This document shows, in pieces, positions 1 through 64,000 of a stretch of 64,000 nucleotides of DNA (within the stretch, counting starts at the first letter, position 1; the number at the start of each line of letters is the position of its first letter). The notes under the pieces were generated by a model. It ran no database searches. It saw nothing but the letters and a program-made list of their open reading frames with translations, and was not told the DNA's origin. The translations under genes and the position numbers were made by a program. Origin of the DNA: Ramazzottius varieornatus. Its lineage: Eukaryota; Animalia; Tardigrada. Location of the stretch: assembly GCA_001949185.1 (NCBI GenBank), contig BDGG01000001.1, forward strand, positions 2,311,324 through 2,375,323, in the 5' to 3' direction.

Positions 1-22
1 ACATGGCGATTTTTGTTGTAGG

Positions 23-487
23 TTTATTCAAGATGCAAATGTACGCAGGAGCCTGACGGAGACGTTCGTGGGTCAATGGGACATCAGCAAGAAAGAAGCA
101 GAAGACGTTATACAGCACGCTCTGGACAACCCAGACAGGTACGTGCTAAAACCCAACAGAGAAGGAGGAGGCAACAACCATTTTCGTCAGGAGCTGATAA
201 CAAAGATAAAAGAAGTCCGTGGTACTCCAGAAGCACAGAACTACATACTAATGGAACTGATACGACCACCCACACAAGAAAACTATCTCGTGCAGCCGAA
301 TAGAGAACCGGAAGCTGCCATTACGGTCAGTGAAGTGGGCGTCTTCGGAGCTATAGTAGCCAAAGGAGCGAAGATTTTGTATAATGCATCAGGCAGAGAT
401 GTACTAATACGCTGCAAGGCCAGCAATATTCTGGAAGGCGGGTTCGCCAGTGGCAACTCATGTATCAGCTCTTCGTGTGTAGTTTGA
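23..487 (+). CDS. GSS: Glutathione synthetase, last exon (gene begins upstream of window)
   Basis: Motifs YVLKPNREGGGNN, YILMELIRP, SEVGVFG and EGGFASG match the eukaryotic GSH synthetase C-terminus; splice acceptor ttgtag at ~16-21. Confidence 0.92.
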   Translation, partial: FIQDANVRRSLTETFVGQWDISKKEAEDVIQHALDNPDRYVLKPNREGGGNNHFRQELITKIKEVRGTPEAQNYILMELIRPPTQENYLVQPNREPEAAITVSEVGVFGAIVAKGAKILYNASGRDVLIRCKASNILEGGFASGNSCISSSCVV

Positions 488-532
488 CTGATTGACGTGT
501 ACAAAGCTGATGTTATCTGTGATTCCCATTGA

Positions 533-1844
533 CTAATTTCCCGTCCCGGGATTCGCAGTAGACACGCTGCAAGAACAATAAAGGATGGTTGGCACGTCGG
601 TCCAGCATTGGCTGCTGAAATGGTGATAGCTTACCCAGGGACCGTAAACGTAATCGTTGTCAGTTTGAGGATCATTTGGGTCGTCAAGTTCCAGCCTCGT
701 TATAGACTCGAGGTCGCTTTCGAGCTCCTTCAGTTTGTAGCATTTGGGTATTCTTTCTTCGCTTCTTTGGACAGAGTGCTCTGTGCCTACACTTGTGTAG
801 GAAGGATATTGCGTTTGAGAAGGAACACCTTGAGAGATGGCCGATGGCTCCTGGTGTACGGCGCACTCTGTACTGTGTTTGTGTGGGGGATGATGGTGAA
901 GATCGCCTTCTTCTTCTCCTGCACCAGCGTCGGGGTCGAACCGACAACCGTAGCCTGTGTCGGAAGGTTGGTTCATTGAAGGAACCGATTGATAACGGTA
1001 AGGCCTGCCGCCGCCGCCGTCGTTCCGCGATGAGGTCACTGACTCTTTGTAGTTGACATTGTTCATCGAGTCCATCTCGATGGGAGGGTAGCGTTCGGTC
1101 GAGGTGGCGTTGTTGTTCTTGTTTCCGCCACCGGAATCTGCTGGCGTGAACCGCTGCATGGTAGGTATGCTGTGGAGCTTGGTGAGGGTACTCCGGATAT
1201 TGTCGGAGTTTTTGAAGACAGTGATAGTCAGCCAAACAAGACCAACAATGGAGAAAAGAAGGAAGAGTGTCATGATTGGGCTCGCAACCATCCCATCGAA
1301 GTATCTCAAGCGGCTCCATCTTAAGCCAGCAAGGAAGAACCCAGGTGTGGCTAGTCTCTCTAGCTCGAGCAGCTGAATGTGAATATCCTTCAAGTGCCGC
1401 ACTGCTGTCGGACAAGTAATTTTGTTGTCGTCAAGTGCCGTTGTTACTTCTGGAAAACGACAGAATGATGATACTGTATCTAACCGGTGCAAGAAGTACA
1501 GCATTTTGAGTCGAATATTCAAAGATAAAACTAATCACTGGATCGCACCAGGCTGATCTCGAACGTGAGTTTCCGACCGGAAGTGGATTCAGAAGAACAA
1601 ACTTACTGCCGTGAAGTGCGTTCAAATTATTAAGGTCTCCTGCGAAGTTTTCCGCTTCGAACTGTGTGATTCTGAGTTCTTGTCTTCGTATCTTACGATC
1701 ACAAGACATAAGACAAATTCCGGTGAAAGCGAAGGCGACGGTGAGTCCTCCAAGAAGGTATCCGCATAAGCTTTTGCACAATGCAGAATTACTGTAAACT
1801 TTTTGCAATGATGTCCGCGAGCGATTTGGAGTCCGAGAGTTCAT
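533..1844 (-). CDS. Uncharacterised spliced membrane protein (about two TM segments, disordered C-terminal tail)
   Basis: ORFs 1431-1844 and 533-1522 are joinable by a short intron; hydrophobic stretches YLLGGLTVAFAFTGICLM and IMTLFLLFSIVGLVWLTITVF; ends are approximate. Confidence 0.5.
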
Positions 1845-4800
1845 CCTAACTTCATGTTACATGTTGTTTTAGATTCCCGCTGCACCCAGAGAAGACATTT
1901 CGGTGCGGGATTGCACAGCTAGAGTCTAACTTTGCTTGGTAACATCAACGTCCCGGAACTTCTCTTTACTTTTCCGCTTCGACAGGTAGTACCATAGGTC
2001 GTCTTGTCAAAGGTCTCGTCCCCTCTAGGGAGGCTCTCGCTGCTTGGTCCATAAGTTGCTCTTTTTTGCCATAGACACGGTTTGATGTTGATCGTTGTTG
2101 ATCTTGTTTGCATATAATGCAGTGATCGGCGTGCGCGACGACAAGGCTATCGCCAGTACGCAGAAGGCTTATGAAGATATATCTGCTCTTGACCAGGGTG
2201 ACCACTGGTCACTTCTTCCCTATGTCAGCAGTAATTATCAAATACTGGCGCGACGCCCAAAAGCGATCTTCTTGATGTGCAGTGATTACATTCCTCCTGA
2301 ATAAACACTGCAACGACCCGATATTATAATTACAACCATCTTCGTTCTGTTACTTCGCTATAAAATCAAGATAGGACGGAAAATGTGATAAGAGTCCTTC
2401 GTACGTTTTGACATGTTCTGAACTTTGATAGGAAGTCTCGAACTTTATCGCGATCACTTCCTGCTTTCTGAAGAGTGTTCGAGTGTCGAGCAGTGTTTCA
2501 AAGTAAGGAACGGTAGATTTGAATATCAGCACGTGTTCAGCATTAAGTCCTACGGAAGTAGTTTTTCAAGTTGAATAATTGAGCGGGATTACCTTACGAG
2601 AGGTACGAAGTAGGATCTGCATCGCCAACATTCCGGAAACGTTACGCGGTTATCGGCTATAACCAGGAAGCAACAAGGCGCCACCTGCTGGGATCATGGC
2701 CATTAGAAGAAACATGCAATAAAATTATGGAGGTCTATGGCCAAGCAGAGGCTTTCCTTTGTTTCGGATCTGATGGAATTTAGCTGATAATAATTTTATC
2801 GATCGATAAGAATGTTTTAGCCATTAATAATAATAAGAGGGTGATGAGGATATCTGGCTGGCTATGGTTAGAAAAGAGCAAAGACACTTTGGCTCGGAGA
2901 AGGGTCCCCGCAGCGCCATACTTATCGCTTCAAAGTTTCTGCCGCCCATAATGTCAATTTGGTCTTTTCGACGAACTAACCTCTCCTCTTTCTGTTCTCT
3001 GTTATATCCTACCCCGTATTATGCAAATAGGTGCCGTGTAATCCCGTTTACCCAGCCACTCGATCGCTTTTTCATATCTGGCTCATCTCCGCGCTCTCTA
3101 TAAGCTAAGCAAAGCCATTAGCGGTTACTGAACAAGAGTTCCATATCGCTCTTCCTGCCCGTACGCCTGTTGACAAGGGATGATGAGTAGACAAAAGAAC
3201 CCTATAAAAACATGGCCAATATTTTTGCTGTGGCGCCTCTTGCCGCGTCGACCCTTTTGTCTTGCGCATATCGCCGATATCATGCATGTCTCGCTTCATG
3301 TCGCGCAGCTTTGGTTGACTTTCCAGCTAGAGTAATTTCGAGGAAGAAAGATAAAGATGAGATTGTGTTACCAATTGCAATAAAGCATACAGCAGTTGTA
3401 TTGATGGAATATTGGACGCATGCATATCCTGTGACCAGCAAGCTATTATTATGGTCTTTTGTTCCTGCTGTCCGCCTGGAAGATAATATGCGCGGCTGTC
3501 TTGAGCGAGACGATAACAGATCAAAATCATACCACGAACCAGGGTACAATAAACTCACAGTTTAGTTCGGGCGACTTCGCGAAAGACTGTTCCAAATTAG
3601 TTTCAGATTTATGAAACGAGAGTTCTTCCGGGCGCGATACCGCGCAGAGAAAGACCACCGAAGATAGAAGTGATCTGGGGTTTCAAACAGAAGACGGCAC
3701 ATTGACGATAGGTGGTTTACTCTCCGCAAAGCAAAGCTTGATCAGTTTCCATTGGATGTATAAATGTCACCATTTATGAAATATGAAACGTTATTGGAGA
3801 TTTTAAAACGCGTCGTGCGCCTCTTACTTCCTTGTCGCCTGTGCTTGGTCTTTGGTATGACATACCTTACGAAGCTCCACATTCTCTTTCTCAGGCTTGT
3901 TGTAGGTTTTCTTACGACGCCGAGGAGGCGGTTTTACGTTATAAAATATGGAGAAAACAAAGAAGTAGAAAACTCGGCTGTAACTAGTAAATTTAACACT
4001 TTCAGCACGATCGTTTTCCTGTTTGCAGAATACTACCGTCCTCTTTGTGTGTACAGGAATTTTGTTGGCTGGTACCGTGTTGCGGAGGCTAGTCCGACCA
4101 ATAGGCAATTTTAGAAATTTCAAAACTCGGATAATTGGCAGGCCATGAACGCCAAATCTCATAAGGGAGAACTGGTCGTCTTGATTTTCTTCTGACCGCA
4201 TTGATGACTACAAAATTTACCAGGCTCGGCTTCGATAGATAAGACTGTCCCCAGTGCTCCAGTTTTTTTCTAAGCGAATACCGTGCACGTGTCTCGCGCG
4301 AAGAGACGAAACACCAAATTTCACCAAAACCACCCGAAACCGTAGAAAAAATTTCCAGCGTGCTGGGGTTTTGCTGACCGCTGGTCATTAGTGTTGCTCT
4401 GGTGAGAAGACCGAGGTACATGCAAACAAGAAGACCCAGACCCGAAAGACCAAAAGCTAAAACTGGGAGGTGAATAAAACTGAGTGATTGTATACACAAA
4501 GAGGACGGTCGTACGCAGAGTGTTAAGAGACCGTGGCGTTGATGTTGAGACGAGAGTGGATGGTACAGTTCATACTCCTAAAGCGGCAGATTTTTAGTTT
4601 AATTATCCGTGAAGAGGCCATTGTTCATATCGGATGTAATTAAGTAAACATGTCTTTCGTGTTAACGCCGTGGCAGATAATACGCCCGTGCTCGCCGTGC
4701 TGGTCATCGGCGCTGATGGACGGCACAACCAAGTGTAACACTCGAAAACTGCAATTTGCGCTCACTTTTCGATTGTCTATCACACCCAAGGATCTCACGG

Positions 4801-5329
4801 AGATCATCGACTGCAAAGGAAAAATAACAAATCTAAGACGAACCGGAAACTATGATCTTAAGATATATTGTGATGCGACCGACTGCCGCACAGGTGGCGC
4901 CACCTTATTATACACGTAAGACTGCTCTCTGATACTTCGCATTGGTCCCGATGGAATATTGGCGCCGCCCATGCCCATCATAACATTGCGGAATAAGATA
5001 AACCGCAGTTTCATTTCAGTTTTTCCAGCCTAGTTTCCACTCGTTATACCATTCTCTACATTGCGATCGTCTTGCACTGTTTTGAAGTCCTGGAAATATT
5101 CTAGGATGCGGTTGTTGTGAGGCCAGACAGGACAATAGCTTAGGCAGGTAAACAGGAGATTTTCACTCCCATTTTAAAACTTAGTCGGACCTTGATTGTC
5201 TGATTTTCCTTTGGGCATAGGTGTAACTTCCGTCGATTTTTGGAATTTTTGGACCGCAGCAACGCCATTCTGGAGAGCCCGGACGGTGGAAAGGGGGATC
5301 GAGGAGCGGAAGAACAGTCGCGGAGCATC

Positions 5330-8300
5330 ATGTCCAAGCGCAAGCAGTCGACTCCACGGCAGACTTTACAAAGCGGTGAGCACAGAGAAGCGACGTCGAC
5401 GGGGCCTGACGATCATAACGGTAAGTTGAGATGTCGTGTCTCCGCTTATCAGTTTAGAACACGGTGACATGTGACGCGCTGGGTTATGACACGCGTTATG
5501 ATATCGAGAAGGAAATGTATGTGAACGATAACTCCCCACTGGTTGACTGGCTTGTCGTCCGACGGAAGCCAAGGAAGGCTTTAAAATGCGATCGACTCGC
5601 TTCCAGTCAATCAAATCCTTCTACAAATCAAATTGGAATTTGTTGTTGTTTGCACGATTGTCCAGGTTCACGTCACAAGACTGCATAGCGTTTAAACCTT
5701 GTATTGATATACTCATTTCTAATTTTCTGTTGTGATATTATTGTTTCTTTCAATGTTGAGAAGTTAACCCCGGCCGGATTTCTGCCTTCTTGAGGTAGTC
5801 TTGCAGGTTTACTAGCTTTACTTGGATGAGAGAGGTCTGACATGCTATTTGGAATGATTTCTCAAGTAGCAGCTTGGATGGTGAAAATGAAAAAATTAAT
5901 CGCTCAAGAAGGTCGCTGCAGCCTGCCGACGTTTGTCAAGACGGTCGTGCAATCTCACCCAAGTTTGTGTTGGCCATATCAAATGTTACGAGTTCCTTCA
6001 TAACTCTTTCCCGTATGAAGTGCAAGTACCAAGTATAACGAGTCCACTTAGGCGGCTTAGGTCAGTTTTAAACCCTTGAAAATTCGACATATTGTGCTAC
6101 TTTAGCGCAAAACTCGTTCTCCTTTCCATTCAAGTTTGAAAAGTTGCTTACCGCTGGAATATTTTGCACCTTGCAGCATAATGCTCGGCTGACATATTTC
6201 TTGATGAAAATTTGTGTCTTGGAAGCTTAGAGAATTGATCGATATTTTTCCCCGAAAATGGGCGGCGGCTCGAAGAATTCGCTCGCCGCAATATGGGAAA
6301 AAATCGCTATGAGTTTCTCTGATTTTGAGGTACTTCCCTCATGAACACGATGTGAGCTTGTGGGAAAAGAAATCGCTCAAAACAATTATAACGCATATGG
6401 GACAAAGATACGCCCAACGCTGGATGAAATTCCATCACTCATTCTGCATCAGATGGAAGCCATCGGCCCATCGGAAATGTGGTATGAGTGCTGCTCCACA
6501 ATCAATATATCCTTCTTGGCTAATCCATAACCGAAAGTTTTGAGGGGGAATAAAGTGGGATTATCGCCGGAGTTTGCTTTCTTTTCTCGCCTTTGAATAG
6601 CACAGCCAAGATATGGTTGGCGTATTTTTCTGGCATAATCCCCTTGCCCAGCTTCACTGGTGTTTGCAACAGCCCGGGGATGTTGAGGAATATGTGGATA
6701 AATGAGCCGTCCTTCCTCTGGGCTGAAGGGACCTCTTTGGATTATACAAGTGGACTTTGGGAGGGGGATTATAAATATCATAAAAGTACGGAGATTTCTC
6801 CATAATCGCTTGCAAAGATTGGAATCAGCGCCGCATTAACGCGCTCATAGCCTGCGGGCGTCTTTCAACCATTGCGCAAGGCTTATGAATATTCGGGACT
6901 TTGCTCTTCCCTTCTTTGGAAAGTTCGCTGAGATATTCTGCAGCTGCTTCTTCATGGAAAAACGTGCGATTATTTGTTCGAGCTTCCTGAAAGACCACAC
7001 CAAAGTTCACTGTGACCACACAGTAATTTTCTTATAGGAGAGGTTAACGAAGGTTTTTCGTGGAAAGTTTTCTTTGCGTCGTGTTTGATAATCGATGTCA
7101 AATCCGCTTTTGATTATGTCGATCAGGTGTAGCTAGCCAAGTGGTCAATGCGGTCTTTTGGGTAATTAGAGAAGGCATTATTAATGCAGGTGTGTCGTGT
7201 CATTTCAGAAGTTCGCTTGAAGGGGATCAAAGCGGGATATAAGCACATATCGAAGAGCCTTCAACCATTGTCTCATGTTTGGGTTGCCACTTGTTTCAGA
7301 AGACTGAACAAGCTAGTAGTTAGTAGGTGGTAACGAAGAATAGGAAACGAGGTCACTTTATGTCTTTCCTTACATAGATAATAAGCTTGTTTGTCATGCT
7401 CGAGCTGGGATTGAGAACGGAGATAGAAATTAGCCCGAGAAAAAGTTGGGCAGTATTGAAAGACAAGCGCGGATTGAAGCTTACGTGTAACTGGTTTTAA
7501 TTTGCGCACTGTATTCCGATCGGCATGGTTGAAAGATGAAATTAATGGCATGAAAGAAAGGTATGGGGTTGTAAGCATAGGCGGCTGGTTTTTCTTCCGT
7601 GTCGTGAAAACGAGAGAGAGACAAACGTCACATTTGTCACAGATCTACTTTGCATGCGAAAAATGCATGAAGCCATAGCGCTCATAATTACACACTCGAG
7701 CACTGTCTTCAAACATACTTTTTTGCCGGCTTTTTCTCCTCGCGAGCCGTCGCGCAAAAACCGTGTCGTTCTTGTGTTGATGACCTGTATAACACGGCTA
7801 TACGTACTTGTGCCCAATGCGCAAAATACACAAGCTGCGCTTTTTGAGCAGTCGGGCATAACCAGAAAACTCGTCTGACATGTCCCATAGCTAATCTTCT
7901 TGTTGCGACATCGACTTGCATACGCAACTTGACCGGATAACTTTGGGTCGCCGTATGCATGTTCGACGACAGGTGAAGTTTGGGCGTGGTCAGCACATCT
8001 CCTGATGTGCTCTCTTTTGCAATGTCATATTTTAAGGAATTTGAGTTTCGGCGATGGGTTGGAAACATTAGATTATGGGAGGCGAGTGTAGTGGAGGAGG
8101 TATCGAGGTCTGTGTCGCGGCGATTTGGGTTCGTTATGGGCTTGTTAGGTGAAAGGTTCCCAGGTCAAGTTGCGCGGCCATTTTGTACTGATTTCCTCAC
8201 AAGAGGTTAGAACCGTCTAAATTGAAGCTGTCATTGAGGGTGTTGTGGAAGCATGTTCTGGTAAGTTTGGGCACTGGGGGCTGCACCCATTAATTTATGG

Positions 8301-11300
8301 CCATAAGGCAACGGTCAAAGAGATAATTCATCTCTGCCGGCTGAACATTAGCGATATCGTGCATGCGGCGCGCGGCAGTTGAAGACAGGCAAGTTAACAA
8401 GTTGTTGATATGAAAGATTTAGCCGCTGGTCTAGCTTCTGATTTCGATAGTTATGGGAAGTTGCAGCCAGAAAGATGGTAATCTGCTTCCTGTCGCACTT
8501 ACTTTTCGTCATATTTTTTCCATAGCGGCAATGCATGCCCTGATGAATCAAGGCAGAGTAAAGCAGCCCAATCGCAACAATCATCTTTCTCATGATCTGC
8601 CACTGCAGCTGTGATTGCAGACACTAGACGCTCAATCCACCCCAACCAAAACTAGTTTTCCATCAGTGGAATATGTACCAATTTCTATCGACTGGTTTGA
8701 CTAGGCGAATGAAACGGAACCAGCCATCAATATGAGAATATATCGACCGGCGCAATAGAATGATATAAAAGTTGGGGAACCATGTAGACATACTATGTAC
8801 TTATGCTCAAATGATCACTTGGCTGTAGCAAATATGGCCTGATCGGATGGCAGGGAAGACAAGCAAGCTGTGTCATAATTAGTGGACGCTAAACAGGAAA
8901 CGCGAGAAAAAAGACGCGTTATCCTGGCGTGAAATGACAGCCCACAGCACGGCTTCCATATTTCCATCCAACGGCTCATTCATTCCTTCCCAGCTAGAAA
9001 TTACATACATACTCGAACATGAACCACACCCCGAACTCTGTGGGAATTTTTTCCGTGGTTGGTACAATGAATATTTCGAAGGCGCGGTTGAGGAGAAAAA
9101 AGTCCTTCGGTGTGTTTGAGGTGGTGCAATTGAACAATGTACTGATGATCTCTGTGTGGCTTACAAATTCTAAACGGGAGCAAGTGACTTTTGTTTAGTG
9201 ACTGAAAAGGATTTGTAATGATCCGTGTTGTTAAACTTGTCGAGTGAGGAAGACAGGAGAGGAAGTGGTTGGAGAATGAACATGATGGTTGTGTGCGGTA
9301 CGGCACACGTCCAACTGTCAACATGGCACTTTCAATGACCGCACTGCCCACTTTAAACTGCCCGCTCCCCTATCTTCACTGACCACTCTGCTCGTTCCTC
9401 TGCCGTCGTCAGATTTCCGCCGAGTACAAAATTTTGTCGATCAAGAAATATCAGAAATTTATTCCCTGGACTTGAAATGTTTAATACTGCGTCACTTCAT
9501 ATGGGTAAGTATTTAAGAAACTGCATTTTATTTACTTGCGCTGCTCTATCTGGGCGAGCGGTATGAATATTCTTTTCTTTGTTGAACTCATTTTTTATCA
9601 AAATCTCGGTTTCTTACCAGCTAATTCAATGTTTGGGATACCGATTGCGGTTCTTGTCTTGAATGAAAAGTCGAATGACGTGAAGGAATTTCAGTGTGAT
9701 GATGGAGCGGGGCTGAGTGAGATTTGGTTTCGATGAAGAGCAGCCACTTGTTATTAGGGCAACCACTTGTTTTCTAGTATCAAGGGTCTGTCAGGCGCGC
9801 CTTTGAGATGTAAATGTAGCTTGTTACGTGATCTGGGGGAATGACATGAAATCATATATCCTCAGCGACAAAAATCAAGAGGAAAAGGAAGCTGTTTGTG
9901 GTCGAACGATAACGCTTTCAAGTCTGCATTGTCAAGTAGTTCGCTTGCATGCCCGCGCACGAAATGGAATCGACCCCGGCGTCCTTGTCTTTAAGATTGT
10001 GTAAGATGGATCAAAGAGACATTTTTTCCATTCGGTTCAAGTGTGAAGACGTGATCAAGTGGCTGAGCGAGGTGTATGCGGGATCAAGGCGGAACGCCGC
10101 CATCTTTGATACCTCAACAAGGTTTCGCTCTTCATTTTTTGAGGTATCTTGACTGACAAGAGTTATAGTTCAGGGTTACAAATGAAACCTGATGAAAGGT
10201 GAGCGTGTGTCGACATAACATGAAATCTCGAGTTTGGCTTGAAGAGGGACAAGGTAATATTTAATTGAAAGAGGGTTACTCTGCAGAGCTTACTACAAGA
10301 ATAAACTATGATTTGTGTTTGGCATGGGCCATTTTAAAATGGAATTGTAGGCTTGTGATGTTTACTCAAAGCGGACGCTGTGCATTACGAAGTACAAAGT
10401 GAGCTTTAGGTCTTAGTTAAGAGGAATGAGGCTCGGATTACCGGTGCTTGTTAAAATATTGATACATGAAGCTCGGCAGCGGCATTCCTGATCAGCACAC
10501 GGATCGGATCAGGATGGCCTTGCTCCCAAATGGCGTAATTAGTTATGAAGTTATTGGTATTATGGCCGGGGAAGCTGAGGGAAATGAAGAACGCAGATGG
10601 TTACATTATAACATTTAGACGCCAAAGACAACTGACGCCCCGAAATTAACGTCAGTTGTTTGTGAGAAATCCGGCCGGATGATATGAGATTCTAATGAGG
10701 GGCTACAACTCCGTCTTATTTTTGGCCGGGCCAGCCATCATTTATTTCCATGATTGCGACGTTTGCGCAGTCAAAGCACATACTCGCCTGCTCCCCGATC
10801 AAATTACACTGTGCCGCAATTTTTCTTCCTTGTCCTTCTTCGTCTTTTATGTGGAGCAAATAAACGAGGAATCTCACTTGACAGTTATTATTTGAGGACG
10901 AAATAGGAGCAAGTGCACGGATAAGAAGTTGTTCAAGTTGACGGAGACTTCCGGCTGGGGCGTAATTTTATGAAAGGAAACGGACGCTCTTTGTGCTGTG
11001 TGAGAAAGTTGAGGGTAATCCTTGTCGAGGTCTTGGAGGAAAATTCATTATGACCGGAAGAAAGGCAAGGGCATTTATTAGATGATGACGTGGATGAGGC
11101 TTCCCCCTTTTCGCTTGATGTCATAACGAGGATGGTGTTTGTCAGTAGTGCCTTTCGCTGTATGGGTTTATCATGTCAAGGAGAGGGTGTAGACTTGTGT
11201 ATGATGGAGGAATGCACGGGATGGTTGGAGCTCAACTTTGAGGGATAATGAATAAGTTTGCGCGTTCATTTCCGCTTGTGCTGGGCATATGCAGCCACTT

Positions 11301-14300
11301 GGAAGGCAGCCACTTAGCCAAGAAAATATCCCTCATCTCTCTGTTCCTGCTGAAGACATCTTTAGTTGAGAAATGTGTTTTGATGAGTAGAATTGTGGGG
11401 TCCTCTTCTACAAGTTTGCGTTTTGATGAATCTTCCTGCGCGAACGCAAAGCTGGGTGTGGCACCGTGAGAATCTCGCTGTGCTGTCTCCCCATATCAAC
11501 TTCAATATGACTAAACTTTTAAATATTTTCGAGCAGCCTTCAAAACGGTGCTCACGTAGCCCAGACTTCCACACTCGGAAATTCAGAAATAATGAAATCA
11601 TTTTGTGCTTTTTGAAGATTAAATTTTGGCTTGATATTTTACGTGGTCTTCCTTTCTAGAATCCGAAGCGGACATGACGGACTCGAACTCCACCAGCGGC
11701 ACCACGTCAAACCATGCTGTAGATGACGTTCACCTTTGTGGCATGTGCCAGCATGAATTCAAGTCGCTGGATAAGTTCCTGCTCCATAAAGAATCATGCA
11801 CGCCGACGAGCAGTCAGTCTGTGGAGTCCCCGCTCGTATCCAGGCCGCAAAGTCGCAACTCACAGTCACCCAACGAGAACCTTCCATCCACCTCCACAGC
11901 CTCCATTGTTACCAATAAGAACATCCAGGCCATGTTCTGTACCATCCAGCAACAACACTCGATTTTATTACAGTTAATTCAGCAACTTCTGCTGAAACTG
12001 AACACGAATGTATTGGGTGGTGGGATTAACAGACAACCAGGAAGTAGCAACATTCAGAGTCAACCTGCGGAAGCCGCACTGAACTCACCGGAATCAGGCA
12101 TTGGATCGGGATCAGACCCAGCCGGAAGAAGCGCACCGATGACTTGTCCTGTGGATGGACAGAGCTTTTCCGACCTGCGGACATTTTTGGACCATCTCCA
12201 AAGCCATAACGTAATTCTAGAAAATTGACTGATCTTATACGAATTTTTTTGGGAACAATATTATCCTTTTGGTTCCCAGAAAACGGTTTCCGTGCAGTCG
12301 GCCATTCGACAAGGTTCAGAGAAGCTCTCGAACCTCGCCAGAGAGCTGAACAATCTCGCGGGGCCTGGTTCATTAAGGACAAGTCGATCACCAGTGTCCG
12401 AAGCGAGGATGATTAACGAGCGCCGGAAGGAGTTGGAGGAAGAGGAGGAAGACCAGGTTGATGAGGACGGCGTGGATGATGTCAGCAAGGGTGCCGATGT
12501 GACACCGCTCGGACCTGATGGTCAGCCATTGGATCCTGCGTTGTACGTCGCTCTCCTACCTATCCCAGGTAGCAATGACAACTCGTGGGAACAGCTGATG
12601 GAGATCGTCGAGCCGACGGAGACAGCCAGACTGCAAGAGATGGTGGATCGTTACGACGACAAACGGGACCCTCATGAATGCGTTATTTGTAAGCGCGTGC
12701 TGAGCTGCAAGAGCGCTTTACAAATGCACTACAGGTGATAAGAGACTTTGTGCTAATTTTGAACACCCGTAGAAACTTCCATGCTCGGAAAAAGGCTACC
12801 CTAAAATTTGGTGTCTTTCTACGATATTTGAGAGTTCGCCAGATGAACTTGACAACATAGGTTTACTAAGTGGCGCACGTTTTCAATATTGATAACTGGA
12901 AGCGTGCGCCACGTTTCCTCGGGCTCGTTGTATAGTATGTAATTTGTGAAAAGACCTTTCACCGACAAGTCGGAAATTTACTCGTTGGATAGGCATTTCA
13001 CTGAAAAATCTAAATTTCGCTGTTTCCTTCAGGACGCATACGGGAGAGCGACCTTTTCGTTGCAAGCTCTGCCGGCGAGCCTTCACCACCAAAGGCAATT
13101 TGAAGACGCACATGGGTGTTCATCGCACAAAACTGATGGGTTCCTCCCCAAATCCACTGTCGAATACCCCATCCGAACCGATGTCGCGCATGTCGACCGA
13201 AATCATAGCGGTGGATAATCCGCAGAAAACGATGCCGTTGGGACCGTTGCCGAGTATGTATGATATTTCGGCTAGGCCATACGCCAGCATCCTCAACCCG
13301 GCACTGCGAAGTGGAATGCCGGGAATAGAATGGCCGCCGAATGCCACTCCGAACCGCCTGTCATCTTTCCAAAGCCTGGAAGCTTTGATTCAACGCACTA
13401 CCGGCGGAATGGGTAGGTGAAAATATTTTCTGAAGTTTTGTGAACCATTTTGGGCGGATTATCAAGTACATGCATACAGCGAACTGGTGGGATATAATGG
13501 TGAATCGGTATGTAGGTGCCTGATTAACCGACAGAGTTTTATTTGTGCTATGATTTTAGAGCGCATGCCGATGGATTTGTCATCGGCTCAAAACATGAAG
13601 GAAGTTAGGGATGGCGATGACAGTTTGTCGGGTAACAGCGATGGGGAGGATGAGCGTGAGGTGGATGAGGAGAGGAATGGATTATACGGTGGACAATCGG
13701 GGCACATAATAGAGTCATTGTTGGCCTCACAAGGCAGTCAACATCAGCACGGCACGGCTGGTGCACTTGACTTGACACCTCGCTCTCACTCGGCGACGCC
13801 CACTTCACAATCGACGGCAGGAGGAGATTTCAACGGATCGAAAATGTTGTCGTTAAACAGAAATCATAATACGACATGTCACGTCTGCTATAAGACCTTT
13901 GCGTGTCAAAGTGCATTGCAGATACATTTCCGCAGGTAAGCCATATTGCCATTGGCCTCTTCACTCTCTGACCCGGTCTCAATACTCTGCTTACTAACGG
14001 ATATCAATTAAATAATTCTCAAACGGTTCAGAAAAATCCAATAAAGTATTTTAGACAGAATCGGAGGCGGGCAAACACAACGTACAGGATCGTTGTCCGA
14101 AGTGGCGCACATTTCCCGCCAGTACCAATGATACCGTGCGCCACTTGAGATGACGATCTTGCACGTTCCGTTCGCCTGCCTTCCGAATATCCAGAAATAT
14201 CCGACGAAGTGATCGTTTTTCTTTTTATTGTAATTTTACAGTATATCAATTGACCTAACGATGTAATATATCGCGGCATTTCTAAATCATAGTCACCTTG

Positions 14301-15689
14301 GCAGTCACACGAAAGAGCGACCTTTCACCTGCCCCATCTGCAAGCGCGGCTTCTCCACCAAAGGCAACATGAAGCAGCACCTCCTGACCCACAAGATCCG
14401 CGAGATGGCCAGTGGCCAGGCCTACCCTGGTTCGGACTTGGAACGCTCTTTCCAGATGGAGGAAGGTTCCAGCAGCCAAGAAGAGAAATCAATGCCGGAA
14501 GCACCACAAAGCATGGATATCAAAGATGAAGACCTGGAGTCCAACTCGGTGGATGTAAGCAAGACAGACGCTAGTGGCCTCAATGGGTCTTCGCAGAATT
14601 CCCAAGGGCAGAAGCGCGGCGGATATGCCAAGAACGTCTGCCATGTCTGCGACAAACCCTTCAGTTCGAACAGCGCACTGCAAATTCATATGCGAACGCA
14701 TACGGGCGAGAAACCCTTCGTCTGCGACAAATGTGGACGGGTGAATATAACTAGAAAAATCAAGTTCGTGAATCTACAACTGACTCGAATTTCAAATGAT
14801 CGTTTCTTTGACAGGCGTTCACGACGAAAGGTAATTTGAAAGTCCACATGGGTACTCACATGTGGAATGGTAGCGAGCCTTCCACAGTAGCCATATCTTC
14901 TCCGTCTCGACGTCGCCCGAGTTCTATGGATTCTGATATGCCGCATGCCAAGCGTCTAGCAGGCGATCGTGACTCCTCTTCCAGTTCACAACAGCCCACC
15001 ATGTCCTCTTCGATGCACCCTGGCATGGGTGGACCACACATGGGCGGCTTCTATCCTGGCATGTCTAATCCCTCTGCTGAGCTCCAACGTAAGGAAATTA
15101 TTACCAAAGATAAAGCTTTCAAGCGACGCGTTTTCCGTTTGATCTATTACGGCAAAGCGCGCCAGCTGATCGATGTTTGTAGCAGCTTACGATAGTGGCG
15201 CATTTTCCGCGTGATTATACTTGTAAAGTGCGCCAGTGGCCAACGCAGTGATTAGCCGGGATTATATTATTCATGCTTGTTTTTACAGGGAAGATGTTCG
15301 ATACGTACGCAGCAGCGGCTTCGGTGGGTCTTCCATCCAATTCCTTGTTTTTCCCATACGCCGCCATGTTCAATGGTATGGCGGGTAAGATGGGTATGAA
15401 CAACCCGGCAGCCAACTTCTACGCTGCTCAGGCCGCCATGAGCGGACTGGGCGCACCCGGTGGATACTTTGGCATGGGTGGAGGCTTGCCGGGCTTCGAT
15501 ATGAGCGGGTTGCGTCCAAAGGAACTCGCGGAGAACCAAAGCGGAGACTCGGCTGGCTCCAGAAGCCCAAGGAGCTCGGGCACACCGGAATCTAGACACT
15601 CCGACGACAGTAATACTGTCTCTCCTCCTCAACAACCTTCCACCGCTTCGGTACTAAAGACTAACCCTGTCGCTGCTGCGCAAAGCTAA
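5330..15689 (+). CDS. sal: Spalt/Sal-like C2H2 zinc-finger transcription factor (multi-exon)
   Basis: Exon 1 5330-5420 encodes MSKRKQSTP (Sall/FOG-type N-terminal motif); 6.2 kb intron 5421-11659; C2HC finger CGMC..H...C; Q-rich segment; three double-finger clusters with the SAL box FT/STKGNLK ([62 protein letters not shown]). Confidence 0.93.
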
Positions 15690-15874
15690 GGTAAAGCATC
15701 TCGCACGAAAATGATTATTTAAGTAGCAGCCAAATTTGAAAACAAAATAATGTTCATGGAATCCAGACAAACAAACTCGACAAAAACGTTTTTCTCAGTG
15801 GCGCACGCTTCCGGCCATTCATACCTGAAATCTGCGTCACTTGGGAAAGTAAACTTGTAGAGTGTGGTTGTCGC

Positions 15875-16103
15875 CAGAGGTTTTCCTGTCCCATNNNNNN
15901 NNNNNNNNNNNNNNNNNNNNNNNNNNNNNNNNNNNNNNNNNNNNTCCCAGCCGACTGTGTGGTGTACGGTTAATTAGTGGTACTGCCACATTACTACCTT
16001 GTTCACCGATCAGCTGATCGTGACCTAACAGACTGAGCGCGTGGGACCGTAACCTGCCCACTGTAGCTCGTCTGCCATGGTGTATGGGACAGGAAAACCT
16101 CTG
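15875..16103. mobile_element. hAT-like non-autonomous element (MITE) spanning an assembly gap
   Basis: 20-bp TIR CAGAGGTTTTCCTGTCCCAT / ATGGGACAGGAAAACCTCTG; 8-bp flanks gttgtcgc / gttgtcga (7 of 8 match, TSD-like). Confidence 0.7.
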
Positions 16104-19100
16104 GTTGTCGAGCTCCCGTTTCAATTCTGCATATGTGCTTTTGAGTTGAGGCTCGAGAGACACTATATTAGTCTTTGTGTGAGGGAATTTTTTGGAATAA
16201 TTTATGAGTCTGAGAAGGAAGAGATAGGCAATATTCGAGTGTCGATAACGTTTTCGAATTACCCTCTACTTGACCCTCATTTGCTCGTAAAATTGAAAAT
16301 TTCGATAAGGAAGATGGATGTATGCTTGAATCTATTTTGCTATGATGCATCATGGAAAGGAGAAGAAATTTGGGTTGAAACGAAGCACAGTCGGCAGCTG
16401 TGACATTTTTAACCCGATTAATTCACTGGCGCATTCATATGCAAATTTGGTCATTTCATTTTCAAAACTCCCACTAATATGCCCCTCTTGTCGTGACATC
16501 TTATGACAGTAGGAATGAGAACAAACCGCTCACTGATGTCACGATGTGACTGGAATCGATGAGCAGAAGATGTAAGCTCGTTGGAAGAATATTTCCTTGT
16601 AGATTATTCTGGCAGACACGAACCTGCATACCGGTTGTGCAATGCGACCAAGCTATAAACTGTACGCAGGCTCCTTCGACAGCCGCAGTGACTTGTTCAC
16701 CAATCCGCACGCAGTGATAGCTCGATCGCATGTATGACCCAGTATGCAGGTTGGCGAGACGATCGTCACTGGGAAATCTGATAGGTTCTCCGGCGAACAA
16801 AGCGTTGTAGCGAAGTCTAGACTTGAGGCAGATTGGGAGGACGCTGTTCAGAAGACTGCAAGAGTTGGAGAACGTTGAGGGGATCGTTTTGTGCCGCAAG
16901 GATAATGAAGTCTTTTCATGTGGAAGCATTAATATTGTCGGGAATGTTTATGGTAATTAGCCATTTCCGGGCTTGAATGTGGAAATTGTGCTGGCAGCTG
17001 GCTGAATTGCGCTTTATGGCAATGTTGCGTGGAAATTGTCCGGCAGTGTTCTTTCAAATTCAATTACAATCCCGCCACAAAAACAGCCAGCATGACTTCC
17101 TCTCAAAATGAAGCATTGCCATTTTACGTTTACATTATTTTCTTTTCACCACAAATTACGTCTTTACAAAATCAGTATCAGACTGACGGGAGTATAAGCT
17201 TCCCTTTCAGCAAATCCATTTTCGGCTAGCAATCTAATGAGGGTTTTTTTGCAGGTCTTTTCCGGCTTGCTCTACATCCCTTCCTATCCTACGTTCCAGA
17301 AATTGTAGAAGTTCCTTGAAAATATTCCTGTTGAAATATTCCTTCCTAGCATACTCAAGACTTCGGGATGGGCGGAATCACCTCAGTTTTCTAATTTATA
17401 CTCAAATAGTTTTCGTCTTATTTACGGCACTCGAAACTGCTTTTGTTTTACCTCGTTTTATTAAACCTCTGTATTATTATCCTTTCATCCACAGAAATTT
17501 TGAATAGTTTACCGAAGTTCGAAACGAAGGCGACGTTTATTCATAACACGTACTTCCATGTTCCTGTTTGTCTTCGTATTTCGCGAAGGTATCCTTTTTG
17601 AGCAAGTGATATCAAATCGACCGGCTGTTTTAGATAGAGTTAGAAGCATATTTTCTCGCCTGTTTCTGTCCTAACTCTTTATATCTTTTTTAGTCGTCCA
17701 AGTGAAGTCATGTGTATTTTTTGTCAATAGTGAACGTGAGCTTTCCTATATTCCGATATTTATAACCTACAATTTTTCTCTTTTGAAGTGTTTTATTACA
17801 GTGTTATGTAAGCTTTGATGAGAGGCTGCAGAACTGTAAAGTCCATGAAGAGAGATTTGTGGGATTTCATGTTTACGATTTATGGGCTAGTTGCCTGAGA
17901 AAAGTCATAAATTACGTCAATGTTATTATTTTCTGCTTGGGGGGTATTAGCGATGGCGTGCCGAGTGGGCGATGGTGCAAATGTAAGGAGGCGGATGCCC
18001 AAGGTTATGATTTATGGATCATATCGTGGGCACATTTGCGGCACGCGCAAATATATCAATCCAGAAATCCATACTTTGCACACTTTGTGGCAGAATTGTG
18101 TATCTCGATCATCTCTAATGTGTGGCCACTTGTCAAATCAACCATCCATGCCAACCTCTGTTTACCATAGGCCAAAGGACCATGCAAGCGCCGCGACCCG
18201 GAACTATTGTCGCAGGAGTCATGCTCCGCTCTGACGTCCTCTCAGGTCTGCTCACAGGATACGTACGGGATGAAAGTTTTTGGAGCAGTTTCACCAGAAA
18301 AGACAGAAGATGCTGCAGCAGAAACCGCCCGAAAATTTATGTGGCTCATGAAATTCTCGATGGTCCGAGTGTTCCGGAGCGAACTAGGCCTGCGTACTGT
18401 GATATGGGTGTCTGAAATGAGTTTTGGCAAAGATAATTGACTTTGGCATACCAGAGTCGAATGAAGCCTTTCAGGGAGGTTGAAAGATTAATGCAAATCA
18501 AAAAGTTCAATATTTGCTAAACTGACTTGGTATTGTGGAAGAGGCTAATCAAGACACGCAGTTCATGCACTTCCTCAATATAATTGTTGTTGACTGTCGT
18601 GATCAAGCCCCGGAATATAGCCTCTTTTATGGCAGCTAATAACATTGTGGAGCTTTTCGCTCAATTTCCCTGCTTGACCTTTGTGTACTCTGTCTAAAAC
18701 TTAATGTCAGTATTCCTGACATTTTTCCATCATGACGCAACAAGGAATAAGACCTGAGGGATATAAATGCAACTGGGAAGATTGCTTGGTTCCTCTGCCC
18801 GACAGCGACAATATGACATTCTGCGCATCAGATGTTCCATATCAAAACGATAACGAGGGACATTATTCATTAATTCCCCTGAGATGAAATTGTTCATTTC
18901 GCTTGTCCATCTATGTCGACGACGGAAGTGATGGAATTTTCGGGGCCATGCAATAACATGAGAAATTATGAGAAACACTACCATGGCTCCCTATAATCTT
19001 CGTCTCGTATCCCAACACTCCCTCTGGAACTGTGCTTGCATCCCATCTCGGCTAGGGCGTAATATAGGTCTATGCCTATTGACATGTTTGATGATTTTTC

Positions 19101-20486
19101 TCCAGCGACATGCATCGATATCTCATCATTGGCAGTTAGGAGGCAAAGGAATCAAGCTTTGATGAGGAGCATGTCAGTTTCTCTTGGGCGATCTCCCCAA
19201 CGTCCTGCTCTCCATGCAATATAATGTGATGTCATAAAAGTCCCTTATGAATTATCAACCCAGCACGACCCTCTTAGAAAAAGTAGCACCATGAATCGCA
19301 GCAAATCGCCCTCTTTCTGGAGCTAGAAGATCAAAAACGAGAACGAAGGGAAACATCGTATAAGGCTACATAGAAAATATCGATATTACGTTCGAGATCA
19401 AAGTTCAGTTACTTCCGTGTTCAGTTAGGAGGCAAAGGAGACCAGTTTTGATGGGGAGGCAGTTAGGAGACTTTTTGTTGTGGAAGCTGGCAACTATTTT
19501 ATGTTGAACTTCGGCAAATGATTTCACGCAGCTACAGTAGTTTTCTCAAGTGGCGCATGCTCTTATAAGCTAGGAGCGTGCGCCTCCTGGAAAAACAATC
19601 TGGGTGAACTCATTTGCTGACGTCCAATGTTCGGTCCGTGTGTAAATGAGAAACCTTTCAGAGAAGGGTGTTATGGTAGCACGAGTTTAAAGTGCCTTTT
19701 TGTGGTTCAACTTGACTGAAAGTGAAGGATGTAATATTTCCGATCCATAAAACCCCACTTGACACGAGCTGTATCCCATTCAAAATTGATAAATTTATCT
19801 GCCGTCCATTTGTCAGAAATAATTGAATATGTCAGGCTGGTAGGACAACATGGTCGGCACGACTCAACGATTCCCGATATTTAGTGTCCTTTATTATTTT
19901 TATATGCATCGAAGTTGGCAGCTCGGGCTTCCTTGAGTGAGGTCCTTTGCGACGTGCACTTCAACAAGGATTAATGTAGCCAGTTCTGCATCACTGCTCC
20001 ACCGTAAAAGTCTCTTTTCCATAACAACCATAACGGCCTCAGCGCTCCTCTCCGATGCCGTCACCCGACCCCATCTTCCTAGCCTTGCTCCCAGAATAAG
20101 GGCAATTTCACTTTAAATTTGCTATGCTTCCGCAACGCTAAACCCTCCACTGCACATCTAATAGCTTCCCCATCCACCACAAAAATCATAAATTTCCCAT
20201 TTCTCGAACTACTTTCCTCATTATTCATTCCGATCCATCTAGCCGTTCTTCCACATCGAAAACAGTATCTACTCAGTCCCATAGTCCCCAATCAGCAACC
20301 ACACACCGAAGAAACCTTCACACGATTCAAGTACACGTACTAACGTTGAAAACTTCAAGCACACATGTCCACAAAAATACTCACGCAGTTCAAAAACAGA
20401 AGAAAATCAGCAAAAATATCTTCAGGCAAGTACAAAACAAAGCGTTGCATACCGAGCAACCAGAGACTGAAACGAGAATGAAGAAG

Positions 20487-23400
20487 TCAACGAAGAAGAA
20501 GTTCAAGAAGGGAAGGTTCCTTCCGGGTCGCCGGCTGGACTTCAGGAACTTTCTGGTCATCGGGCATCGGGATGAACGGCTGCAGTTCCGCGTTACCAGC
20601 AAAGAAAAAAGGCTTGCTGGGCATGCCTGTTCGGAAGCAGTCGCCAAAGTTGGAGACTAGGACGTTCAACGAGACGGCTCCTAGAGGCTGCTGACCGTTC
20701 GTCGCGCCCTCTTGCGTGCGCTCCTTCAGGGCATTCTGGTGGGACAAAACCAACCGCGTATAAGTAAATTCAGCAATACATTTCAATACGACAATCAAAA
20801 CTTGGAAACTATGAACAAGAAAAGAGTTTCGTAAATCGTGAACGTACCGTAAAAACAATATTCAATGAGGTATCTTCCGCTAAAGCGACCAGTTCTTCTT
20901 CCACCCTGCACGTCACATAGCGCTGAAGGAATTCTAGCAGCCAGTAAAGTGGTTCTGGCGGTCCAATCAACGGCCGGATGTTTGTCTGAAGTCTCTCCGT
21001 CAAAATATCACTGTAATGGACCATGAAAGCTGGGTCAAGTATACTGTTTCTGCTTTCCGAAGCCCAGTAAGCGGGCTATTTATTTTGCCAAGGTACAGCT
21101 CACCATATTTGCATCCACAAAAAGAGAAAGTCCCGAAGAACCTTCTCGTTGGCTTGGACCCTGATTTCTTTTGGCGAAAAGGATTCAGCAGCGTCCAAGC
21201 ATTCTCTCAAACTCTTGTTCAGCCAACTTTGCCACGAAGACAAGCTGGGTGGATGCTGCATTGCATCTATGGAACAGGCAATGTAACGTTGGGCCCTTCT
21301 GTCTTCTTCTTCCGTCAGGTTAATTCTGACAAACTATAGCCCGAACACATATACAGATTAGGCAGCGACAAATATGATCAGGAAATGCAGAGAACCCACC
21401 TTTGGCCAAAGCTGCGCGATTCTTCTAAACAATTTTATCACGTAGTCCACCTTTTGCTGGTCACTCTGCAGACAATCCACGCGGGAAAACGACGCCAGAA
21501 GAGCTACGCGTTTCCGCAGTACCAGAGAAAAGGCGAGAGATCCACAATACTATAGAGATTCAGACTATCAGTCATCGGCAGAGACAGTAAGCCTTTATAT
21601 TTGAGGACTTACAAGCATATCGGCTATAGCAGGCGGTATGGGAGAGTCAACACCGTTGATCAGACTAAGAGTCCATTTAGGAAGCTTTATAAGAAATTCG
21701 TTAAGCAACTGAAAATAGGCACCTATGGAGAAAGAAAGAACGAAATGATCACTCCGGCTGTTCTGGTTGAGACATTACATTCTATTGCATATATACGTTG
21801 AAGGTACCATACCTCCGGGTGCTGCTTGAAAGTTCGGGGCGAAGTTCTCCAAAACGTTACCGTATAGGATCAGGTAGCTGTCTGTTATGAATCGAGTGAA
21901 GACATCTGGGCCCACAATGTCCTGAAGGGCAGCGATGCTCGCCGCAGGACCTTGGGTAACAGACAGAGCCGAGGGAATCTGGATGCTTTCTTCTCGGTTT
22001 ATCCAAAAGTTCCGAAAGACTGCCGGAAGTGTGACAAAAGCCCCGTTTATCATGCAATGAGCGACGACCTAAGAGCAGAAAACATGGGTGGTTCAAAAAC
22101 CCACCCAACTCCGATGAAGTCATTTACTGTACATACCCCGAGATGTATCCGGAAGGATACGACAAATTCACCGAGTTTCTGTATCTTAGCAGCTCTTTCT
22201 TCTTCCGTACCACCCTCTCTCACCGGAAGTTTACTTGACCATCCGTCTTCTCGTTGTAAGCATAAAGGTACGAAGGAAGTGTGGCCTGCTCCGATCCCCA
22301 TCGTCAGTTTATTGAGGACCTCCAGCAGTACCGTTTCACGGTCCTCCATATCCAGCGCGGCTAGAGCACGAAAGACCGGCGACCGTACCTGTGTCACTCG
22401 CCTAAAAACAAACTCACGGGTCGCAAAGTTCCCTTCGTCGAGAATATTTTTAAATAATTACAGAAGGATAAAAGAAGTCCACTTACCCAATGGGATCTAC
22501 AGGTGGACGTCTGGGTCGCTCTTTCTCTGCAGCTATCGCTTGCTGTAACGCTGCAACCGCTGCGGCGTCTTCGGCTTCAGAGTTCCCTTCCTTGTTTCTG
22601 TTTGGATTCATTTCCAGTCCGATGTAATGGTACTTCGATTCACCACTGGAAAGACACAACAAGCCCCATAGTACGAGTATACTGTAGACTGTAGATGATG
22701 TAATTACAATGATTTTGTTATCAGTTCGGGCTTACCGGCGACCTAAACGACGCGTATCGACGCCCGGAAACGTTCGCCGAAGAACCTTTCCGAGACACGC
22801 AGAGTTAACAACGGCCATGTTGTTTTCCGCGCAGAACCTTTGATACTTGGAATAAAGAAGACTTCGTGGCATGATTGCTTGTGGGTTATAGCTCAACCGG
22901 AAGTTCTTTTTCAGCCAAGGTACCTGCAAAATCGAATGATATCCAGATGCATCCAAATCTGAACTTTCACATCGGACTAATACCGAAGCTAAATATCATG
23001 CAAAACAGTTGGTAGCCTTACCAGTTCAGCCCCGACTCCGTTGTTGAAAGCATGTCCATTCTGAGCATCTGCGTTTCTTTTCGAACTAGAGCTACGTTGT
23101 TGAGGTCGAGCGCGTCGCTGCCAGTCTCCGACATCGTCGTCGTCCCCGTCCGCCTCCTCCATCGACTCATCAACAGCCTAGACAATCATGATCATGATAT
23201 TTACTATTCAAAGATGATAATATGGTTATGCTCTTACGTCGCTTGCGGCTTCCGCCTCGGAGTCGTCTTCGTACTCATCTTCGCTGTGGAAGTCTGCATC
23301 TGACTCGCCACCATCATAGTCAGGGTCGTCTTTCCCGAGTTTCTCCGGTGTCTCATCGCTCTCGATCGACTGGAGGTCAGAGGGTAGATCTTCGCCGAAG

Positions 23401-23916
23401 TCTACCTCGTCGGCTGCCGGTGGCGGTGGCGGCGAAGGATCACTGCAAGTAGGCTAAGCCTGGGATATCCTACGCCACTGTTTACATGGAGACCGACCGG
23501 AAAAAGTACGGAGAAGAAGTGTCGCGCAGCCAGGCGCAAACGACCAAAGCATTGCTCAGTGGATGGAGAAGCTCAGCAATGTGGAATGTTCAGCATGATC
23601 TGCGAATAGTCCGACACTTACCGTTTGAGCAAATGGATCGTCGACGTGTCCGCTTCGGTCTGGCTTTCCAGCGCATCCTCGATCTTCTCCTCGCTACTAA
23701 GTTCCGCAGGTTGGCATGTCTTTTTAACCGACAGGTCTTTTCCATCGCGCAATGTCTTCTTCCTTTTTCGCACTTCGAACGACGCCCCAACCTCGGTCGC
23801 TTCTGCAGAAAATGAGAGCATCTTGGCTACGCCCTGAAAATTTGTGCAGCAATAATGATGAGGCCGTTTTCGATAGAAATCCACTTACGTTTGCTCCGTC
23901 GAGTTCTTCCCGTCAT
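20487..23916 (-). CDS. RFX-family winged-helix transcription factor (multi-exon)
   Basis: RFX DNA-binding domain WLKKNF...MPRSLLYSKYQRFC...VNSACLGKVLRRTFPGVDTRRLGRR|GESKYHYIG at ~22600-22920; downstream exons resemble RFX B/C/dimerisation regions; start codon is tentative. Confidence 0.85.
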
Positions 23917-25129
23917 ACTTTCCTTCTAGCACTCTGCAAACCCCTCAACAACGATCAGACACGTAAGCTGAGGAACAAGCACTTAATCAGAGAAATCGGC
24001 AAGACTCGAATGAGTGTTCTTCGAGGAATCAAGGCGAGTTCGATGTCGACGACGCGTTACAGAAACTGGAGTGGCGCTGCAGCGACTGAACAAATCAGGC
24101 AAAATTTCCGTTTAGTGCTTGCAAAGATATCCCACCCCGGAAAGAGGATGCCACCCTGGGCGTCGAAGGGCTTCCCTATCTATTCCAGTTCCATATAAAC
24201 GTCTGCACGTTGGAGCGGAAGTGGAGGTGGATCGACCCAGTTTTTGGACCAATAAGGAGTTATCATCCAACGATACAACGAATCTTGATCACGACACCGA
24301 CTTTTCCGCTTTCTCCGCCTTCCACACAAGGTTCAAAACAAATCTGACTTCATTCCGGATCACAGCTGACTGGCAGATTTCATGGTCTTCACAATCTCTT
24401 TGTAGTCCATCTTTGATTCCTCAAGATTTTCGTTCAGAAAGAAAAGCTTTCTGGTCTTTTTGCAGGTAAAAAGTGCTGCCCGAAGCTGTTCAGAAGCCTA
24501 GAAGAAGGTTCAGTGTACAGGAAGTCTGAAGTGTCTGCCGGCACCATGCAGCCCTTCAAAGTCTTCTTCGATTGAAGGCGAAGTGCGTCGCTTCAAGATA
24601 GAAGACGGTACTGGATATATGTTCCGGGTTGTCTGTCAGATGGTCGAAGCAGTCGTTGGTCATGAGAATTTCATCGTCACCTGGAAAGGTACGAGATAAC
24701 TTTCCAAGGAAAGTTTTCATTTTGCTGAACTGTTGGCATCACTGGCATATCTGTGACTGTGGTGCTTCTTCATAGATAGCGACAACGACTCCATCCATGT
24801 GACATCAGAGAGCGAGTTCACCGAATGCGTCGATCACACTGCCTGGAGGACTCGCCGCGGTGACCTGATCAAGCTGTACGTCAGGAGTGCCAGTCAGGAG
24901 GATCCTCACGGGAAGAACAAGTTCGAAGGTAAGTCGTGTTTCGATGTACAGTAGCTGAATCTGTCACAATAATAAATTATTGTACCGATTCTCTTGTATC
25001 TTTATTGGAAAGACAATATTCCGTTCTCAAAAGCGAGAAGATAGCGAAGCAACAAAACAAAAACAACTACACACGGACAGACTTTCCCTCTTCAAGTCTA
25101 AAACGTAAAACAACTCATCAAGACCCTTA

Positions 25130-26490
25130 GTGTCCTGTACGGTGGAGAGAACAGAATAGGAATTTCCACGCTGAATATCTATCGACACTCTCTGTTTAAA
25201 GAAAGAAAAGGCTCTAGATTCCCCCGTCACCTCTACAATGTTTCTTCCGACCGACTTAAACAGCTCCGTCGCACAGGGTCCCCATGGTCCGGGGTCTCCA
25301 GAACAACAGGACAGAACAGGAACTGGTTACCGATGTCCCGTTACTTCGTAATCTTTCTCTTTTCGGCGGCATCGGCAGCGAATCCGGCTTTGACCGTTGA
25401 CATGGCGAAGTTGGTAAGGGCCAGGGTGTCAACCACTGTGACGTCCCAGACGAGCTCGTTACCGTTCTTCCATGGGACTTGTGTCATACCGTCTGGTCGT
25501 CTCTTGTCCTTCCGGAAGATCCCTGGTGATTCAAGGATGGCCGGTATCTGGGCTGATGTCAGGGCACGTTTGAGCGACTCGTTTAGCGCGCTGTGTCGGC
25601 TGTAACGACCGCCACTAAACTTGCAGCTCGGCTTCGCTGTCCAAATCGGCTTGGGGAAGGATGTCGAGCACCAGTTGGTGTACGGAATGGATCCATGCCA
25701 AGAAGGCAGGAAGCGCGATCTCTTTTGTACGACGGATGCCTAATCCACCTAGATCGACCGGGAGTGTTGCTTGTCGCCACGGACCGGAAGTCATCTCAAC
25801 GTTCGTAATCTCCGCCAGACTTTCAAGAACCACCTCTTCGAACTCTTCCAATACCCACGGGACCTTCCAGACGGGAGAGCACCGAATGATGTAGAGGGAC
25901 TTGGGCAGACAAAGGCAGTTCTTTAGGAGGAAGAGGGCCTGGTGGGCAACCAGTTTAGTTTTGCCTGTACTAACTTGATCTTTCTTATTTTTACTCGGAC
26001 GACATCCTCCACACCCTCTTCCATCAGTAGAGCACCCAGCAGACTCAGGTCATTCCTGCAGGGGAAAAGGATACCTGGACAGGCGGTTGCTGCTGCTTCT
26101 TGGCTGGCTTAGCGTTCTTGAAGTGAACCACCGAACGCGAAGAGCTCACACTTGGATGGGTTCAACTCCAGTCCCACTTTCCTCCCTTCCACCACCACGT
26201 GCAAATCAAACAAGACACGACCACCGATGGTTCCATCGTCAAGATACCACACATTCAGTGGCGACTTTAGAGTCTTGGTGAGGCTCTCGATTACGAGGCA
26301 AAATAGAAGGGGCCCCAAAGGATCGCCCTGTTGCACGACCCTTGCGGACTCTATGGTGTGCTGACCGAAGAGAAGCTTTGAATTATGCCTTTAGGTCTGC
26401 CAGACGAAAGCGTGGTAGGCTGGCAAAGCTTCCTTGACAACACGGAGCAGAACGTCGCGGTGTATCGTGTTGAAAGCATTCCGGAAGCAC
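25130..26490 (-). mobile_element. Degenerate non-LTR retrotransposon (RT plus restriction-like endonuclease, CRE-like) in a p62-like intron
   Basis: RT motifs FRNAFNTIHRD, QQGDPLGPLLF, WYLDDG, GLELNPSKCE, GGLGIR; RLE motifs RH..LN, RPDG..PW..G..LVWDVT, SIDIQRGN; many frameshifts. Confidence 0.88.
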
Positions 26491-27542
26491 TATTGTACTT
26501 AGGTATCAATACGGAAATTGACGATTCGATTTCTTGATTGCAGGTGTCATTTGTGATGGCTGCGACGGAACTCGATATAAAGTATTAGGTACTTAACAGA
26601 CTCTCTCTCTCTCTCTCATTTCTTCCTGAATAAATCTTGACCTTGAATAAATCCCTTGAATGGACCTTGAATAAATCTTGTGTCCTTCTTCCAGTGCCTG
26701 GTCTGCAAGGATTTTGACCTGTGCGTCAAATGCGAGACTAAAGGAAAACACTACCAGCACACCATGTTGGTCATTCGCAAGCATCGCGATTTGAAGGTAA
26801 CGCCACCAACAGACAGTCGAGACTTTCGACCCTCTTCCGTTTTTTTCCGACGCTTTCGCCCCTGTGTAACTTAGGTGATCACTGGTTTTGATAACGAGAA
26901 TTTTTTTATCACAGAAAACGCTGTCTAAGATAGATCCCGACTTCAAGAGTCTCATCGTGGAAAAGCCCAAAACTAACGCTTCGGTCCTCCCAAATCCCAC
27001 CAAAAACCTCGCCGCCACGCAGCGAGATCTTACCGCTCTGGCCAATGGTATCAAGTCTATAAAAACCACTACCGCTAAGACTGCTACCCTGAAACCCGTG
27101 ACCAAGGCTACTACCACCACCACCAAGCAAGCCGACGCAATTCCTCCGGTCAACCCAGTGGTCCCAGTGGCAGTGGATGCCCCTCTCACCATCACCAGCA
27201 TCGAGCCAACTAAAGCTCAATCAGTGGTCGTCTCAACCGAGGACTTCCCTCCGATGCCACCGCCACCATTCTTAGCCACCGCGTCTTCAATAGCTGCCAC
27301 GAAACCAACGACCGCCACACACGTCGGGCCACCCAATGGCTCCTTTCAGTACAATCCATACAGTCCTTTCGGTGCCAATCAAATAAACGGTTTCTATATT
27401 CCCTCGGGGTTTGTCGAGAGCCCATTCTCACCATAAAATAGTAGCGGTAACGGCTCTGGCTCGTTTGGTGGATACGGTGGTCAGCCGCCGATCTACCCTC
27501 CTTCAGCTGCCGGTTATCCAAGTCGACAAAGGTTAGACTGGT

Positions 27543-27644
27543 TGCAAAATCAGGCTACGTCTTGCTATTCGAACNNNNNNNNNNNNNNNNNNNNNNNNNN
27601 NNNNNNNNNNNNNNNNNNNNNNNNAAGACGTAGCCTGATTTGCA
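27543..27644. repeat. Inverted repeat flanking the N-gap (probable small TIR element or assembly fold-back)
   Basis: tgcaaaatcaggctacgtctt before the gap is nearly the reverse complement of aagacgtagcctgatttgca after it. Confidence 0.5.
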
Positions 27645-28032
27645 TGGACGTATGTACACGCTAGCACACTGACCTAGTTTCATTTAAGCTTGGAAGACTG
27701 AGCAGAGAGCGAGCGACCAATGTCCTGTTGCACACGGCGTGACGTCACGGCATGTAAGTCGTAGCCGATGGCGCGAAACCGTTGCTTCGCGCCAAAAGTG
27801 GACGGTGGGCAGAGACTATCCATTTTTAGTGGCCGACCAGTGGTACTCGACCTAGTGACTCGGGTCTGCTGGGTGGGTGGCAGTTGTAGTGCGTAAATGG
27901 CTTCATCGTTCAAATGTGGCGTTCAGACCCGGTACAGAAAGCGAGGTCGATCGTGTAGCCGGGCTAAAATTCGATGGTAGTCGACGACCATCCACTTTTA
28001 GCCCATGCAGTACTTTGATTCGGTAGACTCAA

Positions 28033-31003
28033 ATGGATGGCCTTCGGCGAATCCATCATGAATGGAGACGCTTCCCCACCACCATGGTCACTCGCTACGA
28101 GCCCGGCAAGAAGAAGATGGCCGTCTTTCTGGTGATTGCGGATCACATTGATGGGCCGGAGCAAAAATCTGCAGGGGAATGGGCGAAACTCTTGCTGCGT
28201 TGGGCGGTAAGCGGTAATACGTTGTACTGTGGGTGCAAAAGGATATCACACAGTTCACGTCTTAGGTGGACAACTCCTGGGACATTGTGCAGGATGAATA
28301 CGGCGATCCGGTGGCGCCAATGCGGGCAAAGTGTCAAACTGGGGTATGTAAGACTATTAAACCGTCGTGTGGTACTGGTGATCTGACATCTGGTTCTTTC
28401 AGCGTTGGCGGCTCTAGAAGATGATTACGATGGTTTCGTCGGGAAGTACATTTTCAAAGCCTTGGCTCTATATCTAAAGGCGCCGGTCTATATGTGGAAC
28501 GGCGAAGTGGCAGGGGAACCGACCGTCGTGAGTAGAGGGACCATCTGAGAAATGGGGGTTCGTGGGTATGAGGTGGTACCGTTCATCATTCGACTGTTTA
28601 CAGTATAAGCGAAATGCCGTCCCGGGGCAAGACGAAGCGCACTTTTTATACTTTTCGGACGGCTTTGGCAGTCTGCGTATGACGGACCAGCTGCGGGGAC
28701 CGGTGTAGCTGATCCTGGACGAGGATGAGAACGGAGCTCGGCGCATCCGAAGCAAGACTCTCGGATGTATCGAAACGTCTCGTTCTCCACCGCCCCAAGG
28801 TCCGCTATCAGCGAAAACCCAGTCGGCCTTGACTGAATTGCAGGTACTGGTTCCGGATGCCTATAATGGGATGGTTGGTTCTGACCGTCCATTTCTAGGA
28901 AATTTACGGTATATGGTTCATGTTTTACAGTGTGTAACCGAACCGGAGCGTCGTGTGGCGAGGTTGGATGAAACAGTCGAATCAAAGACGGGGCTGTGGA
29001 TTAGTCCAGCCACATACAACAACGACACAGAGCTAGTGGCCGATTCTCCAGACGCTCTCTACCCGTCCATCAGCCCGGTGCGCGTCGACACTTTGCCAGA
29101 ACGCAACAAGCCGCCCTCTCTACCGGCGTCCCCGTAAGGCATTACCCCTAGTCCCCTAACGCCGAAAAAGATGCGGCCATTGGTACAAGATAACACTCTT
29201 ATAAAAACTCGAACATATCTGAGAGAGTTCTGTCCTTTACAGACGCCGATGGGCCAACTCTCTGTATCCACCTCAGTCATCCCTGTGGCCCCTGTGGTGG
29301 ACATTGAGCCGTCAACGTCTAGTGTCGTGCCAGATGTGCCGGTCACGACGCCGAAGCTGGCAACAGCGCGTTATAATGCACTCAACTACGGATGGGACCG
29401 TCACGAAGGTACAAACGGGTGCTCTAACGAGTGGGGCCACAATCCCTAGTGCCAATGAATATTGTATTGTCTTCTTGTAGACTGGCATACGATAACGTTA
29501 CATTGGCTTCGAAATGAAGGCCTGGCCTACTGCTGTGGAGCCCAACTAACCCCTTTAACCTCACCAAATCGAGCGGTGCAGACTCTGACGTGTAGTGCGG
29601 TTACGTTGAAGCTGTGCTGCGCACCGGGTGCCCTGAAGAAGTATAAGTGTGACACATCGATGCGCGCCCAACGTTACCATACTCTGACTAGTTTCGTCTA
29701 CTATGGAAGTGGTAAGGGATCTTGGCGAAAATCACGGCCGCGTTCACATAGCAAGCCATTACGGTGTGCCGTGTTTTTCCAGTGTTCGAAGCTGGCGATT
29801 TGCCGACAGACATGCCGGATAACGTGCGACTGAGTTTTTACAAGTCTTATACAGCCAACACAGTTGCCGTTCCCGTGAACCAGCCCATGTCGACTCAGGA
29901 GGAAGAGATGGTTTTCTATAAAGCCGCGGCCGAGCGGTTGCGATTGTCCATCAAGGCGTGCGATTATCTCGGCCCAGCTCTATTAGCGAAGATGGACAAG
30001 TGTGACGAACCGATCAAGACATCGATGGTGGTGACAAAGTTTCGACTCTAAGTCGGGAAAACACTTCAGTTGGCGGGTATCCCTGACGATAACGTCGTGA
30101 TCATTAATACGATGTATGTCGGAGACAAGCTGGGAGGCACACCAACCGAGCCGGACAACCTAGAACCATGCAAAGTGACATACGCGATCAACCGTAAGTG
30201 GTAGAACAGCTTGTGGTGAACTGCTTGTGGCACTCAAAGTGGATGGATCGCATCGACCATCCCTTTTTAAGACCATCGATGTTTGACAGCTATTCTCGAC
30301 GATGACCCACCGCAAGTAAGGGGCGAACCAACAGTAATACATGAAAGCCCGATGCAAGAGTTGCATTTTCCGTCATTGTTTACGTTGAGCACATCTATAC
30401 AATCCTGACTGAATTTCCCTTGCTGCAGGATCACGCGTTCTGGCGGTGAACCTCCGGTTCCACACGGAGGTGCCCGACATTCCGGGACTGCCTGCCTGGT
30501 TGTCCGTCAGTGGATTCAGCAAGGACAATTTTAAAAGTTCCAAGGGACTAGTATTCAACCGGGATGAATACTACACGGCTGTTCTGCCAACCTTACTAGC
30601 TGCGGCTCGTCGCGAGCTCGGTGGGGCCGCCAAGATTGTGCTCATCCACGACAATGCTCCATATCTGTCGCCGGATGCAGAGTCATGGATGAAAAAGTTG
30701 GCCAACATGTGCGGTGGGCCGCAGCCGGTGGTGCTCAAGTTGGTGAACGACAAGGGGAAGAATGAGATGAATAGACCGACGGCTCAGTTTCTCAACCCCA
30801 CTTACCAACGCAATCTGTCGGAGATGATGAAATGGCTCATGACATTTGTGATGAAACATCTGCCAGCGTCACAGTCGAGGCTGGAAAAGACTGGAGGCGG
30901 TTCGCCAGGTTGTGCAGTATGGTATGAACAACCCCGATGCCGATGGTCGTGGTTCCGAACGACCTTGCTGGACGCCAGGACTGGCCGATTCGTTCGTCAG
31001 TGA
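28033..31003 (+). pseudogene. Island gene A: spliced, degenerate, unknown protein
   Basis: Series of GT-AG introns (e.g. ~28844-28930, 30194-30289) linking protein-like segments, with in-frame stops and frameshifts; last exon contains KIVLIHDNAPYL. Confidence 0.5.
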
Positions 31004-31450
31004 TATTGTGGCTGGGTTTTCCTCTGGTCCCTCTTTTTCCAATTTGATTTTTGCTATCCGAGACTGCGGCGGGGTGAGGGCGCACACCAACCGCGGTTGG
31101 TAATTTTTTTTTGTTCAATTTGAGTAATTCCCTTTGATGTTTCATTCCTCTATAAAGGATGGTCGTCGCCGACCATCCCTTTTTAGTATGACATTTTGGT
31201 CATCAGCTACAATTTGGTTTAACGGTAAAGTAAAACTTCCGATTGCACAACTATCACTCCTGATAATTTTCCTACAGTAGTTTTAGTATTAAACGGGACA
31301 GGGAAACGTCTCGAAACGTAAAGAAAATCTAGGGAAAAGTATTCTCCTCGGCGACCGTCGCTTTAGCCTTCCACGCGGCGACCTTCTTCCCAGCGGCGCG
31401 CTGATGAGATCCGGGGGCGTCATCGCCGACGCTTCTTCCGGGGACGCTTT

Positions 31451-34400
31451 CTAAGCGGGTTTCTTGGCTGGCGACTTGGCCTTGGTCGGGGACGTCTGAG
31501 CTGCCAGTGCCGCCGTATAGGCACGGGTTTCCGTGGTGAAGCGCTCAAGATCAGCCGCCGCGGCATCGGTGTACCGCTACAAGGAAGAGTGCGTGACCGG
31601 TGAGATGACCGACAGACTGGCTATGCTGACCTACCTGCTTGGCGTCAGCCGGCAAAGCCGCCCACGCCGCCAGTGCTTCCGTCTTCAATTCGGCCGTCTT
31701 GAGCGTGGAATGTTTCTGTTGGTAGTGGTTCTTGAAGTGCGTATACGCCGCCAAGGGTCGACGAGGAGCCTATGAAGAATGAACACTATAAATGGATGGT
31801 CACGGGAGACCATCCATTTTTAGGATGAACAGTCCGACTTACATTGCCCGTGTTAGCCGGTCGTCCAACTTGCCCCTTGTTCTTCCGGTTGCGCTTGGCG
31901 CGAACCTTGAGGTTGGCCAACGAGGCCTGTTGCTCAGCGGTCAGCGGCGTATAATACCCCAAGGGCTGAATGGACAGCAGCATACGGGCGCGATTCCAAA
32001 TCTCCTGGCGCACGTAGGATGACATGCTCTTGACTCCTGGCCATGACTGTGTGTGATTGGTACTACCCGCTACAAACGGCAACATTAGAGGTCAAAGGGT
32101 ACTACCAGCGTCCAACTTACCGTTGCCCACACTTTGCTTGTTACGATCCTGACCTTTGGCTCGCTTCTTCAGTGCTTCCAGTCCGTCCACGCGCACGGGA
32201 ATGGACGTCTGCGCGACGAAGCGCTGGTACTGCGCACCGGCTGGTTAGACGGTCCAGCCTTTGCTGTTTCGGACTGCTTGCCTTTATCCGCTCGCCAAGC
32301 CTGTAAATCATAAAAATCATACGACGAAAACCAGCTAGGCACAATGGCAATGACACCGGCTTACCGCCACAACCTTTCGCAGCTCGTCCGCATCGGGGTC
32401 GTCACTTTGCCAGCCGAGAATGTCCGCCTGGGGTATCGGCACAAACTGGGCCATTTCAATCTACCACATAGATATATACACACTCGCTAAATATGGATGG
32501 ATGTCGGTGACCATCCCTTTTTAGCAACGCCTACCGTCTGATTCTTTTCTCGCTCCAGCTCCGCGGCAATGTCGTGTGGCAGTAGGACCTCGTCTGTTTT
32601 CGCCAGTGCATTAACTTCCGCTCGTGCCTGTAACCGTAAACTGCATTGCGCCGTCACATAGACGCTTAATGGTGCACCGGTTTGAACATACCTGCTCAAA
32701 GCGCCACCAGTCGGTCAAGAAGTGCAGCTGGACAATGGCCTGTTTGTTCTTTGACAAGTTCTGGTAGGTGCGACTCTTGCTGGACCATTTCGCCAGATAG
32801 GAGGAGAATGGGGCATCATCGCGGCGTGACGCGAAATAACTGGCCACATCGGGTGCGGGAGCCAGTTCATAACGACTGTCGAGAATCAGGGCTCGTTCGA
32901 CCTTGCCTGACTTTGATTGGCCAAATCGACACTTGTATTTGACCTAAGAAGAGACCGAGGTTAATAAAGTGTCTCCGAGGCCATACCGAGAACCATATAC
33001 TTGTCCTTACCTGCTGATTGGGTGGAGTGGTATTCAGGGCAGCGCTGAACGGCCACGAGTTCACGGAACAGTCGGTCAAGTCGCTAAAATTTGTAAGGCC
33101 ACTGACTGGCACGGCCGTCCCAGCCTCCACATTGTCCAAAACGTTGCCCTGTTCCTACCAACAAGTCCATCATATTAGCGTATTAGGGCACATAACTTGC
33201 TGAATACCGCCGTCACTGACCTGAAACACGGCCAAGTAACGGTCCAGCGTCTTCAACAGAGAGGCAGCTGTTGCAGGATTATCCTTCAACGCCTTCAGGA
33301 TCCAGGACCAGTTGTCGGCAAACGACTCCACTTCCGGCTCGAATCGCAAATGAAGAAGGGCCGTAGTACTGACGTCCGGACACATCATCCCGTGCAGGAT
33401 ACGCCGCTCGGATATGCCCGCCAACGAGTCTTTTGGTCGGACCAACTTGACCATGTCCGCTGCTGTTGGGTCGAAGGTCATCGTGACCTCCTCAGTCGCG
33501 TCGTCGTCCTTGTCCGTTGAGGCGGACACAGCACCAACACGCTTGCCGCGGAATTTTCGCGAGGACTTCGCACGGCGACCCTTTTTGGCGTTGGGTCTGT
33601 CTTGTCCGCTGGTCGCGTCTGTTGATGTTGCTGGGCTGCCGGAACGGCGTGGGACGAAGACGGAACCGTCATCATCTGGACTTGTTCCTGGACACCGGCC
33701 AGTGCGGGGTTTCCAGCCGTGGTGTTGGCCGCAGCATTCTCGGCCGACTTCTTCGCGCTAGGCTGCAAATAAACATGTACTGTAGCATCCACAACAGACT
33801 ATAAAGGGATGGTCATCATCAACCATCCATTATTCGGCATACCTTGAGAATATCCAATTCAATGTCGGCCTTGGCCAGGTTGTGTTCGGCCACTACCTTA
33901 ATCATCTTGGCCTCGAGCCGATCCCACGGTTCTTGGGCCTTGTGCAACTTGTGAAAGTACAGCGCGAGACTGCCACCTTTCAAGAGCATCGGCCCCATCT
34001 TAACCTCGTCGTCTTTCAGGCCCACGATGGTCCCTTGTTCCAGTTCTTTCAACAACAAACGGAGGTGGGGATAGACGTTGTTGGGCGCGGTGGCCAGCCA
34101 GCGGAGGGCCGCCATCATGTCGCTGTCCCACACCTTCTTCACCTACAACGATCGCCTGCGACGGACAAGGTACCAAACATGATATCGCACAAACGATCCG
34201 ACATAGTCAGACGGGCATATTCCGCTACTTACGTTCGGTTCAAAAGCAGACAGATAACGCTTTGTGCGGGTAAACAAATCAGCTGACACATCCCAGGGCT
34301 CGTAATCCACATTGGCCATCTGCTGCGACGGTCGCCACTCCACCAAACGAAATCGGAAGATCTTGACCCATTGGTACACGGTGGCAGCCGTGGCACGCGT

Positions 34401-35507
34401 ATGGTCAAAGTTGACAACGTTGGCGTAGACCTCGCGTTCTGCGGCCGGAAAGTCATAGACGATAAAGACCTGCAAATACAAATAGACGCTATTAATGGAT
34501 GGAATCCAGTGACCATCCAATTTTAGCGAACCAGGCTTGAGTTGCATACCGGTACTCGTGTTCTCACGGTCCAGTACCGATCAGGCAGCTCACGGCGTCG
34601 CGGGTCCTTCTCACGACGTTCCGCCACCATCTTCCTAGCGGCTAGACCATGATTGCCTACAAGCACATGTTACAATGCAATATTCACAACGGGTTTCTCG
34701 ACTTGCACGGGCAACTTACCGCTGGAGACCTTCACGAACCAAACTAGGCGAGCTTTGGCTAACCGTCTTCGCAGCACATCGATCGGCTCGCCGTGGAAAT
34801 ATGACTTTTTCTGCTTGACATCGGCCGGATCGGTGATGGTCTGCCGATCCGGCCTGCCAAGGTGTCAAACTGGAACGAATCTGTCAGCGCATCTTCCACC
34901 TCTTGCGCCCGCTGGAAGACATCCGTTCCCGCCTGTTCCGCTGCAGCCTTGTTGTGGCCAATACCCGGGATAACAACGTATGCCTTGTGCAGCGGAGTGC
35001 CATGAGGGCTCTTGTCCTGAATGTCGGCGACCTCTCGGTCGATCTTGGACTGGATCAAGTCTCTCACCAGACCATCGTCTTCAGTGGCATTGAGCAGCCG
35101 ATGTAGCGGAAAGTCCTTTGGTATCCCGCCAACTAGCAAAAAAATCACAACAACGGATTAGATTGCATACCGAGAACCGCAATGTTTCAAACTTACACAG
35201 ACGGTGCTGGTCAAACACCACATAGACGTTCTGTGAAATGATCCCGCCGGAAGTGGTGGCCTATAATCCAACAGACGTAAGAACACTAAAAATGGATGGA
35301 TATCCAGAACGATCCACTTTTAGCAACGTATAATATAATACTGACCTCCGTGCCATCGCTCAATGTATCAAGCAGAGCCCGACGTCGAGGACTAGGGTCC
35401 TTCGCTGGAGACTTGCGAGGTGACTGGGAGCCGCGAGGACCACCCGAGCGTAACGCGGACATTCCGGCAGGAACGGCTGGAACAAAGACACATTCAGACT
35501 CGTCCAT
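31451..35507 (-). pseudogene. Island gene B: ParB/Srx-like N-terminal domain plus C-terminal HMG box (about 13 exons, at least 2 apparent frameshifts)
   Basis: Splicing introns 34719-34657 and 34549-34470 gives FVKVSSGNHGLAARK...RVPVFIVYDFPAAEREVYANVVNFDHTRATAATVYQWVKIFR; splicing 31842-31770 and 31634-31577 gives NAPRRPLAAYTHFK...LKTAELKTEALAAWAALPADAKQRYTDAAAADLERF (HMG box). Confidence 0.7.
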
Positions 35508-35832
35508 AAACTCTTTAGACCCCAAGCTTCTCGTCAGTACGTCTACTGTCCATCCGCATGAGTCACATCACTCTATATATTAGGCCATACAGCATACTGT
35601 ATCGCCACGTACCCCGGTGAGGAGACGGCAGACAAAGCCAATCTGGAACAGCTGACTATCCCGCACCTGCAGCAGAGTCACGTTACGGACAGACGGAGGA
35701 TGAAGGTCCACTAAAATGGGATGGTCATCGAGAGCCATCCAATTTTAGCCAGACACAAAAAGTGTTATCAACAATCAACTAATCAACCAACAAGGTCTCA
35801 CTGTATCGGTACAATGATCGAACTCATATCAG

Positions 35833-35952
35833 TGACGTCACATTCTCACCGGCGCATAGGGTTGTACTATGACGTCACATTCTCACCGGCGCATAGGGTT
35901 GTACTATGACATCACATTCTCACCGGCGCATAGGGTTGTACTATGACGTCAC
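35833..35952 (+). repeat. Tandem repeat, 37-bp unit x 3.2
   Basis: Unit TGACGTCACATTCTCACCGGCGCATAGGGTTGTACTA starts at 35833, 35870, 35907, with a partial copy at 35944. Confidence 0.95.
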
Positions 35953-36269
35953 CATAATTTTTTCTATTATACCATCTCCATAATGCACAGACACTCAATA
36001 CATCTTCAAAACGCATACCAACGGCCGCCATTTCCGGGTGTCATGGAGAGATGGCGCCACACATCGCATGTTCGCGGCTTGGGTTGCTTATAAGTTTGTG
36101 CAGTTCCTGTGGGGCTCAGTTTCTGTGGAATTTATCATCAGCCGAAGTTGACGATGACCGAAACCTGCTCGTCCGACATCGCTGTAAGACTGTTCCTTCC
36201 TATCGAACATGAATTTACAACCAAGAGCTCTACAAAAACAAACTGTACTTGGTCGTTTCCCTAAGTGGC

Positions 36270-37400
36270 ACAGTACTCAATGGCCCGCCACTGTTGAATG
36301 GAAGGGCGTGGACAACGTCCAACAGGTTCCGGCTAAGCTACCACCAGTCTTCAACGGCGATCGACTTCTCGTCTTTGCTTTTTTCAGCCTACCTGCTGGA
36401 AGCTCTAAGCCGGTGATTCGCTGCCGGCCATCACGTACTGGATGGCGGCCCTGAACCCAGACTTTGGAGTCTTCGTCGTCTGCTGCTGCATACTGGCCCT
36501 GGTGGCCAATCAGCTTCGCCTACATCATCTCCTGCACTTGTAGCTCTGCGCAGTCGGCCGTCGGTGTAGGTATGACGGTAGACCTACCTTTGACGTTGTT
36601 TGGCGGTCTGTTCATGAACCTCAGAACTGCACCGTCGTGGTCGTTCCGTTGCTGGACTTGGAGGCAGACCTATCGGTATGGATCCTGCTAAGATCAGGGA
36701 GTCAAATGATAAACTGAAGTCCAAGATGACGGACGTGGCAGAAGATCAAGCAGCGAAAGACAAGTTGGCTGAAGCTAGAGCCGGAATGGCCAAAGCTGCT
36801 GCTGAATTCAGTGAATTTCGCAAGGCAGCGGATGAGGGAGCTGCACAGGCCAAACTGGAGGAAGACCTGGCTAAATATCGCAAAGTAGCGCACGGGTCGT
36901 TTCCGACCAAAATTCGAGCAGCAAGATTTGTTCGACTCGGGTAAGAGGACTTTGATACAAGAATGAATTTCGAGGAAATGAAGATATAATTAATAGCGTG
37001 TATTTCTGGCCTCTAATCCAGATCAAGAAGACATCATGTCTGGACCGCCAGACGGTGGCCGAACCCGTTCGACTATACTGTCGAAAAGTGCTTTCGCGGA
37101 AAGATTTGCCGGTCAACATTCTTCGTCCGGTTTCGTGTCAGCTGAAGACGAATTCGGAAAGTGCCAAAAAGCTTTACGTGAGTCTTCCCAACTATCACAG
37201 TTTGCTTGCCTAGTTGTCAGTTAGTACCAACCGTTGTCGCTGATGCTCACAGGTGTCGAGAAGACCGTCACAGATGTCGAGAAGAAGAAGAAGGTTGCCA
37301 CCTACTGCCAATTGTGCGACCGAACATTCAAGAACTCCGGTGCATACCTGGCACCATGGCCGATGAGCACACCACGTCCGCAAGTACGAAGATGATCTTA
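36270..37400 (+). pseudogene. Mosaic of short unrelated gene fragments (VWA5A-like, white/ABCG TM segment, coiled coil, C2H2 remnant)
   Basis: QQVPAKLPPVFNGDRLLVFAF; SFAYIISCTCSSAQSAVGVGMTVDLPLTLFGGLFMNLRTAPSW; helical ORF 36678-36944; YCQLCDRTFKNSGAYL. Confidence 0.55.
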
Positions 37401-39107
37401 CGAAGGCAACGAACGAAGTGGACTTTGGAGCCCTGTCAGGCAAACTGTGCAAGATTGATTTTCACGGTGGCGCACACTTTCCTGTTATTGCCTGGAAATG
37501 TGCGTTACTTGGGAAAGCTATCTTGTCGAGTTTTCTTAGGTGGCGCAGGTTTGCAGTGTTATCTGCTGGTAAACAGTCTGATCGAGTTTATTTGACAGCT
37601 CCGTTTATCGAACGAATATGGTCTGTTTCAGAAGCCAAAGGGACGATGAAAGACATGGTCGAGCTGGCGGTGGAGAACGGCGTGAAGCAAGGGGCGACGG
37701 CGGCTGTCTATCCGAATTTTAGTAAGAAAGTCGAGAATACGCCCGCGATCTTGAAAGAGACGGTGGAGACGGCACTGGGACGGTTTCAGAAGGTGCGCGG
37801 ACAGGAATCGGACAACAGGGCCGAGGCAGCCGAGAAGTCCAAGGAGATGGACGAAATCTACAAGGCTGGATGCGGTCCTGGTCCTGGTTCGCCGCAGTCT
37901 GGCTTGTCGGCTGGTGACAGCTTCCGAACTTTGTCGGCGGAATTCTCGGATGGCGAGGCTGGATGGGACGTCATGGCGTCCCTGGACACAATCAAGGCGG
38001 GAGACTTCTTCGCTCCAGCTGAGATGACGGAACAGATCGGGGGTTTGGGTAAGAATTTTCTCGAAGCTGATAAGACTGCGAGAAAGAAGATTGGTTTCTC
38101 AAGTGGCGTACGTTGAATCGTCATTGGCTGAGTGTGCGCCACATGGAAACTTGGACAGACGACCTCGTTCAGTTTGTAGGCCTTCCGTTCGTTTACTGTT
38201 GCTGCTTTTTGCGTTTTTCACTTCAGCCTTTGTATTTGCAGATTTGCGAATTGAGGAGCCCATCGAAGCCTTGTCGGCTGTGGGCTTCAAGGAGGAGCAA
38301 GGGATCCTGCGCAAGTTGCTGGACGATTTTGGCGGGGACATCAGCATGGTATTCGATAAGCTGAACAAGCTCTCCAAGTGAGCAGACAAGCTTGACTAAC
38401 ATTCTTATCTCGAACCGACCAAACGTTAAGCCTTTGTTAATCCTACCCAGTAGTTTGAACTTCTAGCGTAAAACGATACTGCGAAGTTGTATTGCTTCCG
38501 ACGGCATTTTTTCCCCATGAATAATCGTTTTTTGTATACGGACAAAAATCCTATAGTTGTTCAACCAGTACGACTCTCGTTTTTCAGCTGTGTTTTATTC
38601 CTGCGTTTCTCTCGTTGTTCCTTTTTCACAGAGGCAAATTTGTGAAATCTCTCTCCAGCAGTGTGTAAATCTCAAAATCCGAACCAGTTTGACATCCAGC
38701 TTACATCAACTGGTACATCGAACGATTGAGCCGAGTGCATTGCGGAAGCATTGCTTCATTGTCAAAATGCTATGTCTATCTTTTCCAAGGAAGGTCCTCC
38801 GTGTTTTTTTCTTAGCAACGTGCCGATGGTCTATCGTGGTCTGTACGGGGATCGTGCAGGCCATCAAGAAAGCATGCTTATGTAAGTATCGAGTCATTCT
38901 AATTGGAATGTACATTTCGGTTTCATAATTATCGAATTTTGATATGCGGCGGATAAAAACGTATGATACAGATGACCGCTCCGTATATTTTAGATGGATG
39001 CAAAGAAACACCTGAAGGGAATATGGCGAAAATCCACCGAAACGTACGTCTCTTCTGTGTTGACGGTAATCATACTTCCTGATGGTGGATAATGATCACG
39101 GGTTTTT

Positions 39108-42100
39108 TTGTCTGTTCTTCATAGTCTGAAGAATGTGCGAAGTCAGTCGTTCAAGAGAAAGCCGTCGTCAGATGACCGTTTGAGTGAGACACTGTCCATT
39201 TCCGGCAGTGACTTCAGCCTACGCACAGTGGAGAATGTGGACGATCAGTTCACCAACAGTCTGGTGCGACAAGTCCGCTTTCGGTTTTACGAAAGATTCT
39301 CCCTGCAGACCATCGAGACCAAGTTCGAGCTGAATGATATTCAACTTCTCACCACATCCGAAACTTTAGTCAACCGCATCCTCGCAGCTGAACACTGCGA
39401 TGTAGAAAAGACCTGTTTATGGCTAGCACACCTCCTAGCATGGCGGAAACAGTTCGGTATCTACGAGCTATCGTTAGATGAATTCGACCAAACGATTCTC
39501 GACCTCCGGCCGTTAGAGTTTGTCCATGGAGAACATCAGGACATTTTGGTATGCTGTGTGGCAAAGTTGTTAAAGATCACGGACGCCATTGGAGTGGTCA
39601 GAGCCAATCGGTTATTAGTCTATCATTTTGAAAACCATTTTCGACATGGCGCAGCGCGGAACATCACCCTGATTGTGCATTTCGCCAGAGTGCCGTCGAA
39701 AGTGTGGAACAAGCTTAGTTACAAGCATCTCTTGAATGAGTTAATGTGTGGGTGTGTCTACTTCCGGTATCCGCAGTATTGTGAAAAGGTGCTCTTCCTT
39801 GATTGGGAAACGCGACTGGACAATCGGGCGATCTACCCCATGGTCTCAAGGGACTGGCCCAATGAAGTCAAGGCGAAAGTGACGTTTGTGGACCATGAAG
39901 ACGTTTCCAAGTAGGTAAATACACAACCCGCAAATACTGTATCACCTATTCCAAATTAGAACAAATTGCAAGCTCGTAAACGAACTCAGCAAGATCGCTT
40001 TTCCAAGTGGCGCACGCTTTCGCTCAGTGACACCGAAAACGTGAGCCACTCTTGTCCACTCTTCAAAACAGTCCTGTCGGGTTCGTTTGCCGTGCTCCCA
40101 ATTTTTGCTTCGAGTAAGCAATTGATTGCTCACTTGGGAGTGTTTCGTTTAGGACAGCTCCTGAAAAGCATGCTTCGCCGGAGGAACTCTGTCTACAGAG
40201 CGTACTCTTCCTTCTGTCGGAACCTCCGCCTTCGACTTTCGCAACTCAAGACAAAGCAAGTGCCGATGGTGTTGTGAGCGAGAGCGGTACTGACAGCACA
40301 CCGATTAATGTTTCAAGTTCTCGACTTCCGGGTGTCAGCTTCTCCAACGAGACGGAGACATCTGGCACGGCAGAGTCCGGTGCGACGCCCAGTATAATAT
40401 CGCTCCCTTCCGGTCTATCCACGGTCCCGCCTAGTAGGAGTATGACATCGCGATCGGAAACTGATCGAGAACATTCGGTAGACCTCTTTGTGCCGTCATC
40501 TGTCCAGGACCGACCATTGAACAGCCGTCTTCAGGTAGATTCGAGCTTCCGTTCGCTTGAATCAATTCGTTACTTGGGTTGGCTATTCGTCTGTTTTTGG
40601 TGGTAGGATAAAAAAGATTCGTCTAGTGAGCCGGGACCGAAACGCGACACGGACATCTCGCTCGGCGAAAGGGAAGCATACAGCGAACCGGGTAAGCTAC
40701 CTGGTCAGAGCAGCGACGGCAAAGCTGGAGCCAATACCTCACCGAAGAAGAGCCTGCCGAAGTTCAGGGAGAGAAAGTCCAACGAAGTGCCCGACAGCAG
40801 AACATTGCTCAAGAACAGCCGAGAAATCACCAAGAGTAAGGTGTCCATAGCGAGCTCCGCTGGCTTCTCCCTTCAGGCGATTCCCCCCGGAAGTCTGCCC
40901 ATTGGTGAGTTCACCGATGTCACAGACAAGAACATTTTACCGCTGATCTCGCACTCGACTTTGGGTGACAGCGAGACACGTAAAGGATCTACAAAAAAGC
41001 AGGAAGATCCGCAAGACAGTAAGAGTTACGAGGACTCTGAGTTTTCCGCAACGGAGGTTCGACCTGGCTCAGTGAAGGACAGAATCAGTGTGATGACCAA
41101 CCAGAGTTTAGCCACCAACACCCGACAGGCCCCGTCGCCCAACGGTTCTCTGAAGGGCTGTTTGCTATCGAGAGTCATGAGACCGAAAGAACAAAGCTCC
41201 AGGAAGGAGAAAGAGGTGGAAAAGACAAGCAGCGGAACTTCACTACGGAAGAAGCCTTCTCCGGCGGAAATGCTCTTTACGGTGGCGCCCTTCGCCGAAG
41301 GCATAGTGCATCATGGCGGCACGCCGCACCTGCCATCGGCGGAAAAACCTCAGCTGGATTCACCATCCCAAGGCAAAGAACCGAAAAAAACCACGGACAA
41401 GGATACCGGAGAAGTTCAGCCACAAAACAGCAGTGAGAAGAGCCTTCGCAGAGAGGCTTTGTTTCAACGACCTGCAACAGCTCCTGATGGAAACGGTAAC
41501 AGTACCACGAGGCCGTTGAGTTCTTTCCGTTCAGTGCAGTCTGATATCGGTTCCAAAAACAGTTCCAAAGACCTTCCCAGACGAGAAACGAACCGAAGTG
41601 GCTTCCATCCGGGGAGTTATTTTGGAGTCCACCAGGAAAAAGAACAGAGAGAAATGTCTGATGAATCGAGTTATGGACGTTCTGATGATGATGATTTTTA
41701 CCATCAGGACCTCAACGGTAGACCTGTCCCACAGCTGATCCACGATGTTCCTCCACAGTTCTCCGATACTAATGGGCACATGTCCGATCGCTCATCCGAA
41801 GGAGGGCGGCAAAACAGCAAGAACGCGGCGGTTTCGAACGCAGGCGCAGAACCTTTGCCGCCGAACCCGTCTACCTCTCCAGCATCATCGGCAACCTCAC
41901 GTACATCCGTTCATAGAATACATCGCACTCCTGAGCTTAGTTCCTACGCCGAAAACCGTCACCAAAAACGAGCCGAAGGTGAATAAATCCAGAAAAACTT
42001 GTCAAGATCATTAATCGCTTGTCCTATTATCGATATCATGAATTCATGATGAAACTGATTTACCTGGCAGTCACTCGGCTTCTTCTTTCTCCATTTTCTA

Positions 42101-44100
42101 AGAGGCTTCCATTTTCTGAGAGGCTTCTTACGGCGTTTTTCTACGATCTGTAGACCTGTTTTCCATTTTTTGCTTTTTTTCAAGGTGGCCAGTCGCGCTT
42201 TGGCACATCGGCCCTTGACAGCCACCGGAGCTCCGTAAATTCCCTCCCGCGGTCAACCATTAGCTTTCCTGACCGTCAAGCTCCACCTTCCACTGAGCGC
42301 GCCGAAGAAAGACCCCGCTCGGAACAGGACCACAGAAGCAACGAGCAGAAGAAGCTTTACGCCCACCACGAAGCTGCCTACCGAGATCCACGCTCGATGC
42401 CCATCAACGAGTCCTCTTCAGCTGAAGCCTTCAACAACGAGTCTGCTATGAGCTGGGCCACAGTATCGTCAAGTCATCTTCAAAATCAGTACCAATACAC
42501 CAGCAGGCCGCCACCTCCAAGATTCAGCGCCGCTTCGCCGTCTGCCAGCTACTATCCAACCCAAGCACCCAAGCAGTACCAGGAATATCCACACCATGCC
42601 TTTCCGGATAACAACCACTACAAGTACCAAGACTCGCACCATCGCCATGAGGAACACGAAAAGCACAGCATGTACATGCCCGAACACGAGGCGTACATAA
42701 CACCTGGGTTCGAAAGCGATTACGACCGACAAGTCCGCTTCGCCCAAATGGGTCATAACAGACACAGTCCACGAGTTCATTACTTCGAAACACAGGCTGG
42801 CTACCCGGTCCCTTACGGACATCGAATGCAAAGCGGCAACACTCCACAAAGGGATTCATGGGAAGGTTCTTCGGTCGATCTACCACCGAACGCCGATTAT
42901 CCGGTCCCCCAAAGCTACAGAGAGCACTTCGCGTTCCAACAACTGAATCGATATCCGGCAGAAGGTCCTCAAACAAGTCGCGCTAGCTTCTCGAACAGGA
43001 AAATTTCCGGAACAACAGTAGAAACGGACAATGACGGCGCTACAACGGAGCTGGAAAGGAGACGCGGTGTTTCGTTGCCCCCGGAAGTGATCTACCTGCC
43101 ACCTCCGCCCAAAGAAACAAAGGACGCCACGACCAGTACACCTCGTACCCGACTTCGTTCCAAGACTAGCCTGTCTGCCGAAGAGTCTTCCGTAACCAGC
43201 GGAGATAGTTTCAAGGCCAGATCTATCTCTAAAGCTTCGAGAATATCTGACAGTGTCAAGTCGGCTGTGGCCACTGTCTTTCTGCCCATTCAACGTAGCG
43301 TGTCTGACCACTTCCTCACGTCTGACAGAGCAGTCCGCAGTGCGGTGGAGAAGACTTATCGAAGAGGAGTGCGTGTGGCAAAGTTCTTCAGTAATCTTGA
43401 ATCTCCACTTACTCGAGCAAGAGAGACCTTGAAACTGCTACTTTCCGCCATTTTTAATTTGGTATTGAGGCACAAATGGATACCGTTGCTGATCGTTGCC
43501 TATTTCCTGAGACCTACGATAGAGTCCGCAGCCCCGAGTGTGGTGTCGTACCTAAACTCGTGGAGAGGTTCGGTGAGAAATACAGCGCTTCCACCTGTTG
43601 TTCCATCATCCCCTTCGGATCCCGTACCGTTCAGTCCGAGGGATTTGTTTTCACATTGGGTGATGGGTGGCAAGTTCAGAAGCGATTTGCGGACGAGACC
43701 GGTGGCGACACCTGTGCTGGAACCTCATACGGTTCCTCCAGCTCCTCGACCTGCTCCTGCACCTTACAAAGCGCCACCTGGTCCCGCCATGACTATTGAC
43801 AGCGTTGCCTGCGTTGATGTAAGGCTTTTTGTACTCCGGGTCAATGTACAGCGTGAGCTAACCGTGACGTTTGTCTTGCAGAGTAGCGGGCCGCGCGAAA
43901 TTCTTTCTGAATGGGCCATGGGTAGTTTGCTCCGCAGCGGCTCCAAGAAGCTGTGTGCGGATGCTGTTCGGGCTTCTCAGGCTCAGAGAGCTCGCCTACA
44001 GGGATCCCAGCCGAGCTCTGAATGCTCTGCGTTTGATCCTGTTTGTATTTTTAATAGCTTGATCAATTCTAGACTGAACCCGTTCCAAACTGTTGCCTGA
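39108..44100 (+). CDS. CRAL-TRIO/Sec14-like domain followed by long Ser/Pro-rich disordered exons and a late hydrophobic segment (one or two genes)
   Basis: LVNRILAAEHCDVEKTCLWLAHLLAWRKQFGI and YPQYCEKVLFLD match CRAL-TRIO patterns; long ORFs 40787-41986 and 42397-44100 on the same strand with GT-AG junctions. Confidence 0.6.
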
Positions 44101-44722
44101 AAACTTTTCCTTTTCTTGACCAATCTTGAGGCAGGAGCCTTTTTCTCCTGCTCTGCGTTGGGTTGATCCATTTGTGTGTAATTTACTTCTCCATCTCAAG
44201 AGTTTTTTTTTGAACCGTACTTTTATAAAAAAAACTCCGAAAACTCATTTTCACATTCCGTAGAAAAACAAAAACGAGGAATATAAGGATCACACTGCCG
44301 TAAGTACGTCAAGCTGCCATAAGCACGTCACAGTAGCCGAAACTTCCGGGTAAATTTGGACAAAGGGTTGAGGCGAAGCAGGCGGGTTCCCGTGAGACTT
44401 TCAGATCAGTAATATCCAAAGTTTGCTTTGCTAGCGCATTGATTCCGGAGCAGTCTGAGGGCCTATTGCATGCCTATAAAACGATTTCTGAAGTGAAACA
44501 TGACCGGGTCTCAGAAAGGTACCGTAGTTCGGATTTGGGATCGCATACCCACGAGCGAGCCACCTTTCGGCCGACATTAAGAAGGCAAACGCAGCGGTTT
44601 CCGGTGCATGTCAAACCTGTATCTGAGCAATCCGAAGTAGAGCTACAAGGATCATCTCTTCCGGCTGCTACAAGAAAAAAGCCGACGTGGCTACTTCAAG
44701 GATTGTGCAGATTAGCAAAAAG

Positions 44723-44842
44723 ACGCCTGCAACACCCGGTGTTCCCAAGCGGTCACCCATCTAAGTACTAACCGGGCCCGACGTAGCTTATCTTCCGAGA
44801 TCGAACGGGATCGGGAGCATTCTACGTGGTATGGTCGCAGGC
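44723..44842 (-). rRNA. 5S rRNA gene (single copy)
   Basis: Minus strand reads GCCTGCGACCATACC...CCGATCCCGTTCGATCTCGGAAG..AAGC...GGTTAGTACTTAGATGGGTGACCGCTTGGGAACACCGGGTGTTGCAGGC, with terminal helix I pairing and a TTTTT Pol III terminator at 44717-44721. Confidence 0.95.
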
Positions 44843-45791
44843 AACAGCTACTCAAACTTTATGTCTCCAAATTTAAAATTTGCCGAGCTGATAAAGAACG
44901 CAAAACACTTTTACTGTTGATTGTTCAGTCAACTGGTGATCGCTGCGTGGTAGCAAATTTGTTGTTTCCAGTTTCCACCATCCACGTACCACGATTCTAA
45001 TCACAAACTGACTTACCGTTGACCACAGCCATAGCGAAAACCACGAGAGCGAAGTATCCAACCAGAAACGCCATCATACAAAAATCGAAAATATGCTGAC
45101 CCCTCCCAGACTGTGAATAAGTGGCGATTGTTTGATTATTGTAAGTTTTGGACAAGTCACTTTGTCTCAAATGACCGCTACATAACGTCGCTTGTCCCGA
45201 ATAACATTCATCTTGATGAAATGTTGTTGATCAATACCTGAACTTGAAAAGAACATCTGACAGCTACAATTAGAGCAATCGGTGTTTGCTATTCGCCGGC
45301 AGAAACGGTGAACTGGGGCAGGGTGTCAAGTTGAACGGCACATACCTATGAGCCGGTGGATAGCCGCCGGTAAGATTCTTTTTGCCTCGCCTATCAACGC
45401 CTATTGCCTATCAAGGCCGGCTCAGCACTGGATTCAAATACGTTCCACAGACAATGTATAGGTAATAAATTACGCTGAGAACCGCAAGAACTTTGGCGCA
45501 ACACCTTTATAAAAGGTAAGTGGGACGCGGAGGTACCAGACAGCGCGAAGAGCTGCATCTGGTAAACTTGACCCATTTCGTTTTTCATTTGACGGAATGA
45601 GAAAATGCAGATGCTGATTTATGGTCTTGACCATGAAGCCAAGCCAGTTCACCAGCAAATTACCCACCGTAGCTTGACTATCAAATGTTAGAACACACGC
45701 GCGATCGGGTCTTGGTCAAGTGCTTTTGCCGATACGCCACCGCACCGGCGCTGGCTAAAAGTCCCGAATCAGGCTGCCCGTATTAGCCACA

Positions 45792-48112
45792 ATGAAGATT
45801 GCAATTGTGTGTTTCTCTTCCGCCTTCATTCCCTTGGCTGTGGGACAGCTTTTCTTGAACGATATCAATCTTCTCAACGATGCATCGCGGAAGGGATCAC
45901 AGCGACCAAACGTTCTTATCTTCATGGCAGATGATCTGGTAAGGCACAGAGTAAAAAGTCGAAAATCTGCAATGCTGAGTGATCACTAACTTTGAATGCG
46001 AATATTTTCAGGGTCACGCTGACGTTGGGTACTCGGAAGGGAATCTTCAAACACCGACGCCGAATATCGACAAGTTGGCATGCGATGGTGTAATACTGCA
46101 TCGTCATTACAGCGCCGCCCAGGGAAGTCCCAGCAGAGCCTCGTTCTTGACCGCCAAAAACCCCTTCACTGTCGGTAAGGACTTCTGCCCAAAGTCAACC
46201 CATTGCTTCATTCATCCCTGAAATCCAGACGGCGAAGGTAAAGATTGAGCCATCAATTACTCAAATCAGCAGAGAAATTCTTACAGGTATGCAGTCAGCT
46301 AACTTTCATGCGGGCGAACCCTGGGGTCTTCCACTTGCCTACAAAATTCAACCAGAATATTTCAAAGATTTGGGATACGCAACACACGCAATCGGAAAGG
46401 TATGAAAAATGAAAACTGTAACATTAGTCGCCTATGAGGAAGGACCATAATACCGTGATGTGCAGTACAACTGTCCGCTTTGTAGTGGAACCTTGGCGAC
46501 TCGCAACGAGCCTTCTTTCCAAGTACGCTTCCTCCACCGCTTGATACGAATTTCAAATTTCTTCCGCGTTAGATCGTACGTACGGTCCATTCTAATGATA
46601 GTAGGAGGCAGAGCGTACTTGTGGTTCCAGATAATCGAGGCTTCGATACCTGGTATGGCTTCTCGGCCGACGCCATCAACTACTTCAACTACACCGCTGG
46701 ATGGATCACACCGTTCCCCGTTTCCGGAAGAGCTCTCCGAGACCAAGGGGTCGCCGTTCCTGCTAACGTTACGAACAACGTATACGCACCTGACCTCTTT
46801 ACATCGGAAGCCGAGCAGCTTATCCGCGACTCCGATTCCCGAACCCCATTCTACATGTACTTCGCCACACCCGCACCGCATACCGCGTTCGCCGACTTCC
46901 GGGCAGTCCAGCACACCATGGCGCAGTTCGAGCTCCGCCCTGCTGTTGCCGCACTTTCTTCTCAGTTCCTCGAGCGAAAAAAGCAACTTGGTAAAAAAGC
47001 AAGACTTACACTTCCAAAATATTTCAATGATAAGAATAAAAAGAGAAGTAACTCTAAACAGAACAACATATGGGAGCCCGGTATACAAAATCGAGAAGAT
47101 TGCTGTCTCGAGTGCCGCACGCGTTTCAGCCAACGACACCGGAACCGTGCGCCACTGGGGAAAATAAGCTTGTCGAGTTTTCTGGCGGAGCTCCTCTATT
47201 AGAGAATCAGCTTTTCTCACCAAAGTCGTTTCTTTCTCAGCCGTGATTCAATCACTGGACGATTCCTTCCGACGGCTCGTGGAAGCCCTAACAAACAAAG
47301 GGATTATCAATAACACGATAATAGTCTTTCTCTCTGACAATGGAGCTCCGATTCCACAAACCGCCACCCACCTTCGCGGAAGCAACCATGGCTCGAACTG
47401 GCCGCTTCGACTGGGCAAAGGTTCCTTGTTCGAAGGTGGAGTTCGCACTTTAGCTTTCCTCTGGACGCCTCTCATACCCAAACGCGGACGCATCACAAAA
47501 CAGCTCTTTTCCAACACGGACTGGCTACCCACTCTCTACGAAGCGGTCGGCGGAAGTCTCAACGATCTACTCGCCACCGACGGACAGTCACATTGGCAGT
47601 CCCTGATCCGTGGAATGGACGACGGACCTCGGACCGAAATCGCTCTGAACATCGACGGCCTGAACAACCAAGCCGGCATGATCTACCAGGACCTCGACGG
47701 GAACCTCTACAAGTACATCAGCGGGGATGTGTTCGATAACAGTTTCACGGGATGGGCCAGAACGGAAGGAACCTCGGAAGATAACCCTATGACAGTCTTC
47801 AGTGCGGCGGCTGTCAAGTGCAATTTTCCACCAGGTGTGGAAGTCAGCCCCTGTCGTCCATGGGAAAAGCCTTGTTTGTTCGACTTAACAAATGATCCAT
47901 GCGAGGTGAATTCAATCGCGGCAAGTAACCCAGTCTTGGTGAAGCTACTGGCGCAAAAGCTTAGTCTGTACAACCAGACTGCCATACCGGCAGTAGCTGG
48001 ACCTTTTGACATCCGGGCGGATCCTGAAAACTGGAATGGAATATGGACACCGTGGCTGGATCCCCTGGAAGTCATCGACTCGAATATGGTGTCGTTCACT
48101 AATCTAAACTGA
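45792..48112 (+). CDS. Secreted arylsulfatase B-like protein, probably catalytically altered
   Basis: Signal peptide; RPNVLIFMADDL|GHADVG; TPNIDKLA; SPSRASFLT; GK|WNLG; RGFD; NNTIIVFLSDNG; NWPLRLGKGSLFEGGVR; CLFDLTNDPCE. Confidence 0.9.
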
Positions 48113-48737
48113 CGATTGTACAAGAATACCTTCTGTTGACATTATCATATTATTAACCAATAACTCTTTGTTATCACGTTCCTTGTTAAACTGAATTTTC
48201 AGCAAATCATATTTGGGAGGTGGTACGTGTCGGAATAACGTCGAAAGCAAGAGATAGCTTTTGTGGAGCAAAGCTTCGAACGAGATGAAAGGCGACCTCA
48301 TCCGAAATTTCCGAAATTACCAAAATTGATACTATTGAAAATACTTCCGGCTGTCGTAGTGGGGAACATCATCCGAGAGTCCCGACAGTCTTGCTGGCTT
48401 ATCCTGTACATGCGGGAACGAAAAGTCAGCCTGTAACGCATACCAGGGATAAGTATATGCTCAATCAAGTAAACCATTGAATCTTACGTAGAGGAACCTT
48501 ACGTAAGTTTGTCAGACTGAAATTTCGAAACACACGTCTCCACCGGAGACCATTCGGCTTGTTGTACGGAGTCCGGAACGTCCCCGCCGATGTAGCAATC
48601 GAAGTTGCTTATTAGGCTGTCGGTAAGTAATGCGTTATGATCCATAATTTGAACCCGCAATGTAGCTTTCTAAAACATGAAAGAACGGCTCCCAGTTTGT
48701 CCGTACGATGGACGAACAATACGAAACCTACTTACAA

Positions 48738-49713
48738 TTAAAGTTTGACCACAGAGATCCGCGCTGACCACCGTACTGATACTTGGGTTGTTAGTTCCAT
48801 CCACGGCGAAAACTTTAGGCATGGACTCCACGGCGAGCGTACCGGGAAACGGACTTGTCGGCTTGATCCTGCAAGTGGAAGAGACGGTGTAGGCTCCACA
48901 GCAAATAGAACATTAACCAAGCTAGAACCAGGGAGGAATATGCATATGAGTCTGTTTGGAGAATGGAGATCGAAAAAACAAAGACTGGATGTAGGGGACT
49001 CCGCCAGTGTTTTGGTATGGCATGCGGGAAGGTGTAAGTACTACGGCAATGAATTTGGCCCTCGATCAACAAATCACTCAAGGGATTCCAGTGGTTGTGG
49101 TTGGATTCCGTCACTGCGGAAATGGCCAGTTTTGGTGAGCCGCACTTGACAAAGCGTTCGTCTGAAGTATGACTTCAAAAATCAAAATTAATGAATTGTT
49201 GTCATTTCTGTGCTCCGAGATTTAGAACTTCCGGTGAGCGCAGGCTGCTCAGCTCCCTGAATTACAATGGCCAAAACCAGAAGCAGCAAAAGCCTCCGCG
49301 TTTTCTTTATGTTTTTAAGCTTACAGATCTACATATGCATAGACGATGGGATCACATTTCCCGCCGATATCACATGGGCTTCCATTAGACTGGACACCGC
49401 TCGGATTTTTCAGCTCGCGAATCTCGGCCTCCACGCGAAAGAAGTTGGGCAGGTTTGATGACTTTGGTACGCATATCTCGGAGCTTCCTGCCGTGTCCGG
49501 TGCGAAACCAAGAAGATCCTTGAGGACACTCCACAAGCCAGCATCTGCCAGTCCACAAACCTGTGTTCATGCGAGGACTCAACTTCGGAAAATAAAGTAA
49601 GTCATCTTTCACGCCCAGCAGTCCCGCTGTTGGACTGGTTCTGTTGTTCCCTTAGAAAAAAGTCTTACCAACAGTGTTACGAAGCAGAGAGTCGGGAAAA
49701 GACTGGATGCCAT
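48738..49713 (-). CDS. Small secreted protein, possibly C2/MNNL-like; structure uncertain and may be degenerate
   Basis: Signal-like MASSLFPTLCFVTLL exon; segment EIRELKNPSGVQSNGSPCDIGGKCDPIVYAYVD followed by a GT donor. Confidence 0.35.
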
Positions 49714-51192
49714 GGCTATTGAACCGTGGAAAGTCGCCCGAAGCTGTCGCACAAGGAGCCGGAAGTGGAAAACCCCAAAGGACTCAAGGAGTGATCGCGT
49801 GTACAGAGGTTTGGAAGAACCAGCCACGCTACGCGCTTGGGGTAACTGTGAAACCAGAAGGAACTCTAGGTAGAGAAAACGTTTAGTCCTACGAAACGTT
49901 TCTCTTGCGAATTTTTGGTTGTACACTGAGACAGTACCTACAGGCTACGCCGCTACAGCAGTTACAGAGGCATGAAACTTGGCGATCAGAAGGCTTCAAA
50001 TTCAGTCCGGTATGTTGGCGGTATATAACCAATGTTTACACGCAGGTAAAACAGCAGGGGTCTGCATAATTTTAATAATCCGCTCTCTGGTCGCAGGCAG
50101 AGAGTCTTGGTGTTGTGGCTATGAGCTGGCTGGTAGGGAGTTACCCGCATATTGAAACTGTACGAGATCCGGTAAGCGGAGTTCGTCACAACCAGCGGTG
50201 CCCAGTTTTTCATTCCGTCGTACGCAGAAACCTTTCTCGCTACGAGTAGAAATAATATAGAAACAACAAACGTGTCAGACAGAGGCAACTCGTTATAGAA
50301 AGCGAGGTCCCACGCATGGTTCTCTGATACTATAGGTGGCGCACGTGTACTCTGGTTGAGAAGTTCCAAAGAGGCTGGGTAGGACCACAATTCTTTTGCT
50401 TCGAAGATGGGTGTCTTTTTTCTCCAAGAATTACCTGGACTCTAGCGGCAGGATATTAGAGTGCCCTAGCGACATGTGGGATAGAAGATCGAGCCCATAC
50501 GGGATGACGTGCTTCTGCGCTGTGCACGGATCACCGCCGGTCCGAAGAATGTCTGTACTATAGCTGGGAGACCTTTTTTGCTCCTCATCCACGTATTTTC
50601 TGTTTCTTAGTTTGAAGTAATTACTCTCGCCTGCAGCAGAACTTCTCATCCAACATGGGCACTTCTCTCGGAAGCTAGCAGTTTCAATGTGGACACTGGG
50701 CTGTTTTACTGATTAAATGGAGTCCAAAGACTTAGTGGCCCATGAATGGACCTCACAGTTGGCGGCGGAAGTACTCTGCGCAGCCACTTCAAATCTCACT
50801 GCTGTTGTCCGAAGAATCATAAGCGCGGAGTTCATTGTCAAAGGAACGCTAGTTCTGGGCTCCAAACGTCTTTCATGGCTGGCAGGGTAATCAATTTTTT
50901 TTCGAGTCACTGGTGCCCGGCGAACAACCAGCCAGTGACACCGAAAAGGTGCGCCCACTTGGGAAAGAATCTTTCCAAGTTTGTTTGCCGAGCTGCCAAA
51001 CAGACTTTTGATGCTTTTTTGATACTTTGCTTTTTGATACTAAAATCCTGTTTTAGGCGGATAATAGCGCGAGCTTGCCGCTTTTTCGGTTACCGCGCTA
51101 TCGGGACCATTGAACAGCAGATTCACTCGTCATCGTCTCTCTTCTCGAAAGCTTCATCTCACCGTTTTCGGTGTATTGCGCCTCTGTACTTC

Positions 51193-51540
51193 ATGGAGGA
51201 CCATGTGGCTGGTGGTGTGAAGTTACTCGAAGAGAAAGAACTATGTAGTGTGTGTCTAGAGTTGTTCGAGTCGTGGGATCGATGCTTTCTGGCTCCGTGC
51301 CGGCATATCTTTCATATGCAGTGTATACTCAAATGGATACATATTAGTCTAGAGTTTTCTTGTCCGAGTTGCCGACAAGACATGTATTCGCCTGATCGGA
51401 AGACTTATTATGCTAGGAAGACTTTCTTCTTTTTAATGGATGTCTGTGATTTTAGTTTCGACTCGGACTTGGCTCATTTGAGCAGAATGCTAGCCAAACG
51501 AAAATCGCGCAAAACAGTGGCACTTATAAAAGGATATTGA
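51193..51540 (+). CDS. RING-H2 finger protein (exon; gene may extend to either side)
   Basis: CSVC...LAPCRHIFHMQCILKW...CPSCR is a C3H2C3 RING pattern. Confidence 0.8.
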   Translation: MEDHVAGGVKLLEEKELCSVCLELFESWDRCFLAPCRHIFHMQCILKWIHISLEFSCPSCRQDMYSPDRKTYYARKTFFFLMDVCDFSFDSDLAHLSRMLAKRKSRKTVALIKGY

Positions 51541-51997
51541 CAGGTTGTGGAAAGCTTTGTGCGAAGGATGAATCTGACGTGGGTCTTTCTACTTCCGGGT
51601 CGAAAAGAGAGGAAATTGTAGTTTCTATACCAAGCTCTTCGCTTGGCGCAGGGGTACTTGTATTAATACTTCCTATTGGGACTGTTGCGACAGAAGTGGT
51701 AAAGCCGGTTCCTGAAGGAGAAGTCCCGTTTATTGTTTCAGCAGCTTCCTCAGGAACAGTGAAGTCAGATGCGATGCTTCGGCGTAGCAGTAGCACGTTC
51801 CACCATTCCTTCAGAAATTCCCTACAACGACGAACTCTGTTCAACCTTTTTACTTGTCTGGTTCATGAGCTAACATAAAGCGTAGATCGAGGTCATCAGT
51901 ACAAAACGGGTAGCAAGAAACTCTGCTACAACATAGAACGGATAAAGTGATTTTACAAAATAAAGCACAGCTTTGTTCCAAACGGTACGTTCCGCAT

Positions 51998-52897
51998 TTA
52001 CAGGAAACCCACAAAAATGGTGCCGAGTATTATTGGTGCAGCGACTGACCAGGTACTGCCGAAGATAATTCTTCCCGTGGACATCATGCTCCCCAGAGAA
52101 ACCAAGCCGGATACGAGATCGTTGATTCCCTCCTTAGCTTCCGCCTCCGTCCCACCGCTGTAAGGATTGTTGCGTTCCCCGTTCTCCCTTCCACCGGCGT
52201 ATGGATTGTTGGCTTTCTGTTCACCTCCGTAAGTGTTACTCTCCCTATTGTTTTCCCGTCCATAACTGTTTTCTTTGTTCGACCCATAGGTGCCTTTCCC
52301 ACGCTCTCCGGACATTCCCGACTCACCCGAACCATAAGCTGCAACTGGTTTGGCGTTACTGTAAGTATTCCTTGCTCCTTCCATGGTGCTTCCGCCATAG
52401 TTCCCTGCACTACCTTCCTGTCCAGGTCGAGCGTTTTCATTCATACCATAATTTCCGCTCATACTGGCACTCTCTTGGTTATAGCCGCCATTGATGCGGA
52501 CTGTCGCGACTGGATAAGGACTAGCCATGGCTTCACCTTTTCCCGTTCCCATGTAGTTCATCGAGCCGGAAGTCATCTCGCCGGTATTCCGCATGGTCCC
52601 ACCCATGTAGTTCTGGTTGCCGCCACCTTCGCCTACTCCGTTGGGCGAGGGGACAGACACTGCCATGGGGTACACAGGGATGACAGACTGTCCTTCAGCC
52701 GATCTGCCGTGAAGACCACTTCCGGTTCCGCTGAATAACGAAGCGAAGCCGTGCTGGCGACCCGTTCCCGATGACCACATACCGGTGGAGCTTCCTCCTC
52801 CATGGTTCACTACACCGTCGGCGTGGATTAAGAAAAGGTGTGAAAAGAATATTACTGCCCAACTGCATAACGCAGCTGGATCGCGATTGCTTCTCAT
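51998..52897 (-). CDS. Secreted or GPI-anchored Gly/Ser/Asn-rich low-complexity protein
   Basis: 299-aa intronless ORF with N-terminal signal peptide, repeated YG/NY motifs and a hydrophobic C-terminus. Confidence 0.7.
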   Translation of the reverse strand: MRSNRDPAALCSWAVIFFSHLFLIHADGVVNHGGGSSTGMWSSGTGRQHGFASLFSGTGSGLHGRSAEGQSVIPVYPMAVSVPSPNGVGEGGGNQNYMGGTMRNTGEMTSGSMNYMGTGKGEAMASPYPVATVRINGGYNQESASMSGNYGMNENARPGQEGSAGNYGGSTMEGARNTYSNAKPVAAYGSGESGMSGERGKGTYGSNKENSYGRENNRESNTYGGEQKANNPYAGGRENGERNNPYSGGTEAEAKEGINDLVSGLVSLGSMMSTGRIIFGSTWSVAAPIILGTIFVGFL

Positions 52898-54831
52898 TCT
52901 ACCTTCATGCGTGACAAAAACACGTTGCGGTGGAAAACGTGACTGTAGGTTTTATATTTTAGGGCTACATCCGTGTGAAGATACGGCTCTGTGGCTGTCC
53001 ATTAGCGGAGGACCTGCAGATGGTTCGCCGTGAAGTTGACTGTGAGATGACAAGCTATACGTATGTTTATTGTTCATCTTGGTCTTTTGTCCCATGACGA
53101 GACTGAAAAGGCACAGACTTTGCACAACGGGTCGCGACTGGATAGAGCTAGCGGTTTGTTCATCACGACTGTGAAATAATTAGACAAACCATTTTTGCAC
53201 CATCTCGCATTGTTATGCTTGTTGTGACGAGCTCGATGGTCACTGTCTCATACGACTGACTTGTTCGTTGTGGTCAGTTACAACAACATGGGAAAACCTA
53301 TTGTTTGATACTCATAGTTCAGTAATGTTATATACAATCCATTCCAGCCAAGTTGTCGTCGCTTAATCAAAATTCGCTTCTTCTGACCAAATGATGTTTC
53401 CGCCTCTGCCAAACGTTTTATCATTAATTCAGCTCTCTGGAACCGTTCGAGAACAAGGAAGGCCGAGTTGCTATTGTGGAGCAGAAGACAGATGGGGAAA
53501 GTTCGACATCTGTTTTCCTGCCCGACGCAAAAGCATGCGCGCAAGTTGATCGGAGGCGGCACTTCAATTTTCATATTTTAATTTCACATTTTGCGTCGTT
53601 TCAGACTCTCCGACCAGAAACTTTCTTTCAAAACACTGTGAAAATAGTCTTCTTCCAAAGTGCGTTTATGAAACATCGTTTGTTTTAACGGAGTGAGAAC
53701 TCGGGAGTTTTATTTTACGGCTACAAGCAGAGGGAGTGGTCGTGCCAAAACGACCTAGTTTCAAGATAAGTTTCCAAAGCGGTCTTCTGCCTGAATTCTT
53801 TTAAACCAATTGCATCATAGAGAGTACAAGTGGAAGTGTCGAAAACGAGTTGGCAGGGGACATGAAGTATAGATCTAAATTTTGAACGGGTAATGAGAAT
53901 TCGCGAGGAACAACTTGGCTGGAGCAGGCTGTAGTAAGGACCGTAGGGTGGCTTGTTAAAACATTATAGCATGCATCAGATTTCTTTCATACCTTTTAGT
54001 GAGTTTTTACTACTTTTTACTGGTACGTTTATTACACTACGAGCGTAGTCTGGGACGTAGGGCAAATGAAATGGAACCAGATTCATGTCTGAAGTGGCGC
54101 ACGTTCTCGTTGCTATGAGCTCGAAGTGTGCCTCACTTTAGAAAACAATCTGGTTCAGCTCATTTGCCCACGTCCCGTATGTTGAGCCATAACAAAATGT
54201 TCAGATTGGAAGCGAAACATGGTGGATTAACGATATTAAAAACTAAATAATACCATCGTACTGGGAAATTAACAAATTTCATTCTTCTGCTCTGTGGGTT
54301 GATAGACAGAACCGGCACTAGTTTCTCAATACCGTATCTGCAATCTGTGCACCGCGGACGGAAAGGCCCACGCAAAGCAGCGCAATTACCGGCTTCTCTT
54401 CATCGATACGAAATTATCCGCAGTGACTTCTTCGACTGTTCGGCCTACTGCGCATGCCGGCCGCAAAGCCAGGCACCATGTGTACGCAATCTAGTGATAT
54501 TCAAAACATCGTAAAGTGTCAGTAAAGTAATTGGTCTCGCAACGCAATGGTCAGTGGCTCGCTTATGACACACTTTCCGGTGCCGCGGACGAGAAAATAT
54601 CGAGGTGTTGACTGATGCATGACCGAGTTGAACCCGGTGACAGTGTGTTAATCACCCCGGAGTACCATGCCACGATGTTCTTTGACGCTAATGAGTCTAT
54701 ATGGCCATGAATATTACAAGCCGAATAATTCGGATATAAAAGATGCAATCCTATTTCGGTATAACAAACATCGCCTCTCACATCGTTTTCTCATCTCCCT
54801 AGTAAAACTTCGGAATCTGTCTTCAACAACC

Positions 54832-55611
54832 ATGAAGTGCCTCATCGTCTTCTCCGCTTTCGTCGCTTCGGCGTTGGCCGCTAATGGCGACCAGCAGCCA
54901 AAAGTTTGGGACGCTTTGAATGTACTCCGAGGGAAAGATGCCCTGTTTGCTGATCAGATCCAAGAGCTCCTAATGAACGTCGTCCCAGGTGAAGCCCTTT
55001 GTCTCGTCTTAAAAATTTGCTACAACCAAAAAAAAATGAGTTGTCTGTATTTAGGTCAGGACTTCCCTCTCCTGTCCGAAGTCCCCGATACCGCAGTCGA
55101 CTGTAGTCGATTCAAGCAGCCAGGTTTCTACGCTGATACCGAACAAGGAAGATGCCAAGTTTTCCATCGATGTGACATTAATGGGCACTTGACTGGATAC
55201 TTGTGCCCCAACATGACTGTAAGATACTACTTCCGGGTTAAAGTTTCAGGAAGCAACTATTAGCATGCATGGGCCTTTTTGCAGCTCTTCAACCAAATCA
55301 CTCTGGTCTGCGACTGGTTCTACAACGTTGACTGCAGCCAAGCTCGCCAGTTCTACGACTACTCCAACAGCCGTCTGTACCAAGAGGGAGTTGCTCTTCT
55401 GGATGACCAAAACGACTTCGAAGTCCGCGCACGAGTCGTTGAGCAAACCGGCGCTTCCAGCTCTCGTCGTCTATCGGGCTCTCGATCGTCCTCTTCATCC
55501 TCTCAAGAGTCCCAATCCAGCTCCTCGCAAGTCAGGCGCCGAAAGTCTCGCAAGTCCAAGAGCAGCCGAACCAGCAGCAGCAGCCAGTCTGTCAGCCAGG
55601 AATTCGCATGA
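54832..55611 (+). CDS. Secreted chitin-binding type-2 (CBM14/peritrophin-A) protein with Ser-rich tail
   Basis: Signal peptide; PG.DFP...VDC...GFYADTEQGRCQVFHRC...YLCPNMT|LFNQITLVCDWFYNVDC across two introns. Confidence 0.9.
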
Positions 55612-55801
55612 GAAAGAAGCCTAGTTTCTGCAGCCTCCTCATTGTTGCTTAGACGCTTCTCAGTTTTTAGCTTGTTTCTCATTCAACCTCATCAGTCTTC
55701 TCATGTGTTCTCGGCCGGCTGACTGCACACATTCCTATGATTTGCTCAAACCGTTTTTGCAATAAACTGGCCGGTACGGTGAAGCTCAGCTCTTGTGATT
55801 G

Positions 55802-56511
55802 ATGGAGAAGCCGGCGGAAAGAGCCAGCAGTGCCGAGAGTCCGTCATCTGGTTCCACCTTGAGCCGCTCTCAAAAGCAGCATAGTAAACTGATTATCCTC
55901 GATGGGCCATCACCAACCGAACTCAAGTTTCAGAAGGATAAAGATTTGTACAAGAAACAACGAACTGATCTAGAACGTCGACGGAATGACTTCCGGGTAT
56001 ATCTGGAACAATCTGGGGTAATGGACAAGTTGAACAAAGGTGTTTCGTGAGCAACTACGTCGAAGTTCCTTCATGAAAGGATTCGTCATGAAATTTGTTG
56101 TAGCTTTGCTTAGGATATTCGAAGAGCCCACACTGCCGAAGAATCCGATAGAAGCCTTCAAGAAGTTGATCATGCCTGAAGGTTACGATCCGGAGACGGA
56201 AGAGCTCGAAAGATTGAGTCGAGAGATCAAAGAGTTACAGACGGATATTGCTGGAATAACTGAGGAAAACAAAAAACTTCGAGCAACGGTAAGATCACAT
56301 GCAGAAATCTTTGCTTCAAGAATCACCAGCCTGAACTCCACTTCATTCGTAGCTGGGAATGGCGGTGGAAGTTGTACCTCTTCCTTCGACCAACACCGTA
56401 ACTCCGTCTGAGCCACTCGCTCCTACCGGCAACAAAGACAAAGCTCTGCCAGCCAGTAAAGACAGTCCACATAAGAGCGCTAACGCAACCAGCGCGAAGA
56501 AGAAGAAATGA
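55802..56511 (+). CDS. c-Myc-binding protein (MYCBP/AMY-1)-like
   Basis: RRNDFRVYLEQSGVMDKLNK|ALLRIFEEPTLPKNPIEAFKK followed by a coiled coil (EENKKLR). Confidence 0.75.
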
Positions 56512-56899
56512 GCTAATCCTTTTTCCCGAGCTTGACCTGCCATCTGTATCTGGATTTGTAACGGATGCACAGCAAAGGAACAGTAAGAACGAAGGAACAA
56601 TTGACTTGAGGGCAGTTCGACACTTGGCACAACTGTAGGAAAAAGTAAGGCAGAGAGAAACTATTTGAACGAAAGAAAATGCAATCTCGCGATGTTACAG
56701 TACGCGGTTGATTGGTTGGGTGAAAAAGAAAAGGTTTGAATTACAGTAATGTCAAGATCCTTTTGAAGGATCGATTACTACAAGGTTTCGTCACACATTG
56801 GTGAGACAAGTTACAAAATTAGAGATCCGTCAATTCGAGATTATTTCAGTCAAAACTAAGGCACTTCAATCTAACTTTCTTCCCACCTTACCTGATTAT

Positions 56900-59800
56900 C
56901 TAGGCCATATCGTTCAGGGTTTGCAAGACTACTGATGTCGCCATCGTAATTCTCCAGCAGGGTACGCAGCAAGTCATGTTCATCTTTGTAACCCATATCC
57001 GCCATGGCTTGCAAGGCTTCTTCCACACGAAGCACTGTAAAAACATCGAAAATACCTCGTTAACTCTTTCCTGTGCGAAGACAACCGGCAACGAGATGAG
57101 AGCTGCGCCACTCTACCGAGCTCCTGCATACAGCGACCCATGGACAGCCTATGACGATTGAGCGTGCAGGTGTCAAAGATAGACGCACAGTTTCATCCGT
57201 GGTTTTCACGAATGAAACATCTCTTACCGGCAGACTTTTCCTCTTCCTCCAGTTCCTGCTTAGCCACCAAATCCCACCCAGTCTCTCCATCCGAGGATTC
57301 CGACTTAATGCTGACATCCGTGGAAGCTACCGCGGCCTCCACTTCTGGCTTGGGTTCTTCCTTAACGTCCCGCTGAACGACTGCCTCCTTCAGGGTCTCC
57401 ACGGCCGGTTCACGCGAAGTCTCCACGTCCATATGCACCAACTCACCTATCTGCTCAGTCAAGAACTCACAACCACGCTGCGGAAACTGCTGTGGCATGA
57501 AGGCATGCAGAACCTTCTGGACCTTGTTCTGCACGTCTTTCAGCACAGCTTCCATCGGCTGGTCCATGTCAATGTCCAGTTTTACCACTAGTCCGCCCTG
57601 ATTCTTGTCACCTAAAACAGAAACGAATACTGGATCATACATACCAAAGGATGGATTTTCGGAACGTCGACAAATTACTTCAACATGATCGTTTATCCAA
57701 GTGGCGAACGCTTTTAGCCAATAACAATAAGATATGCGCCACTTCAGGCAACGATCATGTTGATTCCATGTGGCGATTTTTTACTTCAGTTTTGCAGAAA
57801 TAAATTTATTTTCTGTTGGCTTCTTGTGTAACCTACTTTCTGCCTTCTGGACATTTTGGCGATCTTGTTGGGCAAGATGTTCGTAGTGGCTCTCGAAGGC
57901 CTGAGCCTGGGCAGCCACCTGCGCGCGCTTTCGTTTTCACCGACGGCCCTGCGAGCCATCACCCTGGGTACTGCGTGAGTGGTCTTCGTGGCGGACGTTC
58001 TGCCGCTCGGGCTACAGTCGGAAGACAGCACTCCTTGAACTAAGAACAGATTTTGTATCATCCATCCAAGCTGAATCTCCTCTTCAACAGTACTGACTTG
58101 ACTTCGCTTCTCAATATTACAAAGCTCAAACAGACGCAAAAGGAACCGGCGAATCATTTCGGCACACTCACAAGCGTTGTTATGCAGTTCGCGTTGAGCC
58201 GCGTGTTCGTGGTAAGCTTTGAAAGCGTGCATTGCCTGCGGAGCCATAGGTCCTGGGCCAGTCGCCTCAGTAGCGAAGAATCCAATGCTAGGACCACCGA
58301 CAAACCAATCTGAGAACCGTAATAAATAAATAATCACTGTAAGTCTGTGTATTGCTTCTTGCATGTTGCATGTAGGACCTATGGCCCAACTGAAACAAGC
58401 CATTGACTTACTTCCACGGTTCGGACCATTGATGTTGCCGAAAACCGGATCGCAGTTCATACGATCTTCCTCCCATTCGTCGTCTTCATGCCCCGGAGCC
58501 GCGCGAGGATGAGTCATCTTCGTGGCCAGTTGCTTCTTGGTAATCCGTTTGGGAGCCAGAAGAGCAATGCTACTATCTGCAACGCGAGAGAAAATCATAA
58601 ATTCAACTCTCTAAATAAATGTGTCACTTTTCAGCAACTCTGAAAAATGTGATCGCTCAGTTTCGAAACTTTCGGAGGTACGCGGTTTTCTCTTGAGAGA
58701 TTTTCTACAATGGCGGATTTCTGCTCTCGGTTGCTCAAATATTCTAACGGCTACCGTTCATACCTGGGTGGTTTTCCCGCTGTAAAGGCAACATGTTCTC
58801 ATGGTAGTATACGCCCTGGTCTCCAACTTCTTCCTCGGAATCGTTTTCCGCCACCGCCGTCGCGTGGAGCCCGCGCCACCGTTCCGGTCGCTAATGTTTT
58901 AGTGGGCGCCAGCGACTTGCGAGCATTCGGCTGAGTCAAATACCTGTAGGACTGAATCCTATCATCGAGACCGTACACTGGCTGCATACCTAGGACCTTA
59001 TATTTTGCTAGAAGTGTTGGTGGTGGGACCTCCATAGCAGCCGGAGGCTTCTGAAGCACCACTGGTGGTACTTGGCCTTGACGTCCTGGAGAATTCTCTC
59101 TTAGATGGCCAGAGTACGAAGCCTCGCCGGGACCTTGACGAAAACAATCCATATCGTGAGCATCAAAAGACACGCGAACACGATGGGGAAAATATTCGGG
59201 AGCTGGGCAAAAAAACTGGACAGAAGTCGTCTTCTGCAGTGGCGCAACTTTTCGGTTATACTGGCTAATAGGGTGCGCCACTCGAGAAAGACTTTGTCGA
59301 GTTTGTTTGCCTAGGTCTTCTTTTGTCGTTAACTAACCCTGTTTCGAGTTCATGGCCTGCATCTTCTGTTGCACTTGCTGCAGGTGAGCTTCTTCTCGTA
59401 TGATGGCATTGCCGCTCGAATCTCTGAGGCGTCGCAGCATTTGGACGTCACCCATAGCCTTCAGGAAAGCAGGGTTGATCCCAGCTGCTGTAATGGGGCC
59501 TGAAAACAAAACCATGGGAAACCAACGAAACAGTCATGAAGACCGAATTCACCTATTGTACCACTTCCTGAAGCCGCAGCTGGACAACCCACCAGCGACT
59601 CGATAGTAGCCTTCAACACCTTCGGAGCGCGCTCCTCCTGCTCAGGAGTAAAGATCACAGGGTTGGCTAGAACTGGGGTAACAGTGGTTGCAAAAGTTGG
59701 ACTTACAATTAGACCTGCAAGAAACCATCCAAGCAAAAAAGTCACAAAGGCCAGCATACGTACCACCTCCAGCAGCACCGGGTTCCACCGGCGGCTCCGC

Positions 59801-61139
59801 CTTTCCCAGAAACTGTCGAGCGATCTCTTGCTTAGCGGGAGTGAAGATTTTCAGGGGAGCTGGAGCAAGAGCGCGAACTACGGTGGCGGTGCTTGGTGAA
59901 GCCATCACTGCAGATGCTGCAGTGGTGGTAGTAGCGCCTGTTACCGGCGCCGGAGTGGCGTTCTACGCCGGTTTCAGTTGGCCCAGCGTTCGAAGTACGG
60001 GAAGAGCTTCCGCCACAGTTTTCTGCAGACACAAAAACGATGATCCTGTATATAACGGATACAGAGAATTCGAAACGACTTCGCTTTCAGGGAAGGCATC
60101 AGAAACACTAAAACTTACGCGCATGTCTTGGTCCTTGCGAATAACCATCATTGTTTGTTCGATGTGTTTTCCCTTCGCCTCGAATTTCTGGCACAAATCA
60201 AAGTCCGTGCAGATCAAGCACTGGAAGAGAGCCAAGCGCGTGAAAACATATTGAATCTGCGATTAGTGAAACTGGAGCAGGTACGACGTGAGTTGGAAGA
60301 CGAACTGGACCACTTACATACCTTGTAACGTCTACCGAAGACGCCCTGCTGACAAGCGCCACAAGTAATACCTGCAAGCAAACAATCAAGAGTACACTAC
60401 ACCTCTAATCCCAACTTCGCTTGAATGGCTTCCTACCGTCGAACTTGTGCTTTCCGTGAGGAGAATCATCCCTTTCGGTCTCGACGTAGAGTCTTCTCGA
60501 TGTGTTCGCCAAGCCATCTCGTTGACGCATTCTACCAGCTCGGCCTCCGAAGCACAGCGGATCTTGTCCTGATCATGATCTGCAAATGACGAGAAGATAA
60601 GAGAATGCGCAATTAACGGCTTTCGAGCTTCTCCAACTTCTCTTCCAAAAAAAATCTCCTGTACCTTTCCAAATGACGCGAAACTTGACATCGCCGATAA
60701 CCTCCTTGATCTTCTCGCAGATAATTTCGTACATGCCTCCATCGTTCCGACCCACTGCCATGCGACGAACTTCTCCTTCTCCTTCTGGAATATCTAAGAA
60801 GCTCTTGAACGGCTGCATGTCTGGCACAGCGAGTTGGACGGTAGTGACGACAGCCTTCTGGAAATGGGAGCCAAAATTCACTGCTTCTCTTCTCAAATGA
60901 TCCACCACGACTTTCTCGAAGTTCTGGCCGAACTTTTTAGCTTCTCCCACCACAGGATTCACTACGGCTCGCTCGAAGTTTGCCCCAAAGTTGGTAGCCT
61001 CTCTGGCTACGGGACGGATGACGGTCTTCTCGAAGTTTGCGCCGAAGTTGTTTGCTTCTCGTACCACGGGGTTAACGACGGTCTTCTCAATCTCCGAGCC
61101 TAGGTTAGCTGCACAGTTTATGAACCACTCAAAGGACAT
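56900..61139 (-). CDS. Second p62/SQSTM1-like paralog (N-terminal repeats, PB1, degenerate ZZ, LIR, UBA)
   Basis: MQPFKSFL..EGEVRRM..FRVIWK|DHDQDKIRCASEAEL (PB1); ITCGACQQ..RRYK|CLICTDFDLC (ZZ); SSDGETGWDLV (LIR); EEALQAMADMGYKDEHDLLRTLLENYDGDIS (UBA). May be partly degenerate. Confidence 0.75.
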
Positions 61140-62033
61140 AACGCTGTGAGCCTGTGGGACGAGACAAAGAAAGTTGAGAAACTGAAAGAAGGAAACTTTT
61201 GTCTACTTTGTCAGACTTTGTTATGGATTCTGCCGGGAGGCGGGCGTAAAGCAAAAAAGGCGGGAGACGCCTCGTGCCGTTGGCTGCGAAGTCGAGACGT
61301 AAATGCGAATTGGTCAGTCCATTCATTCGGCTTTGCCCTGGAATCACACTAGTCTTTTCCGACTCGGTGAATTGTCCAGCGTGGGATTGTGGAACCTACT
61401 GTAGGTAGTTATGTCATGGTCATATGTTACGCACGGCGGAAGACGGAAGTCGGAAGTCAAGCCGAAGAACCAAAGTTCCGCGGAAAGTCTTCACGAAATT
61501 TGAAGGTTCATACAGCGTAGCCAAATACCATAGTTCGCATCTTTCGACAGATTCGGAGTACTAGAACTAACGTACCAGGGCCCGAAGACCTCGTCTGGGT
61601 GAGAGTCTCGCGAAGAAACCAAGAAGTAAAGGGACCAGACAGATGGATTGTGGGTATGCTGTTCTTCGCAGAGACCGTCTTTGCTCTCGCAATCTGAGGT
61701 CTTGCTTCTTTATGAGTCACCCTTAACACGAGCGAACCGGACCGAAGAAGTAGTGGCGTTGTTGACAGTGTGCGACTTCGGCTTCAGTACTTCCCCATCG
61801 AAGCGCACTGTCGGCGAGGACGCTATAAAAGTTGAACTCGGTTTTCCGAACAAACAACCTCATGCATAGTGGAGAACAAACTTTGTCGAACGATAATCTT
61901 AGAAAGTAAATGGCAAGAAGTGATAAGAAAAATATAAAACCCGAACCTTTAACATCGAATGCAAAGATGATAAGGTTTATTCGATAGCTGCGCTGCTCAT
62001 GCCGAACTCAAAGCCGCAGATGGTTCGAGCACT

Positions 62034-63248
62034 TCACACTGCTTGGTCCGTCGGAGCGAGAGTGAGCTCCCTAATGTTAACGTGAGGAGGAACCCCAACA
62101 ATGTACAGCACCGCATCAGCAATATCTTGGGATGTCAGTGGTTGCACAGAATCTCTATACGCGTGGAACTGCTCCAGGTGCTTCTTCGTGTCCTCGTTTT
62201 GCTGGTCGCTGGCGGCCTTCCTGACATCAGCAAATTCAGTGTCCACAATACCTGGGCTCAAGCTCTAACACAGGGAAGAACGAAAAGCTCTGTACTTCGC
62301 GAAGTGCGAACCATGCGTTATAGATAACAACAATTCAAAACTTCTTTCGCGTCCGTACTTACGGTCACACGAATCTTGCTCTTCCGCTGCCTAAGCTCAG
62401 AATTCAAGGCTTTGGTTAGAGCTGTAACCATGTGCTTCGTTCCCGTGTAAAAGTGCGAGACCGGCGACGATCCGACGCTATGTCCCGCAGTACTGGAAAG
62501 CAAAGCTGTTCGTCGTTTCTCATATTTAAGACAACACGGACCGTTATTATTCCATTTTCTTCTTTCAATTAGCTACCTGTTCAGATTAATCACGTGTCCA
62601 TCGTCAACTCCGGCGTTTCTCATCAGCCGAAGAGCCTCGCGAGTGCAGATGGACAGTGCCATAATGTTAACCTGTCTAACAAACAAACAGTTGACTAGCC
62701 TGACCACAGTTAGCATTTTCCATTTCCGGTTCTTCGATGTTATAGTTTGAGATCATTTTCAAGACTATAGTCTTTCCCACACCTCGTATACTGATATGGT
62801 ACCATAAATAGATCTTACGTCCAGCATCTGCTTCCACTTGTCTGTTCTTCCCGTAATCAGATCATCTGCGTGACCAAGACCAGCGTTATTCACCTGAGAA
62901 ACCGCACATCTGATTAGTAGTTGTCCAAGCGATCTCCACTTCCGGTTTGATATACGGTATTACAGTGTATTACGCCGTTACCAAAATGTCTACATGCTTG
63001 AACTTCACTTCGATCTCCTCAAACATCGCCAAGATCTCTTCCTCTTTGTAAAAGTCACACTTCAGCGCCGTCATACTTCCAGCTCCGGACGTTCCCTTCA
63101 TTGATGCAGCCAACTGTTGGACCTTCTCGCTTCTTCGGGCGCATCCGATGACGTTCATCCCACTTCGGCACAGCGTCTGCGCAATGGCGTATCCGATGCC
63201 CGCGGAAGCTCCGGTGACCAAAACAGTGCGGCCTCTCCAACGCTCCAT
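62034..63248 (-). CDS. DHRS11: Short-chain dehydrogenase/reductase DHRS11 / farnesol dehydrogenase-like
   Basis: MERWRGRTVLVTGASAGIG, VNNAGL, GHVINLN, HFYTGTKHMVTAL (YxxxK), SPGIVDTEF, DIADAVLYIVGVPPHVNI over several exons. Confidence 0.9.
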
Positions 63249-64000
63249 GTTAGCGTGTTGTCCGATGTCGAGTCTATTGTAGAAGCAGCCAAGCGAGAAT
63301 GACGAGGCCCGCCAAGTCAGGGAAAGCCAGCCTAAGCTGGAAGATGACTTCCGGTGAGTCTATACGAGACTGGATTGGAACGGTAGATATATGACCGTAG
63401 ATATGATATGACATGACGTTATATATGATAAAACTTAGATCATACTGTTATATGTTTAGGGCGTTGTACGGGTGGGACCAGATCGACCAGATTTTGCTTC
63501 CTACACTCATGGTAACTTGAGCTCTGGAATATTTTCTACTTCAGTACAACACGACATGTCATTTCGATCCGGAAGTTACCCACTTTACCTACTCGGACAA
63601 AAATACTGTGTGTAATTTACGTCTGTTTTCCAGGTCGAGAGCTCGGTGGAAGAACTTTCGGTGTGAGTCAACAACTGCAGTATTCCATAAAACTGCTGGA
63701 GGAAATGTCAGATAGTTCCATGCTCTGGGATTGTGCACCAGTCAACATGAGCATGAAATACGCAGGAACCGCATAACAATTAGAAGGTCGAGCTTCGGAT
63801 CAAGCGGAAGTGCGTGGGACATGCTGCACAGCTTCAAGTCTTATCTCTCCATACCAGGCTGCGTTTCCCGGCGTAAGTACTTAACCGAACCACAGGTCCA
63901 CATGTAAGTACTGTAACACATGCTGTAACAATCGTACATGGGTCTACATTCCCTCTTTCATCCTCGTACTTGTTTGCTACAGGAAGATGGAGATCCTCAA

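What the first reader, a model, noticed from the sequence alone, without database searches (positions are those of the whole stretch)
27650..35960. Candidate eukaryotic ParB/parS-like selfish element: ParB-like/HMG gene inside an island carrying its own fixed-geometry palindromes
Seen: an ~8.3 kb island with two convergent spliced genes and 11 copies of one 15-8-15 palindrome that I did not find elsewhere in the window. Gene B reconstructs to a ParB/Srx-like domain plus an HMG box. Established: bacterial ParB CTPases are dimers that load at repeated palindromic parS sites near their own gene, then spread to condense or partition the DNA. Inference: the island encodes a dimeric DNA-binding or clamp protein together with an array of its cognate sites, marking the whole element for partition, packaging, excision or protection from silencing. 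I recognise no transposase, integrase or capsid gene, and it fits no TE class I know. This copy appears to be decaying.
Basis: partly seen in the sequence, partly recalled or inferred. Interest (0 to 1): 0.93.

Follow-up and report, generated by a model that had tools for sequence, protein, structure and literature searches.

The report
Palindrome array in tardigrade gene pair
Two broken genes with almost no known relatives, lying tail to tail in a tardigrade genome, carry eleven copies of one 38-base palindrome in their introns and flanks only; the copies look like docking sites for a paired DNA-binding protein, but nothing tested supports the proposed link to bacterial ParB/parS.

Summary
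The window is Ramazzottius varieornatus; the two genes are annotated in fragments as RvY_00829 and RvY_00831-1. Eleven copies of CTAAAAATGGATGGTC-N6-GACCATCCATTTTTAG, plus one degenerate copy, lie between 27792 and 35748. They score 40-50 bits against a matrix built from them; the next best site in 64 kb scores 5.8 bits. All sit in non-coding DNA: 7 of 22 introns, both upstream regions and the 3' spacer.

The two arms are conserved in mirror image (r=0.73, p=0.003). The centre is always 6 bases long but varies in sequence. The arms do not co-vary. This fits recognition of double-stranded DNA by a symmetric protein, not an RNA hairpin. No target-site duplications were found.

The ParB/Srx assignment found no support: Pfam, PHROGs and PADLOC gave nothing on any exon, and the two structure models were unusable. 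The HMG box has weak support (E=0.0015 on one exon). Both genes are broken. The only relative found is one ORF, 86% identical, from another sequencing run. I could not test genome-wide distribution or mobility.

Verdict: a real, unusual, locus-confined array of probable binding sites; its function is unresolved.

The parts
27650..35960 (.). The island: a convergent gene pair plus its palindromes, bounded on the outside by TGACGTCA sites
   Evidence: It shares no DNA or protein similarity with the rest of the window.
27792..27829 (.). Palindrome copy 1, upstream of gene A
   Evidence: 43.0 bits; alignment A1
27964..28001 (.). Palindrome copy 2, upstream of gene A; the palindrome extends to 22+22 nt (27961-28004)
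   Evidence: 48.6 bits, repeat I1
28027..28064 (.). Possible degenerate copy with its arms 2 nt closer; it overlaps the first ATG of the gene A reading frame
   Evidence: It does not score with the matrix.
28861..28898 (.). Palindrome copy 3, inside gene A intron 28844-28930
30233..30270 (.). Palindrome copy 4, inside gene A intron 30194-30428; the NCBI model RvY_00829 removes this intron
31149..31186 (.). Palindrome copy 5, in the spacer between the two 3' ends
31786..31823 (.). Palindrome copy 6, the best preserved (15 of 16 arm pairs), inside gene B intron 31770-31842
   Evidence: -20 kcal/mol
32487..32524 (.). Palindrome copy 7, inside gene B intron 32461-32534
33799..33836 (.). Palindrome copy 8, inside gene B intron 33763-33842; the NCBI model RvY_00831-1 removes this intron
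34489..34526 (.). Palindrome copy 9, inside gene B intron 34470-34549
35286..35323 (.). Palindrome copy 10, inside gene B intron 35261-35345
35711..35748 (.). Palindrome copy 11, upstream of the gene B start codon
28033..31003 (+). Gene A: about 9 exons, no known relatives, broken by in-frame stops at 28706-28708 and 30049-30051. Its last two exons are the NCBI protein RvY_00829.
   Evidence: No Pfam, PDB, PHROGs or PADLOC match.
31452..35465 (-). Gene B: about 15 exons, almost no known relatives. The reading frame changes at 34837-34855, within about 33480-33700, and within 32172-32244.
31454..31769 (-). C-terminal HMG-box-like region of gene B, split by intron 31577-31634
   Evidence: Pfam HMG_box E=0.0015, 19.4 bits, profile positions 1-48 of 69, for 31554-31769. 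No PDB sequence match.
34526..34864 (-). The stretch read as ParB-like: ...LVWFVKVSSG, then an intron (about 34657-34719), then NHGLAARKM...
   Evidence: Translation. No family match for either piece or for P0004.
27732..27755 (.). Palindrome containing TGACGTCA (CRE-like), upstream of gene A
35833..35952 (.). Three tandem 37-bp repeats, with TGACGTCA at 35833, 35870 and 35944 (the 35907 unit reads TGACATCA), upstream of gene B
   Evidence: family D4
27547..27641 (.). Assembly gap (27575-27624) flanked by a perfect 17-nt inverted repeat. The left edge of the island is therefore unresolved.
   Evidence: (repeat I14)

Best explanation
The island is a convergent gene pair of Ramazzottius varieornatus with almost no known relatives, now turning into pseudogenes. 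The 38-bp palindromes belong to this pair as a unit.

The palindromes most likely act as double-stranded DNA sites for a symmetric (dimeric) sequence-specific DNA-binding protein. Each half-site is bipartite (CTAAAA, two free positions, GGATGG), and the two halves face each other across a centre of fixed length (6 bp) but free sequence.

The copies must have spread by some copying process, because 38 matching bases cannot arise eleven times independently. They were kept only in non-coding DNA while the genes still worked.

What is shown: the array, its confinement to the locus, its position outside exons, the mirror-image position-specific conservation, the lack of co-variation between arms, and the broken genes.

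What is inferred: that a protein binds the sites. My preferred reading is that the binding protein is encoded by the pair itself, with the sites serving synapsis, recombination or unit-wide regulation. Gene A would be a transposase-like enzyme, judged only by eye from a D...D...E-like pattern. Gene B would be an HMGB-type DNA-bending helper, as host HMGB1 is for Sleeping Beauty and for RAG. On this reading the pair is the remnant of a low-copy, lineage-restricted selfish element. It is not shown to be ParB-like.
For: - Eleven copies score 40-50 bits, the next site scores 5.8 bits, and there is nothing in between.
- All copies lie within 27792-35748. There are none in the other 56 kb, including introns 1-2 kb away.
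- All copies lie in the roughly 37% of the island that is not exon, which gives about 1e-5 under uniform placement (my exon model).
- Only the 38 bp are shared between copies; the flanks are at background identity (40%).
- Arms are 85% identical to the consensus against 50% for the centre (Fisher p=2e-9). Per-position conservation is uneven (p=1e-4) and mirrored between the arms (r=0.73, p=0.003).
- Arms pair in 79.5% of cells against 80.0% after shuffling, with one compensatory change. Pairing itself is therefore not what is preserved.
- Palindrome-bearing introns are only about 16 nt longer at the median (80 against 64), not 38 nt longer.
- TGACGTCA occurs 4 times in the window, all at the two outer edges of the island.
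- The homolog P0004 is 86% identical in one part of exon 3 and, by hand count, about 92% in the other. The stretch read into the intron is only about 55% identical. This indicates past purifying selection on gene B.
- HMG_box E=0.0015 on one exon.
Against: - No binding protein is identified.
- Neither gene matches any DNA-binding, transposase, recombinase or ParB family, apart from the sub-threshold HMG box.
- The structure models are unusable (pLDDT 32 and 40).
- The variable centre could reflect the known instability of palindrome centres rather than a lack of constraint.
- Uneven conservation could partly reflect subfamilies among the copies.
- No termini, target-site duplications or second copy were seen, so mobility is not shown.
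- The genome-wide distribution of the palindrome is unknown. It may be a dispersed repeat that happens to cluster here.
Confidence: 0.4

Rival explanations
1. The palindrome is a tiny non-autonomous transposon: two terminal inverted repeats back to back, MITE-like. It parasitised the non-coding DNA of an unrelated host gene pair by local hopping and has no function for the locus. Exons are free of copies because exon insertions were removed while the genes still worked.
For: - Only the 38-bp unit is shared; each copy sits in unrelated sequence.
- Arms are better conserved than the centre, as terminal repeats are in MITE families.
- Tardigrade repeat libraries are dominated by DNA transposons and unclassified repeats (PMC11071193).
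- Another short inverted-repeat or motif family (AGTGGCGCA) is dispersed through the same window.
- The best-preserved copy has an 8-of-9 flanking direct repeat.
Against: - There is no target-site duplication signal. The best flanking matches equal the random expectation (mean 4.8 against 4.65 of 8). The single 7-of-8 case is expected in about 18% of sets of twelve.
- No copy lies in 56 kb of flanking DNA, and there is no spill-over into neighbouring introns.
- There are no copies of intermediate decay.
- Host introns would have been only about 35-50 nt before insertion.
- At 38 bp, the unit is smaller than any MITE I know of (from memory).
Confidence: 0.25
2. One reading: gene B is a ParB/Srx-type CTP-dependent clamp fused to an HMG box. 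It loads at the palindromes, as ParB does at parS, and spreads to partition, package or protect a selfish element.
For: - Palindromic sites cluster around the gene, as parS sites cluster near parB.
- By eye, the stretch LVWFVKVSSG/NHGLAARK resembles the strand-GxxRxxA region of ParB/Srx.
- The site symmetry fits a dimer.
Against: - There is no ParBc, Srx or related match for any piece of gene B or for the intact homolog P0004 in Pfam, PHROGs or PADLOC at lenient thresholds.
- The motif has G where the signature arginine should be.
- There is no helix-turn-helix domain and no ParA-like partner.
- The exon searched against 1.84 billion representative proteins has no relatives at all.
- The sites are 38 bp and bipartite, unlike the 16-bp parS.
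- No episomal or partitioned form is known.
Confidence: 0.05
3. The palindromes act as RNA hairpins in the pre-mRNAs and untranslated regions of both genes, for example as substrates for an RNase III enzyme, as small-RNA precursors, or as splicing modulators.
For: - All copies could be transcribed, since they lie in introns, upstream leaders and the 3' spacer of convergent genes.
- Each copy folds to -9.5 to -20 kcal/mol, with z-scores of -2 to -7.4.
Against: - Pairing is not preserved beyond what each arm's similarity to the consensus gives: 79.5% against 80.0% after shuffling, with one compensatory change.
- The most conserved positions form a sequence block (GGATGG), not the stem as a whole.
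- The stems of 16 bp with mismatches are too short for canonical microRNA precursors (from memory).
- Rfam has no match.
Confidence: 0.08
4. The palindromes are core sites for a site-specific recombinase (arm, short crossover spacer, arm, as in loxP, FRT or dif). This would allow inversion or deletion of the exon-bearing segments between them.
For: - The geometry is inverted arms around a 6-bp centre of fixed length but varying sequence.
- Sites are spaced 0.4-1.4 kb apart across the whole unit.
Against: - Pfam found no recombinase domain on any piece.
- Centres that differ would block recombination between copies (from established knowledge of tyrosine recombinases).
- The window gives no evidence of rearranged forms.
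Confidence: 0.04

Closest known systems
Bacterial ParB/parS partition and condensation systems
   Same: Palindromic sites cluster in and around the locus, and their symmetry suggests a dimeric binder.
   Different: No ParB/Srx domain, helix-turn-helix domain or ParA partner was detected. The sites are 38 bp and bipartite, not 16 bp. They lie in spliceosomal introns of a nuclear animal gene pair. No replicon needing partition is known.
Miniature inverted-repeat elements (Stowaway or Tc1/mariner-type MITEs)
   Same: A short unit made of two inverted arms, copied into many non-coding positions, with arms better conserved than the interior.
   Different: The unit is only 38 bp, has no target-site duplications, and is confined to one 8-kb locus instead of being dispersed.
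Bacterial REP elements with their RAYT transposase genes
   Same: Short imperfect palindromes cluster around one particular gene that is thought to act on them.
   Different: No HUH/Y1 transposase signature was found. The host is an animal and the copies lie in introns. REPs are extragenic and number in the hundreds per genome.
Transposase or recombinase site arrays that use an HMG-box bending cofactor (Sleeping Beauty IR/DR with HMGB1; RAG with RSS and HMGB1/2)
   Same: Bipartite binding sites in inverted orientation, and an HMGB-type box encoded next to a possible DDE-like enzyme.
   Different: In the known systems the HMG protein comes from the host and the sites lie at the element termini. 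Here the sites are spread through the unit, and the enzyme assignment rests on a motif seen by eye only.
Introner elements (repeat families that create introns)
   Same: One repeat recurs in many introns.
   Different: The repeat lies inside introns whose other sequence and splice sites are unrelated. It also occurs outside introns, and only in one gene pair.

Membership tests
ParB/parS system | N-terminal ParB/Srx fold with the GxxRxxA (box II) nucleotide-binding signature | tested here: inconclusive
Exon-by-exon scans and scans of P0004 against Pfam, PHROGs and PADLOC gave no match. The motif reads GNHGLAA, without the arginine, and is split by an intron. The AF2 model of P0004 has pLDDT 40.
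ParB/parS system | Helix-turn-helix DNA-binding domain specific for parS | tested here: not met
   No such domain was found on any piece. The only DNA-binding signal is an HMG box.
ParB/parS system | Palindromic sites clustered near the gene | tested here: met
   Eleven palindromes lie within the 8.3-kb locus and none elsewhere in 64 kb.
ParB/parS system | Partner ParA-type ATPase, or a replicon to be partitioned | tested here: not met
   Gene A has no P-loop or ParA match. The locus lies in a 9.3-Mb nuclear scaffold.
MITE / cut-and-paste DNA transposon | Terminal inverted repeats | tested here: met
   The unit has 16-nt inverted arms.
MITE / cut-and-paste DNA transposon | Target-site duplications flanking each copy | tested here: not met
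   The best flanking matches do not differ from random positions.
MITE / cut-and-paste DNA transposon | Dispersed multi-copy distribution in the genome | not testable with these tools
   No tool here reaches the tardigrade genome. Within the window the copies are not dispersed. The metagenome and viral scans found only unrelated single sites.
DDE transposase (gene A) | RNase H-like catalytic domain recognisable by profile or fold | tested here: inconclusive
   No Pfam or PDB match. The AF2 model of P0001 has pLDDT 32. A pattern of a strand ending in D followed by a helix is seen by eye only.
HMG-box protein (gene B C-terminus) | HMG_box profile match above the curated threshold | tested here: inconclusive
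   E=0.0015 and 19.4 bits against a cut-off of 25.4, covering profile positions 1-48 of 69. The rest of the box lies on the next exon, which was not joined. There was no PDB sequence match.
Introner element | The repeat supplies the intron, including its ends, in unrelated genes | tested here: not met
   The palindrome lies 6-39 nt from either splice site, or about 158 nt from the acceptor in the long gene A intron, within otherwise unrelated intron sequence. Four or five copies lie outside introns.
Structured RNA hairpin family | Base pairs kept through compensatory changes | tested here: not met
   One compensatory change; 79.5% of cells paired against 80.0% after shuffling.

The most novel reading that the evidence does not exclude
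An animal nuclear selfish element of a new kind: a two-gene unit that encodes its own symmetric DNA-binding or recombination machinery, including an HMGB-type bending subunit. It seeds all its non-coding DNA, introns included, with cognate bipartite palindromic sites, so that the whole unit is marked for synapsis, rearrangement, copying or protection. This would be a eukaryotic counterpart in logic, though not in ancestry, of parS/ParB or REP/RAYT. It is decaying in a parthenogenetic tardigrade strain.
Probability: 0.15. Interest if true: 0.85.

Novelty: new variant of a known kind. Interest (0 to 1): 0.5.

Why it matters
If the palindromes are sites for a protein made by the same gene pair, this would be a rare animal case of a gene unit carrying its own array of recognition sites inside its introns. 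It would offer a new route by which selfish or co-regulated loci mark themselves.

The finding also gives a concrete handle on the large unclassified repeat fraction of tardigrade genomes. It supplies a precise 38-bp motif and two genes with which to search.

If the palindrome turns out to be a dispersed mini-repeat, the finding reduces to an unusually small inverted-repeat element with strong local clustering. That would be of modest interest.

Tried and rejected
- Family scans. I scanned all exon-sized pieces of both genes, plus P0001, P0002 and P0004, against Pfam, PHROGs and PADLOC. Only a sub-threshold HMG box appeared.
- PDB sequence searches of P0001 and of the HMG exon found nothing meaningful.
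- HMMER search of gene B exon 6 against 1.84 billion representative proteins found only the gene's own annotation and one spurious repeat protein.
- Word-indexed searches. The last exons of gene A found only RvY_00829. Gene B exon 3 found one homolog from a Logan assembly of a public sequencing run, P0004. Gene B exon 5 found nothing.
- AlphaFold models of P0001 and P0004, made without alignments, had pLDDT 32 and 40. They are unusable, so I ran no fold search.
- Palindrome scan of viral contigs found 15 single chance sites.
- Palindrome scan of metagenomes found 45 loci. Most are one conserved low-GC sequence family from related samples, with one site each and different flanks; I rejected them as unrelated.
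- Protein-based scans of viral and prokaryotic genome collections found no relatives.
- The island has no similarity to the rest of the window and no internal protein repeats.
- The target-site duplication test found no signal.
- Rfam found only a 5S rRNA gene elsewhere in the window.
- Literature searches found nothing on these genes, on this palindrome, or on a eukaryotic ParB-HMG element.
I could therefore not fetch the contig of P0004 or any other genomic copy.
- Exact look-ups of four neighbouring reading frames found nothing.
I redid the work from coordinates.
Full report
**Source and setting.** The last exons of the plus-strand gene are 99% identical to the NCBI protein RvY_00829 of the tardigrade Ramazzottius varieornatus, which lies on a 9.3-Mb scaffold. 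An exon of the minus-strand gene is the NCBI protein RvY_00831-1. The window is therefore nuclear tardigrade DNA. It is not human, and nothing in it resembles a toxin or an animal virus.

**The observation.** A half-site scan, a repeat finder and a position weight matrix all give the same picture.
- Eleven copies of CTAAAAATGGATGGTC-N6-GACCATCCATTTTTAG lie between 27792 and 35748.
- A possible twelfth, degenerate copy lies at 28027-28064.
- The eleven score 40-50 bits against a matrix built from them. The next best site in 64 kb scores 5.8 bits, below the best score in shuffled sequence (18.3 bits). The family is sharply bimodal, with no half-decayed copies in exons or flanks.
- The exact core is expected 0.00 times by chance.

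**Gene models.** I read the frames directly and fixed intron ends by coordinates.
- Gene A runs on the plus strand from about 28033 to 31003, with 8 introns.
- Gene B runs on the minus strand from about 35465 to 31452, with 14 introns.
- The NCBI models splice out two of the palindrome-bearing introns at exactly the boundaries I read.
- Gene A has in-frame stops at 28706-28708 and 30049-30051.
- Gene B changes frame at least three times.
- One of these breaks, at 34837-34855, is read through intact by a natural homolog, P0004. This is a 127-aa open reading frame from a Logan assembly of another sequencing run. It is 86% identical to one part of gene B exon 3.
- By hand count, the second exon part is about 92% identical, while the stretch where both reading frames run into the intron is about 55% identical. 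Gene B was therefore under purifying selection in the past.
- The statement that this copy is decaying is confirmed.

**Where the palindromes sit.**
- Seven lie in introns (2 of 8 in gene A, 5 of 14 in gene B).
- Two or three lie upstream of gene A, one lies upstream of gene B, and one lies between the two 3' ends.
- None lies in an exon, although exons make up about 63% of the island. The chance of this under uniform placement is about 1e-5, based on my exon model.
- Only the 38 bp are shared. The flanks are at background identity, and the island has no other internal repeats apart from a promoter tandem repeat.
- Palindrome-bearing introns have a median length of 80 nt, against 64 nt for the others. 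They are therefore not ordinary introns plus a 38-nt insertion.

**What kind of constraint the copies show.**
- The arms are 85% identical to the consensus and the 6-bp centre is 50% identical (p=2e-9).
- The centre never changes length.
- Conservation along the arms is uneven (p=1e-4) and mirrored between the two arms (r=0.73, p=0.003). A nearly invariant GGATGG/CCATCC block and a conserved CTAAAA/TTTTAG block are separated by two free positions.
- The arms do not co-vary. Pairing is 79.5%, against 80.0% after shuffling, with one compensatory change. Yet every copy can fold.
- A mirror-symmetric, position-specific pattern without compensation is what a site read as double-stranded DNA by a symmetric dimer would show. 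A selected RNA or DNA hairpin would not show it.
- Two caveats apply. Palindrome centres are intrinsically unstable, and subfamilies among the copies could add unevenness.

**Mobility.** I found no evidence of it.
- Flanking direct repeats are no better than at random positions. The 7-8-base repeat beside the best-preserved copy is not significant once offsets and twelve trials are allowed for.
- No terminal repeats bound the island.
- The left edge runs into an assembly gap flanked by a perfect 17-nt inverted repeat.
- The island shares nothing with the rest of the window.
- The boundaries are nevertheless sharp. No copy spills into neighbouring introns 1-2 kb away. All four TGACGTCA octamers in the window lie at the island's two outer edges. 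This argues that the palindromes belong to the gene pair as a unit, and were not sprayed in by local hopping.

**The proteins.**
- I did not build or search the joined proteins.
- No piece of gene B, and not P0004, matches ParBc, Srx or any other family in Pfam, PHROGs or PADLOC, even at E up to 1-10.
- The motif that presumably suggested ParB reads ...LVWFVKVSSG, then an intron, then NHGLAARK... It has glycine where the signature arginine should be.
- The C-terminal exon gives HMG_box E=0.0015, covering two thirds of the profile. The remainder lies on the next exon. By eye the box is of the HMGB, structure-specific type (PRRPLAAY...).
- Gene A has no match either. By eye it shows a strand ending in D (KIVLIHDNAPY) followed by helices, reminiscent of DDE transposases. 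I could not support this statistically.
- Single-sequence AlphaFold models of P0001 and P0004 had pLDDT 32 and 40, so I made no fold search.
- An exon of gene B has no relative among 1.84 billion representative proteins.
- The two genes have almost no known relatives and appear to be low in copy number.

**Searches outside the window.**
- Viral, metagenome and prokaryotic collections held nothing related. The metagenome hits are one unrelated low-GC sequence family, with a single site per contig.
- No tool reaches the tardigrade genome itself.
- The literature search found nothing on these genes or this motif. A curated tardigrade repeat study reports mostly DNA transposons and many unclassified families (PMC11071193).

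**Conclusion.**
- The array is real, statistically extreme and confined to the locus. Its conservation pattern points to protein-binding sites.
- The specific ParB/parS analogy has no support (0.05).
- The main rival is a very small MITE-like repeat with strong local clustering (0.25).
- The finding is unusual enough to merit the genome-wide scan and the comparison with the P0004 locus. On present evidence it is an unresolved oddity, not a demonstrated new class of element.

Noticed in passing
window 44724-44842 (-): A complete 5S ribosomal RNA gene (Rfam RF00001, 112.7 bits).
   Followed up: no
window 26112-26336 (-): A fragment of a non-LTR retrotransposon reverse transcriptase (Pfam RVT_1, E=4e-6, with a YLDDG motif). 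It lies just upstream of the ZZ-finger exon of the left-hand neighbour gene.
   Followed up: partly
window 12869-59282 (13 sites): The 9-mer AGTGGCGCA occurs 13 times against 0.43 expected. The sites are dispersed across the window and none lies in the island. Some copies form 40-46-nt inverted-repeat pairs (14065-14181, 57667-57776). This may be a dispersed repeat or a common promoter motif of this genome.
   Followed up: partly
window 27547-27641: The 50-N assembly gap at the island's left edge is flanked by a perfect 17-nt inverted repeat. The reading frame of the neighbouring ZZ-finger gene (exon at 26683-26796) runs into the gap without a stop.
   Followed up: partly
window 34823-34854: A perfect 11-nt inverted repeat lies inside gene B exon 3, at the point where the frame breaks relative to the intact homolog P0004. 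This looks like a mutation templated by a quasi-palindrome.
   Followed up: partly
window 27740; 35833, 35870, 35944: TGACGTCA (CRE-like) occurs only four times in 64 kb, all at the two outer edges of the island. Three of the four lie in a 3 x 37-bp tandem repeat upstream of gene B.
   Followed up: partly
L016-L060 (e.g. L017:112-141, L030:5939-5968): Many low-GC contigs from a set of related metagenome samples share a conserved sequence containing TGGATGGTC-N6-GACCATCCA. There is one site per contig and the flanks differ from the tardigrade unit. The similarity is probably a coincidence within a conserved gene.
   Followed up: partly
window 47243-48109 (+); 50746-51537 (+): Ordinary host-type genes lie nearby: the C-terminal part of a sulfatase domain and a RING-H2 finger protein.
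   Followed up: no

What the first reader, a model, noticed from the sequence alone, without database searches (positions are those of the whole stretch)
27792..35748. Eleven 38-bp palindromes with conserved arms and an invariant 8-bp spacer length but unrelated spacer sequences
Spacers are gggcagag, agtcgacg, tggttctg, tcgcatcg, cgtcgccg, cacgggag, tgtcggtg, catcatca, atccagtg, tatccaga and catcgaga. All are exactly 8 nt and all differ, while the GGATGG/CCATCC cores and the A/T-tract CTA...TAG ends are largely kept. Conserved geometry with a free centre points to a dimeric protein site rather than a copied MITE. The arm-8-arm layout also recalls loxP/FRT tyrosine-recombinase sites, but non-matching spacers would block crossover, which favours binding or loading sites.
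Basis: seen in the sequence. Interest (0 to 1): 0.88.

Follow-up and report, generated by a model that had tools for sequence, protein, structure and literature searches.

The report
Private palindrome array in tardigrade introns
A low-copy two-gene repeat in the tardigrade Ramazzottius varieornatus carries its own set of 11-12 evenly spaced 38-bp palindromes, hidden in introns and untranslated regions, that look like binding sites for a paired (dimeric) protein, but the binder and purpose are unknown.

Summary
Eleven 38-bp palindromes lie at the stated coordinates, all with exactly 10 bp between GGATGG and CCATCC.

- **Conservation:** arms are 76-83% alike between sites. The central 6 bp and the flanks are at random level.
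- **Host:** the window is eukaryotic (Ramazzottius varieornatus).
- **Setting:** the sites belong to an ~8.3-kb unit with two convergent, spliced orphan genes. Three damaged copies exist in the genome.
- **Exclusivity:** the palindrome family occurs nowhere else in 55.8 Mb. A 12th site survives only in the C3 copy.
- **Position:** RNA contigs place six sites inside GT..AG introns. The others lie in flanks or UTR-like parts. None is in proven coding sequence.
- **Spacing:** more even than chance (p about 0.01).
- **Pairing:** the arms match a consensus but do not covary, and there is no sense-strand G·U bias. Half-site sequence is conserved, not pairing.

Best reading (0.4): cis-acting sites for a sequence-specific dimeric DNA binder.

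Not excluded: a hitch-hiking intron-colonising mini-palindrome, RNA hairpins, or recombination sites.

Neither a ParB domain nor a DDE transposase domain could be confirmed. Only an HMG box was detected.

Other first-stage readers of the scan noted this same stretch, and noted a different, pervasive intron palindrome family elsewhere in this genome.

The parts
27792..27829 (.). palindrome 1 (degenerate cores GGACGG / CTATCC), about 240 bp upstream of the gene A ATG
   Evidence: The C4 copy has the consensus cores here.
27964..28001 (.). palindrome 2, 32 bp upstream of the gene A ATG
   Evidence: The right arm is truncated in the C4 copy.
28861..28898 (.). palindrome 3, inside gene A. A candidate 87-nt GT..AG intron (28844-28930) contains it, but this is not verified by RNA and the frame also stays open through it.
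30233..30270 (.). palindrome 4, inside the verified + strand intron 30194-30428
   Evidence: joint 30193>30429, GT..AG, runs X4 and X7
31149..31186 (.). palindrome 5, between the two convergent stop codons and covered by RNA contigs. Its centre is inverted in the C4 copy.
31786..31823 (.). palindrome 6, inside the verified - strand intron 31770-31842
32487..32524 (.). palindrome 7, inside the verified - strand intron 32461-32534
33799..33836 (.). palindrome 8, inside the verified - strand intron 33763-33842
34489..34526 (.). palindrome 9, inside the verified - strand intron 34470-34549
35286..35323 (.). palindrome 10, inside the verified - strand intron 35261-35345
35711..35748 (.). palindrome 11, upstream of the first gene B exon (5' leader or promoter)
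27642..35760 (.). Repeated unit shared with partial copies on contigs C4 and C3 at 92-98% identity. The right end is undefined because only the window copy reaches beyond 34608. The first 147 bp (27642-27788) match, in the C4 copy, the last bases of an exon plus an apparent intron of a neighbouring ABCG transporter gene.
28033..31003 (+). Gene A, an orphan. Its last exon, 30429-31003, corresponds to the annotated protein GAU88064.1 (RvY_00829). The window copy has TAA at 30049-30051 where the C3-type reads CAG.
31451..35462 (-). Gene B, an orphan with at least 14 introns. It ends in an HMG box and a basic Ser/Pro/Lys-rich tail. The window copy has a deletion of about 805 bp near 32240, an in-frame stop, and frame breaks near 33577 and 34840.
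31635..31769 (-). Exon encoding the first half of an HMG box
   Evidence: PF00505, E 5.6e-4, below the gathering score, partial
35833..35952 (.). Three 37-bp tandem repeats, each carrying TGACGTCA or the one-base variant TGACATCA, upstream of gene B. The same octamer lies at 27741-27748 upstream of gene A. These are probably promoter elements.
   Evidence: D4, I21

Best explanation
The palindromes are cis-acting recognition sites for a sequence-specific protein that binds DNA as a dimer. Each half-site is an A/T tract plus GGATGG(TC). The two half-sites are held one fixed distance apart around an unread centre.

They belong to one lineage-specific two-gene unit and were multiplied within it. 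They survive only where 38 extra bases do no harm: introns, leaders and the 3' intergenic stretch. The result is roughly one site per 0.8 kb.

Shown:
- existence of the sites and their fixed geometry;
- exclusivity to this unit;
- the contrast between arms, centre and flanks;
- absence of pairing covariation;
- intronic position;
- even spacing.

Inferred:
- that a protein binds;
- that it is encoded by the unit. The gene B product, with its HMG box and basic tail, could read the A/T tracts.
- what binding achieves. Options are regulation or insulation of the pair, tethering or partition, or assembly of a recombination or transposition complex.
For: - **Significance:** 11 sites against about 2 expected.
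- **Exclusivity:** 12 of 15 exact core matches in the 55.8-Mb genome lie in the three copies. The other three lack the A/T ends and any homology to the unit. All hits with up to 1 mismatch to a 20-position pattern lie in the copies.
- **Conservation contrast:** arms 0.76 and 0.83 identity, centre 0.33, flanks 0.25.
- **Consensus explains the pairing:** 81.3% of cells pair, against 80.4% when partners are shuffled among sites (163 of 500 shuffles reach the observed value). Sense and antisense pairing are alike, 157 against 154.
- **No single half-sites**.
- **Fixed geometry:** 10 bp between the cores in 12 of 12 intact sites.
- **Position:** six sites lie inside spliced introns, while eight other introns of the same gene have none.
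- **Spacing:** coefficient of variation 0.46, p = 0.010; with the 12th site p = 0.004.
- **Decay pattern:** the copies deviate from the consensus at different sites. The ancestral sites were therefore closer to the consensus, and today's copies decay neutrally.
- **Possible reader of the A/T tracts:** an HMG box in gene B.
Against: - No binder is identified. Both genes are orphans, and Pfam finds only a partial HMG box below threshold.
- All three copies are damaged, so any function is probably past.
- The same genome has a different, pervasive intron palindrome family built the same way: conserved arms, fixed-length spacer, variable centre. A generic, possibly mobile process can therefore make such things.
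- Twelve sites of 28 specified bases must have been copied, which is what a mobile mini-element does.
- No cross-species comparison was possible.
Confidence: 0.4

Rival explanations
1. The palindromes are a tiny intron-colonising palindromic repeat (MITE-like or introner-like) with no function for the unit. Selection for its own mobility kept the arms, which act as transposase ends, and the spacing, while the centre drifted. It is private to this unit for one of two reasons: it spread only locally, or the unit came by horizontal transfer from a genome where this family is common.
For: - The unit has sharp 38-bp boundaries with random flanks.
- Sites occur only in non-coding positions.
- They must have been copied.
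- R. varieornatus has its own pervasive palindrome family of the same build, GTGGCGCAC-N25-GTGCGCCAC: 6 in this window against 0.02 expected, none of them inside the unit. Other notes of the scan, unchecked here, place that family mostly in introns.
- The unit is 3-8 points richer in G+C than its surroundings.
- The genes have no detectable relatives.
Against: - There are zero copies outside the unit in 55.8 Mb.
- No target-site duplications are present.
- There is no presence/absence polymorphism among the three copies.
- Density is one site per 0.75 kb, several times that of the host's own family.
- Spacing is more even than random.
- At 38 bp it is shorter than any MITE I know of (from my own knowledge).
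- The window copy carries a fragment of a host ABCG gene, so the unit has duplicated inside this genome.
Confidence: 0.25
2. The sites act as RNA hairpins in the pre-mRNAs and leaders of the two genes, for example as a handle for a splicing, export or decay factor.
For: - All 12 sites may lie in transcribed, non-coding RNA: six in introns shown by RNA, the others in leader or 3' parts covered by RNA contigs.
- A palindrome gives the same hairpin from either strand.
- The DNA hairpins fold better than shuffles in most cases (z from -2 to -7).
Against: - There is no covariation.
- There is no sense-strand G·U tolerance.
- Stems carry uncompensated mismatches, and folding energy is only -2.7 to -11.7 kcal/mol.
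- Eight introns of the same gene splice without a site.
- The distance to the splice sites varies: 6-39 nt from the donor.
Confidence: 0.1
3. The sites are recombination sites of the lox/FRT kind (arm-spacer-arm). With different spacers, each site pairs only with its own counterpart in another copy. Alternatively the terminal pair (sites 2 and 11, which share a central TCGA) inverts the unit.
For: - The geometry is 14-16-bp arms around 6-10 bp.
- Sites 2 and 11 are the best long-range inverted pair and bracket both genes (I2).
- The centre of site 5 is exactly reverse-complemented in the C4 copy while the flanks stay collinear.
- RNA-type runs X4 and X7 hold a contig that starts inside site 11 and is preceded by the reverse complement of the C4-type sequence right of site 2. 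That is the junction expected from an inversion (table 7). The inferred junction is absent from the assembly.
Against: - No tyrosine or serine recombinase domain was found in any exon.
- Spacers differ between sites within a copy.
- The DNA run X1 shows no such junction.
- The contig may be only the C4 paralogue of site 2 laid on site 11 (26 of 29 bases alike), or a reverse-transcriptase template switch.
- The deletions that distinguish the copies do not end at palindromes, apart from one next to site 1.
- A flipped hairpin loop needs no recombinase.
Confidence: 0.1
4. This is a ParB/parS-like partition module, as proposed by another first-stage note. Gene B would carry a ParB/sulfiredoxin-like domain that loads at the palindromes.
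For: - By eye, a stretch spanning exons 34720-34864, 34550-34654 and 34233-34469 recalls the ParB motif around a G-x-H-x-L-A-A segment. This rests on my own knowledge, not a test.
- The palindromes are dispersed like chromosomal parS sites.
Against: - PF02195 finds nothing in a six-frame search of the whole genome at E up to 10, although it rings in 11 of 14 control genomes.
- Pfam on each exon finds nothing.
- The ESM Atlas gives no such lead.
- The domain, if real, is split over three exons and broken by a frame shift, so these tests are weak.
Confidence: 0.05

Closest known systems
Papillomavirus E2 binding sites (ACCG-N4-CGGT), and the EBNA1 sites of Epstein-Barr virus oriP
   Same: Both have dyad-symmetric half-sites, a spacer of fixed length and free sequence, many copies on one selfish replicon, and binding by a dimer encoded by the replicon itself. 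This comparison rests on my own knowledge.
   Different: Here each half-site is much longer (14-16 bp). The sites are spread evenly through the introns of chromosomal genes. No replicon, binder or episome is known.
loxP / FRT sites of tyrosine recombinases
   Same: The layout is arm-spacer-arm, with roughly 13-15-bp arms around a 6-8-bp spacer.
   Different: Spacers differ from site to site. No recombinase gene was detected. DNA rearrangement at the sites is not shown.
Bacterial parS / ParB
   Same: Palindromic sites are scattered over the DNA they serve.
   Different: parS is 16 bp without a free spacer. No ParB domain could be confirmed.
Introner-like elements and the internally symmetrical (stw)introns of Hypoxylaceae (PMC8469720; PMC9860276)
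   Same: Repeated, symmetrical sequence is found in spliceosomal introns without flanking duplications.
   Different: Those are whole introns that carry their own splice signals, occur in scores to thousands of unrelated genes, and are similar along their full length. Here a 38-bp core sits at variable positions inside otherwise unrelated introns and also outside introns, and only in one unit.
The GTGGCGCAC-N25-GTGCGCCAC palindrome family of the same genome
   Same: Conserved arms, fixed spacer length and a variable centre. Other notes of the scan, unchecked here, describe it as largely intronic.
   Different: The arm sequence is unrelated. The spacer is 25 bp rather than 6-10 bp. It is genome-wide instead of private to one unit.
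Bacterial REP/BIME elements
   Same: Short imperfect palindromes of about 35-40 bp in non-coding DNA, bound by proteins (PMC2817692).
   Different: REP elements are bacterial, occur in hundreds of copies genome-wide, and are associated with RAYT transposases.

Membership tests
MITE (miniature cut-and-paste transposon) | terminal inverted repeats | tested here: met
   14-16-bp arms
MITE (miniature cut-and-paste transposon) | target-site duplications flanking each copy | tested here: not met
   The four bases outside each site are unrelated left and right, and flank identity is 0.25. A TA inside the CTA..TAG ends cannot be told apart from the palindrome itself.
MITE (miniature cut-and-paste transposon) | many dispersed copies sharing internal sequence | tested here: not met
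   There are no copies outside the three paralogous units. Centres are at 0.33 identity.
Introner / introner-like element | the repeat makes up the intron and supplies or fixes its splice sites | tested here: not met
   The core lies 6-39 nt from the donor and 16-158 nt from the acceptor. The rest of each intron is unrelated.
Introner / introner-like element | copies in many unrelated genes | tested here: not met
   Only two genes of one unit carry it.
lox/FRT-type recombination site | inverted arms around a short spacer of fixed length | tested here: met
lox/FRT-type recombination site | partner sites with identical spacers | tested here: not met
   All 12 centres within a copy differ. Only paralogous sites share them.
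lox/FRT-type recombination site | a cognate recombinase gene | tested here: inconclusive
   No Pfam hit in any exon. The genes are orphans and were searched exon by exon only.
lox/FRT-type recombination site | rearrangements with breakpoints in the sites | tested here: inconclusive
   The centre of site 5 is flipped in the C4 copy. One ambiguous RNA contig junction was seen. None was seen in DNA run X1.
ParB/parS | a protein with the ParB N-terminal domain (PF02195) | tested here: inconclusive
   No hit at E up to 10 in the six-frame search or exon by exon. The candidate region is split over three exons and frame-shifted.
Dyad-symmetric site for a dimeric DNA-binding protein | conserved half-sites, fixed spacing, free centre, no need for pairing | tested here: met
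Dyad-symmetric site for a dimeric DNA-binding protein | a protein that binds it | not testable with these tools
   Needs a gel shift, DNA pull-down, DAP-seq or ChIP.
Structured RNA hairpin | compensatory changes that keep the stem | tested here: not met
   Covariation score is 0.099 against 0.092 in shuffles. There is no sense-strand bias.
Tc1/mariner-type DDE transposase (gene A) | DDE_3 domain | tested here: not met
   PF13358 gives 78 hits in the genome but none in the unit. hhalign against the genome's own DDE_3 alignment gives probability 4%. The ESM Atlas gives only a weak lead at 0.88.

The most novel reading that the evidence does not exclude
The unit is, or was, a chromosomal selfish module that encodes a dimeric DNA binder and hides about a dozen evenly spaced copies of that binder's site in its own introns and leaders. 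This would be an animal counterpart of viral and plasmid tethering or partition systems (E2/E2BS, EBNA1/oriP, ParB/parS). Alternatively it is a set of heterospecific recombination sites that lets copies exchange or invert modules.
Probability: 0.1. Interest if true: 0.85.

Novelty: new variant of a known kind. Interest (0 to 1): 0.55.

Why it matters
If the sites are bound by a product of the unit itself, this would be a rare animal example of a repeated genetic module that carries both a DNA binder and a dispersed array of its sites, with the sites placed in introns so that coding sequence is spared.

The same tardigrade genome also holds a pervasive, differently built intron palindrome family. 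Fixed-geometry palindromes may therefore be a general and undescribed feature of tardigrade introns, and their origin (mobile, regulatory or structural) is testable.

If the sites are only hitch-hiking repeats, they would mark horizontal transfer of the unit from a genome where the family is common.

Tried and rejected
- **Bacterial readings** (integron attC array, terminators) were rejected. The window has short GT..AG introns confirmed by RNA joints, and the genome is that of Ramazzottius varieornatus.
- **Genome-wide MITE or introner** was rejected by three pattern searches and by inspection of the outside hits.
- **Viral relatives:** 17 IMG/VR contigs each have a single exact site, which is chance level.
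- **Gene identification was tried by eight routes:**
  - Pfam on 20 exon pieces found only a partial HMG box.
  - A ParB_N six-frame search found nothing.
  - A DDE_3 six-frame search found none in the unit.
  - phmmer of the last exon of gene A against 1.84 billion representatives found only itself and two low-complexity hits.
  - Two word-index searches with gene B exons found nothing, or only the window's own fragment.
  - Two ESM Atlas look-ups gave weak or no leads.
  - hhalign against the genome's own DDE_3 alignment gave probability 4%.
  - AlphaFold2 on the single sequence P0001 gave pLDDT 32, which is unusable, so no fold search was run.
- **Paralogues of either gene** in the genome were not found beyond the three copies. 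The one weak hit lies in an unrelated membrane-protein gene.
- **Tc4-type CTNAG/TNA and TA target duplications** were considered. The left and right trinucleotides are reverse complements, not direct repeats.
- **YY1/Pho, GLI and FokI-like resemblances** of the arms were considered from my own knowledge and dropped. The resembling positions are not the conserved ones.
  - Read laying could be used once on 6 kb, so sites 1-3 have no RNA evidence.
  - Complex prediction was not used, because no binder is claimed.


Full report
**1.

A search for GGATGG, ten free bases, then CCATCC, with up to two mismatches, gives 12 hits in the 64-kb window against 1.9 expected. The twelfth, at 50479, is chance. 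Seven sites are exact against 0.03 expected. The repeat finder groups all eleven into one family.

An ungapped alignment of the eleven sites plus a twelfth from a paralogous copy (A2) shows ten invariant and nine nearly invariant columns. These lie in two 14-16-base arms: an A/T tract with CTA..TAG ends, plus GGATGG / CCATCC.

Pairwise identity between sites is as follows:

| Part | Identity |
|---|---|
| Left arm | 0.76 |
| Right arm | 0.83 |
| Central six bases | 0.33 |
| 30 bases on either side | 0.25 (random level) |

The unit is therefore sharply bounded at 38 bp. The distance between the cores is 10 bp in every intact site.

- The innermost two bases on each side are half-conserved, so the free centre is nearer 6 bp than 8.
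- One central column is C in 10 of 12 sites.

**2. What surrounds the sites.**

The window is eukaryotic. The exact protein of the last exon of the plus-strand gene is GAU88064.1 (RvY_00829) of the tardigrade Ramazzottius varieornatus. The assembly has 55.8 Mb in 200 contigs.

The sites lie in a unit of about 8.3 kb (27642 to at least 35760). This unit has two further partial copies, on contigs C4 and C3, at 92-98% identity.

The unit holds two convergent genes. Gene A is on the plus strand, ATG at 28033 and stop at 31003. Gene B is on the minus strand, about 35462 down to 31451.

Contigs of RNA-type public runs laid on 29850-35840 show 13 CT..AC joints, which are minus-strand GT..AG introns, plus one plus-strand GT..AG intron.
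- Six palindromes lie inside these introns: 30194-30428, 31770-31842, 32461-32534, 33763-33842, 34470-34549 and 35261-35345.
- Eight other introns of gene B have no palindrome.

The remaining sites are placed as follows:
- Site 3 lies in a candidate 87-nt intron that I could not verify.
- Sites 1 and 2 lie upstream of the gene A start.
- Site 11 lies upstream of the first gene B exon.
- Site 5 lies between the two stop codons, in a stretch covered by RNA contigs.

No site is in proven coding sequence.

**3. The family is private to this unit.**

Genome-wide, 12 of 15 exact core matches lie in the three copies. The other three lack the A/T ends and any homology to the unit. With a 20-position pattern, every hit with up to one mismatch lies in the copies. 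The nearest outside look-alike is a different A/T-rich repeat.

Paralogous sites share their centres, as expected from duplication of the whole unit.

The C3 copy keeps about 805 bp that the window has lost near 32240. That stretch contains a twelfth palindrome, with its own centre, inside what reads as another intron.

There is no presence/absence polymorphism of sites among the copies.

**4. All copies are damaged.**

| Copy | Damage | Calls |
|---|---|---|
| Window, gene B | the 805-bp deletion with an in-frame stop; frame breaks near 33577 and 34840 | 19, 20 |
| Window, gene A | TAA at 30049-30051 where the C3-type reads CAG | 15, table 3 |
| C4 | lacks 28206-30941 and everything beyond 34608 | 12 |
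| C3 | spans only 29147-33111, with further gaps | 12, 31 |

The copies deviate from the arm consensus at different sites. The ancestral sites were therefore more uniform, and present copies are drifting.

In C4 the first 147 bp of the shared stretch read as the end of an exon plus an intron of a neighbouring ABCG transporter gene. The window copy therefore arose by duplication within this genome. The unit cannot be shown to be a transposon: no terminal repeats or target duplications were found, and the right end is undefined.

**5. What the sequence pattern says.**

If the twelve sites simply descended from one ancestor and drifted, arms and centre would have diverged alike. They did not. So either the arms were selected, or the copying process preserves arms only.

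The arms do not covary. 81.3% of arm positions pair, but 80.4% still pair when the right arms are dealt out among the sites, and 163 of 500 shuffles reach the observed value. The mismatches in the A/T tracts are uncompensated.

Counting G·U as a pair gives the same total for the transcribed and the opposite strand, 157 against 154. The hairpins are weak to moderate, -2.7 to -11.7 kcal/mol as DNA.

What is conserved is thus each half-site's sequence and the spacing, not the ability to pair. This is the signature of a dyad-symmetric protein site.

Two further points fit the same reading:
- Single half-sites do not occur.
- The sites are spaced more evenly than random placement would give. The coefficient of variation of the gaps is 0.46, p = 0.010. 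With the twelfth site in place, p = 0.004.

**6. The genes give little help.**

Pfam on twenty exon pieces finds only the first half of an HMG box (E 5.6e-4, exon 31635-31769). It is followed by a Ser/Pro/Lys-rich basic tail. Nothing else was detected.

The ParB reading proposed by another first-stage note is not confirmed:
- PF02195 finds nothing in the whole genome in six frames at E up to 10.
- The exon-wise scans are also blank.
- These tests are weak, because the candidate region is split over three exons and frame-shifted.

My own guess that gene A is a Tc1/mariner-type transposase also failed:
- DDE_3 has 78 hits in the genome but none in the unit.
- hhalign against the genome's own DDE_3 alignment gives probability 4%.
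- The ESM Atlas lead is weak.
- phmmer against 1.84 billion representatives finds only the protein itself.
- The single-sequence fold is unusable.

**7. Signs of DNA dynamics at the sites.**

These signs are all weak.
- The ten-base centre of site 5 is the exact reverse complement in the C4 copy, while the flanks are collinear. This is what a flipped hairpin loop looks like.
- Site 6 in C3 has lost seven central bases, and site 2 in C4 has lost part of its right arm.
- A 508-bp difference between the window and C4 ends within a few bases of site 1.
- Two RNA-type runs of one study hold a contig that starts inside site 11 and is preceded by the reverse complement of the C4-type sequence to the right of site 2. 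That is the junction an inversion between sites 2 and 11 would give (table 7). The inferred junction is absent from the assembly and from the DNA run. The contig may instead be the C4 paralogue laid on site 11, or a reverse-transcription artefact.

**8. Context from the rest of the genome.**

Other notes of this scan report a pervasive, different intron palindrome family in this genome. I checked this in my own window. GTGGCGCAC, 25 free bases, then GTGCGCCAC occurs six times against 0.02 expected, again with variable centres, and never inside the unit.

Fixed-geometry palindromes with free centres are therefore not unique to this unit in this animal. That raises the weight of a mobile or hitch-hiking origin, including arrival of the unit from a genome where its palindrome is the common one.

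Against that reading stand five points:
- the total absence of the family elsewhere in the genome;
- the high density (one site per 0.75 kb);
- the even spacing;
- the lack of target duplications;
- the evidence that the unit has duplicated inside this genome.

**9. Verdict.**

The feature is real, highly non-random and unusual.

The best-supported reading is an array of sites for a sequence-specific dimeric DNA binder, belonging to a lineage-specific two-gene unit that is now decaying (confidence 0.4).

The rivals are:

| Rival | Confidence |
|---|---|
| Functionless intron-colonising mini-palindrome | 0.25 |
| RNA hairpins | 0.1 |
| Recombination sites | 0.1 |
| ParB/parS version of the binding idea | 0.05 |

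The closest known things are the E2 and EBNA1 site arrays of viral episomes for how it may work, lox/FRT for geometry, and symmetrical introner-like introns of fungi (PMC8469720) for where it sits. It is a member of none of them.

Noticed in passing
window 12870-12912, 14102-14144, 15798-15840, 40007-40049, 54094-54136, 59239-59281: A second, unrelated palindrome family, GTGGCGCAC-N25-GTGCGCCAC: six copies against 0.02 expected, with a fixed 25-bp spacer and variable centre. The copy at 14065-14181 has 46-nt arms. Other notes of the scan call this family pervasive and intron-confined genome-wide.
   Followed up: partly
window 27540-27644: A run of 51 N (27575-27625) is flanked by a perfect 17-nt inverted repeat (27547-27563 and 27625-27641), directly left of the unit's left border. 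It may be an unassembled long palindrome or the end of another element.
   Followed up: no
window 35722 (table 7): RNA-type runs X4 and X7 hold a contig that joins the reverse complement of the C4-type sequence right of palindrome 2 to the right half of palindrome 11. The inferred junction is absent from the assembly and from DNA run X1. It may be an inversion isomer, an unassembled copy, a paralogue mis-laying or a template switch.
   Followed up: partly
window 30954-31487: The C4-type variant of the 3' region between the two genes, including palindrome 5, has a contig depth of 177-318 in the RNA-type runs, against 14-25 for the window-type gene A. The internally deleted C4 copy may therefore be the more strongly expressed one. 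Contig depth is a poor measure of expression.
   Followed up: no
window 35833-35952 and 27741-27748: Three 37-bp tandem repeats, each with TGACGTCA or the one-base variant TGACATCA (CRE-like), lie upstream of gene B. One TGACGTCA lies inside a 24-bp palindrome upstream of gene A.
   Followed up: no
L016 4500-7212 (contig C4): An ABCG-type ABC transporter gene abuts the C4 copy. The first 147 bp of the shared unit match, in C4, the end of one of its exons plus an apparent intron. The window copy therefore carries a fragment of that host gene.
   Followed up: partly
window 33454-33457 and the C4 copy: The C4-type sequence has 35 extra bases here (seen in DNA run X1 and in X9). On the gene B strand they begin GTAAGG and contain GCAG near the end. 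This may be an insertion or a very short intron absent from the window copy.
   Followed up: no
contigs C1:5173562, C1:5317458, C7:700350 (L052, L055, L053): An A/T-rich repeat, seen in three copies, contains a look-alike: AAATGGTTGG, then ten bases, then CCATCCAACT. It has the same spacing but lacks the CTA..TAG ends, and the spacer is nearly the same in all three copies (one base differs).
   Followed up: partly
window 25615-26336 (-) and 26680-26874 (+): A reverse-transcriptase fragment of a non-LTR retroelement and a ZZ-type zinc-finger ORF lie left of the unit. A gene whose N-terminus looks VIT/vWA-like starts at 36209, to the right of the unit.
   Followed up: no
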